Part shown: piece by piece, positions 1-59,831 of the stretch
Layout of the letters: every line of letters starts with the position of its first letter
Numbering within the stretch: the stretch's first letter is position 1
Virus record (IMG/VR): IMGVR_UViG_3300007345_000037
Span: 1-59,831 of that record
Length of the DNA stretch: 59,831 nucleotides
Direction: 5' to 3' (one strand)
Source of the DNA: a virus
Taxonomy: Duplodnaviria > Caudoviricetes
Notes under the pieces: generated by a model
Seen by the model: the letters and a program-made list of their open reading frames with translations, nothing else
What the model was told of the DNA's origin: nothing
Database searches by the model: none
Program-made: the position numbers and the translations under genes

Positions 1-42
1 GTTCCAATCGTGCAATTCTTTTTCATCATTAAACGAGTCACT

Positions 43-206
43 GAAAGAATAAAACGCTACACTACGAGCCTGTTCCCTAATTCTTTCAATACTTCATAGG
101 TGTTTTAGTAAAGGCTCCTATCTTAGTTAATACTTCTTTTCTTAAACCTCTATGAAACAAAAAAAGAATTAACACATTTGGGCGCAGTACAGCGTTTATT
201 TCTTTC
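43..206. repeat. AT-rich nested dyad-symmetry element (candidate replication origin or protein-loading site)
   Basis: Imperfect inverted repeats 43-66/183-206 (GAAAGAATAAAACGCTACACTACG vs revcomp GAAAGAAATAAACGCTGTACTGCG) and 78-108/141-171 share one centre at about 124.5. It lies directly upstream of the operon containing MCM. Origin function is inferred. Confidence 0.7.
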
Positions 207-230
207 TCGCATTCCCAAATCAACAAAAAC

Positions 231-243
231 AAAGCCCTTATAA
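231..243 (+). promoter_or_regulatory. Archaeal TATA-box promoter, probably leaderless
   Basis: CTTATAA about 29 bp upstream of ATG 266, the same spacing as at 4529, 15694 and 19042. Confidence 0.55.
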
Positions 244-265
244 CCCTACAAACCTACCATAAGAT

Positions 266-673
266 ATGGGCAAGCGAAACAACAACCGATTGGCAGAAAG
301 GGTATGGTCATTCATGGTCAACCACAACGATGCCATGACCACATCAACAATCCACCAGCACTACTCAGCAGTGTATGGCAACGAGTCTATACCTAAGCAA
401 CAGACCTTGACCCAAGTCCTTCTCAACTCCCGTATGTTCCGACGGGTCGGATGGTACAACGAAGTCACCAAGGAAACCTACCCGTTCACCGGAAGCATCA
501 GTGCGCTAAAACAATGGAAGGGTGTTCCAAGCACCAACCTCGTTTGTGTCTTAGAGGCCCGTACAATGGACGAAATCACGGCACCCTACCTCGACCCCAC
601 CCGTTCCCCAATCCGACGCTTAGACCGTATGCCAAAGTTCGTTAGAGAGTATGTCAAGGAGGCTTTACAATGA
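266..673 (+). CDS. Hypothetical protein, possible winged-helix DNA-binding protein
   Basis: 135-aa ORF, first gene after the dyad element. The N-terminal helical pattern (MTTSTIHQHY...QQTLTQVLL..RMF) loosely resembles a wHTH. Confidence 0.6.
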   Translation: MGKRNNNRLAERVWSFMVNHNDAMTTSTIHQHYSAVYGNESIPKQQTLTQVLLNSRMFRRVGWYNEVTKETYPFTGSISALKQWKGVPSTNLVCVLEARTMDEITAPYLDPTRSPIRRLDRMPKFVREYVKEALQ

Positions 674-1425
674 GCGGACACATACAGTTCTTGGACATTG
701 ATGTTTTTCACAATGAATCGTTCACGATGTTCAACCCCAAGAAGGTGTACCTTTATGTCGAAGGTGAGTACGGCTTCATCCCTCTCATCTGTGGCAAGGC
801 TATCGAAGGCGACGGTACCGAAGTGGCGACAATCACTTCCCGATACCAAAACATTGAGGCATTCAACAGACTACCAAAGCCCAATGATATTGGGTGGCGC
901 ATCACACAAGTGACAGAAGATATTTGTTTTATCGCAATAACAAATTGGTACCCGAACAGTGACGGTAAAGGTGAACCCAACGCAGACCTTTGGAAGAACT
1001 CATACCCAATGATGTACAGTCTTTTGCGCTACTTGAAGATGGAGGGCTGTGAACAAATATGCACAATTACTTCGATGAACATTCTCGACGCAGAACAGAA
1101 TCCAGCCATCAATGTGCATACGAGTGACAATGATTGGGAGGGGCTGTTCTCCGACGAAGACTCATACCTCGCCCTGCCTGCGTGGGCCTTCCCAATGCTT
1201 GCCGATAAAATGGGTATGCAAGGCAAGGCCGTAGTAGCCTCGCAAGACGAAGGTCAATTCATCGACATTGAGGCTCTCAAGAAAATGACGATTTACCTAC
1301 AACTATCCGGCCTCCCGTGGTGCGATAAAGAAATGGAAAAAACAATCTCAACACTAATGTCTGTCGAAACCGAACTTTCAAGTCAAGGCTTTGACGAAGA
1401 CACATCAATGGGGGAGTTCCAATGA
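670..1425 (+). CDS. Putative PAC2-family (proteasome assembly chaperone-like) protein
   Basis: 251 aa. The spacing of GEYGFIPLICG, VATITS, LLRYLKMEGCEQICTI, ADKMGMQG and FIDIEAL resembles the PAC2/PbaA/PbaB fold. ATGA overlap with the upstream gene. Confidence 0.45.
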   Translation: MSGHIQFLDIDVFHNESFTMFNPKKVYLYVEGEYGFIPLICGKAIEGDGTEVATITSRYQNIEAFNRLPKPNDIGWRITQVTEDICFIAITNWYPNSDGKGEPNADLWKNSYPMMYSLLRYLKMEGCEQICTITSMNILDAEQNPAINVHTSDNDWEGLFSDEDSYLALPAWAFPMLADKMGMQGKAVVASQDEGQFIDIEALKKMTIYLQLSGLPWCDKEMEKTISTLMSVETELSSQGFDEDTSMGEFQ

Positions 1426-2756
1426 CGAAGATTATTGACCGAATACTAAACTTCGCAAAGGCAAACTACTATGTCGATGTTGAAGACAAAATCCCAATCT
1501 TTGTCACTTCGATTGGCGCACACATCTTCAATGGTATCAACAAGTGTAGCCGGTGTGACTTTGACCCTTTGCACAACGCAGACTTCAACATTCCTAACTG
1601 TCCCATGCGACATTCCTTCGCACCGATTTACACACCAATGTCACAACTCGCCGACACACGAGTTCACATCTTGATGCGTGGTGAGAAGGGTTCCGGTAAA
1701 AGTATGCTCATCAATATGTTCCTCGCAGAAGGTACAGGTTTGCTTTACACACCAACAGCGTTTGAAGACGGCTCCGGCTTCCGCACAATGCTCGGTCCCA
1801 ACTCCGTCACCGAGGCCGGTATGTTCGGCTCCGTCGATGAAGACGGCAACATCACAGGTCGCCCGTTGGCTCGTGATATGTGCGGAGGGTTTCTCGGTTT
1901 TGAAGAATCATCATCGCTCACTGATGCAAACAAGAAAGACCACAGCGTTGACATGAAGAATCAACTTCTCACTTCCCTTGACAATGGTCGGGTTGAGAAG
2001 GCGATGAGGATGGGTCGTGTACGATATAATACCCGCTATACTATGTGGGGCGGAACACAGCCGAGCCGACTTGAGATGGAGTCCGGTCTTGACCGCCGTC
2101 TGTTTATCATCGACATTGAGATGAGTCCCGAAAAAGAAGCGGCGTACAAGACGGCCCAGCACAAGCAGGTCAACATGACCCGTGAAGACCGAGCCATGCT
2201 CGCCGAAGAAGTCATTCACATTCGCAATTGGATTAACACACGGATGCTCGACGCAATCTTCGACCCTCCAAGTGGTGTTCACTTCTCGGAAGAGTTGGGT
2301 GCTTGGCTTGACCGACCGGACATTCGTTCCTTTGAGTCCGACTTGTTCCGACGCATCGCAATCGGCTACGCCATGATGTGTGATGATTGGGTAGGAAATC
2401 AAGTGCTGAACATAAGTCTTGACGAAAAATTACTCAAGATTCTTGAAGCCGCTCTTGTCATGCGACGCTCGGTTATGGACTCCGATGCACGACTCATCAA
2501 GGATGCGTTTTGGATGCAAGACATTACCAAGTCCACCTTGCTTAAGGAAATCGCCCGCATCATAACTCGTGGTGACTACACAGCGGCAAAGCGATGGATT
2601 GACGACAACCTCGTCAACCAACCGTGGTACTGTGAATATACCCCCAAGACTAAGGGGCGTGGTCGCAAAGGTGTCATGTGTCGAATAGGAACCTTAACAG
2701 ACCCAGCCCAAGTGGTACAGAAGTGGGGAGGTGAATCGGATGAGAAGTCAGCGTGA
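1422..2756 (+). CDS. mcm: MCM-family AAA+ replicative helicase (minimal form)
   Basis: Walker A HILMRGEKGSGKS, MCM-like SVTEAGMFGSV, Walker B GFLGFEE, LLTSLDNGRVEKA (equivalent to EAMEQQTISIAK) and arginine finger LDRR. Confidence 0.85.
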   Translation: MTKIIDRILNFAKANYYVDVEDKIPIFVTSIGAHIFNGINKCSRCDFDPLHNADFNIPNCPMRHSFAPIYTPMSQLADTRVHILMRGEKGSGKSMLINMFLAEGTGLLYTPTAFEDGSGFRTMLGPNSVTEAGMFGSVDEDGNITGRPLARDMCGGFLGFEESSSLTDANKKDHSVDMKNQLLTSLDNGRVEKAMRMGRVRYNTRYTMWGGTQPSRLEMESGLDRRLFIIDIEMSPEKEAAYKTAQHKQVNMTREDRAMLAEEVIHIRNWINTRMLDAIFDPPSGVHFSEELGAWLDRPDIRSFESDLFRRIAIGYAMMCDDWVGNQVLNISLDEKLLKILEAALVMRRSVMDSDARLIKDAFWMQDITKSTLLKEIARIITRGDYTAAKRWIDDNLVNQPWYCEYTPKTKGRGRKGVMCRIGTLTDPAQVVQKWGGESDEKSA

Positions 2757-3363
2757 GATTGAACAACGGCTTGCCAGCGAAGGCAACGCACTGAACATCG
2801 AAACCCTACGGTGGGTTCTCGACACTCCCGACTGTCCCATGTGTGGCATCTCTACCCGAAAGGAACTTGAGGTCGAAGTCCATGCTGGTCATGTGAGTCC
2901 GGCTTACCTTGAAGAGAAATACGCTTGGCCGGTTGGTACTGTCATGGAACACATGGACAACCATGTGGACTACGACCCCGAAGAAGCGAAGCACATGGAG
3001 AATATGCGCTACGAGTCCATCAACACGCTCGATGCGGCACAGGACATTGTGAGCAGGCTTCTCGGATGGCTTGACGAACTTGAGTCCATGAAGGACAGTC
3101 AAGGCGGTATCACTTCCGAGTGGGTCACTGATGCGGCAAAGTTGGTCGCACAGGCCAACACCTCGCTCCGACTCGTCGGACAACTCAAGAAAGAGATTGG
3201 TGTTGACTCGCAACTATTGTTAGCACAAAAACAAATGGATGGGGTCATGGGTGTTCTCGTGAATACGCTTCGTGATGAGCCTAAGTTGCTCGACATGATT
3301 GAACTACAAGTGGCGGCGTTGAAACCACCGTCGCACACTGTCGATGTTGATTGGGAGGACTGA
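2740..3363 (+). CDS. Zn-finger/HTH plus coiled-coil protein (possible small terminase-like DNA-binding protein)
   Basis: CPMC...HTH-like...HMDNH followed by long amphipathic helices. SD GAGGTGA precedes ATG 2740. Confidence 0.55.
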   Translation: MRSQREIEQRLASEGNALNIETLRWVLDTPDCPMCGISTRKELEVEVHAGHVSPAYLEEKYAWPVGTVMEHMDNHVDYDPEEAKHMENMRYESINTLDAAQDIVSRLLGWLDELESMKDSQGGITSEWVTDAAKLVAQANTSLRLVGQLKKEIGVDSQLLLAQKQMDGVMGVLVNTLRDEPKLLDMIELQVAALKPPSHTVDVDWED

Positions 3364-3365
3364 AC

Positions 3366-3647
3366 ATGATTGAATGGAGAAAGGGTCCGAAGAATACGCT
3401 GTTCGCTCGTCGCATTGAAAAGAGCGAGTACCCACAACTCATCAAAGCGATGATGGAGCATGGTACAATTTGTCTTCTTGAAGACAAGCCGACTTGGTAT
3501 TATGGTCCCTATATTATTCAAAGCGTTGTTGTTAGAAAGGTGTGGGGTCTAAGTCACGCACAGATGAACAACCTTAGAACTCACATTTTGGAACACGACC
3601 CGTTTGGAGGGACGAGATATGAGGGGCATAATTATCTTGACGAGTGA
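3366..3647 (+). CDS. Hypothetical protein
   Basis: ORF tightly packed in the operon, with GGAGG upstream. Confidence 0.6.
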   Translation: MIEWRKGPKNTLFARRIEKSEYPQLIKAMMEHGTICLLEDKPTWYYGPYIIQSVVVRKVWGLSHAQMNNLRTHILEHDPFGGTRYEGHNYLDE

Positions 3648-4290
3648 CGAAAGGGCGTATCGTATCGGTCAAGTTATCGAAACCCGTGGTATCGAATATG
3701 CACCGGTTGCTCCCGATACAACCTACATCATCCACGGTGTAAAGATTACCGAAAAAGAAATCAAGCGTTGGGTTGATGTTGTTTCCTATCGAATGGTTTT
3801 TGTCTTGGATAAGATGCCTAAATTGAGTAAAACAATTAAGGAACTAATAATCGTGGACAAGAGTCTTAAGGCTGGGCGTGATGGTTTCAAACGGGAAGTG
3901 GAGATGATGTTTCGCTGGGATGATAGGACGAGAGTGTTCAAGTCGATTCGTGGCGTATTACCAATCCCGCTTGCTCTCGCATTCCTCCGCCGCAATAAGA
4001 TTGAGGAAATAGAATTGTGGCGTATGTTGGCACAGACTTCGTACACGCTACCTGCCGAGTACACCGAATCGCTTTTGGCATACGGGTTGAAGTCTTCTCG
4101 TTCTCGTTGGGAGTGGCCCAAGAAGTCCAAGAAAAAGGAATCGCCGCCCGACGGGTTTCGTGAGAGTGACAAGTATTGGGAGAACATTATTGCCCTCGAT
4201 GGGAAGGTTCGCAACGACCTTCGCACTAAAGGAGAACCTCTCCCGAAGGGTGTCAAGAAAGGCAAGGAGAGTATCTTGGAATGGGTGTGA
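3619..4290 (+). CDS. Hypothetical protein, possible degenerate clamp-loader large subunit (RFC-L-like)
   Basis: The Lys-rich tail ending GVKKGKESILEWV resembles archaeal RFC-L C-termini with a PIP-like motif. No Walker A motif is seen. Confidence 0.4.
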   Translation: MRGIIILTSDERAYRIGQVIETRGIEYAPVAPDTTYIIHGVKITEKEIKRWVDVVSYRMVFVLDKMPKLSKTIKELIIVDKSLKAGRDGFKREVEMMFRWDDRTRVFKSIRGVLPIPLALAFLRRNKIEEIELWRMLAQTSYTLPAEYTESLLAYGLKSSRSRWEWPKKSKKKESPPDGFRESDKYWENIIALDGKVRNDLRTKGEPLPKGVKKGKESILEWV

Positions 4291-4514
4291 TGGACTTCCT
4301 ACTGTTTGCCGTCTTGGTCGCCTCTTTGGGTATGAATGGGTACCTCATGCTACGGTTGATTGAGCAGTGGGCCATCATCGAAAGCCGCCGAATACACACG
4401 AGTCCACGACAGCGACCGACCTTCGCCAATACGAATCCACCACACATGGATGCTCAAGAAGATGCGACGATGGCGGCGCAGGCGATGGATGCGCTGATGT
4501 GGTATGACTCATAA
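4281..4514 (+). CDS. Small membrane protein
   Basis: N-terminal hydrophobic helix FLLFAVLVASLGMNGYLML. Confidence 0.55.
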   Translation: MGVMDFLLFAVLVASLGMNGYLMLRLIEQWAIIESRRIHTSPRQRPTFANTNPPHMDAQEDATMAAQAMDALMWYDS

Positions 4515-4557
4515 CTGTTAGGGCAACATTAAATAAAACACTTCCGTGGGACAGGAC

Positions 4558-4962
4558 ATGAGCGCAACGAATCGTCGTGTACGACGGGCTATTCTCGAAA
4601 TACTTTGGGAAGGCGGACCAATGACGAAAGAAGATGTTGCCGTCGCTCTCGGTGAAAAGAAGGGAGTCAATCACATTCCTTCACCTCATTCCCTTTCCGC
4701 ACTGCTGTGCAAGTCCCATTCGGTGATTACCGTTGGCAAACGCAAGGTTGAGAATATCCTCGGCCATCGTTCATCTCACGCACTTTACGATTTGGACCGT
4801 GAAGTAGTATTATCGAAAGACGAAATCAAGTTCATCCGTGAACCTTCGACCATGACTCCATCGGAGCGCAGGCAAGCCATGAAATGTGTGGCTTGTGGTC
4901 GAACTCGCATCTTTCCTCCGAACTCCGAGGAATGTTTGCATTGTGGTCGAATATCCGTTTAG
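4558..4962 (+). CDS. wHTH plus C-terminal Zn-ribbon protein (putative transcription regulator)
   Basis: AILEILWEGGPMTKEDVAVAL wHTH-like start and CVACG...CLHCG. TATA TTAAATA lies about 29 bp upstream. Confidence 0.65.
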   Translation: MSATNRRVRRAILEILWEGGPMTKEDVAVALGEKKGVNHIPSPHSLSALLCKSHSVITVGKRKVENILGHRSSHALYDLDREVVLSKDEIKFIREPSTMTPSERRQAMKCVACGRTRIFPPNSEECLHCGRISV

Positions 4963-4986
4963 TCGGACCACCACAACCTTTATAAG
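4958..4986 (+). promoter_or_regulatory. TTTAGTCG-N13-TATA promoter
   Basis: TTTAGTCG at 4958-4965, then 13 bp, then TTTATAAG from 4979, upstream of ORF 5020. Confidence 0.7.
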
Positions 4987-5019
4987 CCCAGCCGTCTATG
5001 TATATTTAGAGGCAGGGAG

Positions 5020-5244
5020 ATGCGAGCAAAGACAGTACCACATGTTGAATACGAGATTTTGAAAGAGGTGTTAAACAACATACCTCTCGATGAAGTCGAG
5101 GCTAACATGGTGAACTGTCCGGTGACTGAAAAGCGTTTCACAACAGCGGCCAAGAATGTCGCTGTTTTGATTCGCAACCTTATGAACCGACGCCAGCATC
5201 GCCTGCCCCACACACACAATGATTACAAACAAAAGGAGGAATGA
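5020..5244 (+). CDS. Hypothetical protein
   Basis: ATG with GGGAG SD, downstream of the promoter at 4958. Confidence 0.65.
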   Translation: MRAKTVPHVEYEILKEVLNNIPLDEVEANMVNCPVTEKRFTTAAKNVAVLIRNLMNRRQHRLPHTHNDYKQKEE

Positions 5245-5711
5245 AACACATGACAGAAACACAAACAGAAACACCGCTACACGCCTTTTCCGGCCAACGC
5301 TCGGAAGCCGCTTTTATCTGCGGCGAATGCTTCACAACAATGGTCTGCGATGAAGGGGAGCATTGGTTTCACCGTTCTTGCGCCCATTCCAAACTTGGAC
5401 AATTTACTCCAATCATCAATTGGAGGAACACAAGGGATTGGCTCGATGCGGTCGTTAATCACTACGACCTCGGCGACTGTACCTTGAAAGACGAAGTGAT
5501 ACTGCTTTCCCAACTTTTGACGAACGAAATTAGAACGCATAACGGATTACAGAAAGTGCTTGATAGTCAAACTGAGCATTCGGGTTCTTCTGTTCTCACA
5601 GCACTACCGCAAAATGTATTGAGGTTCGACCGACTTTTGTTGCTCGCAGAATCGTCGCACCAAAAAATCAAGACGCTGGAAGGCGCAATCAAGTTCGGGG
5701 TGAGCCAATGA
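5241..5711 (+). CDS. Hypothetical protein with CxxC/His-Cys cluster
   Basis: GGAGG SD, CGEC...HRSC motif, overlapping stop/start codons. Confidence 0.6.
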   Translation: MKHMTETQTETPLHAFSGQRSEAAFICGECFTTMVCDEGEHWFHRSCAHSKLGQFTPIINWRNTRDWLDAVVNHYDLGDCTLKDEVILLSQLLTNEIRTHNGLQKVLDSQTEHSGSSVLTALPQNVLRFDRLLLLAESSHQKIKTLEGAIKFGVSQ

Positions 5712-6130
5712 GTGTCACACGAAGTCCATTCAAGGTCGGCGAGAAGTTGACCGTCGCCCAAATCAAGGAGTGTGCTGGTCGCACCGCTGTGCCATCCAAG
5801 ACCGGTGGTTTCATCGTCACCGCAGTTGTGCAAACAGCATACAAGTCCGGTGGGTACCTGTTCAACGCCGAGTCCGTGAGGGCTGTCAATGGTCGCAAGG
5901 TCGAAGTCGCTTGGCACCTCATACACCCACGCCGCCGAGCCAAGAACGGCAACCAAATGGTTTCAAGGAAACAATACTTCTCGGCCTTCCGTGTCATTGT
6001 ACCACAGGCAGAAGAGAAGCCTTATATGCCTCGCAGTGAAAGGGAACATGAAGCCCCCGTATCTAAGACGCAACCGGCTGGAACTCGTAAATACAAGGGT
6101 ATCGTACTCGCAGACTTTTTGGAGGAATGA
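5708..6130 (+). CDS. Hypothetical basic protein
   Basis: ATGA overlap with the upstream gene in the same operon. Confidence 0.6.
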   Translation: MSVTRSPFKVGEKLTVAQIKECAGRTAVPSKTGGFIVTAVVQTAYKSGGYLFNAESVRAVNGRKVEVAWHLIHPRRRAKNGNQMVSRKQYFSAFRVIVPQAEEKPYMPRSEREHEAPVSKTQPAGTRKYKGIVLADFLEE

Positions 6131-6278
6131 ACATGAACATAACAGTAAAAATTGACCTTGACATTGACCTTGACATTGACATTGATGAACTAATGGATAA
6201 CACCTTGCGTGACATAATTAAGAATGAGATTGAATCATGCTACATGGAAGACATTCTTGACTGCATTGAGGTGAGCGA

Positions 6279-6491
6279 ATGAGTTATTACACTATGATGG
6301 ACCTCGCTCTTTTCGTTGCTAACGATGTTTGGAAGTACGACCGTGATACTGTCGAACACATGTGTGATGAAAGTTCGTGCAAAGTAGTCATCGACTTCTT
6401 TGAAGCACACGAGGACAATTTCGCTTCCGACTGTTCCATGCAAATCAAATTCGCCGAACAATTTCAAGCACTTTTGGGGGCGGAAGAATGA
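6279..6491 (+). CDS. Small acidic hypothetical protein
   Basis: GAGGTGA SD, ATGA overlap. Confidence 0.6.
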   Translation: MSYYTMMDLALFVANDVWKYDRDTVEHMCDESSCKVVIDFFEAHEDNFASDCSMQIKFAEQFQALLGAEE

Positions 6492-6931
6492 GCGCAACAT
6501 TAAGTGATGCGTTGGGACTCGCCGCTGTTGTTGCGGCGCAGATAGGCAAGCGCATCCAATCCTCTCGACCGCTCATTGAGGAGTTGTGTGACGATTATGG
6601 CGTCGATACTGTCGTTTCATTCCTCGTGCATTGTGAACGGATTAACGGTTGGGACTGTTCCACGCAAATTGAATGGGCCAACAAAAGACGACCAAATAAC
6701 TTCTCCGCTCAAGTCACCAAAGTGCTTGAGGATTTGAAGTACCTCGGTCGCCTCGATTACAATACTTTTAAGAGTGTACTTTTCCCGCAGGCTACGGAAG
6801 ACTACCTTGACGAGAAGTGGCTTTTGTGGAACAAGGACAGGCTCGGATTCCTGTACTCGTGTTCTTCCGACAAGATACTGTTGCTTTGTGACTACATCGA
6901 AATCTGCAAGCATGGGGGGTGCGGTCAATGA
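6488..6931 (+). CDS. Hypothetical protein
   Basis: ATGA overlap, operon context. Confidence 0.6.
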   Translation: MSATLSDALGLAAVVAAQIGKRIQSSRPLIEELCDDYGVDTVVSFLVHCERINGWDCSTQIEWANKRRPNNFSAQVTKVLEDLKYLGRLDYNTFKSVLFPQATEDYLDEKWLLWNKDRLGFLYSCSSDKILLLCDYIEICKHGGCGQ

Positions 6932-7542
6932 TGCCGGAGATTCACTACAACACCTACACACAGGAAATCAAGCATCCTAAACCGTGGCAACTCGATGAAT
7001 ACGGTGAGCCGAATGTCAACGACTTTATCATCAGCGACCCTTGCTACTACATCAAGGACTCCGAATGGGGCGACTTCTGTGAGGTGTGGAACGCCGCCAC
7101 CGAAGGTCAAGGCTACGGCTCCAACATTGTCAAGTGGAAAGGCTTCGACCTCGTTATCCAATCGACGGGTGGCGACGGCTCATGGTCGTACAGCGGCTTG
7201 GAGCAGAAATTTTGGCATCGTGCTGGTACATCTCACTGTGCCGACACAGCATCCATTTGTTGCATCCCCTTTGCTCTTTGCGACACCGACCCCATGAAGA
7301 ATTACAAGGGCAACGGTATCATCGGTCACACTGACTACGGCATGGAAGACTACCCCGAAATCACTTGCGAGGGTGACTACACAGGAGTCGGTGAACCATT
7401 TGCTATTGACGGAAAAATACAGGATGGCTACACTCATTGTTGTGGTCAATATGTTGACGACGACCAATTTGAGTGGTGTGACAATGGTTCGTGCGAAGGC
7501 TGTTGGTCTTGCTTTGAATGCGACTGTGGGGATGATGAGTGA
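6919..7542 (+). CDS. Acidic Cys-rich hypothetical protein
   Basis: IISDPCY...TGGDG motif of a type seen in phage proteins of unknown function, with a Cys-rich C-terminus. True start is probably ATG 6928. Confidence 0.6.
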   Translation: MRSMMPEIHYNTYTQEIKHPKPWQLDEYGEPNVNDFIISDPCYYIKDSEWGDFCEVWNAATEGQGYGSNIVKWKGFDLVIQSTGGDGSWSYSGLEQKFWHRAGTSHCADTASICCIPFALCDTDPMKNYKGNGIIGHTDYGMEDYPEITCEGDYTGVGEPFAIDGKIQDGYTHCCGQYVDDDQFEWCDNGSCEGCWSCFECDCGDDE

Positions 7543-7678
7543 TGGCTGGAAAGGTAGTCAAGTTCTTTTTCAAGAGCGTACTGTCCTCTAAGGGACTCAT
7601 GCTTTGTCCGCTATGCGACGACGCTGTTATCGCAAAAGACGGTGAGCGAGCCTGCTACCACTGCACACTCGACGCATC

Positions 7679-7903
7679 TTGGGAAGTGGAAGTATGACCC
7701 GCTACAAGATTCTTGGACGCTGGACCGCTTGCTATCACTGCGGTAGGACTTATGAGTCGGGCCTACTTGGTCGTACAAAATGTCCTCACTGTGTCAAGTG
7801 TAAAACGCCCAACAAGTGCTTCCCTCAATTTGAGGCTAAACATCACTGCAAATTGTGCGCCGCACAGAAAGTGATTTACGATTTAACGGGGGAAGAAGAA
7901 TGA
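7679..7903 (+). CDS. Small Zn-finger protein
   Basis: CYHCG, CPHC and CKLC motifs. Confidence 0.6.
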   Translation: MGSGSMTRYKILGRWTACYHCGRTYESGLLGRTKCPHCVKCKTPNKCFPQFEAKHHCKLCAAQKVIYDLTGEEE

Positions 7904-8091
7904 TTGACACAGACAAATACGAAGGAAGCGAAGGCCGATACTTCACAGGTAAGATGGTTGATAACTACATGAACCTACAAGCAGAAGTCCAGCGGTTGCG
8001 TGAAGGTATCAAAGAGTTATCCGAAGATTGGCTACGATGGGATGAAAGAGGAATAAAGATGGCTAAAACACTAATGGAGTTGATTGAATGA
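7855..8091 (+). CDS. Small coiled-coil hypothetical protein
   Basis: Probable start ATG 7900 (MIDTDKY), ATGA overlap with the RFC gene. Confidence 0.5.
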   Translation: MRRTESDLRFNGGRRMIDTDKYEGSEGRYFTGKMVDNYMNLQAEVQRLREGIKELSEDWLRWDERGIKMAKTLMELIE

Positions 8092-8990
8092 CCGTTTGGG
8101 CTACTCACCACCGACCAACAAGTCTTACGGGAATAGTAGGACAAGACCAACTCGTCGCTGAACTACATCAAGTGGTTGTCGGGGAAATGCCGATGCAACA
8201 CTACATCTTCTTCTCGCCAATGGCCGGTACAGGAAAGACCTCAATGGCTATCGCTCTCGCAAAGGACTTAGGTTGGCAAATCGTGACCTTCAACGCATCT
8301 TCCAAGAGAGAGCGTGGGATTGAGTTCATTGAAGAAGTCATTATACCAATGACCCGAAGTGGTGTTAAGGAAAGAATCTTTTTGCTTGACGAGGCCGACC
8401 AACTGACCGATGCCGCACAGTCTGCTCTCAAAGGCGTTATTGAAAACGCTAACGGTTATTTCATTCTCACCTGCAACCGTCTTCCGAAGGTTTCACGCTG
8501 GCTACAAAGCCGATGCCAAGTGCGTACTTTTAGCCCAATACCAAATGAGGATATGGTTCAACAATTGACTAAAATTGCTGTTCAACACGCTCCCGATATT
8601 TCCAAGACTGCTGTCGAAGTTATCGCAAAAGGTCACGAAGGTGACTTGCGAAATGCGATTGGAGCATTACAGACCTACTGTGGTATGACAGGCAGAAACG
8701 CCGAAGCATTCCTTGACAGCCTCACTGCGCCCCACATCGACTTCTCTAAAATGTTGATAGTATGTTTTCGGGAAAAGAATCTTGAAACAGCAGTCAAGAT
8801 GTTGAAGGGTGATGTTCGGTACCAAATACGAGCGTGTTTCCAATACGCTGTCGAATCACCGGCAAAAGCACAGTCCAAGATGAAAGTCATTGAAGCGGCA
8901 ATCACTGCCGAGCGTGACATAATCAACGGTGTGGATGAAGAGGTAGTGCGCTACAACTTCGTTCGTATGTTGGTCGGAGGGAGCCAATAA
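8088..8990 (+). CDS. rfcS: Replication factor C small subunit (clamp loader)
   Basis: WATHHRP (equivalent to WVEKYRP), Walker A GTGKTS, NASSKRERGI, Walker B LLDEAD, SRC motif and GDLR. Confidence 0.93.
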   Translation: MTVWATHHRPTSLTGIVGQDQLVAELHQVVVGEMPMQHYIFFSPMAGTGKTSMAIALAKDLGWQIVTFNASSKRERGIEFIEEVIIPMTRSGVKERIFLLDEADQLTDAAQSALKGVIENANGYFILTCNRLPKVSRWLQSRCQVRTFSPIPNEDMVQQLTKIAVQHAPDISKTAVEVIAKGHEGDLRNAIGALQTYCGMTGRNAEAFLDSLTAPHIDFSKMLIVCFREKNLETAVKMLKGDVRYQIRACFQYAVESPAKAQSKMKVIEAAITAERDIINGVDEEVVRYNFVRMLVGGSQ

Positions 8991-8991
8991 C

Positions 8992-9002
8992 AACCTTTAT
9001 AT
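8992..9002 (+). promoter_or_regulatory. Archaeal promoter AACCTTTATAT
   Basis: The same AACCTTTATA motif, or a near match, recurs near 4975, 11887, 15690, 16051 and 19038, each upstream of a gene start. Confidence 0.7.
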
Positions 9003-9039
9003 CCCCACAACATGACGACAAAATACAGGAGAAATCTAC

Positions 9040-10266
9040 ATGGTAGCATACGAACAAATGATTGAAAAAGTGGCAACGCAAGTCGGAACTGACCCCAAGA
9101 CGCTATCGGCGAAAGCCGATGCAATCCTCGCCCAAGAAGGCGCAGGTTGGGAAGCATCCGGTAAGAACGAAGAACAACGCAAGACTCTTGCCCTACGAGT
9201 AGCGGCACGACAATTGGTGGCTGAAAAGGCAAAATTGACCCGCAGTGGCGCAACGATGTACGAAGGTATGTTCGTCAATGTCCCTCGTGAAAAGGATTGG
9301 GCTAAGATGGCCTACAACAAGATGAGCAAGACTCTCAAGTCGATGCCGGACATGGCACAACGCCTCGCTCTTGTTGGTCAAGGTGCGCTCATCATCTATG
9401 AGAACAACCACGACGGAACCTACACCCGTCACGCCAACCCTTCCTTGCTGAACCAGCAAGACTTCACCGAAGGTACTCGCTCGGATGAAATCAAAGAGAT
9501 TCCACCACGACATATTGCTCTTGATGCGAACACCTCGTTCTCACTCATTTGGGACAAAGCGACAACTCACTTCGCAAACGGCAAGCCGAACTTCAAGTAC
9601 GGCTCCGCTCGCCCACTTGAAGAACCCGACCGCTCGTGTCTGTTCTTGGGTCGCAAGGCTGGCTCCAACGACAGTCCGAGCCTACACTCCTTCCGGTACA
9701 ACGGCAACTTGGCAAAGCAATCTTGGCCTACCTTCGTCACCGGCACCATCGGTATGAAACCTGCCAACCGTGAAGGTATGGCATACGGTACAAAGGTCAC
9801 CGCCTTCACCACTGATGCTGAACTCTCATCCATCTTTACCGCACCACCTCTCATGGTTGACGAAAACGGTGCAAGTGGACTTATCGCTGATTGGCTCGGT
9901 GAAACGCTCATGCCTTCTCTCGACAAGTGTCACGAACACTACGGAACTCTTGACGACAAGGCAAAGTGGGACACCACCTACGCTACTGTTGTCGAAGTGG
10001 TTCACATCGACCCTCGTGAAAACGGTGGATTCATCGTGACCGTGGCTGATGCCGATATTATGTCGGAAACCCCACCAATCGAAGTCTATGTCGGTGCCTC
10101 CGAGGAAACCTCGGTTGACTTCGGCGTTGGTTCGGAACTCGTTGTTGTTGGCTCCCCGTGGGTCACTCGTGACGGCGAGGCTCGCTTTATGACCTCCGGC
10201 TGGTGGTGCATGAACCGCATCGCACCTCTCGCTGACACTGACGATGGCGAAGACGGCTGGGATTGA
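9040..10266 (+). CDS. Putative single-stranded DNA-binding protein (RPA-like, OB folds)
   Basis: Beta-rich C-terminal OB-like segment (VVEVVHID...VGSELVVVG), acidic tail DTDDGEDGWD and position inside the replication cluster. Confidence 0.55.
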   Translation: MVAYEQMIEKVATQVGTDPKTLSAKADAILAQEGAGWEASGKNEEQRKTLALRVAARQLVAEKAKLTRSGATMYEGMFVNVPREKDWAKMAYNKMSKTLKSMPDMAQRLALVGQGALIIYENNHDGTYTRHANPSLLNQQDFTEGTRSDEIKEIPPRHIALDANTSFSLIWDKATTHFANGKPNFKYGSARPLEEPDRSCLFLGRKAGSNDSPSLHSFRYNGNLAKQSWPTFVTGTIGMKPANREGMAYGTKVTAFTTDAELSSIFTAPPLMVDENGASGLIADWLGETLMPSLDKCHEHYGTLDDKAKWDTTYATVVEVVHIDPRENGGFIVTVADADIMSETPPIEVYVGASEETSVDFGVGSELVVVGSPWVTRDGEARFMTSGWWCMNRIAPLADTDDGEDGWD

Positions 10267-10294
10267 GTCGCAAATAACTTTGGGGGTAAAGTAA

Positions 10295-11878
10295 ATGTCG
10301 AATGTAGTCATGGGTGAAGAGGCGAAAGCCGCTTTCTTGGAGGCCATCAACCTTGTCGCTGATGCCGTTGAAGGTACGCTGGGACCGCAGGCGAGAACTG
10401 TTCTCGTCACGCATCCCGAACGACCACCAACGGTGTTGAACGACGGCGTGAAGATTGTTTCCTCCGTACAGTCCGAAAAGCCTGCTGTGCAAGCCGCAGT
10501 GCAACTGTTCCGACAGGCCGCACTTGAGGCTCAACAGGCTTCCGGTGACGGTACTACAACGGCAACACTACTTGCTCGTGCAATCTGCAACGCATACGCC
10601 GACCATCCCAACAAAGTCCGAGCCGCCCAAGAAATCGCTCAACTGACCGACGAAACCGTTGCATACATCGAACGACAAAGTGATGAGATTGATTTTGATG
10701 CACTCACTGACGATGATGATTGGGAAAAGTTAGAACAGCGGCTAAAGTTCGTGGCTTCTGTCGCCGCTAACAACGACGAATATCTTGGCGAACTCGTTGC
10801 TGAAATCTTCACGGAACTCGGCCCCGACGCTCTCGTCAATCTCAAGGTCGGCTCTCTTGACCATACGATTTGGTCGAAAGCCCTCGGAACAAGTGTTCCC
10901 ACAACATTCGTTTCTCCGATGTTCTGTAATACGAACAGGCGTACCGTCGAATACCACAACCCGTTGTTCCTTTTGACACAAACCGTGATTGAGGAATTTG
11001 AAGACTTGATGCCTGCGCTTGAGATTGCGGTTGAGAACAACCGACCGCTCATCGTTATATGTCAAGACATTAAGGGTGTTGCTCTATCGAACCTCATCGC
11101 CAATCATGTTGGTGGTGTTGTCAAGGCTTGTGCCATCAAGGTACCATACGCTGACCCTGTGACTTGGTTTGAAGACATTATAGCCCTTGTCGGTGGCAAG
11201 ATATTCTTCGACGCAGAAGGGCATACGGTTGCCGATGTTGTTGCCGGTAAAGGAATGCTCGGAACTGCTGACACAATTAGAATTAACGAAACAGAAACAG
11301 TTCTTATTGCTGGCTCTTCGGCTGTAAATACGCTGAACGACCACATCGCAGGTTTGCGAAAACAGGCGGAAGCGGCTGACCATTCTTTTGTAAAGGAAAA
11401 ACTACTCACTCGTATTGCTCGTTTGGATTCAAAGATTGCTAACATTCACATCGGAGGATTCAGCGAGGCTGAAATCCGTGAAACGAGGGAAAGGGTTGAC
11501 GATGCTGTCAACGCTACCCGACTCGCCATGAAGGGTGGTACCGTTCACGGTGCTGGCGTGACTCTCGCACGACGCACTTCCGTCACCGAGCGACCGGAAA
11601 GTCCACGCAACGAGCGGTGGGAGAAGGTTCTCCTTGAACCGGTTCGTGTGTTGACCAAGAACGCTGGTAGTGAGCAATCGCTCGCAGATATTAGGAAGTT
11701 ATTCCAACAAAGGCACTACTACAAGAACTTGCACACGGCGGAGTTCTACATCGAAACACAAGACACTGTTAATGTGTACGACGCTACTCTCGTGCTTGTC
11801 AACTCACTCAAAGCCGCCGCATCAATTGCTCGGCTCATGCTACTCACCGACCGAATCGTTTTGGTGGGCGAACAATAG
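10295..11878 (+). CDS. groEL: Chaperonin, group I (GroEL/Cpn60-like)
   Basis: TLGPQART, NDGVKI and GDGTTTATLLA. KEKLLTRIARL...GGFSEAEIRETRERVDDAVNATRLA is characteristic of GroEL rather than thermosome. Confidence 0.9.
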   Translation: MSNVVMGEEAKAAFLEAINLVADAVEGTLGPQARTVLVTHPERPPTVLNDGVKIVSSVQSEKPAVQAAVQLFRQAALEAQQASGDGTTTATLLARAICNAYADHPNKVRAAQEIAQLTDETVAYIERQSDEIDFDALTDDDDWEKLEQRLKFVASVAANNDEYLGELVAEIFTELGPDALVNLKVGSLDHTIWSKALGTSVPTTFVSPMFCNTNRRTVEYHNPLFLLTQTVIEEFEDLMPALEIAVENNRPLIVICQDIKGVALSNLIANHVGGVVKACAIKVPYADPVTWFEDIIALVGGKIFFDAEGHTVADVVAGKGMLGTADTIRINETETVLIAGSSAVNTLNDHIAGLRKQAEAADHSFVKEKLLTRIARLDSKIANIHIGGFSEAEIRETRERVDDAVNATRLAMKGGTVHGAGVTLARRTSVTERPESPRNERWEKVLLEPVRVLTKNAGSEQSLADIRKLFQQRHYYKNLHTAEFYIETQDTVNVYDATLVLVNSLKAAASIARLMLLTDRIVLVGEQ

Positions 11879-11919
11879 GCAAAGCCAACCTTTATATGGC
11901 TACAACAGGAGGGAATAAT

Positions 11920-12852
11920 ATGTCTTGGGGAACTAAAACAACAGAAGCGACCGTCACAAAAACGGGATTTGACAAGGACTACTACCGTGGTCTTTTTGAG
12001 AACAACACGGCACAATCGGTGCCTGTACGCATGGCACTAATCGGCAAGGAGAACTGTGCCAAAACCGGTACAGCCATCAGTATTTGCCGACAGGTGAAGC
12101 CGAAGGGTCACATCTATGTGTTCGATGTTGACAACTCGGCAAAGGCTACCATCGACTCCGCATACGCAGGTGATGATGAAATCACAGTCCTTCCACTTCT
12201 TGACGAGCGTGACGACAGCATCTTCAACGACGATGCTACCGTCAACTACGCTAACTTGATTGACAAGGTAAATTACTTCGTCAACATTGTTGCCGACAAG
12301 TCAAAGGAAGGAGAAGATATTGCCGGAATTGTATTCGACGGTGGTTCGACTTTCTTGAAATGGTGCGAGTTCGCCATGACTGATGTTCTGCTCCGAAAGG
12401 GTGTTATCAAGGAAGAAGGCGACTCCTTCAACCAAAAGGAATGGCGCACCCGCAACCAATTGTTCCGCCAAGTTATGACTCGACTTCACGGTCTTGCTGT
12501 GCCTTGTGTGTTCTTCACCTTCCATCTCAAAGATGTTTCCAACTATGTTGACAACGGCTCCGGTGGCAAAGTGCTAATGAAGGTCGGCGAGCGACCGGAA
12601 TGGGACAAGGGTACCATGCGCTTGTTCTCCCAACAAATCTTCTTGTCCCGCTACATGAAGCGGGCCGATACCGCCGCTGGTGTTAAGGCCGACCCCACAC
12701 TCAAGAACGACGACGATTGGATTGTCAAGGCTACCTTTGAGGAAATCAAAGGTAAGCACATGGAACACATCGGGCAGACCCACACCATCCTCGAAATTAT
12801 CAAGGGTAAAGTAAAATGGTTTGGACTGCCAATGCTAACATGGAGTGAGTGA
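11920..12852 (+). CDS. RecA-fold P-loop ATPase (AAA_24/Sak4-like recombination protein)
   Basis: Degenerate Walker A LIGKENCAKTG, VFDVD and Walker B IVFDG, in the replication cluster. Confidence 0.65.
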   Translation: MSWGTKTTEATVTKTGFDKDYYRGLFENNTAQSVPVRMALIGKENCAKTGTAISICRQVKPKGHIYVFDVDNSAKATIDSAYAGDDEITVLPLLDERDDSIFNDDATVNYANLIDKVNYFVNIVADKSKEGEDIAGIVFDGGSTFLKWCEFAMTDVLLRKGVIKEEGDSFNQKEWRTRNQLFRQVMTRLHGLAVPCVFFTFHLKDVSNYVDNGSGGKVLMKVGERPEWDKGTMRLFSQQIFLSRYMKRADTAAGVKADPTLKNDDDWIVKATFEEIKGKHMEHIGQTHTILEIIKGKVKWFGLPMLTWSE

Positions 12853-13075
12853 AATGGAAGCAGAATTAAATGAGATACTAAACCAAGCCCTCCAATGTTT
12901 CAAATCCGTTCAACGGCGCATTGAGGCCATCGAAACCCGCCTTGCTGATTTGGAGTTCACGCTCGATGAACTTCCCGAAGTGAGCAACATTGTCGCCGCA
13001 GTCAAAGAACTTCAAGACGAGCATGAAGCACCGGCCATGAAGTTCACACACTACATCTTGGGGGTCAAGCGATGA
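12845..13075 (+). CDS. Small acidic coiled-coil protein
   Basis: Heptad pattern, overlaps both neighbouring genes. Confidence 0.6.
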   Translation: MSEMEAELNEILNQALQCFKSVQRRIEAIETRLADLEFTLDELPEVSNIVAAVKELQDEHEAPAMKFTHYILGVKR

Positions 13076-13941
13076 GTTCCTCCGTTGAAATCACCAACGC
13101 CGACTTGACCCGCTTGCTCACCATTATGAAGCGCAAGCAGACTGTCAACGGAAAGCAACAGGCACAGGTTGAGTCACTACTCTTGACTTGTCTTAATGGC
13201 GAGTCGGGACAAGCCATCGCCAGCAGTCTAACAAGGGACTTGTCGGGGCTGACACAGGTCACAATGGCCTGCACAGTCAATGGTGAAGATGTATGCAATA
13301 TCCCAATCCAAAGCATCGACAATATGCTGGGAATCATCAAGTACCACGGTCAACTATTGACACTCGTTTTCGATAAAGAAAACAATCGCCTACGAATTAA
13401 AAGTAGGGGAAAACAAACCACGCTCGACGCATCGGGAGATGCTAAGGCGTTCTCTCACAGTCCCGACACTATCAGCGAGTTCCACAAGAAAGGTATTGAA
13501 CTCGTGAACCGTGTTTGGCACACAGACGGTGTGTACTACATCACCGGCAACGGTGACAAGATTAAACCTCTCGCAAAGTACACCGTGGATTCAACGGATA
13601 TGTACGAGGCTTTGCGTTGCGACACCATGAATGGACAGCGACTCAACAGATACACTTTGGGTGTGGAGTATGACTCGCACCACCTACAAGTCGAAGTAGG
13701 TGACTTTCACCTCGGACAGACCGTGACAGATGTTGCACTTAAAACAAAGGCAAAGGAAACATGGAAGTGGCAGTTCGACGGTGGGCTTGACGAAGTGTTC
13801 AAGCCTATGACCGGCTCTTGTGACATTTACATTTACGACTTCCGTGACTTCGGACAAGGTATGCGTCTTTACATTCATTGGCCTAATGTTATGGGTTCCA
13901 GCGAGTTCTTTGCTTTCCAAGCGGGAGTTCTTACTTATTGA
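13072..13941 (+). CDS. Putative DNA sliding clamp (PCNA-like)
   Basis: 289 aa with a two-domain alpha/beta pattern of clamp size, co-encoded with RFC and PolB. No diagnostic motif was recognised. Confidence 0.5.
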   Translation: MSSSVEITNADLTRLLTIMKRKQTVNGKQQAQVESLLLTCLNGESGQAIASSLTRDLSGLTQVTMACTVNGEDVCNIPIQSIDNMLGIIKYHGQLLTLVFDKENNRLRIKSRGKQTTLDASGDAKAFSHSPDTISEFHKKGIELVNRVWHTDGVYYITGNGDKIKPLAKYTVDSTDMYEALRCDTMNGQRLNRYTLGVEYDSHHLQVEVGDFHLGQTVTDVALKTKAKETWKWQFDGGLDEVFKPMTGSCDIYIYDFRDFGQGMRLYIHWPNVMGSSEFFAFQAGVLTY

Positions 13942-14061
13942 TTACGACATGGTGGGGTTTGCGCCTCGAAAAAGGGTAAAAGTGTACCTCCAAAGCATGA
14001 GGGAGTGTTGTGTTTCTCTTCCGTACCCGCCCCGCCTCCGTCGTATTTTAACGGTGATAAT

Positions 14062-14397
14062 ATGACTGAACGAACTGTTATCAACACTCTTAATGGCAGT
14101 CTTAAGGAATTGACATTAGAACAGGTCAATGAGTTATACGAGTACACAGGTGGCAGACTCAAGGGTAGGAAGATTTACCTTAAGATTGCTGTACTTGCCG
14201 TGTTGAAATATCAAAGCCACGGCAGACCATTGACTGCTCGTGAAGTTAGGGATTTGGGACAACGATATATCCCTCGCAACCAACAGTGGTCGAACCAAGT
14301 GGTAGGTAGTATTCTCGGAATGTTATCTCGTATGAAATTGATTCAACGCTCTTACGACAAACCTTATCTTTATTGGTGGGAAAACAGTGGTATTTGA
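14062..14397 (+). CDS. Winged-helix DNA-binding protein
   Basis: RPLTAREVRD...VGSILGMLSRMKLIQR wHTH pattern, GGTGA SD. Confidence 0.65.
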   Translation: MTERTVINTLNGSLKELTLEQVNELYEYTGGRLKGRKIYLKIAVLAVLKYQSHGRPLTAREVRDLGQRYIPRNQQWSNQVVGSILGMLSRMKLIQRSYDKPYLYWWENSGI

Positions 14398-15532
14398 AAT
14401 ACGCACCGGCAACTGCGTCGAACTGATGGCGTACATGGATGATGAGTCCGTCGATATGTGCGTGACTTCCCCGCCGTATTGGGGTCTTCGTGACTACGGT
14501 GGTAGGGGCATTGTTTGGGGTCCACAAGAATGTATTGAGCGTGGAGAAGGTGATACTTCCCACGAATGGGAAGGATATACTCGACCCAGCGAAAATACCC
14601 GCAATAATAATAATTCACTACAACTCAAATCTGCGTATTGGGAACCCCAAGAGCAGGCGTTCTGCAAACACTGTGACGCATGGTTCGGTCAATTGGGACT
14701 TGAACCTACACCGGAACAGTATGTCAAGAACATGGTAGAAGTGTTCCGCGAAGTCAAGCGTGTACTCAAACCCGAAGGTACGCTGTGGCTCAACATCGGT
14801 GATTCGTATTGTGCTGGCTCTCGCAAGAGTGGCGTTGCGGACTCCGCAGGTGGCGAGCGTGGACTCCCTACTACCCAACGCAACCAAGCATCCGGCGACC
14901 TCAAGCAGAAGGATTTAGTTGGCATCCCGTGGATGCTCGCATTTGCCCTTCGTGCCGATGGTTGGTACTTGCGACAGGACATTATTTGGGCTAAACCAAA
15001 TTGTATGCCGGAATCTGTTCGTGACCGCTGTACGAAAAACCATGAGTATGTGTTTCTTTTATCGAAAAGTAAAGATTACTACTACGACAACGAGGCAATC
15101 AAGGAAGACACTGTTGGTAAGCCGGATAAGAACAAGTCAGCCAACAAGTACGCCGAGAATGAAGAATGGGCCGCAGGCGACCCCAACCGCACAAGCAAGG
15201 CGAAAGGAATCGCAGACGCTCGTGTAAAGAATTACGCTAAAAGAAACAAGCGTAGTGTTTGGTGGGTCGGTCCCAAGCCATTCCCCGAAGCGCATTTCGC
15301 AGTGTTTCCCGTCGAACTGATTGAGCCTTGCATCCTCGCTGGTTGCCCTCCTAACGGTACTGTGCTGGACCCTTTCGGGGGTGCTGGCACAACCGCCATC
15401 GCATCCATCAAGCATGGTCGCAAAGCGTTGCTTCTTGAGTACAGTGAGAAATACAGCGAGATAGCACACAAGCGAATCTTGGCGTATCGGGAAGAGATTG
15501 GGCTTGACAAAGCGAACAGGGAGTGGTTCTAA
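14387..15532 (+). CDS. DNA amino-methyltransferase (N4-C/N6-A, beta class)
   Basis: Motif IV TSPPY near the N-terminus, HFAVFP, and motif I VLDPFGGAGTT near the C-terminus. Confidence 0.93.
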   Translation: MVFEIRTGNCVELMAYMDDESVDMCVTSPPYWGLRDYGGRGIVWGPQECIERGEGDTSHEWEGYTRPSENTRNNNNSLQLKSAYWEPQEQAFCKHCDAWFGQLGLEPTPEQYVKNMVEVFREVKRVLKPEGTLWLNIGDSYCAGSRKSGVADSAGGERGLPTTQRNQASGDLKQKDLVGIPWMLAFALRADGWYLRQDIIWAKPNCMPESVRDRCTKNHEYVFLLSKSKDYYYDNEAIKEDTVGKPDKNKSANKYAENEEWAAGDPNRTSKAKGIADARVKNYAKRNKRSVWWVGPKPFPEAHFAVFPVELIEPCILAGCPPNGTVLDPFGGAGTTAIASIKHGRKALLLEYSEKYSEIAHKRILAYREEIGLDKANREWF

Positions 15533-15666
15533 TGGCAAGAAAGTGTTTGCGTAAATGTAATGGGTGTGGCAGGGTAGTCATGTCCGCTTCCACCAATCAT
15601 CGGATTAGTACCGGCGAGGCAAAAAGAAAGTATTGCGGAACGCAACGGGTAGTTCGTGACGATTGA
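15532..15666 (+). CDS. Micro Zn-finger protein (44 aa; paralog of 48435-48584)
   Basis: Translated by hand: MARKCLRKCNGCGRVVMSASTNHRISTGEAKRKYCGTQRVVRDD. Confidence 0.55.
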   Translation: MARKCLRKCNGCGRVVMSASTNHRISTGEAKRKYCGTQRVVRDD

Positions 15667-15722
15667 TTTGCGTTTATATGCCGCCACACTACCTTTATAT
15701 CCCTCGGCCCTAATTTAGTATC

Positions 15723-16052
15723 ATGGCGGAATACCCCCTAACCGACGCTCTCAAACAAAATCTAATTCTCAATACCATTAGAATGATGGATGCCGATGAA
15801 AATGCCAATCCGAATTGCGAAACAGAATTTCAATTCGATTATGGCGGTCGAACAATTGCTGCTTCGGTTAAAATTACCGAAATACCAAAGGAAAAATTGT
15901 ATCGGAATCACGATTGGCTGTACAACGAGTATATCAATGAAGGCAAGACTCTCAAGGAAATAGCATCTATGTTCAACATTACTCCGATGAGTATTCATCA
16001 GTGGCTTGTCAAATTAGGCATCCCTTCAAGACCTCGTGGTCGCCGTCAATAA
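15723..16052 (+). CDS. HTH DNA-binding protein
   Basis: WLYNEYINEGKTLKEIASMFNITPMSIHQWLVKLGIPSR HTH. Its own TATA box lies 29 bp upstream. Confidence 0.8.
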   Translation: MAEYPLTDALKQNLILNTIRMMDADENANPNCETEFQFDYGGRTIAASVKITEIPKEKLYRNHDWLYNEYINEGKTLKEIASMFNITPMSIHQWLVKLGIPSRPRGRRQ

Positions 16053-16094
16053 CCTTTATATGCCTACAATACAAGGGTATATTGAGGCAGACAG

Positions 16095-18344
16095 ATGATT
16101 GTTGAACAGAAAGGTAAGAACGATGTGGTCGTTCGCTATCGTGACAAAAACGACAAGCGACAGGAAACGGTAATCAAGAAGTATAATCCTTATTGCTATG
16201 TTAGCGAAGAGGATGCACAATACATTCATGGCTACAAGAAGACCGGTGGTTTCACAGGAGTCTTTGGTACGCGTGTCGTCAAAGTTGAAGGCTACGACAC
16301 TTGGAGCATTCGTGAACTCAACAAGACCGGTCACACATGGGAAGGCAACATTCCCTTCACAAACCAAGCATTGACGGCACGAGTCAAGTCCGGTGAGAAG
16401 CCGTTTGAATCATACAACCACAGGGTTTGGTACCTTGACGGTGAGTGGAAAATCAACAGTGGCGAAATCACAATGCTCTCGGTCTATGATTCTTTTACCG
16501 AAAGACTATACTCGTGGGCTGTCATGCCTAACATCGAAAAGGGAAAATACAAGCAAATGATTGATGCTAACCAAAACCGCTACACCTACGAAACCCCCGT
16601 TATCGTCTTTGACACCGAGGCTGAACTCTTGTCGCATTTCGTATCTTTCATGCGAAAGCATGACCCCGACATTATCACCGGTTGGTATGTCACAGGTGCG
16701 GACATAAAGCAAATCATCACACGCTGTCAAAAGGTTGGTGTTCGTGCCACCGCTATGTCGCCGATGAACAAGTTGCGCTACGAGTACAAGGATTGGTCGC
16801 AACCAATCGTCGGTCGGAACATTATCGACTTGCGCCTCGCATTCCCCAAGTTGTACGAGTTGAAGAATGGCAAGTTGCCGAACTACAAGTTGGATGATGT
16901 TGCTTGGGAAGCATTAGGGGAAAAGAAAGTCGAACTCAAGGACGGTCACGACACCTACTACACCGACCCCGTTCTGTATCTCCACTACAACCGCATAGAT
17001 GTTGAACTCCTTCCAAAGTTGGACAAGTTGGTCAACGCATTGGAATACTTCATCGCTGTACAGCACATCGCACAGTGCGAGATTCGCTCGACACCACACA
17101 TCACGCAGGTGTTTTCTTGCCTCGCTTTAAGCGACCCACAGTTCAAAAAACAACTGCCGAGTGAGCCACGGTTTGAAGCGCAGGCGTATGAAGGCGCGAT
17201 TGTGATGGATGGCGAGAAGGGTGTGTATGACGACATTGGTATTTTTGACATAAAAGCGATGTACCACAGTAATGTCGCCTTGCACAACATTTCGTGGGAC
17301 ACATTATACAAAGATGGTCAATTCGCCATTGATGTTCGGGACTGTGGGAATGGGACTCGTTTCATTCACGGGGCAGACAAGAAGGGTTTGCTTGTCCGAC
17401 AAATGGATAAAATGACTGTCTTGCGTGACCACTACAAGGGTTTGATGAAGCAGGCTACAACCGAAGCAGAAAGGGTGCGATACGACGCCTTACAGTACGC
17501 TACAAAGTCATTGGTGGCTTCCATGTACGGGGTGGCAGGCGATGCCAAATACGGGCTGTATCACCCCGAAATAGCATCAGCAATCACATACACCTCTCGT
17601 GCCACTTTGATGAAGTTGCGAGATGTTGCCGAGGACATGGGTCACCGTGTTGTGTACGGTCACACCGATTCGGTGATGTGCGAAGTGGAGTCGCCCGAAG
17701 TGGGGATTGAATCGGTCATTGAAATGAACAAGCGTATGCACCCAATCATCGTGCAATTTGAGAAGTGGTCGCAGTCATTCCTACTGATGGAGAAGAATCG
17801 GTACGCCGGTTTGGTGACTTGGGCCGATGGGGAATACCACGAACCCAAGCGTTATGTTAAGGGAATAGAAATGAAGCAAGCGAGGATGCCAAGCGTGATG
17901 AAAAATGCGATGGGACTCGTCATTGATTCGGTGCTAAGACACTATTGTTCCGATGATGTGAACGCTGAATTAGGAGAACTGATTGAGAATATTATGGAGG
18001 GTAAAGTTCCCGATGAAGACTTGTGTATGAAAGGTAAATTGACTAAGGACTTAGCAAAATATACGAGCGTTGCCGGACCAGCCGCAGGCGCACAGTGGGC
18101 CAACCGCACACTTGGCAAGGGCTACCGTGGAGGTGACTATTTCCTTTGTAGCATTGACGAAGAAGGCAATTACATCGCCTTCGACAGTCCATCCGAAATC
18201 GAAGGTATAAGCAAGATTGGTCGGCAGGTCATGGTCGAACGCTTCATTATCAAAAAGGTCTTACCTTATTACCAAGTGGCTAATTGGGACATATCACCGT
18301 TGCACCGAGCCATGAATGGTAAATCGAAGGTACAGTGGTTCTAA
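16095..18344 (+). CDS. polB: Family B DNA polymerase with 3'-5' exonuclease
   Basis: ExoI YLDGE, ExoII ITGWY..GAD, ExoIII YNRID; motif A FDIKAMYHS, motif B KSLVASMYG, motif C YGHTDS; KNRY and KGIE. Confidence 0.95.
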   Translation: MIVEQKGKNDVVVRYRDKNDKRQETVIKKYNPYCYVSEEDAQYIHGYKKTGGFTGVFGTRVVKVEGYDTWSIRELNKTGHTWEGNIPFTNQALTARVKSGEKPFESYNHRVWYLDGEWKINSGEITMLSVYDSFTERLYSWAVMPNIEKGKYKQMIDANQNRYTYETPVIVFDTEAELLSHFVSFMRKHDPDIITGWYVTGADIKQIITRCQKVGVRATAMSPMNKLRYEYKDWSQPIVGRNIIDLRLAFPKLYELKNGKLPNYKLDDVAWEALGEKKVELKDGHDTYYTDPVLYLHYNRIDVELLPKLDKLVNALEYFIAVQHIAQCEIRSTPHITQVFSCLALSDPQFKKQLPSEPRFEAQAYEGAIVMDGEKGVYDDIGIFDIKAMYHSNVALHNISWDTLYKDGQFAIDVRDCGNGTRFIHGADKKGLLVRQMDKMTVLRDHYKGLMKQATTEAERVRYDALQYATKSLVASMYGVAGDAKYGLYHPEIASAITYTSRATLMKLRDVAEDMGHRVVYGHTDSVMCEVESPEVGIESVIEMNKRMHPIIVQFEKWSQSFLLMEKNRYAGLVTWADGEYHEPKRYVKGIEMKQARMPSVMKNAMGLVIDSVLRHYCSDDVNAELGELIENIMEGKVPDEDLCMKGKLTKDLAKYTSVAGPAAGAQWANRTLGKGYRGGDYFLCSIDEEGNYIAFDSPSEIEGISKIGRQVMVERFIIKKVLPYYQVANWDISPLHRAMNGKSKVQWF

Positions 18345-18398
18345 GCGGCGTTTAGACAGGTTTATAAGAAGGCGATACTTGGGAAGGGTTGATAGAGG

Positions 18399-18716
18399 AT
18401 GGCAAACGGCGTTCGCGGAATCAAAAAAATGAGCCAAAACCAATTGACGCAAGCGTTGGTTGAATTGAACGCACGAGTACACATGTTGTCCACCGCTGTC
18501 GGAAACGATATTCAGCGACTCAATGTTGTCATGTTCTCTCTCTTGAAAGCACTTGGGATGGCAGATGAAAAGAAGTGTCCTAACTGTGGTGTTGTAAATA
18601 TGCGACCTATACTTGACGGAATCGAAATCGACCCGCACTGTGTCGAATGTGGTCACAGGATTGACCCTCTCCCACAAGAAGCGTTTTCGGGCGAGATGAT
18701 TGACGACGACGAATAA
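18399..18716 (+). CDS. Coiled-coil plus Zn-ribbon protein
   Basis: CPNCG...CVECG motifs, TATA TTTATAAG upstream. Confidence 0.7.
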   Translation: MANGVRGIKKMSQNQLTQALVELNARVHMLSTAVGNDIQRLNVVMFSLLKALGMADEKKCPNCGVVNMRPILDGIEIDPHCVECGHRIDPLPQEAFSGEMIDDDE

Positions 18717-18747
18717 GTTAAACAACACTTTAGGGGTGAAACTAATT

Positions 18748-19020
18748 ATGCAATACATTGTGTGCAGTGATAAATTAAGCGATTTGACAAAAGCCGTTGA
18801 AGAACACGGTGTTGAAAATGTGTATTGGCTTGCCGATTCGACACGAAACCGTGAAGCGGATTCTCTCGGACTTCCAAACAGCCGTCTTCTCCCACTTCAA
18901 AAGTTCTCAAAGGAAAGCGTTCTCGCTCTATTCGGCGACAAGGCAACCGTTTGGGGAGAGAAGGCACCTGCCCCTAAGAAGGCACCTGCCAAAAAGTCTT
19001 CTCCTAAGAAGGAAGAGTGA
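18748..19020 (+). CDS. Hypothetical protein with Lys/Ala/Pro-rich tail
   Basis: GGGGTGA SD, C-terminus KAPAPKKAPAKKSSPKKEE. Confidence 0.6.
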   Translation: MQYIVCSDKLSDLTKAVEEHGVENVYWLADSTRNREADSLGLPNSRLLPLQKFSKESVLALFGDKATVWGEKAPAPKKAPAKKSSPKKEE

Positions 19021-19021
19021 C

Positions 19022-19049
19022 TTTAGTCGCCCATAACAACCTTTATATG
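19022..19049 (+). promoter_or_regulatory. TTTAGTCG-N12-TATA promoter
   Basis: TTTAGTCG at 19022-19029, TTTATATG from 19042, ATG at 19071. Confidence 0.65.
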
Positions 19050-19070
19050 CCTGCCCGTGTATGTATATAC

Positions 19071-19988
19071 ATGGGAGAGAAGAACTCAACATACGACCCT
19101 ACTAAGGTCACTGACGAATTGTGCTTGCGCGTTAGCAAGTCTTCGTACACACAGTATGCTATGTGTCCTCGACAGTATTGGTGGAACAAGATTGCTTTGC
19201 CGGACTTGGAGTTCAAGTCCAGCGACGCCGCTATTCGTGGTACTGCTATTCACCAAGTTATGGAGGATGGGCTACGAGAAGTATCTTTGGACAAGGAAAA
19301 GTCTATTGGCACCAATACACAAATGTACAATGTGTTCAACAAACACGCTGTCGCTCAAGGCGTTGAAACCGAAGTCGGTGTTGACGCTCTTATTGAGATT
19401 CTTGGCGAGGTCGCTGATGCTTGGGGCCACTTTGAAATCGTTGAACTTGAAGACAAGCACACCATTCCCCACACAATCGAAGTCTTGGTGCCTAACGAGG
19501 CCGAGGATGGCGTCGATACTGTTTCCTACCCTGTGGAACTTGTCGGCATGATTGACGGCGTTTTCCGCCACCCCGACGGTCACCTTGTAGTTGTCGAATT
19601 GAAGACCGGCAACGCCAACCAAAGCAAGTTGTCCCGCACCCGTGGGGAACTGTGCTACTACCGGAAGTTGTTGATGTTGGCAGGCTACGACGAGCCGACC
19701 CACTTCTTGACCATCTTCCCCGACGCAGACGATGCCGAGTTCATGCTTAAGTTGGAAGGGAAAAGAAACACTGAATTGTTTTATGGTCTTTCACAGGGTA
19801 TCGCTGTGTACGAAAAAGTCAACAAGCGCAGTATCTCTGCTATGGAGAAGAAGTTAAATAACTCCGTACACGGCATTATGACCCAAGAGTGGCCTATCAA
19901 GTGGAACGAATACTTCTGCACCCAATGGTGTGACTTCCACTTGTCGTGCAACGAAGAACTTATTGGAGTGGACAACGATGAACTGTAA
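19071..19988 (+). CDS. Cas4/AddB-like PD-(D/E)XK exonuclease with Fe-S staple
   Basis: SKSS...CPRQY, RGTAIH, GMIDG, VELKTG and C-terminal C..WC....C. Solo gene with no other cas genes. Confidence 0.85.
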   Translation: MGEKNSTYDPTKVTDELCLRVSKSSYTQYAMCPRQYWWNKIALPDLEFKSSDAAIRGTAIHQVMEDGLREVSLDKEKSIGTNTQMYNVFNKHAVAQGVETEVGVDALIEILGEVADAWGHFEIVELEDKHTIPHTIEVLVPNEAEDGVDTVSYPVELVGMIDGVFRHPDGHLVVVELKTGNANQSKLSRTRGELCYYRKLLMLAGYDEPTHFLTIFPDADDAEFMLKLEGKRNTELFYGLSQGIAVYEKVNKRSISAMEKKLNNSVHGIMTQEWPIKWNEYFCTQWCDFHLSCNEELIGVDNDEL

Positions 19989-20115
19989 AAAGTGTGAGAG
20001 TGGAAGAATTAAGACAGAAATAATGTGGCGGGTCACCGGACAAGAAGGCGACTCTCCCAAATCAATCGAAGTACACAAATGTGAAGGATGCGGGAACCAA
20101 TGGACAACCTCTTGA
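19978..20115 (+). CDS. TFS/TFIIS-like Zn-ribbon microprotein (45 aa)
   Basis: MNCKKC...WRVTGQEGDSPKSIEVHKCEGCGNQW follows the layout of the TFS C-terminal ribbon. Confidence 0.55.
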   Translation: MNCKKCESGRIKTEIMWRVTGQEGDSPKSIEVHKCEGCGNQWTTS

Positions 20116-21107
20116 ATATGCCCCGTGAAATGGGTTTGAAGCGTAGTGCTTGCTCTTCTAAAAAACAACTAAAGGAGTACATAAATAAGTTGAATGGTAA
20201 AGCAAACCTTTACACTTCCTTGTACTCATTCCGTGACAAGGACGCTAATGCGCCGTGGAAGTATGACACTTCTTCTGCTATTATCGACCGAGCATGGTGG
20301 GACTTCGATGCTGGAAATAACGGCGGAATCGAGAAGGTCAAGAGTGAAGTATGTGTTCTTCTCTCTCGGTTGGCCGGAGATGTTAGAGTCGTGGCTACGG
20401 GTCGAGGGTTCCATATCCACCAACTGTTCTCCCGTTCTGTTATGGGCGGCGACTTCCACCGACATTTATCTCGCTATCAAAGATTGATGGCTGACGGACT
20501 CAAGACCCTTGATGGGGTTGCTTTCCCCGCTAAATTAACTCGCCTTCCAAACACATACAATGTGACCCGTGGCCGCTACGCAGTCGTCATTCCTCCGACG
20601 GCTTTGTTGGATGAGTCTTTCAAAATACCGAACAAACCACAGTCCTTGTGGGTTCAGTTCTGTCCCTTCTTTGGGGAACCAAACAACAGCGACTTTGACT
20701 TTGTTAAGTGGGTCGCTGACAACCCCGAACCAAAGGTTGAACTTCAAGAGTTCAATGGGGAAATCGAATTGGCAGGCGAAGTCCCAATCATGCCCTGTTT
20801 GCAGAAAGCGATTGCAGTTCAAAATCCGACACACCCAATCCGTGTGGCTCTTGTACAGCACATGGCTCAAGAACTACGCTGGTTTGCTGACCCAAAGAGC
20901 CTATCGAGGGAACAGCGAAAGTCAATTGAAGAAACGATTTTCCAATACATAAAATCGCTCAATTGGCGTGACTTCAACGAGTACCGGACTCGACAAGGTA
21001 TTAGGACTAATTTAAATTATGAAAACGCTCCATCCTGTCATTGGTACAACCTGCGTGGTATGTGTGAATCCAAGTGTTGGAAATATGACGGAACCATAGG
21101 TTCATAG
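20088..21107 (+). CDS. Archaeo-eukaryotic primase, PriS-PriL-like fusion
   Basis: AEP motifs WWDFD and TGRGFHIH, plus C-terminal MPCL...SCHW...MC..KC resembling the PriL Fe-S domain. Confidence 0.85.
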   Translation: MREPMDNLLNMPREMGLKRSACSSKKQLKEYINKLNGKANLYTSLYSFRDKDANAPWKYDTSSAIIDRAWWDFDAGNNGGIEKVKSEVCVLLSRLAGDVRVVATGRGFHIHQLFSRSVMGGDFHRHLSRYQRLMADGLKTLDGVAFPAKLTRLPNTYNVTRGRYAVVIPPTALLDESFKIPNKPQSLWVQFCPFFGEPNNSDFDFVKWVADNPEPKVELQEFNGEIELAGEVPIMPCLQKAIAVQNPTHPIRVALVQHMAQELRWFADPKSLSREQRKSIEETIFQYIKSLNWRDFNEYRTRQGIRTNLNYENAPSCHWYNLRGMCESKCWKYDGTIGS

Positions 21108-21111
21108 ACCA

Positions 21112-21849
21112 TTGGTAGGGTGGGACCAAGTAATGCTTCTAATCGACCATCGTGAAAATCCTAAATTGATTCATAAGTTGCTTGTGAAGATGGGTAATGC
21201 CGACAACGATGAAAAGGGTGATGCAAGGGTTCTCACTATGAAGTCCGCTGATTATGTCATTGGTGAATGGGGAATTGAGGCAAAAGAAATCAATGACCTG
21301 TATCGTAGCATTCTCGGTATCGGTCGCTCTCGGACCATCGTCGGTCAATTGAAAGACTTGTGCGACACATACGAACGACCGTTTCTTGTCGTGTACAATA
21401 CGGAACTCAAGCCGTGGTTCCACGGAAGGAGGGCCACCGCTAAAGAACTGTCGCAAGAGCGAAAGAAGATGGCGGCTGTGATTAACTCATTCAAAATGAC
21501 GATGCACCAACGCTTTCCCAACCTACACTTTTTACAGTTGACAACTATGGACGACTTCGTTGAATGGTTGTACACCAACCATCGGCAGAATGTTATCGCA
21601 AAAATAAAACCACCTAAAGCACACATACCGAAGCAAGTAATCAATATCGAGGACGACGACAGAATCAAGTGTTTGATGGCCTGCGGAATCAGTAGGGAAC
21701 AGGCAACTGCGTTGCTCACGGAGTATGGTAGTATTCCCGCAATTCTAAGAAAGAAGACTCGACAGAAGGATATGGTTGCCTGTGCGAATATCACAAGCAA
21801 GCAAGCCAAGAAGGTCTTAGCGTTAAGGAAAGACTACACCCATCAGTAG
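21112..21849 (+). CDS. ERCC4 (XPF/Mus81/Hef-like) structure-specific nuclease with HhH
   Basis: IDHRE, ADYVIG, IEAKEINDLYRSI and a C-terminal HhH-like GISREQATALL. Start is probably ATG 21133. Confidence 0.85.
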   Translation: MVGWDQVMLLIDHRENPKLIHKLLVKMGNADNDEKGDARVLTMKSADYVIGEWGIEAKEINDLYRSILGIGRSRTIVGQLKDLCDTYERPFLVVYNTELKPWFHGRRATAKELSQERKKMAAVINSFKMTMHQRFPNLHFLQLTTMDDFVEWLYTNHRQNVIAKIKPPKAHIPKQVINIEDDDRIKCLMACGISREQATALLTEYGSIPAILRKKTRQKDMVACANITSKQAKKVLALRKDYTHQ

Positions 21850-24800
21850 GGGTTAAGTCCGGTATCGCCAAGTCCCTTCATACTGTATCGTTGGAAGTTC
21901 ACCTTGATTGCGTGGATGACAAGTGACGAATACGATGCTGTGTCGTCACCCGTTCCCGGAGTTCTCTTCAACTCAATGTTGATAGTGTTGCCTTCGGTCG
22001 ATGCTCCCGTCAAGGTACTGCCTCCGAAGATTGCCACTGTTCTTCGGGTCGCTCCACCACTCAATGAGAAGGTGCGCGATATGGAGTTGCTTCCCAATTC
22101 TTCGGTTGCTGTCGCCGTTAGGACTGCCTTGCTACCTTGTACGCCGAGAGAGTAAATCGCAGTCACGCTGATAATCTCATCTGCAACATCGTCGGGTACC
22201 TTTACGGAAATGGTATGTGTCTGCGTATATCGGTCACTTGAGTCGGGGTCAACAATTCCTGTGAAGGTCATTCCTTCCGACGATACGACGGCTGTTGCTG
22301 ATGTGGCAGAAATGGCATCTCCCAGCCCATCTACGGCCCTTTGTGTGTTGAGGGGGGGTGCAACCCTTGCTTGACCAAGAAGGCCGTAAGAAGACCCGCT
22401 AACGCCGTTATTATTGAGGTTCATGCGACCGGTCATTCTCCCATGAACACCGGAGGCGAGCATATTGCTATTGATGGAAGAAGTAAATGTCCCACTTCCT
22501 TGATTGGGGAATCGCCCACCTTCTTGCTGTCCGGGTGTGACGGGGTTGGTACCTACGGGACCGCCTGTTGGTGGTAGCATTGGTGGTGGGGTTTGCGGTC
22601 TGTCGTTTGTACCCCCGTTTCCTACGGTACCACTTCCCGAACCTTGTCCACGACCACGGGCAACATTGGGGTAAAGATAAGACGCAAGTCCTCCGAGCGT
22701 TTTGGTTTGGTCACGCTCAAGGTTAAGGGAGAGTTGCTCCACATCTCGACCGCTGACCGACCATGTGACTTGTTGTATGACCATAGCCTCACTACTCAAA
22801 CCAAGTCCCGAATCTGTAAAGGTCACAGTGGTTGCTGGTCGCCAACGAACATCGGGAACGATATGGATTCGTGGACAGTAGTACACATTTCTCGCACCAT
22901 AGAGTCCCGACATACTATCGAATTTACGAAGCCCAAGAGGGAAGAGTGAATCTGCACTTGTCGCCGACCAAGCGGACGGGCCTGCTTCCGTTATGTTGTG
23001 AGCGTTGTGTAGGATGCCGGATGCCGTTGGGTCGCCACATCGGTGTCGAAGTAGGTCTTTGAGGTAATCCACATTTACGGAAATAGTAATTCGTGCGCCG
23101 GATGGTTGAGAAGCCCAATAGTTCGATGGGATTTCGATTTCGTAAAACCCGTTGCGCTTGACATTGACAGTCTTGAAAAACGCACTACCTGTCGAGTTGG
23201 CGTATGTCGGAGCGTAGCCCATATCCCCACCGCCGTTTGCTGTGAATAGGCTTGGCGGAGTGACATTGAAGGACGGGTCGGTGATACCGACTGTGAACTC
23301 GGCGTTATCAATATCCACCCCGCTTTGTCCGTCTTTTAGGGCAACCCAAATTCTCAAGTCGTCGGCACTGTTGTCGCTCGTCACAGGCATGTCCCTCGGT
23401 ATGTGGACAATACCGACAGCGTGGCTTACGCTGTGCGCTCCCCACCACCAATACGAATTGTCGTATGTGTGGGTAGTGTCTTTAGCCGTTGACGCTGGGG
23501 CTATGTAGCCTTTACCGTATCTATCGCGATTGAGATGGTCTGTACCGTCAACACCCAAATGTCCGTCGAGAGCGTTGCATTGACCGTTTGCCAACACACC
23601 ATTCATACCGGACCACTGTTGGTTGAAGTCGGAAGAAGGTGCTGGGTAGGCGGCCCCAAATGCGTACACCTGTGTGACACTTCTTTCTGCAAAACGAGTT
23701 GGGTCTGCGACATATCCGTAGCGACCGCCGACGAGCATTTTATCGTCATGCGTCAAATCTCGCATGATTTCTCCTTGTACCCTTATTGACTTTGTTTTTG
23801 CTTTATAGTATTCTTCTTGGGCCACGAGTTGCGCCTCTTCTTCTGTGCGTATTTCGGGACTTTCGACAATCTTCCATCGGTAGGTTTGATTGAGGGTAGG
23901 TGCTGGGAAGTCGGAAAAAGAGCCGCCGTTGGCATAATAGACTCGAACATTTGTTATCTGTTGGGCCATAGAAGCATCGAGTGAGTTGACAGTCATACTA
24001 TCCCTTGTCAATGCCTCGCCACTGTTGTATGTCGGTCGGATTTCTAATTTATTATCCCTTCCCATTTGGTAAGTCATACCCAATCTCTTGCTGTTGTCAC
24101 GACCTATGCCGCTTGACTCCGTTGACTCTCGGAGAATCGAGAGCAGTGATTTACCACCACGCCCGTCGTATATTCCACCAAACGAATCAAAGTCTGCGTC
24201 GGTTCCATCTCGTGTCATATTGTTGGTCTGTGGTATTGAGGAAATATCAAACCAGCAAGGACTTGCCGCTTGGGTTAGCCATGTATCGGAGAGCGTGAAC
24301 GCCCAAAGGAAACGAGCCTTGTCGTGTACCCAATAGGTTCCGAGGTTCGGACTTGTTGCATATCCTTCTGTCTTCATTAGGAAGCGTAGGGCATACCGTG
24401 GAGCCGCACTTCCGCTGATTATGACCTCATCGTAGGCACCGGTCGTTGTGCCTGCGCTTGGTAGGTTCACGGCTATTTCTGCGGTACTACCGTTGGCTTT
24501 GATAACCTCGTCCATTTGGATTCCTTCAAGTAGTTCTTCCGCCGCATCCCCTGTGTAGTTGGTAGCCGCATCCGACTGCGTGTAAATACCGTACAGTTGT
24601 TGTGGAATACTGATACTGTCGCTGATTGCCACATCAGTTCTCGTACTTCCTGTTTCGGCAGAAGGTAGCCCAACAATAACAATGGCTGTGGCGGTCACAC
24701 TTGCGATTTGGGCGACCCACTTAGCAGTCACATTTCGCACCCTCATACCGGCTTCGACCCCATCGTTCACGAAGTCTGCGCCGCTACAAGTAATTGTCAT

Positions 24801-27800
24801 TCCGCTACCGGAGGTTGCGCTCGTCGCCGCCTCCACAACACCGGTCGATAACTTGCCGTCGTAGGTGTACCAAAATATCTCCGTCGAAGGGTTCTGTCCA
24901 TCCGAATCCCGTGTACACTTAATTTTACCATAACCAAATGTAGGGAAGTCCGAAACCAAAGACGAGGATGGTTTGGTTTCAATCACAGTATCTCCTACTT
25001 CGATTGTTCGATTGAGTTCTGCGCTTGCGTTGACCCAGCGACGGAAGTTAGGGTTGAATCCGTATGGTGAAGCATTGTTGTTGTTGGTGCTTGTGGCTTG
25101 GACCCAATAATTGTCCATCAATACGGGGAAGCCATGATACTCGGTTTCGTATTCTCCGACGCTGATTGAACCGCCGCTTCTTTGGTTGAATGTACCCTTG
25201 TTGATAAAAGTATTGAGGTTAAAGAACTTTGAACAGTCGTACACCAGCAACGCTCCGGCCTGTTGGTCCCAACCTCGTAGGCTCGAAACCCGATGCTCGG
25301 CTTCCGCTTTTCGGACAAAGGGACCGGTCGCTGTGTATGCTTCCGTCGTAGTGTATGTGCTTGTCGAGCATGTTATTTCCTTTGTGCTACTACCTGTGAT
25401 TCCCGATATAGTGTGGATTCCGTCGTAATTATCACTGTTGAAGATAATCACTTTGTCACCAGCCGCCAAGTCCGATACTCCGGTGTCGCTGTTGAGAACT
25501 TTGAATTTTATACCTGTGCTACCGTCGCTTGCTATCGCTGTACCCGAATACCCATTGGTTATTTGGATTGTCGCTCCGCTACCGAGAGGGGTTGACCACG
25601 GTGCGTTTGTTGTCGGGTCAATGGTAGCGTCAAGTTCCCAAATATCCAAATCTTCTCCAATGTTCATGGAGATAAACGAATCGTATTCGCCTTGATTGTT
25701 GGTTTGGTCAGTGAAGGAGATTGAAACATTGTAGTTGTCTTTGACGGGCTTGAGTAATCCGAAAGACTTTTTGCGGAAGCCACCGTCTGCGTTAGCGTCA
25801 CCGTTGTTTCGCATATCGGCCCACTGCAACCAAAGGTGCTTGTAGTCCGTACCGGATGAAAGAGTGTACACATTCTCGCCGCTGGAATGGTCGATTGAAA
25901 GACCTTTGACTCCGACAAGATAGTGGTTGCCGTCGTCTGCTGGGCTGATGTACCCGTTGTAGGTGAAGGTGTCAACAAACCCTGCGCTGTTCACGACTTG
26001 ACCTACGCCGTGGCTTTCGGAAGAGTCAATGAATGACGAACTTACTTGGATAATGTCGGAGTCTGCTGTAAAAGAGGCTGATGCTGTTCCGGCATCAACA
26101 AATGAGAATCCATAAACCGCAAAGTGTTTCTTGAACCACGGCGACTTCGGGAGGTCACGCATCCAAATCGCGTGAGCGTCACGATGCGTTAGGTTTTCTG
26201 TTGTTCCCGAAATTTTACCTTGTTCAATGGTGTACTTTGCTGTCGAAAAAGTCACAGCCGTCAGTGGTCCGGTCGTTGTCAAAGTCTTAGCGTAAAAATA
26301 ACCATCCACTGTTTGAGTGGCAATAACCGTATGTACCTCGTCACGGAATGCACTACCGACCTGCGTTTCGCTTGCTGGGATTGTGACCAAATCACCGGTC
26401 GATAAGTATGAGCCGTCGTTGCGACTTGGTGCCGATGAAAAGCGTAGGTACAGGTAGCCGGATTCGGCACTTGTTCTTGGGGATGTTGATTGGTAGCCCG
26501 TGAAGTTCGCCGATGTTTCTGCCGTATAGGTCATACCGCTGATTGTGAGAAGTTGGCCGAAACCTGTCGGTCCCGAACCTACTGCGCTGATTGTCACGCC
26601 GTTCTCGTTGTGATTGTCAAACCCGAATAGGTCCGGTGTACTGCTTGTCGTGTAGGAGGTTCCAGCGTATCGCATAATGACCTGTGCGTCACCACTGCTT
26701 GTCGCTTGGGTGATACCGGCGACCTCGTACCCCAACCATCCATCTTCGACATTATTCGGTCCCGCCGCATCTTCGTTGTTGTACATTTGGATTGGGTGTC
26801 CCGAAAAAATGGTGGTGCGTTGCCCTTCAAGTTCTTTGTAGGAAGTCGAAGACTCAAAGCCGATAGACGGAAGACTGCTCTCCAATTGGGCCGCACCCAT
26901 AAACATTGTATCGGACAGCAAAGCCAACTCTTCCTTTCTCGCAAGAACTTGGTCGCCACTACCAAGACCGATTTGACCGACTTCCCAAGACGAAATCTGT
27001 CTGTCGAGAATCGAAAGAGAATCGCGAGCCGCTACTGTTATTTCCCTTGTTCTTGACGAAGCATCCTGTGCTAAAGAAACACCCTCGATGATACCGTTCC
27101 ACAGTGGTCGGTGAATGTTATCGTTGAACATCAACAACCGCCAATCTGTAATATCGTCGTTGAGGAACCACGGTGTCAAATTTTGTTCAGTGTCGTCGTC
27201 AAGTATTTTGATTGTTGCTGTACTGATTCCGTTCACCGGCATATCACAAGACCATTCTCCAACGGAAGACCTATCTCCACGATTGTCGGGCGTATCGGTC
27301 AACGGTCGGTAAAGAGCGAATCGGTCGATTAGTGTTGCGACAACACATTTGTTTGATGCACTACTGTTGGGAACAACAAACATTTCCCATCCCGTCAACT
27401 CGCTGGCCTTGAAAGCGGCGGAGGTGTCGGTATTGTTTGCCATAGCGTACCCTCCGTTGTCACCAGCAGTGTATGAGCCTGCTGTTGGGTTGGTGGCTGT
27501 CACTTCGGTCCCTTCGTGGTACACCTTGAACTTATTATTAGTGAAATCTAACTTGAAGTCTAAGTCGTACCACGGGTCGCGGTTTGGGTCACGCAAGTCC
27601 TGTTGTCCTAACCAATTAACATGGTAAAGACTTTCGTTCCCGCTTAGTCCTGTCCCGTCGTGAGGTACAAAAGTCCAATTGATTGCCGGTGTTCCTCCGC
27701 CTGCTCCGGTAGTACCGAATGTGGTTGAGGTTGGGAAGCCGACTTTCAAAGTGTATTTGACTTCCGCCCCCGATTCAACAGGGTCCGGGTTAGAAACAGT

Positions 27801-28679
27801 GGCATTTCCGAGCATCGCTTGGGAACACATACGGATTGTAAAAAAGTCACCGTCGGATTTACTGTTGAGATTAGCGGAGGATGCGATAACCGGTCGGTAT
27901 TGTCCGCTTGGTGCGACATTGTTGACTTGGTGTGCAGTGTCGTCTGCAAGATAGGTCGTGACAGCCAAGAATGTTTTTCCCGCATTACTTTTTATCGGAG
28001 AGAAAATTACTTCGGGAGTATCTTCGTAGGCTGTTGTTGCACCTGTCGTGGCGTTGTATGCGTTGCACTGAATCCTCTCACCCATCCATACACCTGTTAG
28101 TTGGGCGTGTTGCATAAAGTCGGGAAGTGTGCCGCTACTGATTCTGCCGGATTGTAGAGCGGGCCAATTCCGAGGATTCCAATTGTATTTTGTTGTTCGA
28201 CCGAAGGTGGGGTCGGTGTCACCGGAAGGAATGTAGTATCGGTTTGATGAATCGTAGGAAGACGACATGAGAAGGTAGGTATCGTCGCTGTTGCTATTGC
28301 CTGCTTTGTTGTATCTCACCCGATTAGCATTGACAAGAGTGTTAGGGTACTGTAATTGCGCTCTCCCACCCCAATTCTCGCCCTTTCCGAGCCGAATAGA
28401 GTCAAGGGTAGCCCAGCGAGAAATGCCGTCGTTAGAGGCTAAGTAATTGGTCGAATTTGAGAACTCGCTATTGTTGGCTCGGTCCCGAATACTCCATCGG
28501 TATCGAGGACTAAGCGTGGCTTCTCCGTTGAGAATGTTGCCGTGGTGGGTTTTGGTGGAGTCGTATGTCCCTGTGGTTGACGGTTGGTTGCCATCGTCTG
28601 CGATAACTTTGGAGCCGGACCAATCTTCGTAGGAGCCTGCGAGCCAAAACCCGTATTTGCTTGTTGCTGTTCTTGACAT
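21843..28679 (-). CDS. Giant tail-tip/baseplate (minor tail) protein
   Basis: About 2,278 aa, Ser/Thr/Gly beta-rich, immediately downstream of the tape measure gene. It has hub-like segments (WNGIIEGV...ITVAARDSL; QITNVRVY). Confidence 0.7.
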   Translation of the reverse strand: MSRTATSKYGFWLAGSYEDWSGSKVIADDGNQPSTTGTYDSTKTHHGNILNGEATLSPRYRWSIRDRANNSEFSNSTNYLASNDGISRWATLDSIRLGKGENWGGRAQLQYPNTLVNANRVRYNKAGNSNSDDTYLLMSSSYDSSNRYYIPSGDTDPTFGRTTKYNWNPRNWPALQSGRISSGTLPDFMQHAQLTGVWMGERIQCNAYNATTGATTAYEDTPEVIFSPIKSNAGKTFLAVTTYLADDTAHQVNNVAPSGQYRPVIASSANLNSKSDGDFFTIRMCSQAMLGNATVSNPDPVESGAEVKYTLKVGFPTSTTFGTTGAGGGTPAINWTFVPHDGTGLSGNESLYHVNWLGQQDLRDPNRDPWYDLDFKLDFTNNKFKVYHEGTEVTATNPTAGSYTAGDNGGYAMANNTDTSAAFKASELTGWEMFVVPNSSASNKCVVATLIDRFALYRPLTDTPDNRGDRSSVGEWSCDMPVNGISTATIKILDDDTEQNLTPWFLNDDITDWRLLMFNDNIHRPLWNGIIEGVSLAQDASSRTREITVAARDSLSILDRQISSWEVGQIGLGSGDQVLARKEELALLSDTMFMGAAQLESSLPSIGFESSTSYKELEGQRTTIFSGHPIQMYNNEDAAGPNNVEDGWLGYEVAGITQATSSGDAQVIMRYAGTSYTTSSTPDLFGFDNHNENGVTISAVGSGPTGFGQLLTISGMTYTAETSANFTGYQSTSPRTSAESGYLYLRFSSAPSRNDGSYLSTGDLVTIPASETQVGSAFRDEVHTVIATQTVDGYFYAKTLTTTGPLTAVTFSTAKYTIEQGKISGTTENLTHRDAHAIWMRDLPKSPWFKKHFAVYGFSFVDAGTASASFTADSDIIQVSSSFIDSSESHGVGQVVNSAGFVDTFTYNGYISPADDGNHYLVGVKGLSIDHSSGENVYTLSSGTDYKHLWLQWADMRNNGDANADGGFRKKSFGLLKPVKDNYNVSISFTDQTNNQGEYDSFISMNIGEDLDIWELDATIDPTTNAPWSTPLGSGATIQITNGYSGTAIASDGSTGIKFKVLNSDTGVSDLAAGDKVIIFNSDNYDGIHTISGITGSSTKEITCSTSTYTTTEAYTATGPFVRKAEAEHRVSSLRGWDQQAGALLVYDCSKFFNLNTFINKGTFNQRSGGSISVGEYETEYHGFPVLMDNYWVQATSTNNNNASPYGFNPNFRRWVNASAELNRTIEVGDTVIETKPSSSLVSDFPTFGYGKIKCTRDSDGQNPSTEIFWYTYDGKLSTGVVEAATSATSGSGMTITCSGADFVNDGVEAGMRVRNVTAKWVAQIASVTATAIVIVGLPSAETGSTRTDVAISDSISIPQQLYGIYTQSDAATNYTGDAAEELLEGIQMDEVIKANGSTAEIAVNLPSAGTTTGAYDEVIISGSAAPRYALRFLMKTEGYATSPNLGTYWVHDKARFLWAFTLSDTWLTQAASPCWFDISSIPQTNNMTRDGTDADFDSFGGIYDGRGGKSLLSILRESTESSGIGRDNSKRLGMTYQMGRDNKLEIRPTYNSGEALTRDSMTVNSLDASMAQQITNVRVYYANGGSFSDFPAPTLNQTYRWKIVESPEIRTEEEAQLVAQEEYYKAKTKSIRVQGEIMRDLTHDDKMLVGGRYGYVADPTRFAERSVTQVYAFGAAYPAPSSDFNQQWSGMNGVLANGQCNALDGHLGVDGTDHLNRDRYGKGYIAPASTAKDTTHTYDNSYWWWGAHSVSHAVGIVHIPRDMPVTSDNSADDLRIWVALKDGQSGVDIDNAEFTVGITDPSFNVTPPSLFTANGGGDMGYAPTYANSTGSAFFKTVNVKRNGFYEIEIPSNYWASQPSGARITISVNVDYLKDLLRHRCGDPTASGILHNAHNITEAGPSAWSATSADSLFPLGLRKFDSMSGLYGARNVYYCPRIHIVPDVRWRPATTVTFTDSGLGLSSEAMVIQQVTWSVSGRDVEQLSLNLERDQTKTLGGLASYLYPNVARGRGQGSGSGTVGNGGTNDRPQTPPPMLPPTGGPVGTNPVTPGQQEGGRFPNQGSGTFTSSINSNMLASGVHGRMTGRMNLNNNGVSGSSYGLLGQARVAPPLNTQRAVDGLGDAISATSATAVVSSEGMTFTGIVDPDSSDRYTQTHTISVKVPDDVADEIISVTAIYSLGVQGSKAVLTATATEELGSNSISRTFSLSGGATRRTVAIFGGSTLTGASTEGNTINIELKRTPGTGDDTASYSSLVIHAIKVNFQRYSMKGLGDTGLNPY

Positions 28680-28690
28680 TTTTCTCACTC

Positions 28691-31600
28691 TTACTGCGCT
28701 ATGTTCAAACCACGAGAGTTCAACTGTTGAATCACCTGCTTGGTAATCTCGTTTGCCGCTTGTCCCGTAGTCATGCCGTTGAAGTTGTTCGTCATAATCA
28801 CCTCGGTGGTGTTGATGAGCGTTTCAACTCCCTTGTTGACGACCTGCTTTACCATGTCGCCTGTAATGTTTCCTTTTGCCATACCGAAGAACATTTCTTC
28901 ACGGGCGTTGCTGAACTCAAACGCCGCTTCCTTTGCCGCTTCTATTGGGCCAATAATACTTTCTTGAATACCATCTGCGAAACCACCAAGACTCAATGCA
29001 CTCATGTCTGTTTCGATGAAATCGGTAAGGTCGGCCATGAAATCTTCTGCCGTTTCTGCTTCTTTGGCTAAGTCCATGATTGCTCCTTGGAACTCTTCGG
29101 GGATTGCCGCAAACGCATCTGCGTAAGCGTCTTCTAAGCCAAAAATCTCTTTTTGGGCACCACTGTACATCAAGTCTTCGTCGCCCATTGATGTAGCCCA
29201 TGTGTACTTGCTAAACAGGTTATCAAAGAATCCAAAGTTCTCTTCGGCTTGTGCCAAGTCTTGACCAGCCTGTTGATAATCCTTTACCAACCCAAATACT
29301 TCTTTAAGGGCGGCTTGGTCAGTCGTCAAGGTTTCTGCCGCAGTGAGATTTTCTATGTCTTTCAAGATAGCGTGTTCTTTCATCAAAATATCAAGTCTTG
29401 ATTGATATGCCTTCTTGACGGTTTCATCGCTTGCTTCGGCGATTTTTCTTTGTAGGTCTTCGATACCGTATTCCATTCGGTTTGTAGCATCGGAAAGACC
29501 CTTTAGGTCGTAGTCAAGATAGGTGTCCATCATATCTTCGTACTCTTCCTTAGTGTAGTTGATTGCCTGTCCAAAGTCCATCATAGCGTCGGCCATATCG
29601 TCGGTTTTGTCTTTTCCAGCGAATAGCCAAGCAAGCAACGCTGTACCACCAATGACAAGCGCACCAAGACCCGTCATCATAATTGCAGTCTTAAGACCTT
29701 TAAGGGAAAAAGTAAGATTATTTACTCCGCCTGCGGCGGCGTTTGCTCCTATCATAAGTCCGTGTGTCTGCTTGGTCAATGCAAACATTTGAATCATCGA
29801 AGGAATCATAGCAAGATTCATCAAAATCATGCTTGCTCTTGCCGACCTTTCGCTGTCGCTGAACATACTGAATCCCATTGATACTGCGCTTAGTATTCCC
29901 GAAGTCTTCATTAGCATGGCTTGCTGTCGCATAGAAGACTGTACCGTCAAATCCTGTTGTGTTTTCACCTGTGCAAATGTTTGAGCGAATAACTTCATCT
30001 TGGGAAGAATCTGCATAATCTCTTGTTCGTTGAGATTGTACGCCGCCGCCAACTGTTGTGCGGAAATCACCATAGCGTCAACAATTGCTTTGTTTTGCTG
30101 TTCGGTGTTTGACTTCATTTTGGTAATCTCGTTGAGTCTTGTGGAAGCCGCCGCAAGAATAATCTCGCCCTGCGTCTGTCCCTTTATTTCTGTTTCCATA
30201 GCGTTTGCCAGCAAGACTCTTTTACCTTCGTCGGAAATCAATTTGCTCATCAGTTGTGACTGTTGTTGCATTTGTTGTATTTGTTGTTCTCCTAAAAATA
30301 CTTCACCGGTTTTTGCGGCTTGATTTTCTTGTGTGTAAAAACCAAGCCGTTGCATTAGGATGCCACGATTCATTTCAATATCTTCCAATACCCTTGCATT
30401 TTCTATTTCGAGCATTTGCTCGGTCTTTTTCTTTGCCGCCGAGTTAGACATTACTTGGTCAACCTGTGTTATCCTCTTGAAGTGACCATCGTCAATTCTT
30501 TTTTGAGCCATTTCCTCAATGCTCATCAGTTGTATTTTGTCAAGTTGGTCTAATTTTTCTATTGTCGCTATTCTTGCGGTTTGGGTTCTTTGTGCGACTA
30601 TTCTTCTTTCTGCATCAGTCAAAGCGTTTGCTGTTTGTACACGGGTTTGTTCGGTTTGTAGTGTGATAATTTTAGTCTGCAAGTCTTGCTTGCTTGTTTG
30701 GGCCTGTTTCAATTCTTCCGTTGTCAATGCTCTTGACATTTGTGCGTTTGCCGACCGCATCATCATTTCTTGATTTTCCATTGAAATTTTCCCTATGCTT
30801 ATTTGGGTCAATTGTGACATTTTGGATAACTCGGCATCAAGCATATCCATAGAAATTCTTTGCATGGCGACCTGTCCACCGTATGCGCTTGACCTAACCA
30901 ATTGTTCGTTGTTCATAGCACGAGCAATTTGTTGTTGGGTTCGCATCGACACATTGAGGCTCATCATGTTAAGTTGCGCTTCCACAATAGGAGCGTATAA
31001 TTTTCCTAATTGTTGAGCCGTGAACATACCTTCGATTACGCCTCGATATATCTCATTTTCTTCTGCAAATTCAGCAAAGGCAAAGTTAAGGTCTGCCTGT
31101 GCTTTTGTCGCTCTAAGAACAGCGGGAGTAAAGACCGCACCAACTGCCGCCTTAGCGTTGACAAGTCTTGCTTCTTGCTCCTTCAATTGGAACGAAACAT
31201 CTGCCATTTTCTTGTTTAATTCTTCTTGTGCTGTGTCGAGTTCTCCAACCGCTTGAGTGTCTAATTTGACTACACGGCGGTGGTTTTCAAACAACTTGAT
31301 TGCACGAACATAGTGGTCGTTTCCAGCCATAGCCTGTGCGAGAGCCAATTTGTCAGCATCCTTGAGGTTGCCATATCGCATAGCAACATCGTTTAAAATA
31401 TCTTCCATGCTACGCAATTCGCCGTTAGCACCTTTGACTTCGATACCATACCTCTTAAGAACTTCTGCGTTGTTTCCTGTGTTGGCACCAAGACGGGCAT
31501 ACATCATCTTGAGCGCACGACCAGCCTTTCCTTGTTCTTCACCAGCCTCAATCAAAGTGGCGGACATAGCGGCCATGTAAGCCGTCGAATCACCAGCCAA

Positions 31601-32338
31601 TTTACCGGAAGATGCGAACTGATTCATAACATGGGTAATCTGTGACATGGTTGCCGCAGAACGGTTTTCGATTGTGTTCAGTTGGTTGAGCATCCGAATG
31701 CTGTTTGCTCGGACTACATTTGCTTTTTGCTCCGAGGTCATTCGGTCAAAGTTAGCCTTTTCCAAATCACCGTACATGAAGCCTGTCTGCTGTTGAAGCG
31801 AAATCATTTTCTTCATGGCGTCTTCTGTTTCCATGCCACCAATCATACCGAACTGCATACCAATCTCGGTAGCCGCAACAGTCGCTTTGCCACCACCAAC
31901 AATGTCGGATAACTGCGCCATCTTAGCACCAGCGACAAGGGCTTGGTCACCACTAAATGCGTATGTTTCACCGAGTTCTATGATTGCTTCTGTTGCCATA
32001 TCAACATCTGTAAAGTTGGCGAACTTTTCAAATTCAAGTCGGGCCGTGGCTATTTCTTGAGAAAGGGGAACTGTGCTATCAACAAGCGAATCCATTTGGT
32101 CGGAAATCAATTGGATGCTTTCGGTGATACCGGAAAGACCATCCAGCACAAGACTTTGCAGAACAGTAATTTTTGCCTGTGCGTCACCAATCAAACGGTT
32201 GGCTTGGAACGACCCGACAACATCGAAGAAAACACGGGATGCACCGGCTCGCAAAACGAGCATAGTGACCATCGCAAAAACAGCGACAATTGGTGCAAAG
32301 GAAAAAATAAGGCTTTGAATCACTCTCTCCACCTTCAC
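28691..32338 (-). CDS. Tail tape measure protein
   Basis: 1215 aa, helical and Ala/Gln/Met-rich. It has a TP901-like core (AGRALKMMYARL...GELRSMEDIL) and hydrophobic segments, and follows the tail chaperones. Confidence 0.9.
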   Translation of the reverse strand: MKVERVIQSLIFSFAPIVAVFAMVTMLVLRAGASRVFFDVVGSFQANRLIGDAQAKITVLQSLVLDGLSGITESIQLISDQMDSLVDSTVPLSQEIATARLEFEKFANFTDVDMATEAIIELGETYAFSGDQALVAGAKMAQLSDIVGGGKATVAATEIGMQFGMIGGMETEDAMKKMISLQQQTGFMYGDLEKANFDRMTSEQKANVVRANSIRMLNQLNTIENRSAATMSQITHVMNQFASSGKLAGDSTAYMAAMSATLIEAGEEQGKAGRALKMMYARLGANTGNNAEVLKRYGIEVKGANGELRSMEDILNDVAMRYGNLKDADKLALAQAMAGNDHYVRAIKLFENHRRVVKLDTQAVGELDTAQEELNKKMADVSFQLKEQEARLVNAKAAVGAVFTPAVLRATKAQADLNFAFAEFAEENEIYRGVIEGMFTAQQLGKLYAPIVEAQLNMMSLNVSMRTQQQIARAMNNEQLVRSSAYGGQVAMQRISMDMLDAELSKMSQLTQISIGKISMENQEMMMRSANAQMSRALTTEELKQAQTSKQDLQTKIITLQTEQTRVQTANALTDAERRIVAQRTQTARIATIEKLDQLDKIQLMSIEEMAQKRIDDGHFKRITQVDQVMSNSAAKKKTEQMLEIENARVLEDIEMNRGILMQRLGFYTQENQAAKTGEVFLGEQQIQQMQQQSQLMSKLISDEGKRVLLANAMETEIKGQTQGEIILAAASTRLNEITKMKSNTEQQNKAIVDAMVISAQQLAAAYNLNEQEIMQILPKMKLFAQTFAQVKTQQDLTVQSSMRQQAMLMKTSGILSAVSMGFSMFSDSERSARASMILMNLAMIPSMIQMFALTKQTHGLMIGANAAAGGVNNLTFSLKGLKTAIMMTGLGALVIGGTALLAWLFAGKDKTDDMADAMMDFGQAINYTKEEYEDMMDTYLDYDLKGLSDATNRMEYGIEDLQRKIAEASDETVKKAYQSRLDILMKEHAILKDIENLTAAETLTTDQAALKEVFGLVKDYQQAGQDLAQAEENFGFFDNLFSKYTWATSMGDEDLMYSGAQKEIFGLEDAYADAFAAIPEEFQGAIMDLAKEAETAEDFMADLTDFIETDMSALSLGGFADGIQESIIGPIEAAKEAAFEFSNAREEMFFGMAKGNITGDMVKQVVNKGVETLINTTEVIMTNNFNGMTTGQAANEITKQVIQQLNSRGLNIAQ

Positions 32339-32601
32339 TCGCTACGCTTCGCTATGGGAACGCCAAGGCTCCTTAGCATGTCCATCCCTTCACTGTCACT
32401 TAACAGTTCTCGCTGGGCCTGTCTTTGTTTGCGTCGGGCTACCATTGATTTGCCGTCAGTCTTTTTTGCCTGTTTAGTGGCTTCTGCAATCCTATCTTGC
32501 ATATCCATAGCCACAAGCAAATCAAGAGTCAATAGGTCTTGACCGCCTTCGCAGTCATACTTGTCCCACAAATCCGAGGGTAGCGTACCTTTGTACGCCA
32601 T
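32335..32601 (-). CDS. Tail assembly chaperone, frameshift-extended part (lambda gpT-like)
   Basis: This frame is reached by a -1 slip at C CCT TTG (32640-32634). It lies between the tail tube and tape measure genes. Confidence 0.7.
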   Translation of the reverse strand: MAYKGTLPSDLWDKYDCEGGQDLLTLDLLVAMDMQDRIAEATKQAKKTDGKSMVARRKQRQAQRELLSDSEGMDMLRSLGVPIAKRSE

Positions 32602-32615
32602 GCACAGTGTTGGTG

Positions 32616-32978
32616 CTACTCGGAAGAATTGTCCAAAGGGATTGCACCCTCCGGGTCGTCGCCACGGACAAAGCCAAGAATCATTCGTAGTTCACTGCTT
32701 GTTAGGTTGTCGGCATCAAAATCTTTAGGGGAAATAATACTCATTGGCACCCATTCACGGATTTGGGATTCCATTCCAGCACCTTCTGTTTCGAGGGCTT
32801 CTGCAAATTGTGCTTGTTGTTCATCGGTCCAATTTGTCGGGTCAACACCAAAGTGGATATGGTCACGAAAAACCTTTGCTTGGATATTTTCGATTCGCAA
32901 TTTGGACATACCACCGGCTTGTCGCACAGTGATTTTTGTTCCATCATCAAGTTCAAATTCTTTTGTTAGTACGGGCAT
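32616..32978 (-). CDS. Tail assembly chaperone (lambda gpG-like)
   Basis: Canonical gene position, with a slippery heptamer five codons before the stop. Confidence 0.75.
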   Translation of the reverse strand: MPVLTKEFELDDGTKITVRQAGGMSKLRIENIQAKVFRDHIHFGVDPTNWTDEQQAQFAEALETEGAGMESQIREWVPMSIISPKDFDADNLTSSELRMILGFVRGDDPEGAIPLDNSSE

Positions 32979-33018
32979 CTTTTCTTCACTTCTCTTTCCT
33001 TTTGGGGGAATACTACTC

Positions 33019-33213
33019 TCATGCTATGATAGCAACAATGGTACAGGTTATGTGGTTGCTATCCTTTTTTCTCGTTGTTGAGCAATTGATGATAACATCA
33101 TCGTTTGCTATTGCGGCCCGTAGAGCCGTTTGTACTGCGGCGGCAGTACCTTCAAAATGCAAAACATTTAATTTTGTTTTGTCGGGAATGGTTGTTCCAC
33201 CGTTGTGTGCCAA
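33019..33213 (-). CDS. Small hypothetical virion protein
   Basis: GAGGTGA SD, within the tail operon. Confidence 0.55.
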   Translation of the reverse strand: MAHNGGTTIPDKTKLNVLHFEGTAAAVQTALRAAIANDDVIINCSTTRKKDSNHITCTIVAIIA

Positions 33214-33223
33214 CTAAATCACC

Positions 33224-34225
33224 TCAAGCACTGTATGCGGCGGCTCGGTCATTCTTAACAACAATGTCCATCATCTTATTGTCAACGCTGTCGTAAAGGG
33301 CCACAAACGGTACCGAGAAGGTTTGACTGTCACGACCGGACACATTTGCGTCGGGTGCTTCAAATCGAATCTTGTAAAAGTTGAATGTCACAAGGTCAGC
33401 GGTGGACTCGTCACCGAATTGACACTTTAGTTCAACACCGCTACCGGAGAACTCAAGACCGTCTGCGGAAACCAAAGCGGTATAGGTTGGGTTGCTTGCT
33501 CCGGCTCCGGTGAATAGGATTCGGTTGAACTCAATAGTTCCGCTAATCTCACGGCGTTGTGCTGGTGGAGCGCGAACATAGGTTGGGCTACCAAGACCGC
33601 AGGCCGCATCGCCATCACGGTTAAGGGTAATGTCAAACGAAATTGACTTCACAGCATCGGTTGCTGTTGTGTCACCGTTGAAAAAGACCTTTGCATCGGA
33701 GAAGTAAAGAGCAGGCTTTGTATCGGGGAATGCGGCAGTCAATCCGCTAAGTGCGCCTTGGCTGTCTTCCGACTTACCCATGAACGATGCGCTCACAGTA
33801 GCGTATTCGTTGATTGCGGCGTTAATACCCAAAGACTCAACAACCACACCCTTGTAGTAGTGAATCTTCTCTTCACGAGCAACTGCCATTTCAAGAGAGT
33901 GTCCTGTGCCTGCTTCTGTGAAAGTGTGAGAGTAAGGTGCGCCGGAGCCTGTCACAGTGTCGGTACCCATAAGTCCGAGAAGAAGCATACCGGTAAAGTT
34001 GTCGTTAATCAAGGCCATGTTAATGTCGCCTTCCATGTACTCTTTTCCTGTGACGGACTTTGAGGAACCGTAGCGGCTCATGTCCTCACGAGTAAGCAAG
34101 TCGTAGGAATGCTTGATTGTTTCGTCGTCAACTTCACCGTAAAAGTACGATGAGGACGAGGTTGTTCCGTATGAGTCTTCTTTTCCAATCGCCACATAGC
34201 GGTTGTTCATATCTTGGATTGCCAT
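33224..34225 (-). CDS. Major tail tube protein
   Basis: RYVAIGKEDSYGT, YSHTFT and REISGTIEF patterns typical of siphovirus tube proteins, plus gene position. Confidence 0.85.
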   Translation of the reverse strand: MAIQDMNNRYVAIGKEDSYGTTSSSSYFYGEVDDETIKHSYDLLTREDMSRYGSSKSVTGKEYMEGDINMALINDNFTGMLLLGLMGTDTVTGSGAPYSHTFTEAGTGHSLEMAVAREEKIHYYKGVVVESLGINAAINEYATVSASFMGKSEDSQGALSGLTAAFPDTKPALYFSDAKVFFNGDTTATDAVKSISFDITLNRDGDAACGLGSPTYVRAPPAQRREISGTIEFNRILFTGAGASNPTYTALVSADGLEFSGSGVELKCQFGDESTADLVTFNFYKIRFEAPDANVSGRDSQTFSVPFVALYDSVDNKMMDIVVKNDRAAAYSA

Positions 34226-34277
34226 ATTAAATCACCTTCCGATGCCTTTTTCACCTTCGAGTTGATTATTAAATGTT

Positions 34278-35336
34278 TCATCGGTGTCGCATATTTATTC
34301 GGCGAGAATAGGTCAATGTCAGTAGATGGGTACATATTGTGACCTCATCATCTAATTTGGATTGAAGTTCTAAGTCGTACTCGTAAAGACTGTCAGTTGT
34401 TCCGTTTAGACCTGTTGTGGTGTAAAGTTCATCGAAAATCTCGCCGGTGATATTGAGGCACTGTCGGTACGCATCTTCGTATGTTGTGCCACGGCTGGTA
34501 ATGTAAATAAGAACATCATACTCTTGGTCGATTCTGCCACCACCAAGAGCCGCAAATGTTGGCGAAGAAAGTCTTCGCAAAATAACATTTACGAATGGAG
34601 GCACCATCTTCGACAGCATTGTGTTTGAAATGTCGTACCCGTACTTGATTGAGCCAGCATCCAAATGAGTCTTAAGGTAAAACCTTTTGCTGTTGCGTAG
34701 TGCTTGTACTACCGAAAGACCCATGCGAATCAAAGTGTCTGTTGTCAAATCCGAAGGTGCCAACTCGTCGGGACTAAAAGCCCCTGTATCGGTAGCATAA
34801 ACGCTGGCCCACTTTACATTCCCACTTCCATTTCCCCACTTGATAGTTCTTGTTCCACTGCTTGATGCGCCAGCAACGCTAAGGTACGCTGTTTCTGCGG
34901 AGTCGTCTTCGATAAGTTCTCGGAAGTACAGTCGAGCGTTTCCCGATGCGTCAAGAGTTAATCTCAAGATAAGAGGTGTTGGGTTTTCTTCAAGCATTGA
35001 AATATCCAAATCATCACTTGTCACTGTTGTTGCGCCAACCAACTGAACTTTTTGACCAAGAGCCTTAACTTCGACTTTCTTTGTTCCGTTATCAAGCGTA
35101 AGCAAAGTATGACCATCGGTAGGAGCAGTAGTGTATTGTATTCCGGCAAAAATAGTGTAGGCGTTTGTGGTTGGTTGGACATGGTATTGGCTATTTGTCA
35201 CCACCCAATAATCGTCGGAAGCAGTACCATAATCATTGTTTCTTGACCAAGCACCATTGTTTGTTCCTACGGGGGCAGTAGGGTCTTCACCGTTTAGTCG
35301 GTAATTCCAAAATTCAGTCGTTGTCGCTATTGCCAT
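34278..35336 (-). CDS. Tail terminator-like protein with N-terminal beta-sandwich domain
   Basis: The C-terminal ~150 aa have a terminator-like pattern (PPFVNV...EYDVLIYITSR), directly upstream of the tube gene. Confidence 0.55.
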   Translation of the reverse strand: MAIATTTEFWNYRLNGEDPTAPVGTNNGAWSRNNDYGTASDDYWVVTNSQYHVQPTTNAYTIFAGIQYTTAPTDGHTLLTLDNGTKKVEVKALGQKVQLVGATTVTSDDLDISMLEENPTPLILRLTLDASGNARLYFRELIEDDSAETAYLSVAGASSSGTRTIKWGNGSGNVKWASVYATDTGAFSPDELAPSDLTTDTLIRMGLSVVQALRNSKRFYLKTHLDAGSIKYGYDISNTMLSKMVPPFVNVILRRLSSPTFAALGGGRIDQEYDVLIYITSRGTTYEDAYRQCLNITGEIFDELYTTTGLNGTTDSLYEYDLELQSKLDDEVTICTHLLTLTYSRRINMRHR

Positions 35337-35337
35337 A

Positions 35338-35964
35338 TCAAAGCCTCTTTTTTAGTTCGTACTTCATTCGTGTTGGGAATCTTGCTTCAAACCTGTCTTC
35401 TGCCACAGTAAGGTAATCAATAGCAAGATAACCATAAAAATAACCTTCACCGCCATTACCGTACCAAGCAGTATTTCCGGTAGCCGAACCTATTTGGCGA
35501 CCATATTGTTTCGCTCCTAATGCTGTATTGGCAAATCGAGAACGCCTTCCTTTAAATTTAAAAGGTCCGGCATCTCGACCTTCCTGTAAAGCCGCACCTA
35601 TGTTGTACCTTTCTTCGTTATCGTCGGGGTCAGTATGCACACCTACGCCTATGTCGCCACTTCGACCATCCGGCCCCTTGCTTCCAAAAATAGCATTAAG
35701 TTCCACATCATCATTTTTTGATGTCACGGTTCTTTCGTAGCCAAGAGAGTTAGCGACTTCTCGTGCCTGTGGGTGCATACCCATAAATCCTCGAAGATGC
35801 TTGTATGCGTGGTCTTTGGCGGCACTAAGAGCATAACCACTTGCATACATCATAGCCTTTTCCACTGCTTCTTGAATTTCGTGAAACGCTCGGTTAAAAG
35901 AATCATTGTCAATGTTGATACTCATTCCTTTTGCGGAGCGATTACGAATGTGAAACGCTGGCAT
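35338..35964 (-). CDS. Neck/tail completion protein
   Basis: Gene position and HK97 gp10-like pattern (YNIGAALQEGR...YLTVA). Confidence 0.55.
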   Translation of the reverse strand: MPAFHIRNRSAKGMSINIDNDSFNRAFHEIQEAVEKAMMYASGYALSAAKDHAYKHLRGFMGMHPQAREVANSLGYERTVTSKNDDVELNAIFGSKGPDGRSGDIGVGVHTDPDDNEERYNIGAALQEGRDAGPFKFKGRRSRFANTALGAKQYGRQIGSATGNTAWYGNGGEGYFYGYLAIDYLTVAEDRFEARFPTRMKYELKKRL

Positions 35965-36503
35965 TAGTCAACACTTCCTAAGTGAGCAAGTCGCTTGAGA
36001 TTATCCATGCCACGCTCACGAAGGTTGTTGCCACGGATTGTTCCGTGGGTGCTTGCCGTTTGAAAAATCGCTTCGTCTTCAAAGTAATATGCGGCGGCAA
36101 TATCAGCACAAATTTCACGAAGAACATGTGCCTGCTCCCCTTCTTGTACTGTGACACCGGAGGCATGGTCAAAAGAAATACCTGTGACTCCTGTGAGGTC
36201 ATTGGTGGACTTACCCGTCCATACAAACGAATCACCGTCTATATTGCCGTTTCCAGCACTGCTAAAGCCCGTTCCGCTTGTTAGGGTCACTGTGGTAGCC
36301 CCAGCCGAAATAGCACCGTTAAGGGTGGTTTCTGCGATTGATTTGCTGGGTACATCTCGACCGTAGTCACGGTACATTTGGTCAATGTCAATCGTTGCAC
36401 GACGAATTGCGCTTGTCAATCGAGTCCCTGCTCTTGTTCGCTGGGTACTGTCAAGCCCAAGACGGGAGCCTACATCGCTTGTTGAACAATAGTACACCAT
36501 CAC
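35964..36503 (-). CDS. Head-tail adaptor-like protein with inserted beta domain
   Basis: YCSTSDV...AIRRATIDID...LREICADIAAAY adaptor pattern, with an internal TTLNGAISAGATTVTL insert. Confidence 0.65.
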   Translation of the reverse strand: MMVYYCSTSDVGSRLGLDSTQRTRAGTRLTSAIRRATIDIDQMYRDYGRDVPSKSIAETTLNGAISAGATTVTLTSGTGFSSAGNGNIDGDSFVWTGKSTNDLTGVTGISFDHASGVTVQEGEQAHVLREICADIAAAYYFEDEAIFQTASTHGTIRGNNLRERGMDNLKRLAHLGSVD

Positions 36504-36658
36504 ATCAACCCCTGCACATCAACACCGAGCGATGCAACCATCGCAAAAAAAGCATACTTCAAGTATTTTGCCATAACGGACAACTCAAACACTGCTTGTT
36601 CAAGCAGTTGTACTCGCTGGTCCAAAGACTCGACTTGTTGTTCAAGATTTTTGCTCAT
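36500..36658 (-). CDS. Small coiled-coil plus transmembrane protein (holin-like candidate)
   Basis: Translated by hand: MSKNLEQQVESLDQRVQLLEQAVFELSVMAKYLKYAFFAMVASLGVDVQGLM. Confidence 0.55.
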   Translation of the reverse strand: MSKNLEQQVESLDQRVQLLEQAVFELSVMAKYLKYAFFAMVASLGVDVQGLM

Positions 36659-36947
36659 CCTCAATCACCTGCTTTGCTTCTTCAAGACGGGAAATGAGGT
36701 CTGCCTTTGTTCCGTCAACGGCAAGTCCGTTTTCGTTAGCAAGTTCAATTAACTCCGCCTTTTTCATTTTCTTAATCGAAGATAGGGAAGGTAATTTTGA
36801 GGCAATATCTTTTAGGTCGTCAGCCAAGTCAATTACTTCATCAAGTGTAATCTTGCCATCGGCCATCAATTTTTTGTATGTTTTGTAGCCAGCAAGCCCA
36901 AGACCCACTGCAATTGCGGCAAGTAGTATAATCATTTCAATATCCAT
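36642..36947 (-). CDS. Membrane-anchored SAP/HeH-domain protein
   Basis: N-terminal TM IILLAAIAVGLGLAGY and SAP-like MKKAELIELANENGLAVDGTKADLISRL. Confidence 0.7.
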   Translation of the reverse strand: MDIEMIILLAAIAVGLGLAGYKTYKKLMADGKITLDEVIDLADDLKDIASKLPSLSSIKKMKKAELIELANENGLAVDGTKADLISRLEEAKQVIEDEQKS

Positions 36948-36948
36948 T

Positions 36949-37122
36949 TTATTCACCTTTGTTGTATAGAACTTCTTTTACGGCTGATAGCGGAATAACG
37001 GTAAAGTGCCTACTTTCGCCCACCCGATAAATCTTGTAGCCGTGGGGTGTTTCTTCAATGTTCACATTCGTGTAGCACCTTTCGGGAGGATGATACACTA
37101 TTTTTCCTTTTCTTTTTGTCAT
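36949..37122 (-). CDS. Small hypothetical protein (57 aa)
   Basis: Translated by hand (MTKRKGKIVYHPPERCY...). It fills the gap in the operon. Confidence 0.5.
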   Translation of the reverse strand: MTKRKGKIVYHPPERCYTNVNIEETPHGYKIYRVGESRHFTVIPLSAVKEVLYNKGE

Positions 37123-37124
37123 AT

Positions 37125-37313
37125 TTAACTCTCCAAAAACGCTTTAATTTCACTTGAAGTCATTTCAGCCAAGTCCGAAGGCCACATATCGGGACTAACT
37201 CCATAAACACCCTTTGAATACCAAAAAACAGGTTGCTCTCCATCAGCCCCACTATCAATGTGCGACCAATCCTCATCGGGGTATCGTGCTTCCAATTTTG
37301 CTTTTATGCTCAC
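37125..37313 (-). CDS. Small hypothetical protein (possible fibre chaperone)
   Basis: Overlaps the stop of the fibre-like gene. Confidence 0.5.
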   Translation of the reverse strand: MSIKAKLEARYPDEDWSHIDSGADGEQPVFWYSKGVYGVSPDMWPSDLAEMTSSEIKAFLES

Positions 37314-39331
37314 GATGTAGACGCTCCTATTCGTGTGATTGTAATGTTGGTTCGATTGTTGTCATACGCCTTAACTGTAAAATCAGCACCATTGACATAA
37401 GGAATAACATACACTTTTTCATCCGAACCTGTGCTTGCTACATCAATAATGACGGTTTTTTGCATATTGACGGCTGAATCAGCCGACGATGGGGAGGGGG
37501 CGCGTTTAATTCTAAAAGTTCCCCAATTTCGCCGTTCAGCGTTGCTTGATGTTCCGTTGCCTAATTGTAGCCAAAAATCCTGTGCGGCAGTATTGGCACT
37601 TGTAAATACTTCAACAGAAGCAACAACCATATACATTCCACCCGCTTTTAAAACCACATAGTCTTGAGCGGCGGCGGTTGCGACGATGTTTGTTGTGTTG
37701 CCTGTGTTAGAAAAATCACTTGTGTTTGCCAAGTCAAGATAATAATTGGTTCCCGAACTTTGACTTCCCAATGAGTTGTTTGTAAGAGCAAGACGGACAT
37801 GCTCAAATGGGCTTGCTAAAGCATCTAATTTTGCTTCTTGCGTATCGGTCATAAACCGTTTGTTGCTTGCATCAGTCATGTTTGTGGTGGTAAAGGTTGG
37901 GGATGCGCCGCTTACAACTGATTGATTCAATGCTTTGACATCGGCAAGAGAAGCACATTCGCTATCCATAAGCGCACCTGCGGCTGTGACATTAGCAGTA
38001 TCGGTCACATCTGCCGATGCCTCAATAGCATCTAATTTTGTTTTGTCAGCACCCGACATAGAACCTGCGGCACTTGTTGTGGCCGCACTAAGACTTAGTG
38101 TGACTGCTCCCGAAGTTGCTCCGCCTGTTATTGGGGCATTTGTATTGACGGCTGTTATATCTCCACTACCGCCACCACCAACTTCGCTTGAGCCGTGATA
38201 CAACTTGTTGCTATCCCCACTGTTAAGCCAAAGCGTGTTAGCGGCTACTCCACCCGGATTTGAACTAACAGGGTCTAATTCTAAACCGGTAGGGTCAATC
38301 AAACCATCAACATTTAGTTTTCCCGTAATATGAACATTTCCATTGATAAGGTCGATTGGGCCGGAAGCGTGACGAGGGCTACGATACATACCCGGACTAA
38401 TTTGACTATACGACCAAGTGCCTCTTATTTTTGGTGTGACAATACTTCTTACCTCGGAGCCTTGTGCTGTAAGAGTTGTTGGTCCCTTGAGAATACACCC
38501 GTCTTGTATTTCAAATTCTTCCACTGAAACAAATGTGTTATCGGCTAACAGGATTTTGTGACCTGCTGTTGCGGCTTTGAGAATTATTTTTCGATAGTAT
38601 GCTTGGAAGGTGGAAGAATATCCTGTGGCGTTGTGTGTTGGTAGTACAACACCACCACTTGACCCTGTAAATTCAACTGTCGATAATCCAAAGTTCACAC
38701 TATTTACTGCTGTGGCATCAAATACTGTAAAATCAAAAATTTTCAATCGGTCATTATCCGAAAATGCACTTTCGGGAGTAAAAGTCCCACCAGCAATAGT
38801 CATAGAAGTAAAAGATGCTTTCTTGCTTGTACCTGTTGGTGTTTCGTAGTCCGGTGCAAAATTTCCGCTTTGTATTCGCACTGCTGGGTGTTGACCATCA
38901 TCAAATTTTGTTATCGGTGATGAAGACCCAACCAAAGAAAAGGTATTACTACCCACATAGGCCGCATTATCGCCGATAAGAATAAATCTTTCAGCGTATG
39001 ATTTGTAGGTACCAAAATAATTGGGCGCACTACCATGCTTAAACGAAATAGCACCTGCTGAACCAGCATTTAGTGTGCCGTTGATAAAAAGACCTTTGAT
39101 TGTTGGTTGTGCGTTAAGAATAACTTGGTGGTCAAATGTACTTTCTATTACGATTTCATCAACAGTGACAGGACTTCCACCTGTCAAAGTCCACGCACAG
39201 TCTGCAAGTCCTTCATTGTCAAACAGCGCAACATCGCCAGCAGTAGGGATTGCGCCACCTTTCCAATTTGCGGCAGTGGAAGATGCGGTCGATGTACCGC
39301 CAAGCCATTTTATTGTTGCCATAATACTCAC
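37310..39331 (-). CDS. Fibre/adhesin-like virion protein
   Basis: 673 aa. N-terminal W.GG...AANW.GG..P...D adhesin-like start, fibre-shaft motif AGSMSGADKTKLD and a C-terminal beta-sandwich. Confidence 0.65.
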   Translation of the reverse strand: MSIMATIKWLGGTSTASSTAANWKGGAIPTAGDVALFDNEGLADCAWTLTGGSPVTVDEIVIESTFDHQVILNAQPTIKGLFINGTLNAGSAGAISFKHGSAPNYFGTYKSYAERFILIGDNAAYVGSNTFSLVGSSSPITKFDDGQHPAVRIQSGNFAPDYETPTGTSKKASFTSMTIAGGTFTPESAFSDNDRLKIFDFTVFDATAVNSVNFGLSTVEFTGSSGGVVLPTHNATGYSSTFQAYYRKIILKAATAGHKILLADNTFVSVEEFEIQDGCILKGPTTLTAQGSEVRSIVTPKIRGTWSYSQISPGMYRSPRHASGPIDLINGNVHITGKLNVDGLIDPTGLELDPVSSNPGGVAANTLWLNSGDSNKLYHGSSEVGGGGSGDITAVNTNAPITGGATSGAVTLSLSAATTSAAGSMSGADKTKLDAIEASADVTDTANVTAAGALMDSECASLADVKALNQSVVSGASPTFTTTNMTDASNKRFMTDTQEAKLDALASPFEHVRLALTNNSLGSQSSGTNYYLDLANTSDFSNTGNTTNIVATAAAQDYVVLKAGGMYMVVASVEVFTSANTAAQDFWLQLGNGTSSNAERRNWGTFRIKRAPSPSSADSAVNMQKTVIIDVASTGSDEKVYVIPYVNGADFTVKAYDNNRTNITITRIGASTS

Positions 39332-39717
39332 ACTAATTTCGTTTTGGTTGAAGTGACCTTAACAGCCGTTCCACCTTTTTCCGAAACAAGAGCGAGTAAA
39401 TCTTGACCTCTTTGGATAAAACCCCTTAGTTGGGCCGTCAAACGAATATCTTGTTCTTTTCTCTCGCTCTCGTTGACATAGGAAGGTAAGGTATCAATCA
39501 TAACTTGTAGGCAGTCTGCACACACAAGTGCTTTGATTGCTGATTCTTTTTGTGCTGTTGTGACAACATTGGTGGAGTCGTCTGCAAGGAAAGCAGTATT
39601 TCTTGCGGACTTGTTGACTTGTTCTGTACGCATACTGATGTATTCAGTAATGGTGCCTTCGTTAAGACCCCGTGGGCGGTTTAACAAATCCCGAATGTTG
39701 TCAGTAGTGACTGTCAT
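39328..39717 (-). CDS. Head-tail connector (adaptor)-like protein
   Basis: 129-aa helical protein (VTTDNIRDLL...TITEYI) shortly after the MCP gene. Confidence 0.55.
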   Translation of the reverse strand: MTVTTDNIRDLLNRPRGLNEGTITEYISMRTEQVNKSARNTAFLADDSTNVVTTAQKESAIKALVCADCLQVMIDTLPSYVNESERKEQDIRLTAQLRGFIQRGQDLLALVSEKGGTAVKVTSTKTKLV

Positions 39718-40067
39718 TCTTCTTCACCCAAACCGTTCACAGGCCACCTGTCGTTATAGTCTTTCGGTACTGCTATTGTAGCAGTATTCTTAGGTGGCGT
39801 TGAACAGCGACCAAGAATAACCACTAATTGTGTTTTGACAATATCGTGTGCCATACGGCTGTCGGGCAACCAATATGTTTCTCGGTCGGGAAGAAGTGTT
39901 GCTGGACTGTTTGGTCTTCGGCTACTTGGTCGTACAAGACGAACAAGCCAACCGTTGCCACTTATCCAATGCTTTTGTCGGTGACGCATATCAGTCACCT
40001 TTGCATCTTTCGGCACCGGAATGCCCTTTTCCCTAAGTTGCTTTGCCAATTTGGTGCGCTCACTCAT
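39714..40067 (-). CDS. Basic hypothetical protein
   Basis: Operon context, overlapping stop/start codons. Confidence 0.55.
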   Translation of the reverse strand: MSERTKLAKQLREKGIPVPKDAKVTDMRHRQKHWISGNGWLVRLVRPSSRRPNSPATLLPDRETYWLPDSRMAHDIVKTQLVVILGRCSTPPKNTATIAVPKDYNDRWPVNGLGEEE

Positions 40068-40221
40068 TCGTCAGCCACCTTTTTCTTGGATTGCTTTTTA
40101 GCAGGCTTCTTAGCCTTCTTAGCAGGGGGGATAACATCATAGTTTCCTTCGGAGTTAAGCCGATAGATTGTACCATCGGCTTCTGTCCATTCTTTGATTG
40201 AATCACTCAAAGTGAATCACC

Positions 40222-40713
40222 TCAAAGAGTTTCGATGTAGTTGATGTACACAGATGCTCCACCAGCGGTAAGTGCGGCGGTAGCAATTGTTAGCAAAACG
40301 CTTGATTCCGAATTGATAATAGAAGTACCGGAAGGTCGCTTAAAGTGCGAAGTTGCACGAACAACTGCGGCGTTGTCAAAAGCAGTAGCACCCAAGAAAG
40401 CATCAGCGGTTCCTGTGATTCCCAAAGCAACTGTTGCGGAGCCGGAGGATGCAAAGGGAACATCAGCATCAAGCATAAAGTCAACGACGATTGCGCCAGC
40501 AGGTAGTGTTTGTGCAGTTCCCGTTGGGCTGGTGAGCGTTTTTGCTCCTGTGGTTAGACTGCTACCGTCAAACACGAATTTGAGGGTGTGGATTTGTTGT
40601 CCGCCAACCTTTGGTTCGGTGACTGCGTTGTCTGCAATCTTTACTGTGCTAACTGCTCCTGTTTGGAGCATATTAGTTTCGATGAAGTCTTGGAATTTAC
40701 GGTTTTGTGCCAA
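40222..40713 (-). CDS. Putative capsid decoration/head fibre protein
   Basis: TTG start with GAGGTGA SD, GAVSTVKIADNAVT repeat-like stem and beta-sandwich. Directly after the MCP gene. Confidence 0.55.
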   Translation of the reverse strand: MAQNRKFQDFIETNMLQTGAVSTVKIADNAVTEPKVGGQQIHTLKFVFDGSSLTTGAKTLTSPTGTAQTLPAGAIVVDFMLDADVPFASSGSATVALGITGTADAFLGATAFDNAAVVRATSHFKRPSGTSIINSESSVLLTIATAALTAGGASVYINYIETL

Positions 40714-40723
40714 GTAAATCACC

Positions 40724-41659
40724 TCAAACGACGCCGGTAATCTTGGCGATTCTGTTCGAGGTACCTGCACCTGCACCGTCTTGGTGTTGGTGAACAACGC
40801 TTCCCATGTAGCCGGTTAGGAGCCAATCGAATCCAACGCCCGGAAGACGGGTAAGTTCGGTTTCTTGGTAGCCTGCACCGTTGTAGGTAAAGAACTCGGC
40901 TGTTTCTGCGCCCGGAATGAGCAAGAGAGCGTCGTCTTCGATTGCGCCTGCGGTATCGGTTGGGAGCAAGGACTTTCCACCGGTGAAGTCACGGGTGTAG
41001 TAAATGCTCATCTTTGCGATTCGAGCCATGTGGTCTTGAAGGGACTCCACGACATTTCCGTAAAGTTGGGTGTTCAAGAGCGCACTGCGGGTTGAAGCAG
41101 GGAGGACAAGAGCCATTGCTTCATCTCCCGACACACGACCGTTTGCGAAAATCTTGTCCATTGTAGCCAAGAGGTCGCTTTCTTCGTCAGCAGATGCGCT
41201 ACCAAAGGTTGCAGTTGCGGCTTGGGTTTGTCCAGCACCACCGTGAAGGGTGGAAAGAATGTTGTTGTCGATAACATCGGCTCGTCCACGGACGATTGCG
41301 AGTTGTTGTCGGTCAATGTTCTCAAAGGATTCGCCACGGAGTCGCACAGTGTCAAGGAAGACACAGCGGCCTTGACCCTTCTGCAACTTCACAGTGTAGT
41401 TGGAAGTTCCAATCTTTGTAGGGTCAACAGTTGCGGCATCATCGAGTGGGTAGGAGAAAGTTCCTTCAACACCGGTGTACCACTTGAACTCAAGCCAAGG
41501 GACTGTTCGGGTTCCGACGATTTGTGTTCCGACTGCAATTCGAGTGGATTGTAGTTGGATAAAGTCACGGAGGGTTTGTTCGAGAACTGCGTCACCGGTA
41601 CCAAAAGGCCCAGCGGCGGCAGATGCGTTCATAATTTGTTCGAGGGATTCGTTTGCCAT
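40724..41659 (-). CDS. Major capsid protein (HK97-like fold)
   Basis: 311 aa, following the protease and cement genes. E-loop/spine-helix pattern and C-terminal AKITGV. Confidence 0.8.
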   Translation of the reverse strand: MANESLEQIMNASAAAGPFGTGDAVLEQTLRDFIQLQSTRIAVGTQIVGTRTVPWLEFKWYTGVEGTFSYPLDDAATVDPTKIGTSNYTVKLQKGQGRCVFLDTVRLRGESFENIDRQQLAIVRGRADVIDNNILSTLHGGAGQTQAATATFGSASADEESDLLATMDKIFANGRVSGDEAMALVLPASTRSALLNTQLYGNVVESLQDHMARIAKMSIYYTRDFTGGKSLLPTDTAGAIEDDALLLIPGAETAEFFTYNGAGYQETELTRLPGVGFDWLLTGYMGSVVHQHQDGAGAGTSNRIAKITGVV

Positions 41660-41688
41660 CTTATTCACTTCCATTTATTTTTTTGTTA

Positions 41689-42105
41689 TCAAGCCGTTGC
41701 ACATTGAGTTGTGTTGACCGGAATTAGTTCACCTGCTGATGTAGTTGCTTGTCCTTCACCGACATAAACACCGACGAGTTTGTCCGAACCTGCTGTTTTA
41801 TTGACAAGGCCGCTACCCTTAAGGTACACCAAATCGCCGGTTTCGTATGTAATTGAATTTTGGGAGGCAATCATGTGAACGCCACCCATTGGGAAGTAGG
41901 AGCAAGTTGCGCCTGTGGTTTCAAAAACAAGGTCTGCATCACGGCTGGATTCGCCAGCGGAAACACCCAAAGGCACATTTGTTGCGGCTCCAACTTGGAG
42001 TTTGTTTGCGTCTGAAGACTTTGCGAGAACAAGGCCAACACCGCTTACGGTTTGTGCGTCTTTCAAAATTGCGTTGCGGGGGTCGTTGCCTGTAAATGCT
42101 ACCAT
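41689..42105 (-). CDS. Capsid cement/decoration protein
   Basis: Small Gly/Ala beta protein (TGDLVYL..SG...LVGV....ATTSAGELIPV) between the protease and MCP genes. Confidence 0.6.
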   Translation of the reverse strand: MVAFTGNDPRNAILKDAQTVSGVGLVLAKSSDANKLQVGAATNVPLGVSAGESSRDADLVFETTGATCSYFPMGGVHMIASQNSITYETGDLVYLKGSGLVNKTAGSDKLVGVYVGEGQATTSAGELIPVNTTQCATA

Positions 42106-44349
42106 TCAAATCATCTCCTTCATTTCTTCAAAGTTGGGTGCGCTGATGCGCTGGTCATTACGCTCGGTTCCGCTTAGGGTTTTGTTCCAAGAAGAAGCCC
42201 AAGCATTCCATGCTTGTGCGTATAGACTTTGTGGGGTTTCGACAACTTTACCGTTTAGGTAGTTGGCGACAACAGGTTCAGCGGTCTTGCTTTCTTTGGA
42301 AGCGACGGCTGATTCGGATGCTGGAACTGCTGGGGTCATTTCGACCACAGGTTCAGCAGGGTGGGATGCTTCCCAAGATGCGATGAGGTTGGTAAGGGTG
42401 TCCGAAGAAAGGTCTTCGTGTCCCTTAAGTCCAAGTTCGGTTGCGGAAGCAACGAGTCCAAGTCGGACTTCTTCTGTTTGAGCGGCTTCGTGAGCCTTCA
42501 TCTCTTCAAGTTCTGCACGAGCAAGAACCAATTCTGCTTGTAGTGCTTCCATCTCACTTGCGGAAACATTTTCTTCAATAATTTCTTCATCGGACATATT
42601 CGTTATCTCCTTTCGGTAATCTTGCCGAGATGCCGATTGACTTATGAAGGTTTCTTCGATGGAGGCAGTTCTTTTAGCACGAGGATGCCCTTTGGGAAGT
42701 AGGTCATTGTCTTGCTTGTAATTGGGATTTGATGGCCTTCCGGTACGAAGGAGATATAGGAATGCGTTGACTCTTGCCACTCCCCAGCCATTTCTTGACA
42801 TATTGGGTGCGTGGCTTGTGCTAAAAGCACCAGCACCACGACGGAATACAGTAAGGAGTGCGCCCATAGATGCTTTACTACCTTTTCCTTTTTTGTTGTG
42901 TTCTTGCATTTTGTTCTGCAAGGTTTTGCGAGTAGCGGGAGAAACAACAATTGACTTGTTTGGTTTTTTAGCGGAACCGGGTGGGTTTTTCTTAGACCCT
43001 TTTCGTCGCTCGTCGGGTTTAGCGGGAGTCTTTCTTGGGTCGTTCTTTCCGGGTTTGCCATGCTGTCCACCATGTTTTGCTTCTGCGTTTTCTTTAACCT
43101 TTTCAACAGATTCTATTGTCGCTCGGTTGTACGCTGGCTTATGAACTATTGCCAAGTGGTCAAAGGTAAAGTCATTGTCAAACACCATACCTGTTTCACT
43201 TGCGGCGATAGGGATTCCATAGCCACCAATGCTAACACCATATTCGGGTTTTAACCATAGACCGGATTCAAGAGCCTCAAACAATTCTTCTCGATACACA
43301 TGGGCCGCATACCGCACTTCGTACTTTTCTTTGTCGGGATAACTTATTGTTGCGGAAATAACCTTTCCTACATTTGCTTCATTTACGCCACCGTCCATGT
43401 TGCGCTCAAAACCAACATCTTTTGCTTTAGGGTGGTTAAGTGTTAAATCAGCACCTATCATTTGGTCAAGTACCTTTTCTGCACCACGCTTAGTAATAGC
43501 CCAACGGTTTTTGTTGTAGCCTTCGTGGAATGCAACACCTTTGATTTCAAGAATGTTTTTGCCTGTTGATGCTTCAACTTTAGCAACTATTTCCTCAACA
43601 GTAATTTCCATAGTGACATTTACAGGTTGACAAGAACCGGCAACCATTTCTTCACCAATAGGACAAGAGGCTGATGCTTCTGCAAATTCGTGACCTTTGT
43701 GTGCGGCCATACATTGTTCTTTACTGTACCCTGCCTCTTGGCAACGGGACATATACTCACCATGCGTTTCGCTTTCTTTTGGTTTTGGTTCTGCGGCTTC
43801 TGCGTGTTCAGCACAGCCTCCGCAACATGGTTTGTCTTCGGAAGCCTCAATAACTTCTTCGATGCCTTCAATGACTTCGCCTTCATTAGAAGACCATAGT
43901 TCATCGTAGGATGCTTCGACTTTGTTAGTTGACCATTGTCGGCAAGACCAATAACCGGGTGTGGTTCGGTCTTTCTTTTCCGAGCAACTGTGTCGGTCAC
44001 GGAATGCCTTGCGTCGCTTAGGGTCGTCACGCTTGATTTCCATGTTTGGGTCGCCAAAACGCACAATGACTACTTTGCCACTTGAGTTCTGCACATAAAC
44101 AGCAAATTTCTTAGGTCCGCCTTGTGTACGGAATGGTTTGTTGAGTGTCACCTTTTTACCTTGATATTCTGCGGCTTCAACGGTTTCTTCGTCTTCATCA
44201 TCATCGTAAGACGCTTCTTTACCCTCATACATAGAGTTGCACACAGCCGCTCGCTGTGCTGGATTTGGGTACTCGTCAGCAGTCTTGCTGTCACCCATAC
44301 ACCTGTCCATGTAATCGTCTTTCGACTCACCTTCTTGAACATCGGGCAT
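42106..44349 (-). CDS. Prohead protease/scaffold with accessory domains
   Basis: Protease-like core (AFHEGYNKN...LNHP...GVSIGG...FDHLAIVHKPAY), C-terminal coiled-coil scaffold and extra N-terminal and internal domains. Confidence 0.8.
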   Translation of the reverse strand: MPDVQEGESKDDYMDRCMGDSKTADEYPNPAQRAAVCNSMYEGKEASYDDDEDEETVEAAEYQGKKVTLNKPFRTQGGPKKFAVYVQNSSGKVVIVRFGDPNMEIKRDDPKRRKAFRDRHSCSEKKDRTTPGYWSCRQWSTNKVEASYDELWSSNEGEVIEGIEEVIEASEDKPCCGGCAEHAEAAEPKPKESETHGEYMSRCQEAGYSKEQCMAAHKGHEFAEASASCPIGEEMVAGSCQPVNVTMEITVEEIVAKVEASTGKNILEIKGVAFHEGYNKNRWAITKRGAEKVLDQMIGADLTLNHPKAKDVGFERNMDGGVNEANVGKVISATISYPDKEKYEVRYAAHVYREELFEALESGLWLKPEYGVSIGGYGIPIAASETGMVFDNDFTFDHLAIVHKPAYNRATIESVEKVKENAEAKHGGQHGKPGKNDPRKTPAKPDERRKGSKKNPPGSAKKPNKSIVVSPATRKTLQNKMQEHNKKGKGSKASMGALLTVFRRGAGAFSTSHAPNMSRNGWGVARVNAFLYLLRTGRPSNPNYKQDNDLLPKGHPRAKRTASIEETFISQSASRQDYRKEITNMSDEEIIEENVSASEMEALQAELVLARAELEEMKAHEAAQTEEVRLGLVASATELGLKGHEDLSSDTLTNLIASWEASHPAEPVVEMTPAVPASESAVASKESKTAEPVVANYLNGKVVETPQSLYAQAWNAWASSWNKTLSGTERNDQRISAPNFEEMKEMI

Positions 44350-44374
44350 GGTACTGCGACAGGCGGAGTGACTT

Positions 44375-44821
44375 TTAATCCATTCGCCAAATCTGTTGAC
44401 TTTCGTTTAAAATGTCTTCGTAAAGTGACAGTGACATAATGTTTTGAACATCATAGTATGACTCCACTTTGGTATATCCAAGAGATATTACGGTCTTAAC
44501 AAGTGATTCCATTTTTATTTGCTCTATGGGATTCAATACTGTGACCTTCGGTATATCACGCAATACATAACTATTGTTTCTTTCTTCTAACAAAAATGGG
44601 TGATACTTATTTTTTCGGTATTTCTTTTTGACATAGGTATTACCAACAAATGCGAACTCTTCAAGAATCAAAGAGCCGGTGTACGCTACCGGTTCATCAT
44701 CAACAAAGAGTACCCAATAATCCATGTTATCAAAAATTTGAGGATAACCCTTTTCGCTTGGGAATGGTAAATTGGGCCAAATCAACTCAAGTTCTTTGCG
44801 CTCAAGACACTCAACTATCAT
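44375..44821 (-). CDS. GNAT-fold acetyltransferase-like protein
   Basis: WVLFVDDEPVAYTG...VGNTYVKKKYRKNKY resembles GNAT motif A. AT-rich relative to its neighbours. Confidence 0.5.
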   Translation of the reverse strand: MIVECLERKELELIWPNLPFPSEKGYPQIFDNMDYWVLFVDDEPVAYTGSLILEEFAFVGNTYVKKKYRKNKYHPFLLEERNNSYVLRDIPKVTVLNPIEQIKMESLVKTVISLGYTKVESYYDVQNIMSLSLYEDILNESQQIWRMD

Positions 44822-44927
44822 TTTTACCCCATCTTTTCCAAGCAACTTTTGCGACAAAAACCCAAAAAAGAACTTCAAGAACTACCAATAGGAATGTGCC
44901 AACAACTACCCATTCCATATAGTACCC

Positions 44928-45344
44928 TCATTTTTTATTTTCTTCTTCTCCAACAGGTTTTATGGGGGTAATTGTTGTCATTCCAGCATCGTGCTTTTTG
45001 ATTTCATGCACATGGTCTTGTGCAGACTTTTCCAAAAACATCTTGTGGTCATGTTCTTCGGAGTCACGGTCACGCTCGTGCTTAAGTTCTTGGGGAATGT
45101 TATCAATTTCAATGGTTTGTTCGGATTCCCACATACGGAGAACAGTATTCATAGCCGGACCTGCAACACCACCAATAATAGCAATAAGAGCGATAAAACC
45201 ATCCAAGTTAGCAAGAACAACATCGGGTTTCCAAATACCCATACCTACTACTGCGCCGCTTGCGAGAAGCCATAGGTAAATTGCCGGTATTACAGTACGC
45301 TGTACCATTTTGTCGTTAAACGAATTTGGGTTTTTTTTACTCAT
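44928..45344 (-). CDS. Two-TM membrane protein (holin-like candidate)
   Basis: Two hydrophobic helices followed by a charged, His-rich tail. Confidence 0.6.
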   Translation of the reverse strand: MSKKNPNSFNDKMVQRTVIPAIYLWLLASGAVVGMGIWKPDVVLANLDGFIALIAIIGGVAGPAMNTVLRMWESEQTIEIDNIPQELKHERDRDSEEHDHKMFLEKSAQDHVHEIKKHDAGMTTITPIKPVGEEENKK

Positions 45345-46701
45345 CTTTCATCCCCTCTTGTTGGTTTGTTCTTGGAAGTTCGCCGGTTTTTCCTTTAGTC
45401 CCTTCTTTGCGATTGGTACCTGCCGATTCCGGTTGCATACCAATAACTTCGAGTGTTTGATTAAGTGTTAGGATGCCTGCATCATAACCAAGAACGGCTC
45501 TTTTCATAGAGTCCATAGGCGACTCTTCTGCAATAGGTTCAAAGTGGAACTCCGGTAAATCTTTCATTTCATGCTTGATACCTTTAAGTTCTAATTGTTT
45601 TGAGAATAATTCCATAATACCTTGCTTAACAATTGATTGAAGGCGAGAGATGGCCGTATTAGCCCACATATTTGCGTTGTAGGTAGCGGCAAAGGTTGAA
45701 CCCTTTTCTTGCCCTGCGGCGACACGAGGGACATGAAGAACGGCGGCTACATTGGCACCAACCATATCAAGGAAACCACTGTTGTCGGGAATTGTGTTTT
45801 TGAGGTCAACATGGTGTAGTGTCACATAGGAAGGTAGGATTGGCATTTGGTCGCCTCGCAAACCTTCAAACAATTTGATAACTTCATCCATGATAATTCC
45901 AAGCCTTTCTTGTTGCTCGTCGGGGTCTTGGATATGTTCAATGGCCGACTTATCAATTGTAATGAATTGCTTGGTTAGCACATCTTCAAGAGCAATACGG
46001 TTGTTCATTGTGTTGTACTTAACACGCACTACTTGCTCAAGTGAAGAAAATCGGGATTGACCCCACACACCATAGGTTTGACGCAATTTTGTGTCTTCGT
46101 ACCAATTGCTTCGGAAGTCTGTTCGGAAGTGTACGATTTCGCTACGAGGGAATACCATAGTGTCAATGCCTTGTTCTCGCAAGATGTAAAAGTCATTTGT
46201 CATAATTGGACTGTTTTCGTCGGCTGTGAATGGTAATCCGTTTGCCCCACGGTTGTCAACAATAGTAATCTGTCGGATAGGAAGGCTTTGAATGTTGGTA
46301 ATACCTACACCGGTACGACCAACTAATTTGTTAATGTCGTTGCCATACACTTGTAGGTTGCGTAGTGCGTTGATAAGAAAGTCGTCAAAGTCAACACGGT
46401 CAACCATTTCCATGATTGCGTTGCGTATTGAGCCATTCTTAGCCTTCTTGTAGTCAATGCGGTAGTTGTTAGCAGTGAGCGACACACTGCGTACAGCACC
46501 ATTGAGTTCGGGGTCTAACTTGACCATGTTGTCGTACAAGTCAAATTTGTTAAGGAAGTTCGATTCCTTTTGGAACTTTTCTGTTTCGGAAAAAATATCC
46601 GGCAAACCTGCGGCAACTGACAGTGGTACATTACTACCGACCCGATGAACGATTTTTTCTTCGGCGACGGCGTTGCGTCGAAACCTATCAAAGATACCCA
46701 T
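45337..46701 (-). CDS. Portal protein
   Basis: 454 aa, starts MGIFDRF, has YGN, EIVHFR and G.SRFS patterns. First gene of the head operon. Confidence 0.85.
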   Translation of the reverse strand: MGIFDRFRRNAVAEEKIVHRVGSNVPLSVAAGLPDIFSETEKFQKESNFLNKFDLYDNMVKLDPELNGAVRSVSLTANNYRIDYKKAKNGSIRNAIMEMVDRVDFDDFLINALRNLQVYGNDINKLVGRTGVGITNIQSLPIRQITIVDNRGANGLPFTADENSPIMTNDFYILREQGIDTMVFPRSEIVHFRTDFRSNWYEDTKLRQTYGVWGQSRFSSLEQVVRVKYNTMNNRIALEDVLTKQFITIDKSAIEHIQDPDEQQERLGIIMDEVIKLFEGLRGDQMPILPSYVTLHHVDLKNTIPDNSGFLDMVGANVAAVLHVPRVAAGQEKGSTFAATYNANMWANTAISRLQSIVKQGIMELFSKQLELKGIKHEMKDLPEFHFEPIAEESPMDSMKRAVLGYDAGILTLNQTLEVIGMQPESAGTNRKEGTKGKTGELPRTNQQEGMKDE

Positions 46702-46774
46702 GTTAGGGGGAGATGTGGGATGATTTATGAAGGTAGCGATTTATTTTTGTTTATTGTTTCTTTTTTTACAAAAA

Positions 46775-46935
46775 TAATTAAATCGAACGACATATATCGG
46801 TTTTGCTTAATTCTTTTATTGTTTCAAAGGCGTTTAAGAAAAAGAAGTAATAAGCAATATCAGTGGGGCATAAAACATCTATGAATAAATGAAAGAATAC
46901 TATGTTTGGTCTTTGAGTACATCGTTTTATTCTTT
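46775..46935. repeat. Second copy of the AT-rich dyad element
   Basis: TTAATTCTTTTATTGTTTCAAAGGCGTTTAAGAAAAAGAAGTA (from 46807) closely matches the revcomp of 130-172. The flanking modules and ~81-bp inner spacing are also conserved. Confidence 0.7.
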
Positions 46936-46995
46936 TTGTTGGTGCTAAATCAACAGAAAGATAAATGTTCATAAAGGGTTTCCTCTTGGAGTATA

Positions 46996-48438
46996 TTGAT
47001 GCGAGCCTCTCCGAACTACGGTAGCGATTTGATTGCTGAACAATTTAAAGAAGGTGAGGCTGTTCTTAGTCTTGCCCGAAGGTTAAACAAGATTGACCCT
47101 AAAAAATCAGTTAAGGGTTGGGAAATGTCAATTTACCGTTGGAAAAATAATGAAAAGCCAGCACCTAAACCCGAAAAAGAGCCTGTTATTGAAAATGAAC
47201 TTGAGGCTGTAAAGCAATCTTATCACTATGACTCGACAAAAGACGAATACTACACTTTCTTGCGAGTTGCAGACCAAATGATTTGTGTTGACGGTGACAA
47301 ACATAGAGCCATGAAAGAAGCATACTCAAACATGGTAGGAAAACCTGCATCTATGAATGAAATTTGTAGGGAGTTTGGTATTCCTCGTGCGTGGTTTGAT
47401 GAATACCGACGACGGCATGGATGGACGCATGATATGTCGCCATACACCGATGAAGAAATTACCACAAAAGATGTGGATATGCTTGTTGATGATTTGGTGA
47501 CAAGGAGAAAACACCAACTGCACAAGAAATTTGAGCGAGCCAAGTGGAAGTCTATTGAAGAATCAGCAGAAAAGTACAATATGTTTGAGGAAAAAATACT
47601 TAACGAGTTCCGACAAATTGTTTCCGAAGCACCAAAAACCACACCTCTAATGGCTATGGTTGAAGATTCTCTTGAGTATGCGCTTGTTATTAGTCCTACT
47701 GACTTCCATTGGGGTAAATACGGGTGGGTTGACGAAGTTGGAGAAACCTACAATTTTGATGAGGCAAGAAAGCGTTTGATGGAAAAGACGCAAGAATTAA
47801 TTTGCCGCCTTCCTTCTCGACCGGAAAAGATTATTTTGGCTACCGGTAGCGATTGGTTTCATGTTGATACTGATGCTGGCACAACAACAAAAGGTACACC
47901 GCAAGACATGTGTGGTAGCCCTGCTGAAATCCTAATGACAGGTTGCCAAATGGCACGAGAGCATATTGAACTGCTTAGACAAGTTGCTCCTGTTGAGGTA
48001 GTGTTTATGCCGGGTAATCACGACCGCATGAGTGCTATTGCGTTAATGATGTACCTTAGTGCGGCTTATGAAAATGTCGAAGACTGTGAAGTTATTGTGA
48101 GTCCTTCCACTCGACAGTATGTTCAGTATGGCAACAACTTGCTTGGTTTTATTCATGGTGACGGTGCAAGGAACCTTGTTGAGTTAATGAGCAACGAAAA
48201 GCGAGAACTGTGGGGAGAATGTCAACACCACACATGGTTCCACGGTCACCTACACCATCGACAGGTTGTTGAAAAGGGTGGTTGTTTAATTGTACAACTT
48301 CCTTCGCTTGCTGGACATGACAGGTATCATGCTCGACAAGGCTACACAACAAGTATGGCTGGTTTGTCTGCACACTTTATTGACAAAGACAAAGGACTTG
48401 TTGGTACATTGTTTGCTCCTGTGGAGGGTGAACATTGA
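46996..48438 (+). CDS. Calcineurin-like metallophosphoesterase with N-terminal helical/HTH region
   Basis: Motifs TDFHWG, GSDWFH, GNHD, HGD and GHLHH. Confidence 0.85.
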   Translation: MMRASPNYGSDLIAEQFKEGEAVLSLARRLNKIDPKKSVKGWEMSIYRWKNNEKPAPKPEKEPVIENELEAVKQSYHYDSTKDEYYTFLRVADQMICVDGDKHRAMKEAYSNMVGKPASMNEICREFGIPRAWFDEYRRRHGWTHDMSPYTDEEITTKDVDMLVDDLVTRRKHQLHKKFERAKWKSIEESAEKYNMFEEKILNEFRQIVSEAPKTTPLMAMVEDSLEYALVISPTDFHWGKYGWVDEVGETYNFDEARKRLMEKTQELICRLPSRPEKIILATGSDWFHVDTDAGTTTKGTPQDMCGSPAEILMTGCQMAREHIELLRQVAPVEVVFMPGNHDRMSAIALMMYLSAAYENVEDCEVIVSPSTRQYVQYGNNLLGFIHGDGARNLVELMSNEKRELWGECQHHTWFHGHLHHRQVVEKGGCLIVQLPSLAGHDRYHARQGYTTSMAGLSAHFIDKDKGLVGTLFAPVEGEH

Positions 48439-48584
48439 CAAACCCACAAATCAAAAAATTAAGAGAATGTCAAAAGTGTGGTCATAAATGTTATTCCCGT
48501 TATACTTCTCACAAAAAGTGGTGTAAGGAAACAAAAAAAATGGTGTACTGCGGTTGCTTAAGGGTGGTAAGAGATGAAGCGTGA
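48435..48584 (+). CDS. Micro Zn-finger protein (paralog of 15532-15666)
   Basis: Translated by hand: MTNPQIKKLRECQKCGHKCYSRYTSHKKWCKETKKMVYCGCLRVVRDEA. Confidence 0.5.
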   Translation: MTNPQIKKLRECQKCGHKCYSRYTSHKKWCKETKKMVYCGCLRVVRDEA

Positions 48585-48693
48585 ACATGTTGTTTGTACG
48601 GCTTGCGGTTGGGAAAGTAAGTACCTTTCTCAAGCAAAGGCTTTTACGAGAATCTGTCCGTATTGTGGCTTACGCACTTTGCGACCGTGGTGA
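48574..48693 (+). CDS. Micro CPxCG Zn-finger protein (39 aa)
   Basis: Translated by hand: MKREHVVCTACGWESKYLSQAKAFTRICPYCGLRTLRPW. Confidence 0.55.
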   Translation: MKREHVVCTACGWESKYLSQAKAFTRICPYCGLRTLRPW

Positions 48694-48755
48694 AATTATG
48701 AACATAAAAAAAGATATTTATTGGACTTTTCCGATTAGAATGTATGTGATGCCGA

Positions 48756-50246
48756 ATGTCAAGAATTAAACAAGCATTAGCGTTTGAACGAGCAAGAAAT
48801 GATGTTTCCTATTTTTACCGATGGCTTGGCTACTCTTGGGGCAACCACATCGGAGAATGGATGGATATTTACACTGACAGGAAGGAAGCGCATGTTCACC
48901 GTGTTTGTATTATTGCTCCGAGAAGTCACTCAAAAAGTACGACGCTTGGTGTAAAATTGCTACACATGTGTTTGTTTCAAAAATTTAATGGCAAACCTAT
49001 GGACATTTGGTTGTTTTCTGCCAGCCAAGACACAGCAGTTCGACGGTTGGCTGAAATACGCAAGGATTTGACAAGTCACAAAGAGTTAGCCCGATACATT
49101 GACCCCAAAAAAGGTGGTAAAAGAGAACTATGGCTAAACAACGGAGCAGTAATTCGCTGTTCTTCCGTTGGCAGTGCTATTCGTGGTGACCACCCTGCTG
49201 TTGTTGCACTTGATGATGTGTTGCTTGATGCTAAAAAAGAACTAAACAACGAGCAGTTGCGGCATTGGCTACGAAAGGTTGTCATGCCGATGCTTGACCC
49301 CGGTTCGTTTCTTTACTGTGTTGGAACACCAATGGCTATGACTGACTTGTACCACACTGAAATGCTTGATAACGACCAATGGAAAACAGGCATTTGGAGT
49401 GCTATTCCTAATTGGGATGAAAACAAGCATGAGCCGGAAAAATTAGAAGCACTTTGGCCGGAGTTCCGACCATTGGACTTTTTGCTTGAACAGAAAAAAG
49501 TGACCGGTGAATTAGAATTTGCTCAAGAATTTTTGTGCAAGGTTATTGACGATGAAGCGGCTGTGTACCCTCGTAAATTTACACGGGCCAATATGGACTT
49601 AGAGCAGGTGTTTGACAAGGAAAAGCGTGATGGCTGTAAATATGTTATTGGTTTTGACCCGTCACAAGGATTAGGGAAAGACTATTCTGTTTTAGTGGCT
49701 GTTCGCCAAGAATCCGATGGCTCATTAGCAATTGCCAACATTTGGAGAAGGAATGACTTTTCCCCCGATAGGCAGGCTGACATGATTGGCGAGTGGTGTA
49801 AAAAGTACAGCGCACCTCTTGCGGCAGAAGATGTAGGTTTCCAACGCTTGTTCAAGTCTTTGTTGGAGGCTAAGGGTATTGGCGTTGAATATCGAGAGTC
49901 AAAAGTTAGCAATAAAGGATTAAAGCAAGGATTGCTAAACCGATTGCGTGTTTGGTTTGAACGGGGCAAGATTCAATTCCCCTATGGCAACGATGCAACA
50001 AGGCGAGTTGTCAATGAAATGTTGGAAGAATTGGAGTCACACGCTTGGAAATCCGGTGACATTGTTGATACGGGCAAACACAATGACTTGGTAATGGCTT
50101 TGGCACACGCAATTGACCAATTCTCGTTTAAATCCGATGTTGTCCCATTTGCTGGCCGGTCTATGGCTAAAGGTGCATGGCAAGGTGGCAAGTCAAAAAG
50201 TCGTGGCAGAAGTAAAATCTTTAGAGCGGTGAGTCGTCGTTTATAA
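48756..50246 (+). CDS. terL: Terminase large subunit
   Basis: Walker A PRSHSKST, Walker B VALDD, coupling motif VGTP, FAQEF, and RNase H-fold nuclease motifs GFDPS and DLVMA. Confidence 0.93.
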   Translation: MSRIKQALAFERARNDVSYFYRWLGYSWGNHIGEWMDIYTDRKEAHVHRVCIIAPRSHSKSTTLGVKLLHMCLFQKFNGKPMDIWLFSASQDTAVRRLAEIRKDLTSHKELARYIDPKKGGKRELWLNNGAVIRCSSVGSAIRGDHPAVVALDDVLLDAKKELNNEQLRHWLRKVVMPMLDPGSFLYCVGTPMAMTDLYHTEMLDNDQWKTGIWSAIPNWDENKHEPEKLEALWPEFRPLDFLLEQKKVTGELEFAQEFLCKVIDDEAAVYPRKFTRANMDLEQVFDKEKRDGCKYVIGFDPSQGLGKDYSVLVAVRQESDGSLAIANIWRRNDFSPDRQADMIGEWCKKYSAPLAAEDVGFQRLFKSLLEAKGIGVEYRESKVSNKGLKQGLLNRLRVWFERGKIQFPYGNDATRRVVNEMLEELESHAWKSGDIVDTGKHNDLVMALAHAIDQFSFKSDVVPFAGRSMAKGAWQGGKSKSRGRSKIFRAVSRRL

Positions 50247-50685
50247 AGAAGGTTTTGAAAAATTTTTCTGCGAATTTTTGAGGGTACTAAGCAACGCTGT
50301 GTAGGCGGCGTGCGTCGATTTTTGGAGGCAAGACCGCCGCAGATGGACCCGCACCCAATCCAGCAGATGCCCATTCTTGATGCCATACATGGCCTGTACG
50401 GGCCGTTCGTGGGTGCTGGGCGGTATGGGTAGCACCGCACCCCCTTGCGTGCGCTGTAGGGGTGTCTACGGGCTTGTTTTCGATTTCAGCCCCAGCCGAG
50501 CAGGGCGGCACCTGCTGAACAGGCTCGCAGTACCCCGAAAATTGACATAAAAAAAAACATCCCGCTGGCCCACTCCACGACCGGCACAGGATGAGAACCG
50601 GTCGCTGTTGTTGTTTCGTTTGCTTGTCAATACCTCCGCAGTGTGTCGTTCGTCGTTCGTTCTTCGTTCAGTTCATCGGTCGCAT

Positions 50686-51867
50686 TCAAGCCTTGAAGCG
50701 TCGCTCAAGAGCGATGCCCAAAAGGGTGACTTGCTCGCCATCCACTGCCACTTCAAAGGCACATGGGACAACATCGAAGTCCATCTTGCTCCACTTGCCA
50801 CCCTCAATTCGGGTGCTAAATCGGGATGCGTCGCCGTCGTTGGTCATGCAATCGGCCATGAGTTGGGCCGGTGTGATTTGGCCACGGTGAGCCATCACAA
50901 CACGGTTGAACAGGGCCTTCGTGATGCGGCAAGCCTTGAAGTGGACTCGGTGGCCGCCGTAGGTCTTGAGGCCAGCGTTCACCTTGTCCAAGACCGGTAG
51001 GTGCATGGTCACGCTGTTGTATCCAAGGTTGCGCTTCGGGGTACCGCAAGCAGGGCAGGCGTTGGCTCGGCTCACTTGCTGGTGTCCCCATGCCTTGCGA
51101 CAGTCGGAGCAGTACCGCTGGGCGGCGTGGCCGTTGTTGGTCCAATCAAGCACCGTTTCGGCGTTGATGGCAAGGTGTGCCTTTAGGCAGTCCACGCCAT
51201 CGCCTTGAAGGGCGTAGCGGTGGACGGTGGAGCCTTCAACACGGTTGCGAGTGTCGAGGGCAAGGTCACCCTTTCGCTTGTCATTCAGTTGCTTCAAGGT
51301 GTCCATTCCGTCACGGATGAGGGCCTTGCTGTCAACCGGCACATATCGCACCATATCGCCTTCAATGAGGCCGAAGGCTTGCATCATTTCGGGGGTGGCT
51401 TCCATCAAGTCGAGGTCGATGGCTTCGGCTGACTGACCGGACTTCTCAACGGCGTGGCGGTTGGCGTCACGGTATGCCTTGAGGCTGACCAAAGCGGCCA
51501 AGGCTCGGCGGACTGCTGGCTTCATCACGAGGTCGGTGGCGTCGAGTTCGCCAAGGTCGTAGGTTCGTGGTTGTTGGTTTGGTCGGATGGTCTTGACCGG
51601 TCGGAATCCAGCGGCCTTGATGGCCGCCATGCTTGGGTTCTTGATGCCCATCTCGTCGTTTAGCCCCTTGAGTACCGTGGCTGGTACGGTGTCCTTCGCT
51701 TGGTACTTGTTGACCCGTCGGGTCATGGCTCGGTTGGCGTTGCTGTGCTTTGACACAGCCTCCACCAATGTGACCATGATAACCTCATGGGGGTTTTCGG
51801 TTCCGTTGATGAACTGCTTCATCATGCTTGCTTCGTTTGCGTTTTGTGTGTTTTCGCTGTTTTGCAT
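50686..51867 (-). CDS. Hypothetical ~393-aa protein with Zn ribbon (candidate early DNA-binding or ori-associated protein)
   Basis: GGAGGG SD, CSDC...CPACG motif, GC-rich codon usage. It borders the repeat tract. Confidence 0.75.
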   Translation of the reverse strand: MQNSENTQNANEASMMKQFINGTENPHEVIMVTLVEAVSKHSNANRAMTRRVNKYQAKDTVPATVLKGLNDEMGIKNPSMAAIKAAGFRPVKTIRPNQQPRTYDLGELDATDLVMKPAVRRALAALVSLKAYRDANRHAVEKSGQSAEAIDLDLMEATPEMMQAFGLIEGDMVRYVPVDSKALIRDGMDTLKQLNDKRKGDLALDTRNRVEGSTVHRYALQGDGVDCLKAHLAINAETVLDWTNNGHAAQRYCSDCRKAWGHQQVSRANACPACGTPKRNLGYNSVTMHLPVLDKVNAGLKTYGGHRVHFKACRITKALFNRVVMAHRGQITPAQLMADCMTNDGDASRFSTRIEGGKWSKMDFDVVPCAFEVAVDGEQVTLLGIALERRFKA

Positions 51868-52242
51868 TTGGTTTCCCTCCTGTATTCCCACCGGAGTTCT
51901 CCCTCCTATATGAGCATTTGACGACTAATCCATGAAATTCGGCTGTTTTGGGGGTTTTTGGTTTGCTCCGGCTCGGCCTGCCACCGGCCCGACAATGTGC
52001 CTAAACGGGCTGGAATCGCACTTTTCATTCATGTTTTGGTTCATGTTTTGGGTTTGGGTCAACTAAACGATGCACTGCGAGGCGGTGGCCCCTGTTTCGC
52101 CAGCCTGTTTCGACCCGAACATGAATCATTCTTGTTCACTTTTCGGCTCGGAAGTGGTCCGACGGCGCACCGGAGCCGAGGCGGACAATGTTGGAATTTG
52201 AGCCAATTTCGCACTTTGAACCCGGATATGAGCGTTCGGCGT

Positions 52243-52370
52243 TTTAGGGTGCCCTAAATCTCCGATTTGCCGAAATGCACATGAAGCGTTCATGTTTTAG
52301 GGCCGCCTAAACATTTTTAGGGCGACCTAAATTTTTTTAGGGCAACCTAAATCATTTAGTCGCGACTAAA
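52243..52370. repeat. Tandem 16-bp palindromes TTTAG-N6-CTAAA
   Basis: Copies at 52243, 52296, 52316, 52336 and 52355; the last four are spaced 19-20 bp apart. Confidence 0.9.
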
Positions 52371-52820
52371 TCCGAAAACGCAAATCAAAATTTAGTCGGT
52401 ATCCAGGACATTAAAATAGAAAATTTAGTCGAAAATTATCGAAAATAAAAATAGACCAAATTTAGTCGGTATCGAATTAGTCGAAAAGAGGATTTTTAAT
52501 TAGTCGGCATCGAAATTTTAGTCGAGGGGTGGCCCCCGCCTGCAACACACGCAGACGAGGACCGGAGGGGTGAGCGTGAAGGGTGGTCCCAGCCCGTAGG
52601 CTGGGAATCGCCACCCGTGGGGTGCTGGTCACAGCAGTGCTTGGCAGTGCGGGCAGACAGGTGTACGAGGTGCGCCGGTGTTGGCAAGGGTGGTGTATCG
52701 ACCTTGCTTTTCGGACCACACGCCCGCTTCACGGGCAAGGTCGGAAGGCGACCAAGCGGAGTGCTTGGCACCACACAGGGCGAGAGGTTGACCGGAGAGG
52801 CGAATGTGAAGGATAGCCAT

Positions 52821-53153
52821 TCAAGCCACCGCCGGAATTTCGTGCATCACAATGTCGCTGTTTGGGCACATGATGATGAGGCGGTCGAGGGTTGCGTCGA
52901 TGAGGTAGCGAGGGACATAGGTCGGGACGGCGATGTCGGGTGTGGCGGTGTAGGAGGCGGCGGCGAGGGAGTAGCCATGCGAACCGAGCAGGGTTTCGAT
53001 GGTGTCGCTGAATTGGTTGAGTAGGTCGTCAACATTCGGCGAGTTGTAGTCAAAGCAGACCTCATGGTACATCTGTACCACGGTGTCGAGAACCGCAGGG
53101 TTCACGGGGTAGGTCGGCAGTCGGGCTTCGGGGGTTATGGTTTGTTGTGCCAT
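52821..53153 (-). CDS. Hypothetical protein embedded in the repeat tract
   Basis: 110-aa ORF with GC3-rich codons, TATA-like CTTTAAG upstream on the - strand. Confidence 0.65.
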   Translation of the reverse strand: MAQQTITPEARLPTYPVNPAVLDTVVQMYHEVCFDYNSPNVDDLLNQFSDTIETLLGSHGYSLAAASYTATPDIAVPTYVPRYLIDATLDRLIIMCPNSDIVMHEIPAVA

Positions 53154-53487
53154 GTTTGTACCATAGTCACTCTCCCCTTAAAGGCATCGGTGATAGGCGG
53201 TTTTAGTCGGCAAAGTCGGCCACAGGTGGCCCCTACTTGGGGGCCGCAGGCCCAATAATCGACTAAACGGGGGAGTAATAATTTATCTTTAGTCGCGACT
53301 AATTCAAGTGCTTTGTTATTTTTTAGTCGTTATCGGAACGATTTTTTTATTTAGTCGAAATTTAAAAAACGATAAAATTTAGTCGAAAATCAAAGACAAT
53401 AAAATTTAGTCGAAATCAAAAATTATCGAAATTTTAGTCGGCCAAAATCATGTTTAGTCGCTAAGAAAGAAAAGTATATAAGGGGTA

Positions 53488-53518
53488 GCCCAGCCCCCCG
53501 CCGAAGCGGGGTTCGGGC
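53488..53518. other. Strong GC hairpin
   Basis: CCCCGC-CGAA-GCGGGG core with extendable flanks. It could be the terminator for 53763-53560 or part of a small RNA. Confidence 0.55.
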
Positions 53519-53559
53519 GGCTCCGGCTCGTGGCCGTATTTAGTCGGTGAGTTAGTCGC

Positions 53560-53763
53560 TCAAACAATCATTGTCCACTTGAACACGATGAAATTGTTTT
53601 CCTTCCTGTTTGTGAACACGCAGACAGTGAAGGTTTCAAATGACTCTTCAAGGTCTTCATCGTACACGGTTTCCAACTTGCCGCCGGGATAATACATTGG
53701 CAGGTCGTTCCATTGTTCTTCGTTCTCGTGTGTTAGTGCAGTGTTTATTATCATGTAGTCCAT
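53560..53763 (-). CDS. Small acidic hypothetical protein with its own promoter
   Basis: GGAGG SD and a TTTAGTCG-N13-CTTAAATA promoter on the - strand. Confidence 0.7.
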   Translation of the reverse strand: MDYMIINTALTHENEEQWNDLPMYYPGGKLETVYDEDLEESFETFTVCVFTNRKENNFIVFKWTMIV

Positions 53764-53796
53764 GTTTTTGCCTCCATCTGTTGCTCGCCTCGCTAC

Positions 53797-53825
53797 TATT
53801 TAAGTTTATGGGAGGGGCGACTAAA
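53797..53825 (-). promoter_or_regulatory. TTTAGTCG-N13-TATA promoter
   Basis: The - strand reads GTTTAGTCGCCCCTCCCATAAACTTAAATAGTAG. Confidence 0.75.
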
Positions 53826-54018
53826 CGCCGATTTTATCATTATACCTTAGTCGTGACTAACTCGCAGGGGATTTGGGGAATTAAGGAACCCATCTAGTCG
53901 GGACTAATTAGTCGCGACTAATTTATTACTCCCCCATCGGCGCATTCGGGAAGCGGCACCCCACTCCTATGAGTATGTGGGGGTATATAACCTTTGCTTT
54001 GAGGCGAATTTTTAGTCG

Positions 54019-54458
54019 CGACTAATTTTATGGGGCGCAGTTGTTTGTTTAGTCGTTATTTGGCTTCGTCGGCTTCGAGTAGGGGGTAGTGGCGACCCTG
54101 TTCACTTTAACCGACTAAACGCTGTACTGCGGACTGATACTTTAGTCGAAATTTAAAAATTAGTCGCGACTAAAAAAATGGGGTGCAGTGATGCGTTTAG
54201 TCGAAATTTAGCATCGGGATGCCTCGGCCTCTATCCCGAAGGGTACCACATTGAAATACCGACTAAACAGTGTACTGCGAGGCAGAAATTTAGTCGGGAC
54301 TAAACAGTGCTACGGGGTGCGTTTAGTTGCGACTAGAAAAATGCCTTTCAGTGGTGCGTTTAGTCGAATTAAACCGCCATAAGACTCCACCGCCCTACTC
54401 AGCCATCGAAATTCTAAAGCACGACTAAACGGTGTACTGCGTGATAGAAAATTAGTCG
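54019..54458. repeat. Three ~130-bp cassettes of inverted 37-bp modules flanking 55-56-bp spacers
   Basis: Module pairs 54019-54055/54112-54148, 54167-54203/54260-54296 and 54330-54366/54422-54458. Confidence 0.85.
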
Positions 54459-54885
54459 CTACTAAAGGCATCACTGCGTTTTGGGGGGCGACTAAAGATT
54501 ATTGACTACAAAAAAACGAATAACGACTAACGAGCCAAGTCAAATCCCGGATATTGACCACCGATAATTTAGTCGAAAGTGCAAAAGTTCAAAAATGCGA
54601 TGAAATTTTAGTCGTTATCGAAATCCTGAAAAACCGTTATTGTAGTCAATAATTTAGTCACGACTAAGTATCAGGGGCACCGCCCGCTCCGCCGGTTTCT
54701 GTGGGGTTTATTTAGTCGAAATTATTTCCGGCAAAAATTGAACGACAATTTAGTCGAAAAAAATAACAGCCGAAAAATCAGCAAATCCGACCGTAGCAGT
54801 TAGTCGAAAATCGAAAAAACCAGCCGATTTAGTCGCCCGTCCCAATCCGGCCCTCTTTAATAATACACTACGCACAAGATAAGCG

Positions 54886-54919
54886 TTTAGTCGGGGTACC
54901 GGAAACTTTAAATAGTAGT
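54886..54919 (+). promoter_or_regulatory. TTTAGTCG-N13-TATA promoter
   Basis: GTTTAGTCGGGGTACCGGAAACTTTAAATAGTAG upstream of ATG 54959. Confidence 0.8.
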
Positions 54920-54958
54920 ACATCTATGGGTATATAAGACCCGAAGGAGATACCCCAA

Positions 54959-55111
54959 ATGAGCCGAACCAACCCAACTGAAACCCTAAGCGTGAAAGGC
55001 GTCGCATGTCAAAAATGCGGTTGCCGTAAATTCCGACCGATAGGGCATTCCCTTGAGAATGTCCGATGTGTCCACTGTGGCACATTCACTTTCCTGTGGG
55101 GTGCTGTTTGA
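54959..55111 (+). CDS. Micro Zn-ribbon protein (50 aa)
   Basis: Translated by hand: MSRTNPTETLSVKGVACQKCGCRKFRPIGHSLENVRCVHCGTFTFLWGAV. AGGAG SD. Confidence 0.6.
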   Translation: MSRTNPTETLSVKGVACQKCGCRKFRPIGHSLENVRCVHCGTFTFLWGAV

Positions 55112-55266
55112 TGGTTGACCTCACCGTTGACGATTGTATCGCTATCGCCGCCGCATTGGAAATGTACGCAGGCAAAATCATGCGAACCCACCCTCACCAA
55201 TCCGCTGAAAACCTCGACCTTGTGCGAAAAATCTGGTGGGCGATTGATATGGAGGCTGAATTGTGA
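55111..55266 (+). CDS. Small hypothetical protein
   Basis: TGATG overlap with the upstream ORF (starts MVDLTVDD). Confidence 0.5.
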   Translation: MVDLTVDDCIAIAAALEMYAGKIMRTHPHQSAENLDLVRKIWWAIDMEAEL

Positions 55267-55478
55267 CCGCCTTCCCCCACACCATTGAGTTCCGTGGCTA
55301 CGATTACGACTTCCATAAGATTTACGGATGCCCCGACCAAGCCGCTCTTGAAGCCTCGCTGGTCCGACAGTACGGCATCATCGGCCACGCCCACTATCAC
55401 CGCCGGTCCAAGATTCGGGCCTTCGTCAAAAAATTCCCTCAAGGCTTCGTCGTGTACACCCGTGAGGTGAGTTGGTGA
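55263..55478 (+). CDS. Small hypothetical protein
   Basis: GGAGG SD, GTGA overlap. Confidence 0.55.
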   Translation: MTAFPHTIEFRGYDYDFHKIYGCPDQAALEASLVRQYGIIGHAHYHRRSKIRAFVKKFPQGFVVYTREVSW

Positions 55479-55590
55479 GCATCGACAAATGGCCCCACCG
55501 ACCCTGCCAGCACTGCGGCAAATCCGCTGATGAGATTCGGCAGATTCCCACCATGCACATCGTCCTCGCCTGCAAGAATTGCCTTGAATC

Positions 55591-57051
55591 ATGGAGGACT
55601 CAATGATGGTCACTGTCACTTCCCGCCTGTTCTCGCCGTACCTCCGTGACCGAGCCGAGTCGTACCTCAAAAAGTTCGCCAAGCGAGCCAAGACCCAAAC
55701 GCCCGTCGAATGGCGCATCGACGAAAAGACGCTCACCGGCAAAGTATTTCGGAAAAACCAATCCGGCACATTCCTTGACACCGACGGCACCCGCTACTCG
55801 CTGGCGAAAACGCCCCGAATGATTCGGCTCACCAGCAGCACGCTGACCCACGCTGAACTCACCGCCCTCAATCATCGGCGACCGCTTCCACCGGAAACCT
55901 TCGATGCTCGATACCTTCCGCACCCGATGCTTCAAATTGTCGTGGACTACGAGCCACCCAGCGATTGGCAGGTGGTCGCCGTGTGTGACCCCTCCGACCC
56001 CAACGAGCCGACCGGCTCCCCTGCGATTTGGACTCCGATGTTCGGCGAAAAATTGCCCGAAAGAATCGGTAGGCGCAAATTGCCCGAAAAATTCATCGAC
56101 CACTGCGACCACTGCACCAGCGGTCCACGGCGGCGAAAACGAACCCTCATCGTCCGCTCGCCGAAAGGTCAAACGAAAATCGTTGGTTCGACCTGCCTGC
56201 TCTCGTACACCGGGATATCGCCGGACGACCTCGAAAAATTGATGAATATCGCGACTCGCCCACCTCCCGAAGAGGCTGGCGGCGGGTACTTCGGAGGTCG
56301 TGCCTACACGACCACTCACCCGACCTCGGTCCTCAACGACTTGGTGGCGGCATACGCTCTCAAAAATCGCAACTACCGCTCCGGCATGGGGAGCCTGCTT
56401 CTCAACGGCGTTGCCGAGTTCCACGGCGATGAAGTCGCTGTCGGCGTTGTCCACATGGAAACGAAAAAGTTCACCGAAACCTTCCGCATCGCAAATGTGT
56501 GGCCGAAACGGTTCAAGGGTCGGTACAACATGGAAGACCTCGCCTACCTCGTGGAACCCACGCCCGATTCTCAAATGCTCGCACTGTCCTTCGCCTCGGC
56601 CATCGAAGCGATGAAAGACGACCGGCCCAGCGAATTTTCTCGAAAAGTTCTATCGGTTGCCGAGTCCGGCATGGTGTACAAGAAAACTTGGAATGTGTAC
56701 GCTGGCGCATCATCCCGCTGGCTCAAGACCGTTCACGCTGAATGGTTCGATGCCGTCGAAGAGGCGAAGCCAAAGGAAACCACCAAACGCCTCCCGCATG
56801 ATGTGGGCGAGCGCATCACGGTGAAATGCCGATTCGTTGAACAGCGCATCACACGCAACGGCTACACGCTCACGGAGTTCGTCACCGACAAAAACGAGGC
56901 GATTGTGTCCTTCGGAAAATTCGATTACAAACGCCACGGCCTCAAACCCAACGACCGCATCACGCTCACGGGTACCGTCAAGCGACACGGCTCCTTCAAA
57001 GACAACGAATCCACAACCCTCAACCGGTTGACCGTGGAGGCGAAAGAATGA
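55591..57051 (+). CDS. Zn-binding plus C-terminal OB-fold protein of unknown function
   Basis: CDHC...RRRK...VGSTC and C-terminal VGERITV...ITLTGTVKRHG....STTLNR OB-like pattern. Confidence 0.7.
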   Translation: MEDSMMVTVTSRLFSPYLRDRAESYLKKFAKRAKTQTPVEWRIDEKTLTGKVFRKNQSGTFLDTDGTRYSLAKTPRMIRLTSSTLTHAELTALNHRRPLPPETFDARYLPHPMLQIVVDYEPPSDWQVVAVCDPSDPNEPTGSPAIWTPMFGEKLPERIGRRKLPEKFIDHCDHCTSGPRRRKRTLIVRSPKGQTKIVGSTCLLSYTGISPDDLEKLMNIATRPPPEEAGGGYFGGRAYTTTHPTSVLNDLVAAYALKNRNYRSGMGSLLLNGVAEFHGDEVAVGVVHMETKKFTETFRIANVWPKRFKGRYNMEDLAYLVEPTPDSQMLALSFASAIEAMKDDRPSEFSRKVLSVAESGMVYKKTWNVYAGASSRWLKTVHAEWFDAVEEAKPKETTKRLPHDVGERITVKCRFVEQRITRNGYTLTEFVTDKNEAIVSFGKFDYKRHGLKPNDRITLTGTVKRHGSFKDNESTTLNRLTVEAKE

Positions 57052-57175
57052 ACGAAACAGAAATGATTGAAGAAGCAACACAACGGGCCTTACTGAACCC
57101 CATCCTCCATGTCTTGGAGGCTGATGTAGACTACTACCTCGATGAAGTAAAGCGAGAACAAATGGAGGCGGAAGA

Positions 57176-57697
57176 ATGAGTTATCGGGAAACCCAAATCA
57201 AGAAGTCCAACAACGAAGACAACCCGAACCAAAACAAATGCGCCCAAGCGGTCGCAAAATGGTTGGGCGTTGCCGACAAGGTGCGGTACCTGCACAACAT
57301 GGAAGACCTCGTGCGGGCCTCACGCAAGAGATTTACAGTCCGCAGTCGCTTGAGCGAAGCCAAAAAGTTATTACCGAAAAAGAAACTCACCGTTTCACAA
57401 TTCCGAAAAATCGCACAGGACATATCCGACAAGGCGTATGGTGGCGAAGTCCGCAAGGCTGAATACTATTGTCCCGATAGTGAAAAGTGGTGGATTCAAG
57501 AAACCCGCACCTGCTACGACCCTGCGGCGTTCATCATTCGCACCCCCGACCACGCCCTCGGCCTTGACAGTACAGGCAAGGTCATGGTTGACACATCTCC
57601 CCGAAAGTCCGACAGGCGAACCGTCACGCATGTGTACATGGTTTGCTGGGGCGAGCCGACGAAGACCGAACTCTTTGGAGGTTTTGTCGAAGAATGA
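57176..57697 (+). CDS. Possible papain/C39-like Cys-His-Asp fold protein
   Basis: NKCAQAVAKWLG...FIIRTPDHALGL...VMVDT. Confidence 0.45.
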   Translation: MSYRETQIKKSNNEDNPNQNKCAQAVAKWLGVADKVRYLHNMEDLVRASRKRFTVRSRLSEAKKLLPKKKLTVSQFRKIAQDISDKAYGGEVRKAEYYCPDSEKWWIQETRTCYDPAAFIIRTPDHALGLDSTGKVMVDTSPRKSDRRTVTHVYMVCWGEPTKTELFGGFVEE

Positions 57698-57708
57698 GGG
57701 TAGTAGTG

Positions 57709-57742
57709 TTTAGTCGGGCCACCAGAAACTTTAAATAGTAGG
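57709..57742 (+). promoter_or_regulatory. TTTAGTCG-N13-TATA promoter
   Basis: GTTTAGTCGGGCCACCAGAAACTTTAAATAGTAG, nearly identical to the promoter at 54886. Confidence 0.8.
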
Positions 57743-57811
57743 ACATGGTACTCTATTTGTAAGCGGACAAAGCCGACAACACACCGAAAAAAACAAACAC
57801 TGAAAAAAAAC

Positions 57812-58207
57812 ATGGAAGGAATTATTATGACAAGAAAAATACAGATACCGGAAAACATTGAAGACGAATTTTGGGAGGTCACAGACCCCACCCAATTTGT
57901 GAGAACATACAACGCCCTGCGACGACGACGCAACGATACATTTGACTACCCGAATCGGGCAAGCAACAGCGTACAAATCTCGCTTGGTCACGGCCACTCA
58001 TCCGACGGCTATTGGTTTGACATGACGAACAAGCAGACCGAAGAATTGCTCACCAAACACGCCAACGCAAAACCGAACTCCTTCGCAAATTGCGTTTCAA
58101 ATCCCGCCGTTCGATTCAAGATTTCCCGATGGGACATTTCCGTTTGGCCGTACCACAAAGCCGATTTCACGCTCAACAAGGACAACAATTGGGGGCGTGA
58201 CGAATGA
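57812..58207 (+). CDS. Hypothetical protein
   Basis: First ORF after the 57709 promoter. Start is probably ATG 57827. Confidence 0.6.
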   Translation: MEGIIMTRKIQIPENIEDEFWEVTDPTQFVRTYNALRRRRNDTFDYPNRASNSVQISLGHGHSSDGYWFDMTNKQTEELLTKHANAKPNSFANCVSNPAVRFKISRWDISVWPYHKADFTLNKDNNWGRDE

Positions 58208-58737
58208 GCGAGCCAAAAGTGTACATGGCCTGTTTGGGATGCTACAACGAAGGAAGGCTTCACGGCTCATGGATGGATGCCGACCAATTGGAGGAACGGT
58301 GGGACTACGCCGAAGAACACGACCGCCAAGACAGGGCGGGACACTTCAACAAATGCTCCCGACCTTTCCACGACGAATGGGCGATTCACGATTATGACGG
58401 CGTTCCCAACATGGGCGAGCATCCCGACATTGAGTTCCTCATCGAAGTCATGCGTTGCATCGAAGAACACGGCGACGCATTCTTCCGATGGTTTGAACAC
58501 GACTCATGGAATATGTCGCATCTCAAAGGTGAACTTGAAGACCATTTCCGAGAACAATACTACGGAAAATATGACTCACCCAAAGCGTTTGCCGAAGAGT
58601 ACGCCATCGAAGCCGGTTGGCTCTCAAACAACAACAACAACCCACTGTTCCGCTATGTGGACTTTGAGTGGTATTGGAACGCCGACCTGCGCCACTCTTT
58701 CACCTACTCCAACGGCCATGTGTGGTGTTGCGAATGA
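58204..58737 (+). CDS. ardA: ArdA antirestriction protein (DNA mimic)
   Basis: VYMACLGCYNEGRLHGSW, EWAIHDYD, YYGKYDS..AFAEE, YVDFE...DL and GHVW. Strongly acidic. Confidence 0.9.
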   Translation: MSEPKVYMACLGCYNEGRLHGSWMDADQLEERWDYAEEHDRQDRAGHFNKCSRPFHDEWAIHDYDGVPNMGEHPDIEFLIEVMRCIEEHGDAFFRWFEHDSWNMSHLKGELEDHFREQYYGKYDSPKAFAEEYAIEAGWLSNNNNNPLFRYVDFEWYWNADLRHSFTYSNGHVWCCE

Positions 58738-59078
58738 TTCACATTCACGCCATCAAAACCCTCGGTCAAAACGAAGACAGGGCAGTGTTTCGTGCGCTCC
58801 CCGCACCCGCCGGAGCGGGTCAACTCTTTGACTCCATCATACGGCTGTACAACGACGAAGACCACATCATCGACCTTGAACAAGCCATGAATCAAGTCCT
58901 CGGACTCAGCACCGACAAAGAAACAAAGATTTTCTATTGGTACAAAGTTGACCTTGAGAGCGAGTTCCAATACTCCGCCTTCATCGCCGTCAAAAGTCTT
59001 TCCGAAGCCGACCACAATTGGGCCAAGCAAGAAGCAAGATACCGAAGATGGACTTCCGTGGGAGCGTGTACCCGATGA
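58734..59078 (+). CDS. Hypothetical protein
   Basis: ATGA overlap with the ardA stop (starts MIHIHAIK). Confidence 0.55.
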   Translation: MIHIHAIKTLGQNEDRAVFRALPAPAGAGQLFDSIIRLYNDEDHIIDLEQAMNQVLGLSTDKETKIFYWYKVDLESEFQYSAFIAVKSLSEADHNWAKQEARYRRWTSVGACTR

Positions 59079-59374
59079 ACGGAAGAAAGGATTTGACGAT
59101 TGATATTCTCGAAAAAGTAATTTCCGAGATGATTGGTCCCGAAACCAGCGACGACGGGGTGTACCTGTCCGACCGCAAGATGTGGGTTTCACAGGTCAAC
59201 ATCATACGCATGACATGCCAAACATGCGGCACCGAATTTGTCGGGCCGGACTACAATGTGTATCACATGCTCGCCACGCACGACTTCGGCCACCGCAAGG
59301 AAATGGAAATGGCAGAACTCAACGCTGTGATGGGTGACGACGACGAACCACAAGAAGGGGGTGCAATACTTTGA
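59075..59374 (+). CDS. Small Zn-finger (C2H2-like) protein
   Basis: CQTCG...HMLATH motif, ATGA overlap. Confidence 0.55.
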   Translation: MNGRKDLTIDILEKVISEMIGPETSDDGVYLSDRKMWVSQVNIIRMTCQTCGTEFVGPDYNVYHMLATHDFGHRKEMEMAELNAVMGDDDEPQEGGAIL

Positions 59375-59787
59375 CGACAAAATTAACTTCAAGGTGCATG
59401 GATGAAATGTTCAAACTGATGCGCTACCATTCACGAATCGGGTGCAAGCCCGTACCCTTCACACGCGACGAATTGTACAATTTGATGGAGAAGGTTTGGC
59501 CGTATGTGTCAAAAACGCCACTACGCAACCACTTTCCAACAAACGCAGTGTGGGCGCAGTTCACACGCAAGCAGAACAGCATCATGGCCGACGCCGCCGC
59601 AAATGCTCTCGCCCTTCCCGCCGCCTCCGCCGCCGCCCTCGCCGCTGGCAAGCCAGCCAGCACAAGAATTGTTCCGACAAAACAATGGCGAACAGAATAC
59701 GACGACGGAGTAAAAGTACAACGCCAAACCATTCGCTGGGCAGTCCACCTGCCCCCACATTATAGGGGGCATGGAGGCTCGCAGTGA
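59371..59787 (+). CDS. Hypothetical protein with Ala-rich insert
   Basis: Overlaps the upstream stop. Contains a low-complexity Ala-rich stretch. Confidence 0.5.
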   Translation: MTTKLTSRCMDEMFKLMRYHSRIGCKPVPFTRDELYNLMEKVWPYVSKTPLRNHFPTNAVWAQFTRKQNSIMADAAANALALPAASAAALAAGKPASTRIVPTKQWRTEYDDGVKVQRQTIRWAVHLPPHYRGHGGSQ

Positions 59788-59802
59788 AGTGGTGTGTGTG
59801 TG

Positions 59803-59831
59803 TTTAGTCGCCCTACCAGAAGACTTAAATA
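59803..59831 (+). promoter_or_regulatory. TTTAGTCG-N13-TATA promoter (runs off the window end)
   Basis: TTTAGTCGCCCTACCAGAAGACTTAAATA. Confidence 0.7.

Follow-up and report, generated by a model that had tools for sequence, protein, structure and literature searches.

We describe a dyad element that occurs twice in a virus genome, each copy of which is a palindrome of about 200-220 bp composed of two 37-bp modules, the inner boxes TTCATAGG/CCTATGAA and an AT-rich, polar centre of 50-60 bp. The window, i.e. the whole stretch of DNA that was analysed, takes up an entire IMG/VR virus record (59,831 bp), which is listed as linear and has a CheckV completeness of 91%. Two copies were found in each of six whole records (the window and relatives G001-G005), at the same two syntenic places, where they bracket a block of about 45-48 kb of converging replication and morphogenesis operons. 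The reading that we tentatively favour, giving it nearly an even chance, is that the dyad combines a replication origin with the promoter region that serves the main operons. The element constitutes a precise candidate of about 200 bp for a replication or master regulation site, with defined boxes and a candidate binder, and the question of its role is testable in vitro though both the virus and its host are uncultured.

Pfam analysis of the window revealed genes for a family B polymerase, an RFC-like ATPase, a chaperonin, a RecA-like ATPase, PD-(D/E)XK and ERCC4 nucleases, a DNA methylase, a portal protein, a terminase and ArdA; tail tube and tape-measure-like proteins and an Mre11-like exonuclease are also encoded. 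Together, these genes match a magrovirus-like tailed virus of archaea, a label that refers to gene content and not to a named relative. The nearest relatives of the PolB protein among GenBank phages are haloarchaeal tailed viruses (23% identity), and no GenBank phage record matched positions 1-2800 of the window at the DNA level or the ATPase ORF1422 at the protein level. Viruses of the magrovirus type were reported to rank among the most abundant ones of ocean surface waters and to encode an almost full set of archaeal-type replication proteins (PMC5434244). The main text of that paper does not mention promoters, repeats or inverted repeats, and eight uses of the word "origin" in it denote evolutionary provenance. 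The terms replication origin, promoter, inverted repeat, intergenic and iteron are all absent from the main texts of later magrovirus surveys, the portions of the BJ1 halovirus paper (PMC2194725) contain nothing on cis-acting origins, and no published description of the dyad element was found in the main texts of magrovirus papers.

The record itself is a fragment, whose right end runs through an absent stretch into its left end. Bases 1-2795 of the record of the closest relative (G006) correspond to positions 57375-59831 of the window, and the dyad is located near position 9140 in G006; therefore, about 6.3 kb is missing between the window ends. An array of TTAGTCG heptamers, which the preliminary description had placed 54 kb away from the dyad, therefore maps about 11 kb upstream of it, the larger distance being an artefact of the record ends.

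The first copy of the dyad (copy 1) and the genes that follow it comprise the following features (no strand is given for boxes and arms without an assigned one):

2-52, plus strand: 3' end of an upstream gene (16 codons and TAA), cut by the record end; peptide match to an ORF of locus L004
13-31: box E, left copy (AATTnTTTT..GATT-like), inside the upstream coding sequence; aligned by eye with TTAATTGTTTTGATT and mirroring 214-232
43-66: outer left arm, with an AAAGAAT box at 44-50 and a degenerate core ACTACG at 60-65; inverted repeat, AAAGAAT being invariant in 13 of 13 aligned sequences
47-83, minus strand: left 37-bp module (GAAT...ATTC), with 23 of 37 positions identical to the reverse complement of 166-202
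93-100: inner left box TTCATAGG, TTCATAG being invariant in 12-13 of 13 sequences
101-149: centre, AT-rich (GC 0.30) and polar by composition, with a T-rich tract TACTTCTTTTCTTA at about 131-144
150-156: inner right box CTATGAA, conserved and lying within the 21-mer CTATGAAACAAWAAAAGAATT
166-202, plus strand: right 37-bp module, with AAAGAAT at 163-169, the CGCAGT core at 183-188, a 16-mer at 183-198 and the outer box ATTTCTTT; matrix score 25.4 bits
214-243, plus strand: box E (AAATCAACAAAAAC, 217-230) and a TATA-like TTATAA at 238-243, conserved in relatives
266-673, plus strand: first gene after copy 1 (ORF266), predicted to encode a winged-helix protein of 135 aa, the candidate binder; AF2 model with pLDDT 90
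1422-2756, plus strand: ORF1422, encoding a putative P-loop/AAA+-like ATPase of 444 aa, with motifs found by eye that we take to be Walker A, Walker B and LDRR

A repeat search confirmed the two pairs of inverted repeats with a common centre at 124.5 that had been noted previously: the outer arms (43-66/183-206) are 24 nt long and 79% complementary, and the inner arms (78-113/136-171) are 36 nt long and 75% complementary. The 37-bp modules 47-83 and 166-202, also proposed in the preliminary description, are real units of the structure AAAGAAT-N29-ATTCTTT, with a spacing that is fixed in relatives. Read by eye, the palindrome is wider than first noted and reaches, via a fifth box, from about 13 to 232. 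The element carries eight to ten conserved boxes, the modules of copy 1 contain the CGCAGT core, and a further box (AAATCAAC.GAAAC) is located outside each arm. As single-stranded DNA, the segment 40-210 folds with an energy of -24.9 kcal/mol, compared with -11.35 +/- 2.66 for shuffled sequences (z -5.09; none of 200 shuffles equals it). The left outer arm overlaps the stop codon of the co-directional upstream gene: the L004 ORF (1782-2621; 279 aa) ends with ...FQSCNSFSSLNESLKE*, and the same peptide is encoded by positions 2-52 of the window.

The second copy was identified by sequence similarity and by a profile search:

46772-46935 (about), minus strand: second dyad, with box E and TATA-like boxes on both sides; profile scores of 74.8 bits (minus strand) and 56.3 bits (plus strand)

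This copy is located between the divergently oriented portal gene (ATG at 46701, minus strand) and the Mre11-like gene (46996, plus strand), 1.8 kb from the terminase gene. It shares 77% identity with positions 80-172 of copy 1 and has boxes at 46810, 46879, 46892 and 46929. In G001, G002 and G003 two copies each were detected by the profile, and in G004 and G005 a diverged copy 2 was recognized at the equivalent divergence point from a partial blastn match and reading by eye. When the best-scoring strand is considered, the copies are mutually inverted in three of four genomes; the fourth, G002, is ambiguous by score and inverted by centre polarity. The CGCAGT core is lost or degenerate in copy 2 of the window and in many other second copies, and therefore it cannot define the element. 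The left CGCAGT core also flips by lineage: the window and G002 have it in inverted orientation, and G001, G003, G004 and G005 in direct orientation. Concerted evolution of the two centres is not supported, the centres of one genome (identity 0.57-0.74) being no more alike than those of orthologous copies (0.57-0.78).

Box E and a TATA-like box adjoin three of the window's four arms, with a start codon about 25-27 nt further on:

Copy 1, right side, plus strand: TTATAA at 238-243, with the ATG at 266 following after about 25 nt
Copy 2, portal side, minus strand: TATA-like box at about 46722-46733, 26-27 nt before the start at 46701
Copy 2, Mre11 side, plus strand: TATA-like box at about 46967-46977, 26-27 nt before the start at 46996

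Judging from their position and from archaeal promoter geometry, these TATA-like boxes are probably the promoters of near-leaderless transcripts. In copy 1 (window, G001 and relatives) and on the Mre11 side of copy 2, about 40 nt separate the arm from the TATA-like box; on the portal side of copy 2 and in G005 the distance is about 48-53 nt. The two copies lie exactly where the three largest transcription blocks start. Not every site serves a promoter: at the left arm of copy 1, a co-directional gene of 174-283 aa comes to its end in five of five whole relatives, and a co-directional gene also ends there in the window. The boxes of this arm are invariant in 12-13 of 13 sequences and are as conserved as those of the right arm. 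A left-arm or antisense promoter at copy 1 was also sought by eye and rejected, there being no TATA-like box at the mirrored place.

Conservation upstream of the helicase-like gene in relatives had been named as a test of the element. A profile search detected the dyad at this place, in the same orientation, in 19 of 20 related loci; the twentieth begins inside the helicase gene and has no upstream DNA to search. The 19 loci include four distant ones (L017, L018, L019 and L021; helicase about 60% identical), which had been kept out of profile building and which matched with E-values of 1e-12 to 1e-24. Box spacing is fixed as well: relative to TTCATAG, AAAGAAT lies at -49 and ATTCTTT at -13, and relative to CTATGAA the mirror boxes lie at +13 and at +49 to +51. 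Of 19 measured copies, 16 show this spacing. The exceptions are L003, for which the script paired a wrong site, and G004 and G005, whose variant inner boxes were missed by the script. These variant boxes (GCTTATA../..CTATAA) are changed on both arms and in both copies of each genome, as expected if a virus-encoded reader had changed together with its sites. Measured from centre to centre, the inner boxes are separated by 56-59 bp in one class of copies and by 66-68 bp in another, a difference of about one helical turn. The centre has a GC content of 0.29-0.37 in 17 copies, and its polarity is maintained, a T-rich tract (TACTTCTTTTCTTA-like) adjoining one inner box in all copies.

The dyad appears to be virus-specific. 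The exact 21-mer CTATGAAACAAWAAAAGAATT was found in 40 IMG/VR stretches representing 33 distinct contexts, and all 40 contain the full dyad. Within 596 Gb of cellular genomes the same 21-mer occurs 16 times, in none of these cases (0/16) surrounded by the rest of the dyad; these are chance matches, and no host copy was found. Among the sequencing runs listed as containing the sequence, 20 are DNA runs and none is an RNA run.

Comparative evidence distinguishes between DNA sequence and RNA or hairpin structure as the selected property. RNAalifold gave a covariation term of +0.54 (penalising), only one of 15 predicted pairs shows a double change, and the predicted pairs join box to box only, the stretches between the boxes not being complementary across the arms. 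Searches of the dyad with Rfam (at the gathering score) and ARAGORN returned no match and no tRNA, respectively. Box-only pairing, the penalising covariation term and the lack of an Rfam or ARAGORN match indicate, therefore, that the selected feature is the sequence on duplex DNA and not a hairpin. In view also of its invariant, regularly spaced boxes, the dyad is probably a cis-acting platform, whose boxes would be read by proteins as double-stranded DNA.

Duplex stability was calculated from nearest-neighbour energies in non-overlapping 200-bp windows and ranked within each record. The dyads obtained the following ranks (least stable = 1):

Window: 1 and 5
G002: 1 and 2
G001: 2 and 3
G003: 1 and 6
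G004: 2
G005: 7

The least stable 200-bp window of the analysed record contains its second dyad, and a 100-bp window centred at 127, in copy 1, is the third least stable of its size. The remaining weak duplex spots in the window, G001 and G003 are AT-rich parts of heptamer arrays, which in the window are among ranks 1-4. AT-rich promoter regions are also weak duplexes. GC skew shows no switch at copy 1, either in 2-kb windows or in 3-kb bins of six records rotated to copy 1; it tracks the coding strand only and is uninformative.

In all relatives examined, the gene that comes first after copy 1 encodes a homologue of ORF266. G004 and G005 lack the 251-aa gene that otherwise separates this gene from the helicase gene, so that the two are direct neighbours, and the distance from dyad to ATPase gene, 1.2 kb in the window, is about 0.45-0.75 kb there. 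The trio of dyad, winged-helix gene and AAA+ gene is kept in 19 of 20 loci, including G004 and G005. The best structural match of the ORF266 model (VIA-align) is 2od5 (Z 8.9; rmsd 3.7 over 79 residues), followed by other winged-helix domains with Z of 6-7.4; Foldseek found no match in the PDB at E 0.001 or better. The predicted winged-helix fold is generic, scoring Z 6-9 with a wide range of unrelated domains of this type, and as such it is silent on whether the dyad is an origin or an operator.

The preliminary description had called the product of ORF1422 an MCM helicase, a label that found no support in Pfam, the PDB, the AF2 model, the Atlas or the listed homologues. The sole Pfam match is Sigma54_activat, which at an E-value of 0.0027 fails to reach the cut-off; searches against the PDB with the single sequence or with a 12-sequence profile yielded nothing relevant; none of the 120 listed homologues has a Pfam domain or a name; and the AF2 model is poor (pLDDT 55). 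An Atlas lead consists of PF00910 in 10% of the members of one cluster, at rank 9. PHROGs and NCBIfam returned nothing for ORF266, ORF670, ORF1422 and ORF50686. The MCM of magroviruses was found only by profile-profile searches, according to PMC5434244. The accompanying statement that no Orc1/Cdc6 is recognizable held: there was no Pfam match to these proteins among the 58 ORFs of the window and five ORFs of the missing segment, nor an NCBIfam match among 11 ORFs.

The dyad modules are related to the TTAGTCG array, as proposed in the preliminary description. The array region (51.9-54.9 kb) contains 47 of the 53 TTAGTCG/CGACTAA sites of the window, together with the following features:

54019-54458, alternating orientation: six 37-bp modules CGACTAA-N23-TTAGTCG, with a core CGCAGT-N4-CGTTTA common with the dyad modules, recognized with the matrix
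52064-52081, minus strand: isolated core site CTCGCAGTGCATCGTTTA, left edge of the array region, the second-best matrix match in the window (22.1 bits)

The 16-mer CGCAGTACAGCGTTTA is indeed present exactly at 183-198 (plus strand) and 54116-54131 (minus strand), and six matches with at most three mismatches were found, compared with 0.45 expected (none of 100 shuffles reaches six). The proposed gapless alignment of module 166-202 with 54019-54055 fared less well: the pair quoted is identical at only 20 of 37 positions and by itself is unremarkable, since 30 of about 119,600 37-mers of the window reach at least 20 identities to module 166-202. The best non-self matches of this module in the window are array modules in register, at 54112 (minus strand; 24/37) and 54167 (plus strand; 23/37), followed by 54422 (21/37), 54260 (20/37) and 54019 (20/37). 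Significance against background, another of the tests named at the outset, was thus reached by the 16-mer and the module match, which beat the shuffles and the window-wide background.

A weight matrix built from the right arms of 11 relatives, with the window excluded, ranked the right arm of the window first (25.4 bits), then six sites that all belong to the array region (52064, 54426, 54182, 54034, 54116 and 54264), and then the left arm (51, minus strand; 14.3 bits). Eight sites in the window score at least 14 bits; in simulations such sites numbered 0.87 on average and never more than 4. A matrix derived from relatives only thus picks the array modules directly after the right arm, which supports the view that dyad and array share a core. 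A lone core site matching that of the window is present at the left edge of the G001 array (60590). In the arrays of G001 (TTAGTCG) and G003 (ATAGTCG), CGCAGT lies about 10 nt from the heptamer, and TTAGTCG is abundant in G001. The pattern GTTTAGTCG gave only one match in five relatives and is too strict. The heptamers at the module ends resemble each other (TTAGTCG vs. TTATTCT). Isolated copies of TTAGTCG occur about 14 nt upstream of a TATA-like box at five places (4959, 19023, 54887, 57710 and 59804), and therefore the heptamer is promoter-associated. The common module core suggests a shared regulatory grammar across the non-coding DNA of these genomes.

According to the reading of the dyad as an origin within a promoter region, the element would be laid out like the control region of SV40 or a papillomavirus. 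Virus-encoded, sequence-specific proteins, the best candidate being the winged-helix protein ORF266, would occupy the symmetric boxes; the AT-rich centre would open, and the neighbouring AAA+ ATPase would be loaded in both directions, while the box-bound proteins would set the activity of the TATA promoters, which lie beyond the arms at a distance of about 40 or about 50 nt. Protein binding, the identity of the binder, DNA opening, initiation and promoter control are all steps that we infer. The origin-like loading platform of the preliminary description gains from the symmetric arms, the easily melted centre and the winged-helix and AAA+ genes next to it; it stays an inference, and the second copy, the promoters next to three of the four arms and the degenerate CGCAGT core of copy 2 were not part of that description.

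The main competitor, a serious one although it falls rather short of an even chance, is a pure transcription-control region without a replication start, in which operator or activator boxes for virus regulators would switch three large operons together. The symmetry would then reflect a higher-order or looped regulator complex, and the regulator could be the winged-helix protein, possibly autoregulated. The gene-facing arms, each with box E, a TATA-like box and a start codon at a constant distance beyond it, speak for such control, as do the position of the copies at the heads of the three largest blocks (replication, morphogenesis and Mre11/terminase), the clear promoter association of the related heptamer TTAGTCG and a first downstream gene of the winged-helix type, a common autoregulator layout; arm-promoter geometry is explained equally well by promoter control alone. 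The two classes of centre length, about one turn apart, would keep the phase between boxes; they were counted for the origin reading and appear to fit cooperative regulators too. However, no promoter faces the left arm of copy 1 in the window or in five of five whole relatives, yet this arm is equally conserved, a weakest-duplex centre is not required of a regulator site, and the element extends some 200 bp upstream from the TATA box, far beyond what archaeal operators are known to need. The origin-plus-promoter reading was ranked slightly above promoter control alone because the symmetry is kept where one arm regulates nothing, because the centres are the weakest duplexes and because the trio is conserved. 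Within the same genome, the TTAGTCG array, with its 47 heptamer sites and equally unstable AT-rich parts, is a competing origin candidate.

Two further explanations were considered. The dyad might be a recombination, resolution or packaging site, at which cruciform extrusion or cutting by the ERCC4, PD-(D/E)XK or Mre11-like proteins or the terminase would resolve concatemers or start recombination-dependent replication or headful packaging. We regard this as improbable. A long hairpin or cruciform is possible (z -5.1), the virus encodes ERCC4, PD-(D/E)XK, Mre11-like and RecA-like proteins, and the proximity of copy 2 to the terminase gene (1.8 kb) and the mutual inversion of the copies in three of four genomes are compatible with it; but the boxes alone are kept, with non-complementary stretches between them and no compensatory changes, and therefore the sequence is selected and not the hairpin. 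Moreover, a pac site is normally single, whereas each genome here has two copies. Still less credible, and close to negligible, is the idea that the dyad encodes a structured non-coding RNA or is a mobile element of the miniature inverted-repeat type (MITE) that landed twice. The dyad does resemble a MITE in its terminal inverted repeats, its high AT content and its size (about 165-220 bp), and the fold energy is strong. Instead of the many non-syntenic copies with target duplications that characterize MITEs, however, the six whole records contain exactly two copies each, in synteny, the dyad is also present in loci whose helicase is only about 60% identical, and no target duplication is visible by eye, so that the mobile-element reading is already refuted by strict synteny. 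A structured RNA would be expected to show compensatory changes and a known family, and the dyad has no covariation, no Rfam family and no tRNA.

The origin reading can be combined with the array into a joint scheme, which we consider unlikely as a whole: initiation would be free of Orc1/Cdc6, and the winged-helix protein would read a modular 37-bp address and recruit the AAA+ ATPase to two origins. The address would be combinatorial, with one factor reading the core (CGCAGT-N4-CGTTT) and a second the interchangeable heptamers at the ends, AGAATAA-type ends marking the dyads and CGACTAA-type ends the 3-kb array and accessory-gene promoters. If this were true, origin firing and the TTAGTCG regulon would be wired together.

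Among known systems, the dyad is comparable with (i) archaeal origins, (ii) viral initiator-helicase origins, (iii) paired phage origins and (iv) paired phage operators. Archaeal origins of the ORB-DUE-ORB type lie next to orc1/cdc6 in Sulfolobus, Pyrococcus and haloarchaea. Like these, the dyad has inverted elements of about 30-40 bp around an AT-rich, easily melted stretch corresponding to the unwinding element, lies directly upstream of replication genes and is present in more than one copy per replicon, which is possible for ORB origins too. Unlike them, it has no orc1/cdc6 gene and is followed by genes for a winged-helix protein and an AAA+-like ATPase, each of its arms is a 37-bp unit bounded by an inverted heptamer, and the arms abut promoters. 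The likeness is one of layout.

In SV40 and other polyomaviruses and in papillomaviruses, the control region holds the origin core between divergent promoters. As in the initiator-helicase systems of SV40, papillomaviruses and SaPI, a cluster of short sites, an AT-rich tract and an adjacent helicase gene occur together in the dyad. With SV40 and papillomaviruses it also shares short initiator sites in a palindromic arrangement, an asymmetric tract rich in AT or T and, in copy 2, a location between divergent transcription units, where a bound initiator could regulate transcription. The helicases of SV40 and papillomaviruses carry their own origin-binding domain, whereas no such domain is recognizable in the putative helicase of this virus (model pLDDT 55), and the dyad is four to five times longer and present twice per genome. 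Bacillus phage SPP1 has two far-apart copies of one origin module, oriL and oriR, whose boxes are direct repeats read by gp38. The dyad resembles them in having two copies of boxes plus an AT-rich tract tens of kb apart, near replication genes and the late region, and differs in that its boxes are arranged in dyad symmetry and not as direct repeats.

The OL and OR operators of phage lambda overlap promoters, span about 80 bp and control divergent promoters. Two related multi-box sets at operon heads and an adjacent gene for a small DNA-binding protein are common to both systems; in the dyad, unlike lambda, the boxes lie 40-200 bp upstream, a weak-duplex centre is enclosed and one arm is promoterless. 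The fixed position relative to a TATA/BRE promoter that is typical of archaeal operators and activator sites is found in the dyad arms. Iteron origins consist of several direct repeats of 15-22 bp, whereas the dyad has inverted boxes of three or more kinds; in some lineages its CGCAGT cores do form direct repeats, but each copy has only two of them. The TTAGTCG array would fit the iteron-origin family better than the dyad does.

The heptamer TTAGTCG/CGACTAA occurs 53 times in the window, and 47 of these sites lie within a 3-kb array (51900-54900), through which small genes on the minus strand are scattered. The array carries 37-bp modules, arranged as pairs of a plus and a minus module with inner spacers of 55-56 bp, which are GC-richer and unrelated in sequence, and with 18 bp between one pair and the next. 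Arrays of the same design are present in two related viruses, G001 (60.4-63.4 kb) and G003 (46.4-48.3 kb), the latter with the heptamer ATAGTCG instead. The AT-rich parts of the array equal the dyads (the ~200-bp palindromic elements) in duplex instability, and the array is therefore a competing candidate for the replication origin.

The heptamer also defines a promoter class, in which (G)TTTAGTCG stands ~14 nt upstream of TTTATA/TTTAAATA, ahead of small plus-strand genes; ORF50686, on the minus strand, has such a site as well. This arrangement suggests a transcription factor that reads TTAGTCG and has a regulon distinct from that of the dyad promoters.

Array modules and promoter-class sites
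54019, 54112, 54167, 54260, 54330, 54422; alternating orientation; six 37-bp array modules
4957-4990, 19021-19055, 54885-54920, 57708-57745, 59802-59831; sites before plus-strand genes
51915-51960; minus strand; site of ORF50686, ATTAGTCG before TCATATAGG

Immediately to the left of the first TTAGTCG cluster, the palindrome TTTTAGGGC..CCTAAA is repeated four times in tandem (52297-52355). A similar sequence, GCCCTAAA, adjoins the lone core site (an isolated match to the core of the dyad modules) at 60590 in G001. A weaker core-like site, ACCGCAGTACACCATTTT (48537-48552, minus strand; 13.4 bits on the matrix from relatives' dyad right arms), is intergenic, directly upstream of the terminase gene, and may be a chance match.

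The left break of the record lies 42 bp to the left of the dyad, and ~6.3 kb that the nearest relative, G006, carries at 2796-9139 is absent from the window, at ends 1 and 59831. Small genes occur in the absent segment, one of them a pyrimidine-dimer glycosylase-like ORF. Several other IMG/VR contigs (L055, L058, L059 and L080) also have ends near a dyad, and such ends may be assembly breaks at this repeated element.

The gene at 1422-2756, labelled MCM in the preliminary description, belongs to a tight family, with 120 listed homologues at 60-95% identity, none of which has a Pfam domain or name; the analysis did not assign the family to MCM or to superfamily 3. For the winged-helix protein (266-673), the top structural match is 2od5 (Z 8.9), a structure solved by structural genomics and titled "putative nucleic acid binding protein". 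Its source is an uncultured marine organism, and it could be related, coming from the same setting of viruses and hosts. Two further genes lie in the morphogenesis and accessory blocks, respectively:

36642-36956; minus strand; small SAP-domain protein (DNA-binding motif)
58204-58737; plus strand; ArdA anti-restriction protein

Follow-up and report, generated by a model that had tools for sequence, protein, structure and literature searches.

Phased, dyad-symmetric heptamer cassettes in the control region of a magrovirus-like virus: candidate operator platforms for a virus-encoded transcription regulator

In the divergent control region of a virus that we treat as magrovirus-like, ~0.5 kb upstream of the first early gene, three cassettes of 129 or 130 bp set inverted 37-bp modules on either side of a spacer of nearly constant length. 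These cassettes make up only a small fraction of a wider zone rich in the heptamer TTAGTCG, and we propose, with moderate confidence, that they serve a viral transcription regulator as phased operator platforms with dyad symmetry. What the sequences show is the sites, their geometry and conservation, their association with promoters, and a motif specific to each lineage; the binding of that viral protein, its effect on transcription, and the direction of the effect are what we infer. One virus-encoded, sequence-specific protein would recognize TTAGTCG, and the cassettes would be dyad-symmetric, precisely phased clusters of its sites. Since single heptamers mark early and accessory promoters, this protein would most likely be a transcription regulator. 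With four heptamers and a central half-site available per cassette, it could form a defined multiprotein complex that holds or loops the DNA, and such a complex might switch, insulate, or titrate transcription of the leftward accessory genes versus the rightward early operon.

The stretch of DNA analyzed (the window) is an entire IMG/VR virus record of 59,831 bp, linear, with a CheckV completeness of 91%. It encodes a large terminase (TerL), a portal protein, an Mre11-like exonuclease, a family-B DNA polymerase (PolB), a clamp-loader-like AAA+ protein, a Cpn60-family chaperonin, and an AAA_24 ATPase, along with a DNA methylase, a PD-(D/E)XK nuclease, and ArdA; no tRNAs were found in it. Among isolated viruses, the top matches of the polymerase are haloarchaeal tailed viruses (E value of ~1e-36, compared to 1e-20 for phages), and the chaperonin is of the GroEL type, with bacterial GroEL proteins as its closest named cellular matches (~30% identity). 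Magroviruses, in the portion of the report of Philosof et al. used here, are described as having a halovirus-close family-B polymerase plus a GroEL (PMC5434244). On the basis of these two features and of the archaeal-type promoters described below, the virus is treated as a probable magrovirus-like, marine archaeal-type tailed virus. The heptamer-rich zone is flanked by o401, the neighbor of the terminase gene, and by the first early gene, a Zn-ribbon open reading frame (ORF) of 50 amino acids (54959-55111, plus strand) that is conserved in relatives; downstream of the latter lie a gene for a 486-amino-acid protein (o486), more small genes, and ArdA. The only plausible ORFs within the zone itself are two small leftward ones, at 52821-53153 and 53560-53763.

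Direct reading and a pattern search agreed with the earlier note that all six modules are exactly 37 bp long and that the cassettes measure 130, 130, and 129 bp. Cassette 1 (54019-54148) consists of a left module at 54019-54055, a 56-bp spacer at 54056-54111, and a right module at 54112-54148; cassette 2 (54167-54296) consists of a left module at 54167-54203, a 56-bp spacer at 54204-54259, and a right module at 54260-54296; and cassette 3 (54330-54458) consists of a degenerate left module at 54330-54366 that begins with CGACTAG, a 55-bp spacer at 54367-54421, and a right module at 54422-54458. The right modules read CGACTAAAC-NN-TGTACTGCG...TTAGTCG and the left modules are inverted, the two modules flanking a spacer being just 70 to 78% complementary. 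An extra heptamer precedes the left modules of cassettes 1 and 2, creating the palindrome TTAGTCGCGACTAA at 54012-54025 (overlapping the start of cassette 1) and at 54160-54173 (cassette 2), with a degenerate copy at 54323-54336; the true tandem unit, missed in the first reading, is 148 or 163 bp. Each cassette carries four heptamers (outer, inner, inner, and outer) whose start-to-start distances of 30, 63, and 30 bp correspond to ~3, 6, and 3 helical turns. Every module also contains a GCAGT word, and a G-run half-site is found at the exact center of the spacer. The hairpin noticed earlier in spacer 2 (TCGGGAT..ATCCCGA) is present, and so is the GAGTAGGG common to spacer 1 and the reverse complement of spacer 3; the latter match is a portion of a conserved central spacer element, which appears as GAGTAGGGGG in cassette 1 (54077-54086, forward) and as CCCTACTC in cassette 3 (54393-54400, reversed).

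TTAGTCG occurs 53 times in the window, compared to 5.55 expected copies (standard deviation, 2.29; largest count in 100 shuffles, 14), and 48 of the 53 exact TTAGTCG/CGACTAA copies fall within a mostly noncoding zone at 51922-54893 (51.9 to 54.9 kb), between o401/TerL and the early genes. When 48 sites were placed at random in this 3-kb zone 20,000 times, the five observed (−,+) pairs at exactly 30 bp and the five observed abutting palindromes were each matched in 0 of 20,000 placements, and the three (+,−) pairs at 62 or 63 bp were matched in 1 of 20,000. Neither the number nor the spacing of the heptamers is thus due to chance. Besides the cassettes, the zone has five TTAGTCGCGACTAA palindromes (the two at cassettes 1 and 2 and further copies at 52356-52369, 53289-53302, and 53908-53921), many single heptamers, and two direct arrays on the plus strand. 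Array 1 (52392-52524) has six same-strand heptamers after the palindrome at 52356; array 2 (53323-53460) has seven, mostly 27 to 28 bp apart. No other 80-bp windows of the genome are as AT-rich as those in these arrays.

Relatives retain this layout. Scanning viral contigs with the 14-base palindrome yielded 45 loci, 15 of which carry 35 to 63 heptamers within 3 kb. The 15 motif-rich loci are syntenic with the window (exonuclease, terminase, o401, zone, Zn-ribbon gene, and 486-amino-acid protein), with identities to the window of 78 to 91% for the terminase and 63 to 75% for the Zn-ribbon protein but only 24 to 34% for o401. The position of the zone is constant, with TerL/o401 on one side and the Zn-ribbon early gene on the other, and the cassettes sit near its right end. 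No homologues of the two small zone ORFs of the window were found in the syntenic loci compared; relatives have other small leftward genes at the same places, each with a heptamer-TATA promoter, and with a heptamer array and palindrome on the 3′ side. In the window and the 15 loci together, near-identical ones included, the (−,+) spacing of exactly 30 bp occurs 79 times and the (+,−) spacing of 62 or 63 bp occurs 36 times. Using a generalized half-site at all loci, we counted 30 distinct cassettes; these are related via descent and tandem duplication, so the counts do not represent independent events. Their spacers measure 55 bp (11 cassettes), 56 bp (18 cassettes), or 57 bp (1 cassette), whereas the linkers that separate neighboring cassettes are 18 and 33 bp long in the window and, in the relatives, 33, 42, 48, or 67 bp long; thus, the length constraint lies on the spacer and not beside it. 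The earlier argument that fixed length combined with variable sequence suggests geometry holds for all 30.

The modules have the consensus CGACTAA-N10-cGCAGT-N7-TTAGTCG and were better conserved than the spacers in the positional pairs compared. Between loci L020 and L032, the modules are identical at fractions of 1.00 and 0.95 and the spacer at 0.48; for cassette 2 of L015 and L035, the corresponding values are 0.97 and 1.00 for the modules and 0.61 for the spacer. Spacer divergence of this sort looks like replacement rather than drift. As had been noticed in the window, the spacers differ in sequence while sharing AT-rich edges and GC-rich centers, and relatives keep both properties. The G+C fraction is at most 0.13 at spacer positions 2 to 6, and the central element approximates W-T-A-K-G-W-GGGG, its G- or C-run starting at position 25 to 28 in 20 of 26 cassettes; because orientation in this profile was chosen by G content, only the sharp localization of the element counts as evidence. 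In the window, in L016, and in L025, the element has the forward orientation in the initial cassettes and the reverse orientation in the final one.

Fixed-length variable spacers between conserved repeats, replaced between viruses with nearly identical modules, bring to mind a CRISPR-like adaptive repeat-spacer memory or invertible or recombination cassettes, and the earlier note had raised a guide or memory role. We consider this extremely unlikely. CRISPR arrays likewise alternate conserved repeats with fixed-length variable spacers, but they consist of identical direct repeats with unique spacers; here, the modules are inverted, only one to three units occur (three in the window), the spacers have a conserved center and conserved edges, and the heptamer is also found singly at promoters and in direct arrays. 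Twenty DNA runs, drawn from 17 studies, contain the cassette region. Contigs of four runs, representing four studies, carry an unchanged array except for a 3-base change in spacer 1 and one module substitution, which speaks against the memory role. Compared to the window, the cassette region of these contigs differs at five places (three in spacer 1, one in left module 2, and one at 54953), and the zone as a whole has no indel and seven substitutions, among them a GGC>CAA change within spacer 1 (54062-54064; two runs) and a G>A change at 54182. These near-identical genomes therefore show no strain-level spacer turnover. No cas families were detected among 40 ORFs scanned against Pfam. With respect to inversion, the fixed orientation order of the central element in three lineages argues against flipping, and the listed cassettes included no example of one spacer lying in both orientations within the same pair of modules.

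The link to transcription comes from single heptamers. At ~50 archaeal-type promoters, a single heptamer lies 12 to 13 bp upstream of a TATA box. The promoter of the first early gene (54887-54914, plus strand) has a heptamer at 54887-54893 followed after 13 bp by the TATA box TTTAAATA at 54907-54914, and the leftward promoter of ORF 53560-53763 (53796-53824, minus strand) has a heptamer at 53818-53824 and the TATA box TTAAATAG at 53796-53803; o401 shows the same arrangement. Outside the zone, four of five heptamers belong to such promoters; these four lie on the coding strand at gene junctions, 12 to 15 bp upstream of TATA boxes such as TTTAAATA or TTTATAAG: the one at 4959-4965 (plus strand) is 15 bp upstream of TTTATAAG, and the equivalents are at 19023, 57710, and 59804. 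Across 690 unique contexts, TATA-like hexamers at positions +17 to +21 from the heptamer gave 82 downstream pattern matches, compared to 2 in the mirrored control, and an ATG ORF of at least 40 codons follows in 47 of the 56 unique heptamer-TATA contexts. TATA-to-ATG distances peak at 28 to 31 (12 cases) and at 40 to 43 (19 cases), values that fit archaeal leaderless and short-leader genes. As predicted from sequence, then, the single heptamer sites have the archaeal order of a TATA box ~26 bp before the start and a gene thereafter, and the fixed place of the heptamer before TATA boxes and ORFs marks it as a promoter-proximal upstream element.

The cassettes do not follow this heptamer-N12-TATA grammar of real promoters, which counts against the operator proposal and leaves their regulated target not visible in the sequence. 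In arrays and cassettes, an A/T tract begins one base after the heptamer (AT fractions of 0.69 to 0.80 at +8 to +11; 497 nonpalindromic contexts). Canonical TATA boxes at promoter distance are absent from the cassette spacers, where the A/T tracts of the edges abut the heptamer, and the lone TATA-like hexamer at +17 to +23 in the cassette region is in the linker between cassettes 1 and 2.

It could be argued that the cassettes are small-RNA genes or regulated promoter units, with the spacer acting as promoter, its AT-rich edge as TATA box, and the central G-run as start, or that each cassette is transcribed as a stem-loop RNA whose stem would be formed by the inverted heptamers. Either version is improbable in our judgment. 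The distance of ~26 bp from the AT-rich edge to the central G-run is the archaeal TATA-to-start distance, which is also ~26 bp in the intergenic repeats of halovirus HF2 as described in the part of that account used here (PMC8707807). The orientation of the central element (forward through reversed) is kept in three lineages, and whole cassettes fold well as single strands (mean z of −3.7). However, low folding energy follows trivially from an inverted repeat, and the earlier suggestion of an array yielding stem-loop RNAs was not borne out: spacers alone fold no better than dinucleotide shuffles (mean z of −0.17 and 0.00, n = 23; values below −2 in 1 of 23 and 0 of 23), there is no cassette-specific module pairing, and Rfam gave no match at the gathering score for the whole window and none at E ≤ 1 in 51800-55200. 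At variable positions, left/right complementarity is 0.361 within a cassette and 0.373 between different cassettes of the same virus, while the similarity is 0.565 among left modules and 0.580 among right modules, indicating that the unit was duplicated in tandem and not maintained as a hairpin. In L050, moreover, the variable first base of the heptamer does not covary across a module. The spacer is AT-rich at its two edges irrespective of how the center is oriented, and these edges are homopolymer-like, unlike the real TTATATA or TTTAAATA boxes. The spacers are not similar to the early-gene promoter beyond shuffles, and an apparent GGGTAATT match was dropped. None of the 24 runs listed is an RNA run that contains the region, and the one RNA run, from the same sample as X4, has next to none of the words. 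As a separate matter, we had considered the AT-rich flanks as directional oligo-T terminators and discarded the idea, since A- and T-runs occur on either edge.

That the putative regulator would be encoded by the virus is suggested by a wider set of relatives, gathered by a terminase-profile search. In sister lineages, the corresponding location downstream of the terminase gene has a zone enriched in other words: ATAGTCG in L081, L086 to L088, and L050; TTAGACG with TTAGCCG in L066 to L068; TTAGCCG in L072; TTTGTAAC, in up to 65 copies, in L108, L111, L113, and L119; and a TTTGTAGC-like word in L095 and L114, with further lineages carrying others. Lineages with ATAGTCG or TTAGACG retain the 37/55-56/37 geometry, which was not seen in the distant lineages examined. 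Since ~50 sites change in concert, by lineage, at the same locus, the pattern argues for a coevolving viral DNA-binding protein rather than a constant host factor.

One candidate for the heptamer binder is o401 (50686-51891, minus strand), a gene directed out of the zone whose hypervariable product contains a CxxC...CxxC zinc ribbon. Among the conserved genes of the region, it varies the most: L068 and L074 share 92.5% identity in the terminase and 27.6% in o401, and L068 and L072 share 58% in o401. The CxxC...CxxC motif is invariant in the aligned relatives. Residues H239-L240 are found in 12 of 13 aligned TTAGTCG- or ATAGTCG-type sequences and are replaced by VF or RF in two TTAG(A/C)CG viruses, a single evolutionary event and therefore a lead only. 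No viral protein is confidently predicted to bind the heptamer, a second point against the operator proposal. For o401, o486, and the other flanking proteins, no family, fold, or PDB match was found, and profile searches of PDB sequences with the flanking proteins gave nothing below an E value of 0.08. In the ESM Atlas, o401 scored at most 0.83 and o486 matched only unnamed viral clusters. The AlphaFold model of o401 was mediocre (pLDDT of 65.9) and gave no Foldseek match to the PDB at E ≤ 0.001, and that of o486 was unusable (pLDDT of 40.7). Permissive Pfam scans gave only subthreshold winged helix-turn-helix (wHTH) and zinc-ribbon hints, in ORF 4546-4962 and the 50-amino-acid protein.

A broader hypothesis, which we hold as a tentative possibility, is that, in an uncultivated clade of tailed viruses of marine archaea, the 3-kb region constitutes a site code in which a fast-evolving viral protein and ~50 7-bp words coevolve and are swapped as a module from one lineage to another, with the cassettes as loading platforms. 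The dyad cassettes would then load two opposed protein assemblies, as in a replication origin or an archaeal enhanceosome-like switch, and free replacement of the spacer might be tolerated because only its length, edges, and central G-run would matter. To our knowledge, the control and the start of the infection cycle in magrovirus-like viruses of uncultured marine archaea are experimentally uncharted. The zone offers what may be a cis-regulatory code, made up of the heptamer, the heptamer-12-13 bp-TATA grammar, a rigid dyad cassette, and natural specificity variants. Such a code would let promoters and early genes be predicted in metagenomic genomes and heteroimmune-like lineages be recognized from sequence, and the candidate binders are open to in vitro work without a cultured host. 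More generally, a repeat-spacer-like pattern can be a protein-binding scaffold, here a putative one.

The most AT-rich DNA of the genome also invites the idea of a replication origin, the main rival reading, which we judge somewhat unlikely. The heptamer binder would be, or would also act as, the replication initiator; the direct arrays would be iterons within AT-rich DNA that unwinds, the cassettes would load two initiator/helicase assemblies head to head across the spacer, and the promoter-proximal heptamers would reflect a second, regulatory role of the initiator. A palindrome together with 6 or 7 direct heptamers in the most AT-rich 80-bp stretches, the rigid dyad symmetry and center, and a lineage-specific motif that travels with an adjacent hypervariable protein, as in initiator/iteron modules, are all consistent with this idea. 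The zone also precedes the module containing PolB, the clamp-loader-like ATPase, and nucleases, and cumulative GC skew is maximal at 54 to 55 kb. Indeed, ~48 sites in 3 kb and iteron-like arrays in the most AT-rich DNA fit an origin at least as well as they fit operators. Nevertheless, a direct-repeat cluster by an AT-rich region, as expected of iterons, is what the two direct arrays show and not what the cassettes show, which are only 55% AT with a G+C-rich spacer center. The flanking ORFs scanned revealed no Orc1/Cdc6, Rep, or primase-helicase domain, the skew change is opposite to the bacterial origin rule, and the constant placement of the heptamer ahead of TATA boxes across the genome bears directly on transcription alone.

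EBV oriP comprises a family of repeats and a dyad-symmetry element bound by EBNA1, and, in both EBV oriP and the SV40 origin, repeat arrays of one protein, dyad elements, and transcriptional roles are combined; the SV40 core origin is likewise a case in point. By analogy, the zone may resemble these in its direct arrays plus dyad site clusters, its strict spacing, and the apparent use of the same protein at promoters. EBV and SV40 are eukaryotic viruses, however, whereas the initiator here is only putative and the cassette cores are G+C-rich at the center. At archaeal chromosomal origins, inverted origin recognition boxes flank an unwinding element, and the cassettes are similar in having inverted elements of ~35 bp that face each other across a short interval, with G-strings; they differ in that no Orc1/Cdc6 gene is nearby and the center of the interval is not AT-rich. 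The heptamer is not known to resemble origin recognition boxes.

Returning to the operator proposal, two bacterial systems offer partial parallels. The ω protein of pSM19035 is a ribbon-helix-helix protein that acts on operator/centromere arrays of contiguous heptads, and the “stoperators” of mycobacteriophage L5 are asymmetric 13-bp sites scattered over the whole genome. Like the zone, both use many asymmetric words of 7 bp (or 13 bp) in direct, convergent, and divergent order, with orientation mattering and with a regulatory role (a putative one for the zone); both have bacterial hosts, and neither forms 37-55/56-37 bp dyad cassettes. We rate the zone as belonging in kind with viral operator or iteron regions.

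The closest published case, as far as the part of the paper used here describes it, is that of the intergenic repeats of HF2 and other haloferacalesviruses, which fall into class I (58 bp) and class II (29 bp) and were shown to carry promoters (PMC8707807). The same source places BRE/TATA and start-site motifs at archaeal distances within these repeats, reports that their position and orientation are kept among relatives, and describes a bidirectional promoter region that lies among 12-bp direct repeats set at regular intervals (PMC8707807). The likeness lies in conserved repeats in noncoding DNA, an archaeal tailed virus, and a related family-B polymerase. As described, though, the repeats of HF2 are dispersed and each is a single promoter unit whose sequence is conserved, whereas here a 7-bp word is present ~48 times in one 3-kb zone, with 130-bp dyads whose variable, replaceable cores have no canonical TATA box at the promoter position, and with lineage-specific words, so that the architecture is different. 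HF2-type repeats are dispersed copies directly upstream of transcription units; the cassettes stand in tandem in one zone and are not directly upstream of an ORF. Compared with the paper's description of the HF2 repeats only, the cassettes have no sequence similarity to them. Searches of the literature on magrovirus repeats and noncoding DNA, including passages of two magrovirus papers, turned up no account of the zone, although supplements may contain genome maps, and a literature search for the motif itself found the 14-mer in no paper.

Finally, the zone begins 1.7 kb downstream of the large terminase gene and many related contigs end inside it, observations that could point to a pac/cos packaging recognition site or a partition centromere at which a small-terminase-like or ParB-like protein wraps DNA. 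Both pac sites and plasmid centromeres typically contain multiple copies of a short binding word. Nonetheless, we regard this as very unlikely: ~48 sites over 3 kb greatly exceed the number used by known pac/cos sites, assemblies can be expected to break at repeats and so to leave contig ends in the zone, the ORFs scanned contained no ParA or ParB domain, and the association with promoters would be left unexplained. Because two long relatives break at different places, we conclude nothing about genome termini. A scan of 185,579 prokaryote species genomes for the palindrome followed at 20 to 26 bp by a heptamer, as a host or provirus link, returned a single match, in Pseudomonas; with just 5 heptamers in 8 kb, it was chance-like and was set aside. 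Within the zone, a GC-rich block at 52525-52820, the conservation of which is limited to one close relative, gave a weak fold signal (z of −1.2 and −2.2).

Small, non-homologous leftward genes are concentrated in the zone of TTAGTCG heptamers, which forms a hotspot for them. In the window these genes lie at 52821-53153 and 53560-53763, both on the minus strand; in related viral contigs they lie at 6340-6772 and 7150-7365 (L025) and across 5955-9200 (L048). Every hotspot gene has its own heptamer-TATA promoter, as well as a heptamer array and a palindrome on its 3' side, and in L048 there are 6 or 7 such gene/promoter/array units of ~540 bp each. Between direct array 1 (the first run of same-strand heptamers) and the small open reading frame (ORF) at 52821-53153 lies a 296-bp block with 65% G+C (52525-52820), in which no convincing ORF was found; its fold signal was weak (z values of -1.2 and -2.2). 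A second palindrome family, TTTAGGGnnCCCTAAA, is present in four copies with a period of ~20 bp (52240-52350), immediately preceding the first TTAGTCGCGACTAA in the window, and its half-site resembles the G-run central element of the cassette spacers.

Further TATA boxes were seen. After the final heptamer of direct array 2, TATATAA stands at promoter distance (53454-53481, plus strand); this pair points rightward, into a G+C-rich hairpin region, and is antisense to the ORF at 53560-53763. The early-gene promoter (54907-54937) contains facing TATA boxes, TTTAAATA on the plus strand and TTATATA on the minus strand (54931-54937), which are ~24 bp apart, so that each is close to the expected start site of the other. 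Elsewhere, the PD-(D/E)XK nuclease gene (19017-19988) probably starts at ATG 19071 rather than at GTG 19017; this ATG is 29 nt downstream of a TATA box at 19042.

Equivalent motif-dense zones built on another word lie 3' of the terminase gene in L066-L068, L072, L081, L086-L088, L095, L108, L111, L113, L114, and L119. The words replacing TTAGTCG in sister lineages are TTAGACG/TTAGCCG, ATAGTCG, and TTTGTAAC or TTTGTAGC, and L068 carries hybrid palindromes (TTAGTCG with CGTCTAA). The zinc-ribbon protein o401 (50686-51891, minus strand) is hypervariable, with 17 to 46% identity compared to 78 to 95% for the adjoining terminase. Its residues H239-L240 are present in 12 of the 13 viruses with TTAGTCG or ATAGTCG and are substituted in both TTAG(A/C)CG viruses.

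In spacer 1 of the cassettes, a three-base substitution (GGC to CAA, 54062-54064) was found in contigs from two of the four public runs compared. In the lone cassette of L020 (at 7683), the modules are those of cassette 1 in L032, but the spacer is similar to that of L032 cassette 2 (L032 cassettes at 6772 and 6944), a mixture which suggests that spacers are exchanged between cassettes.
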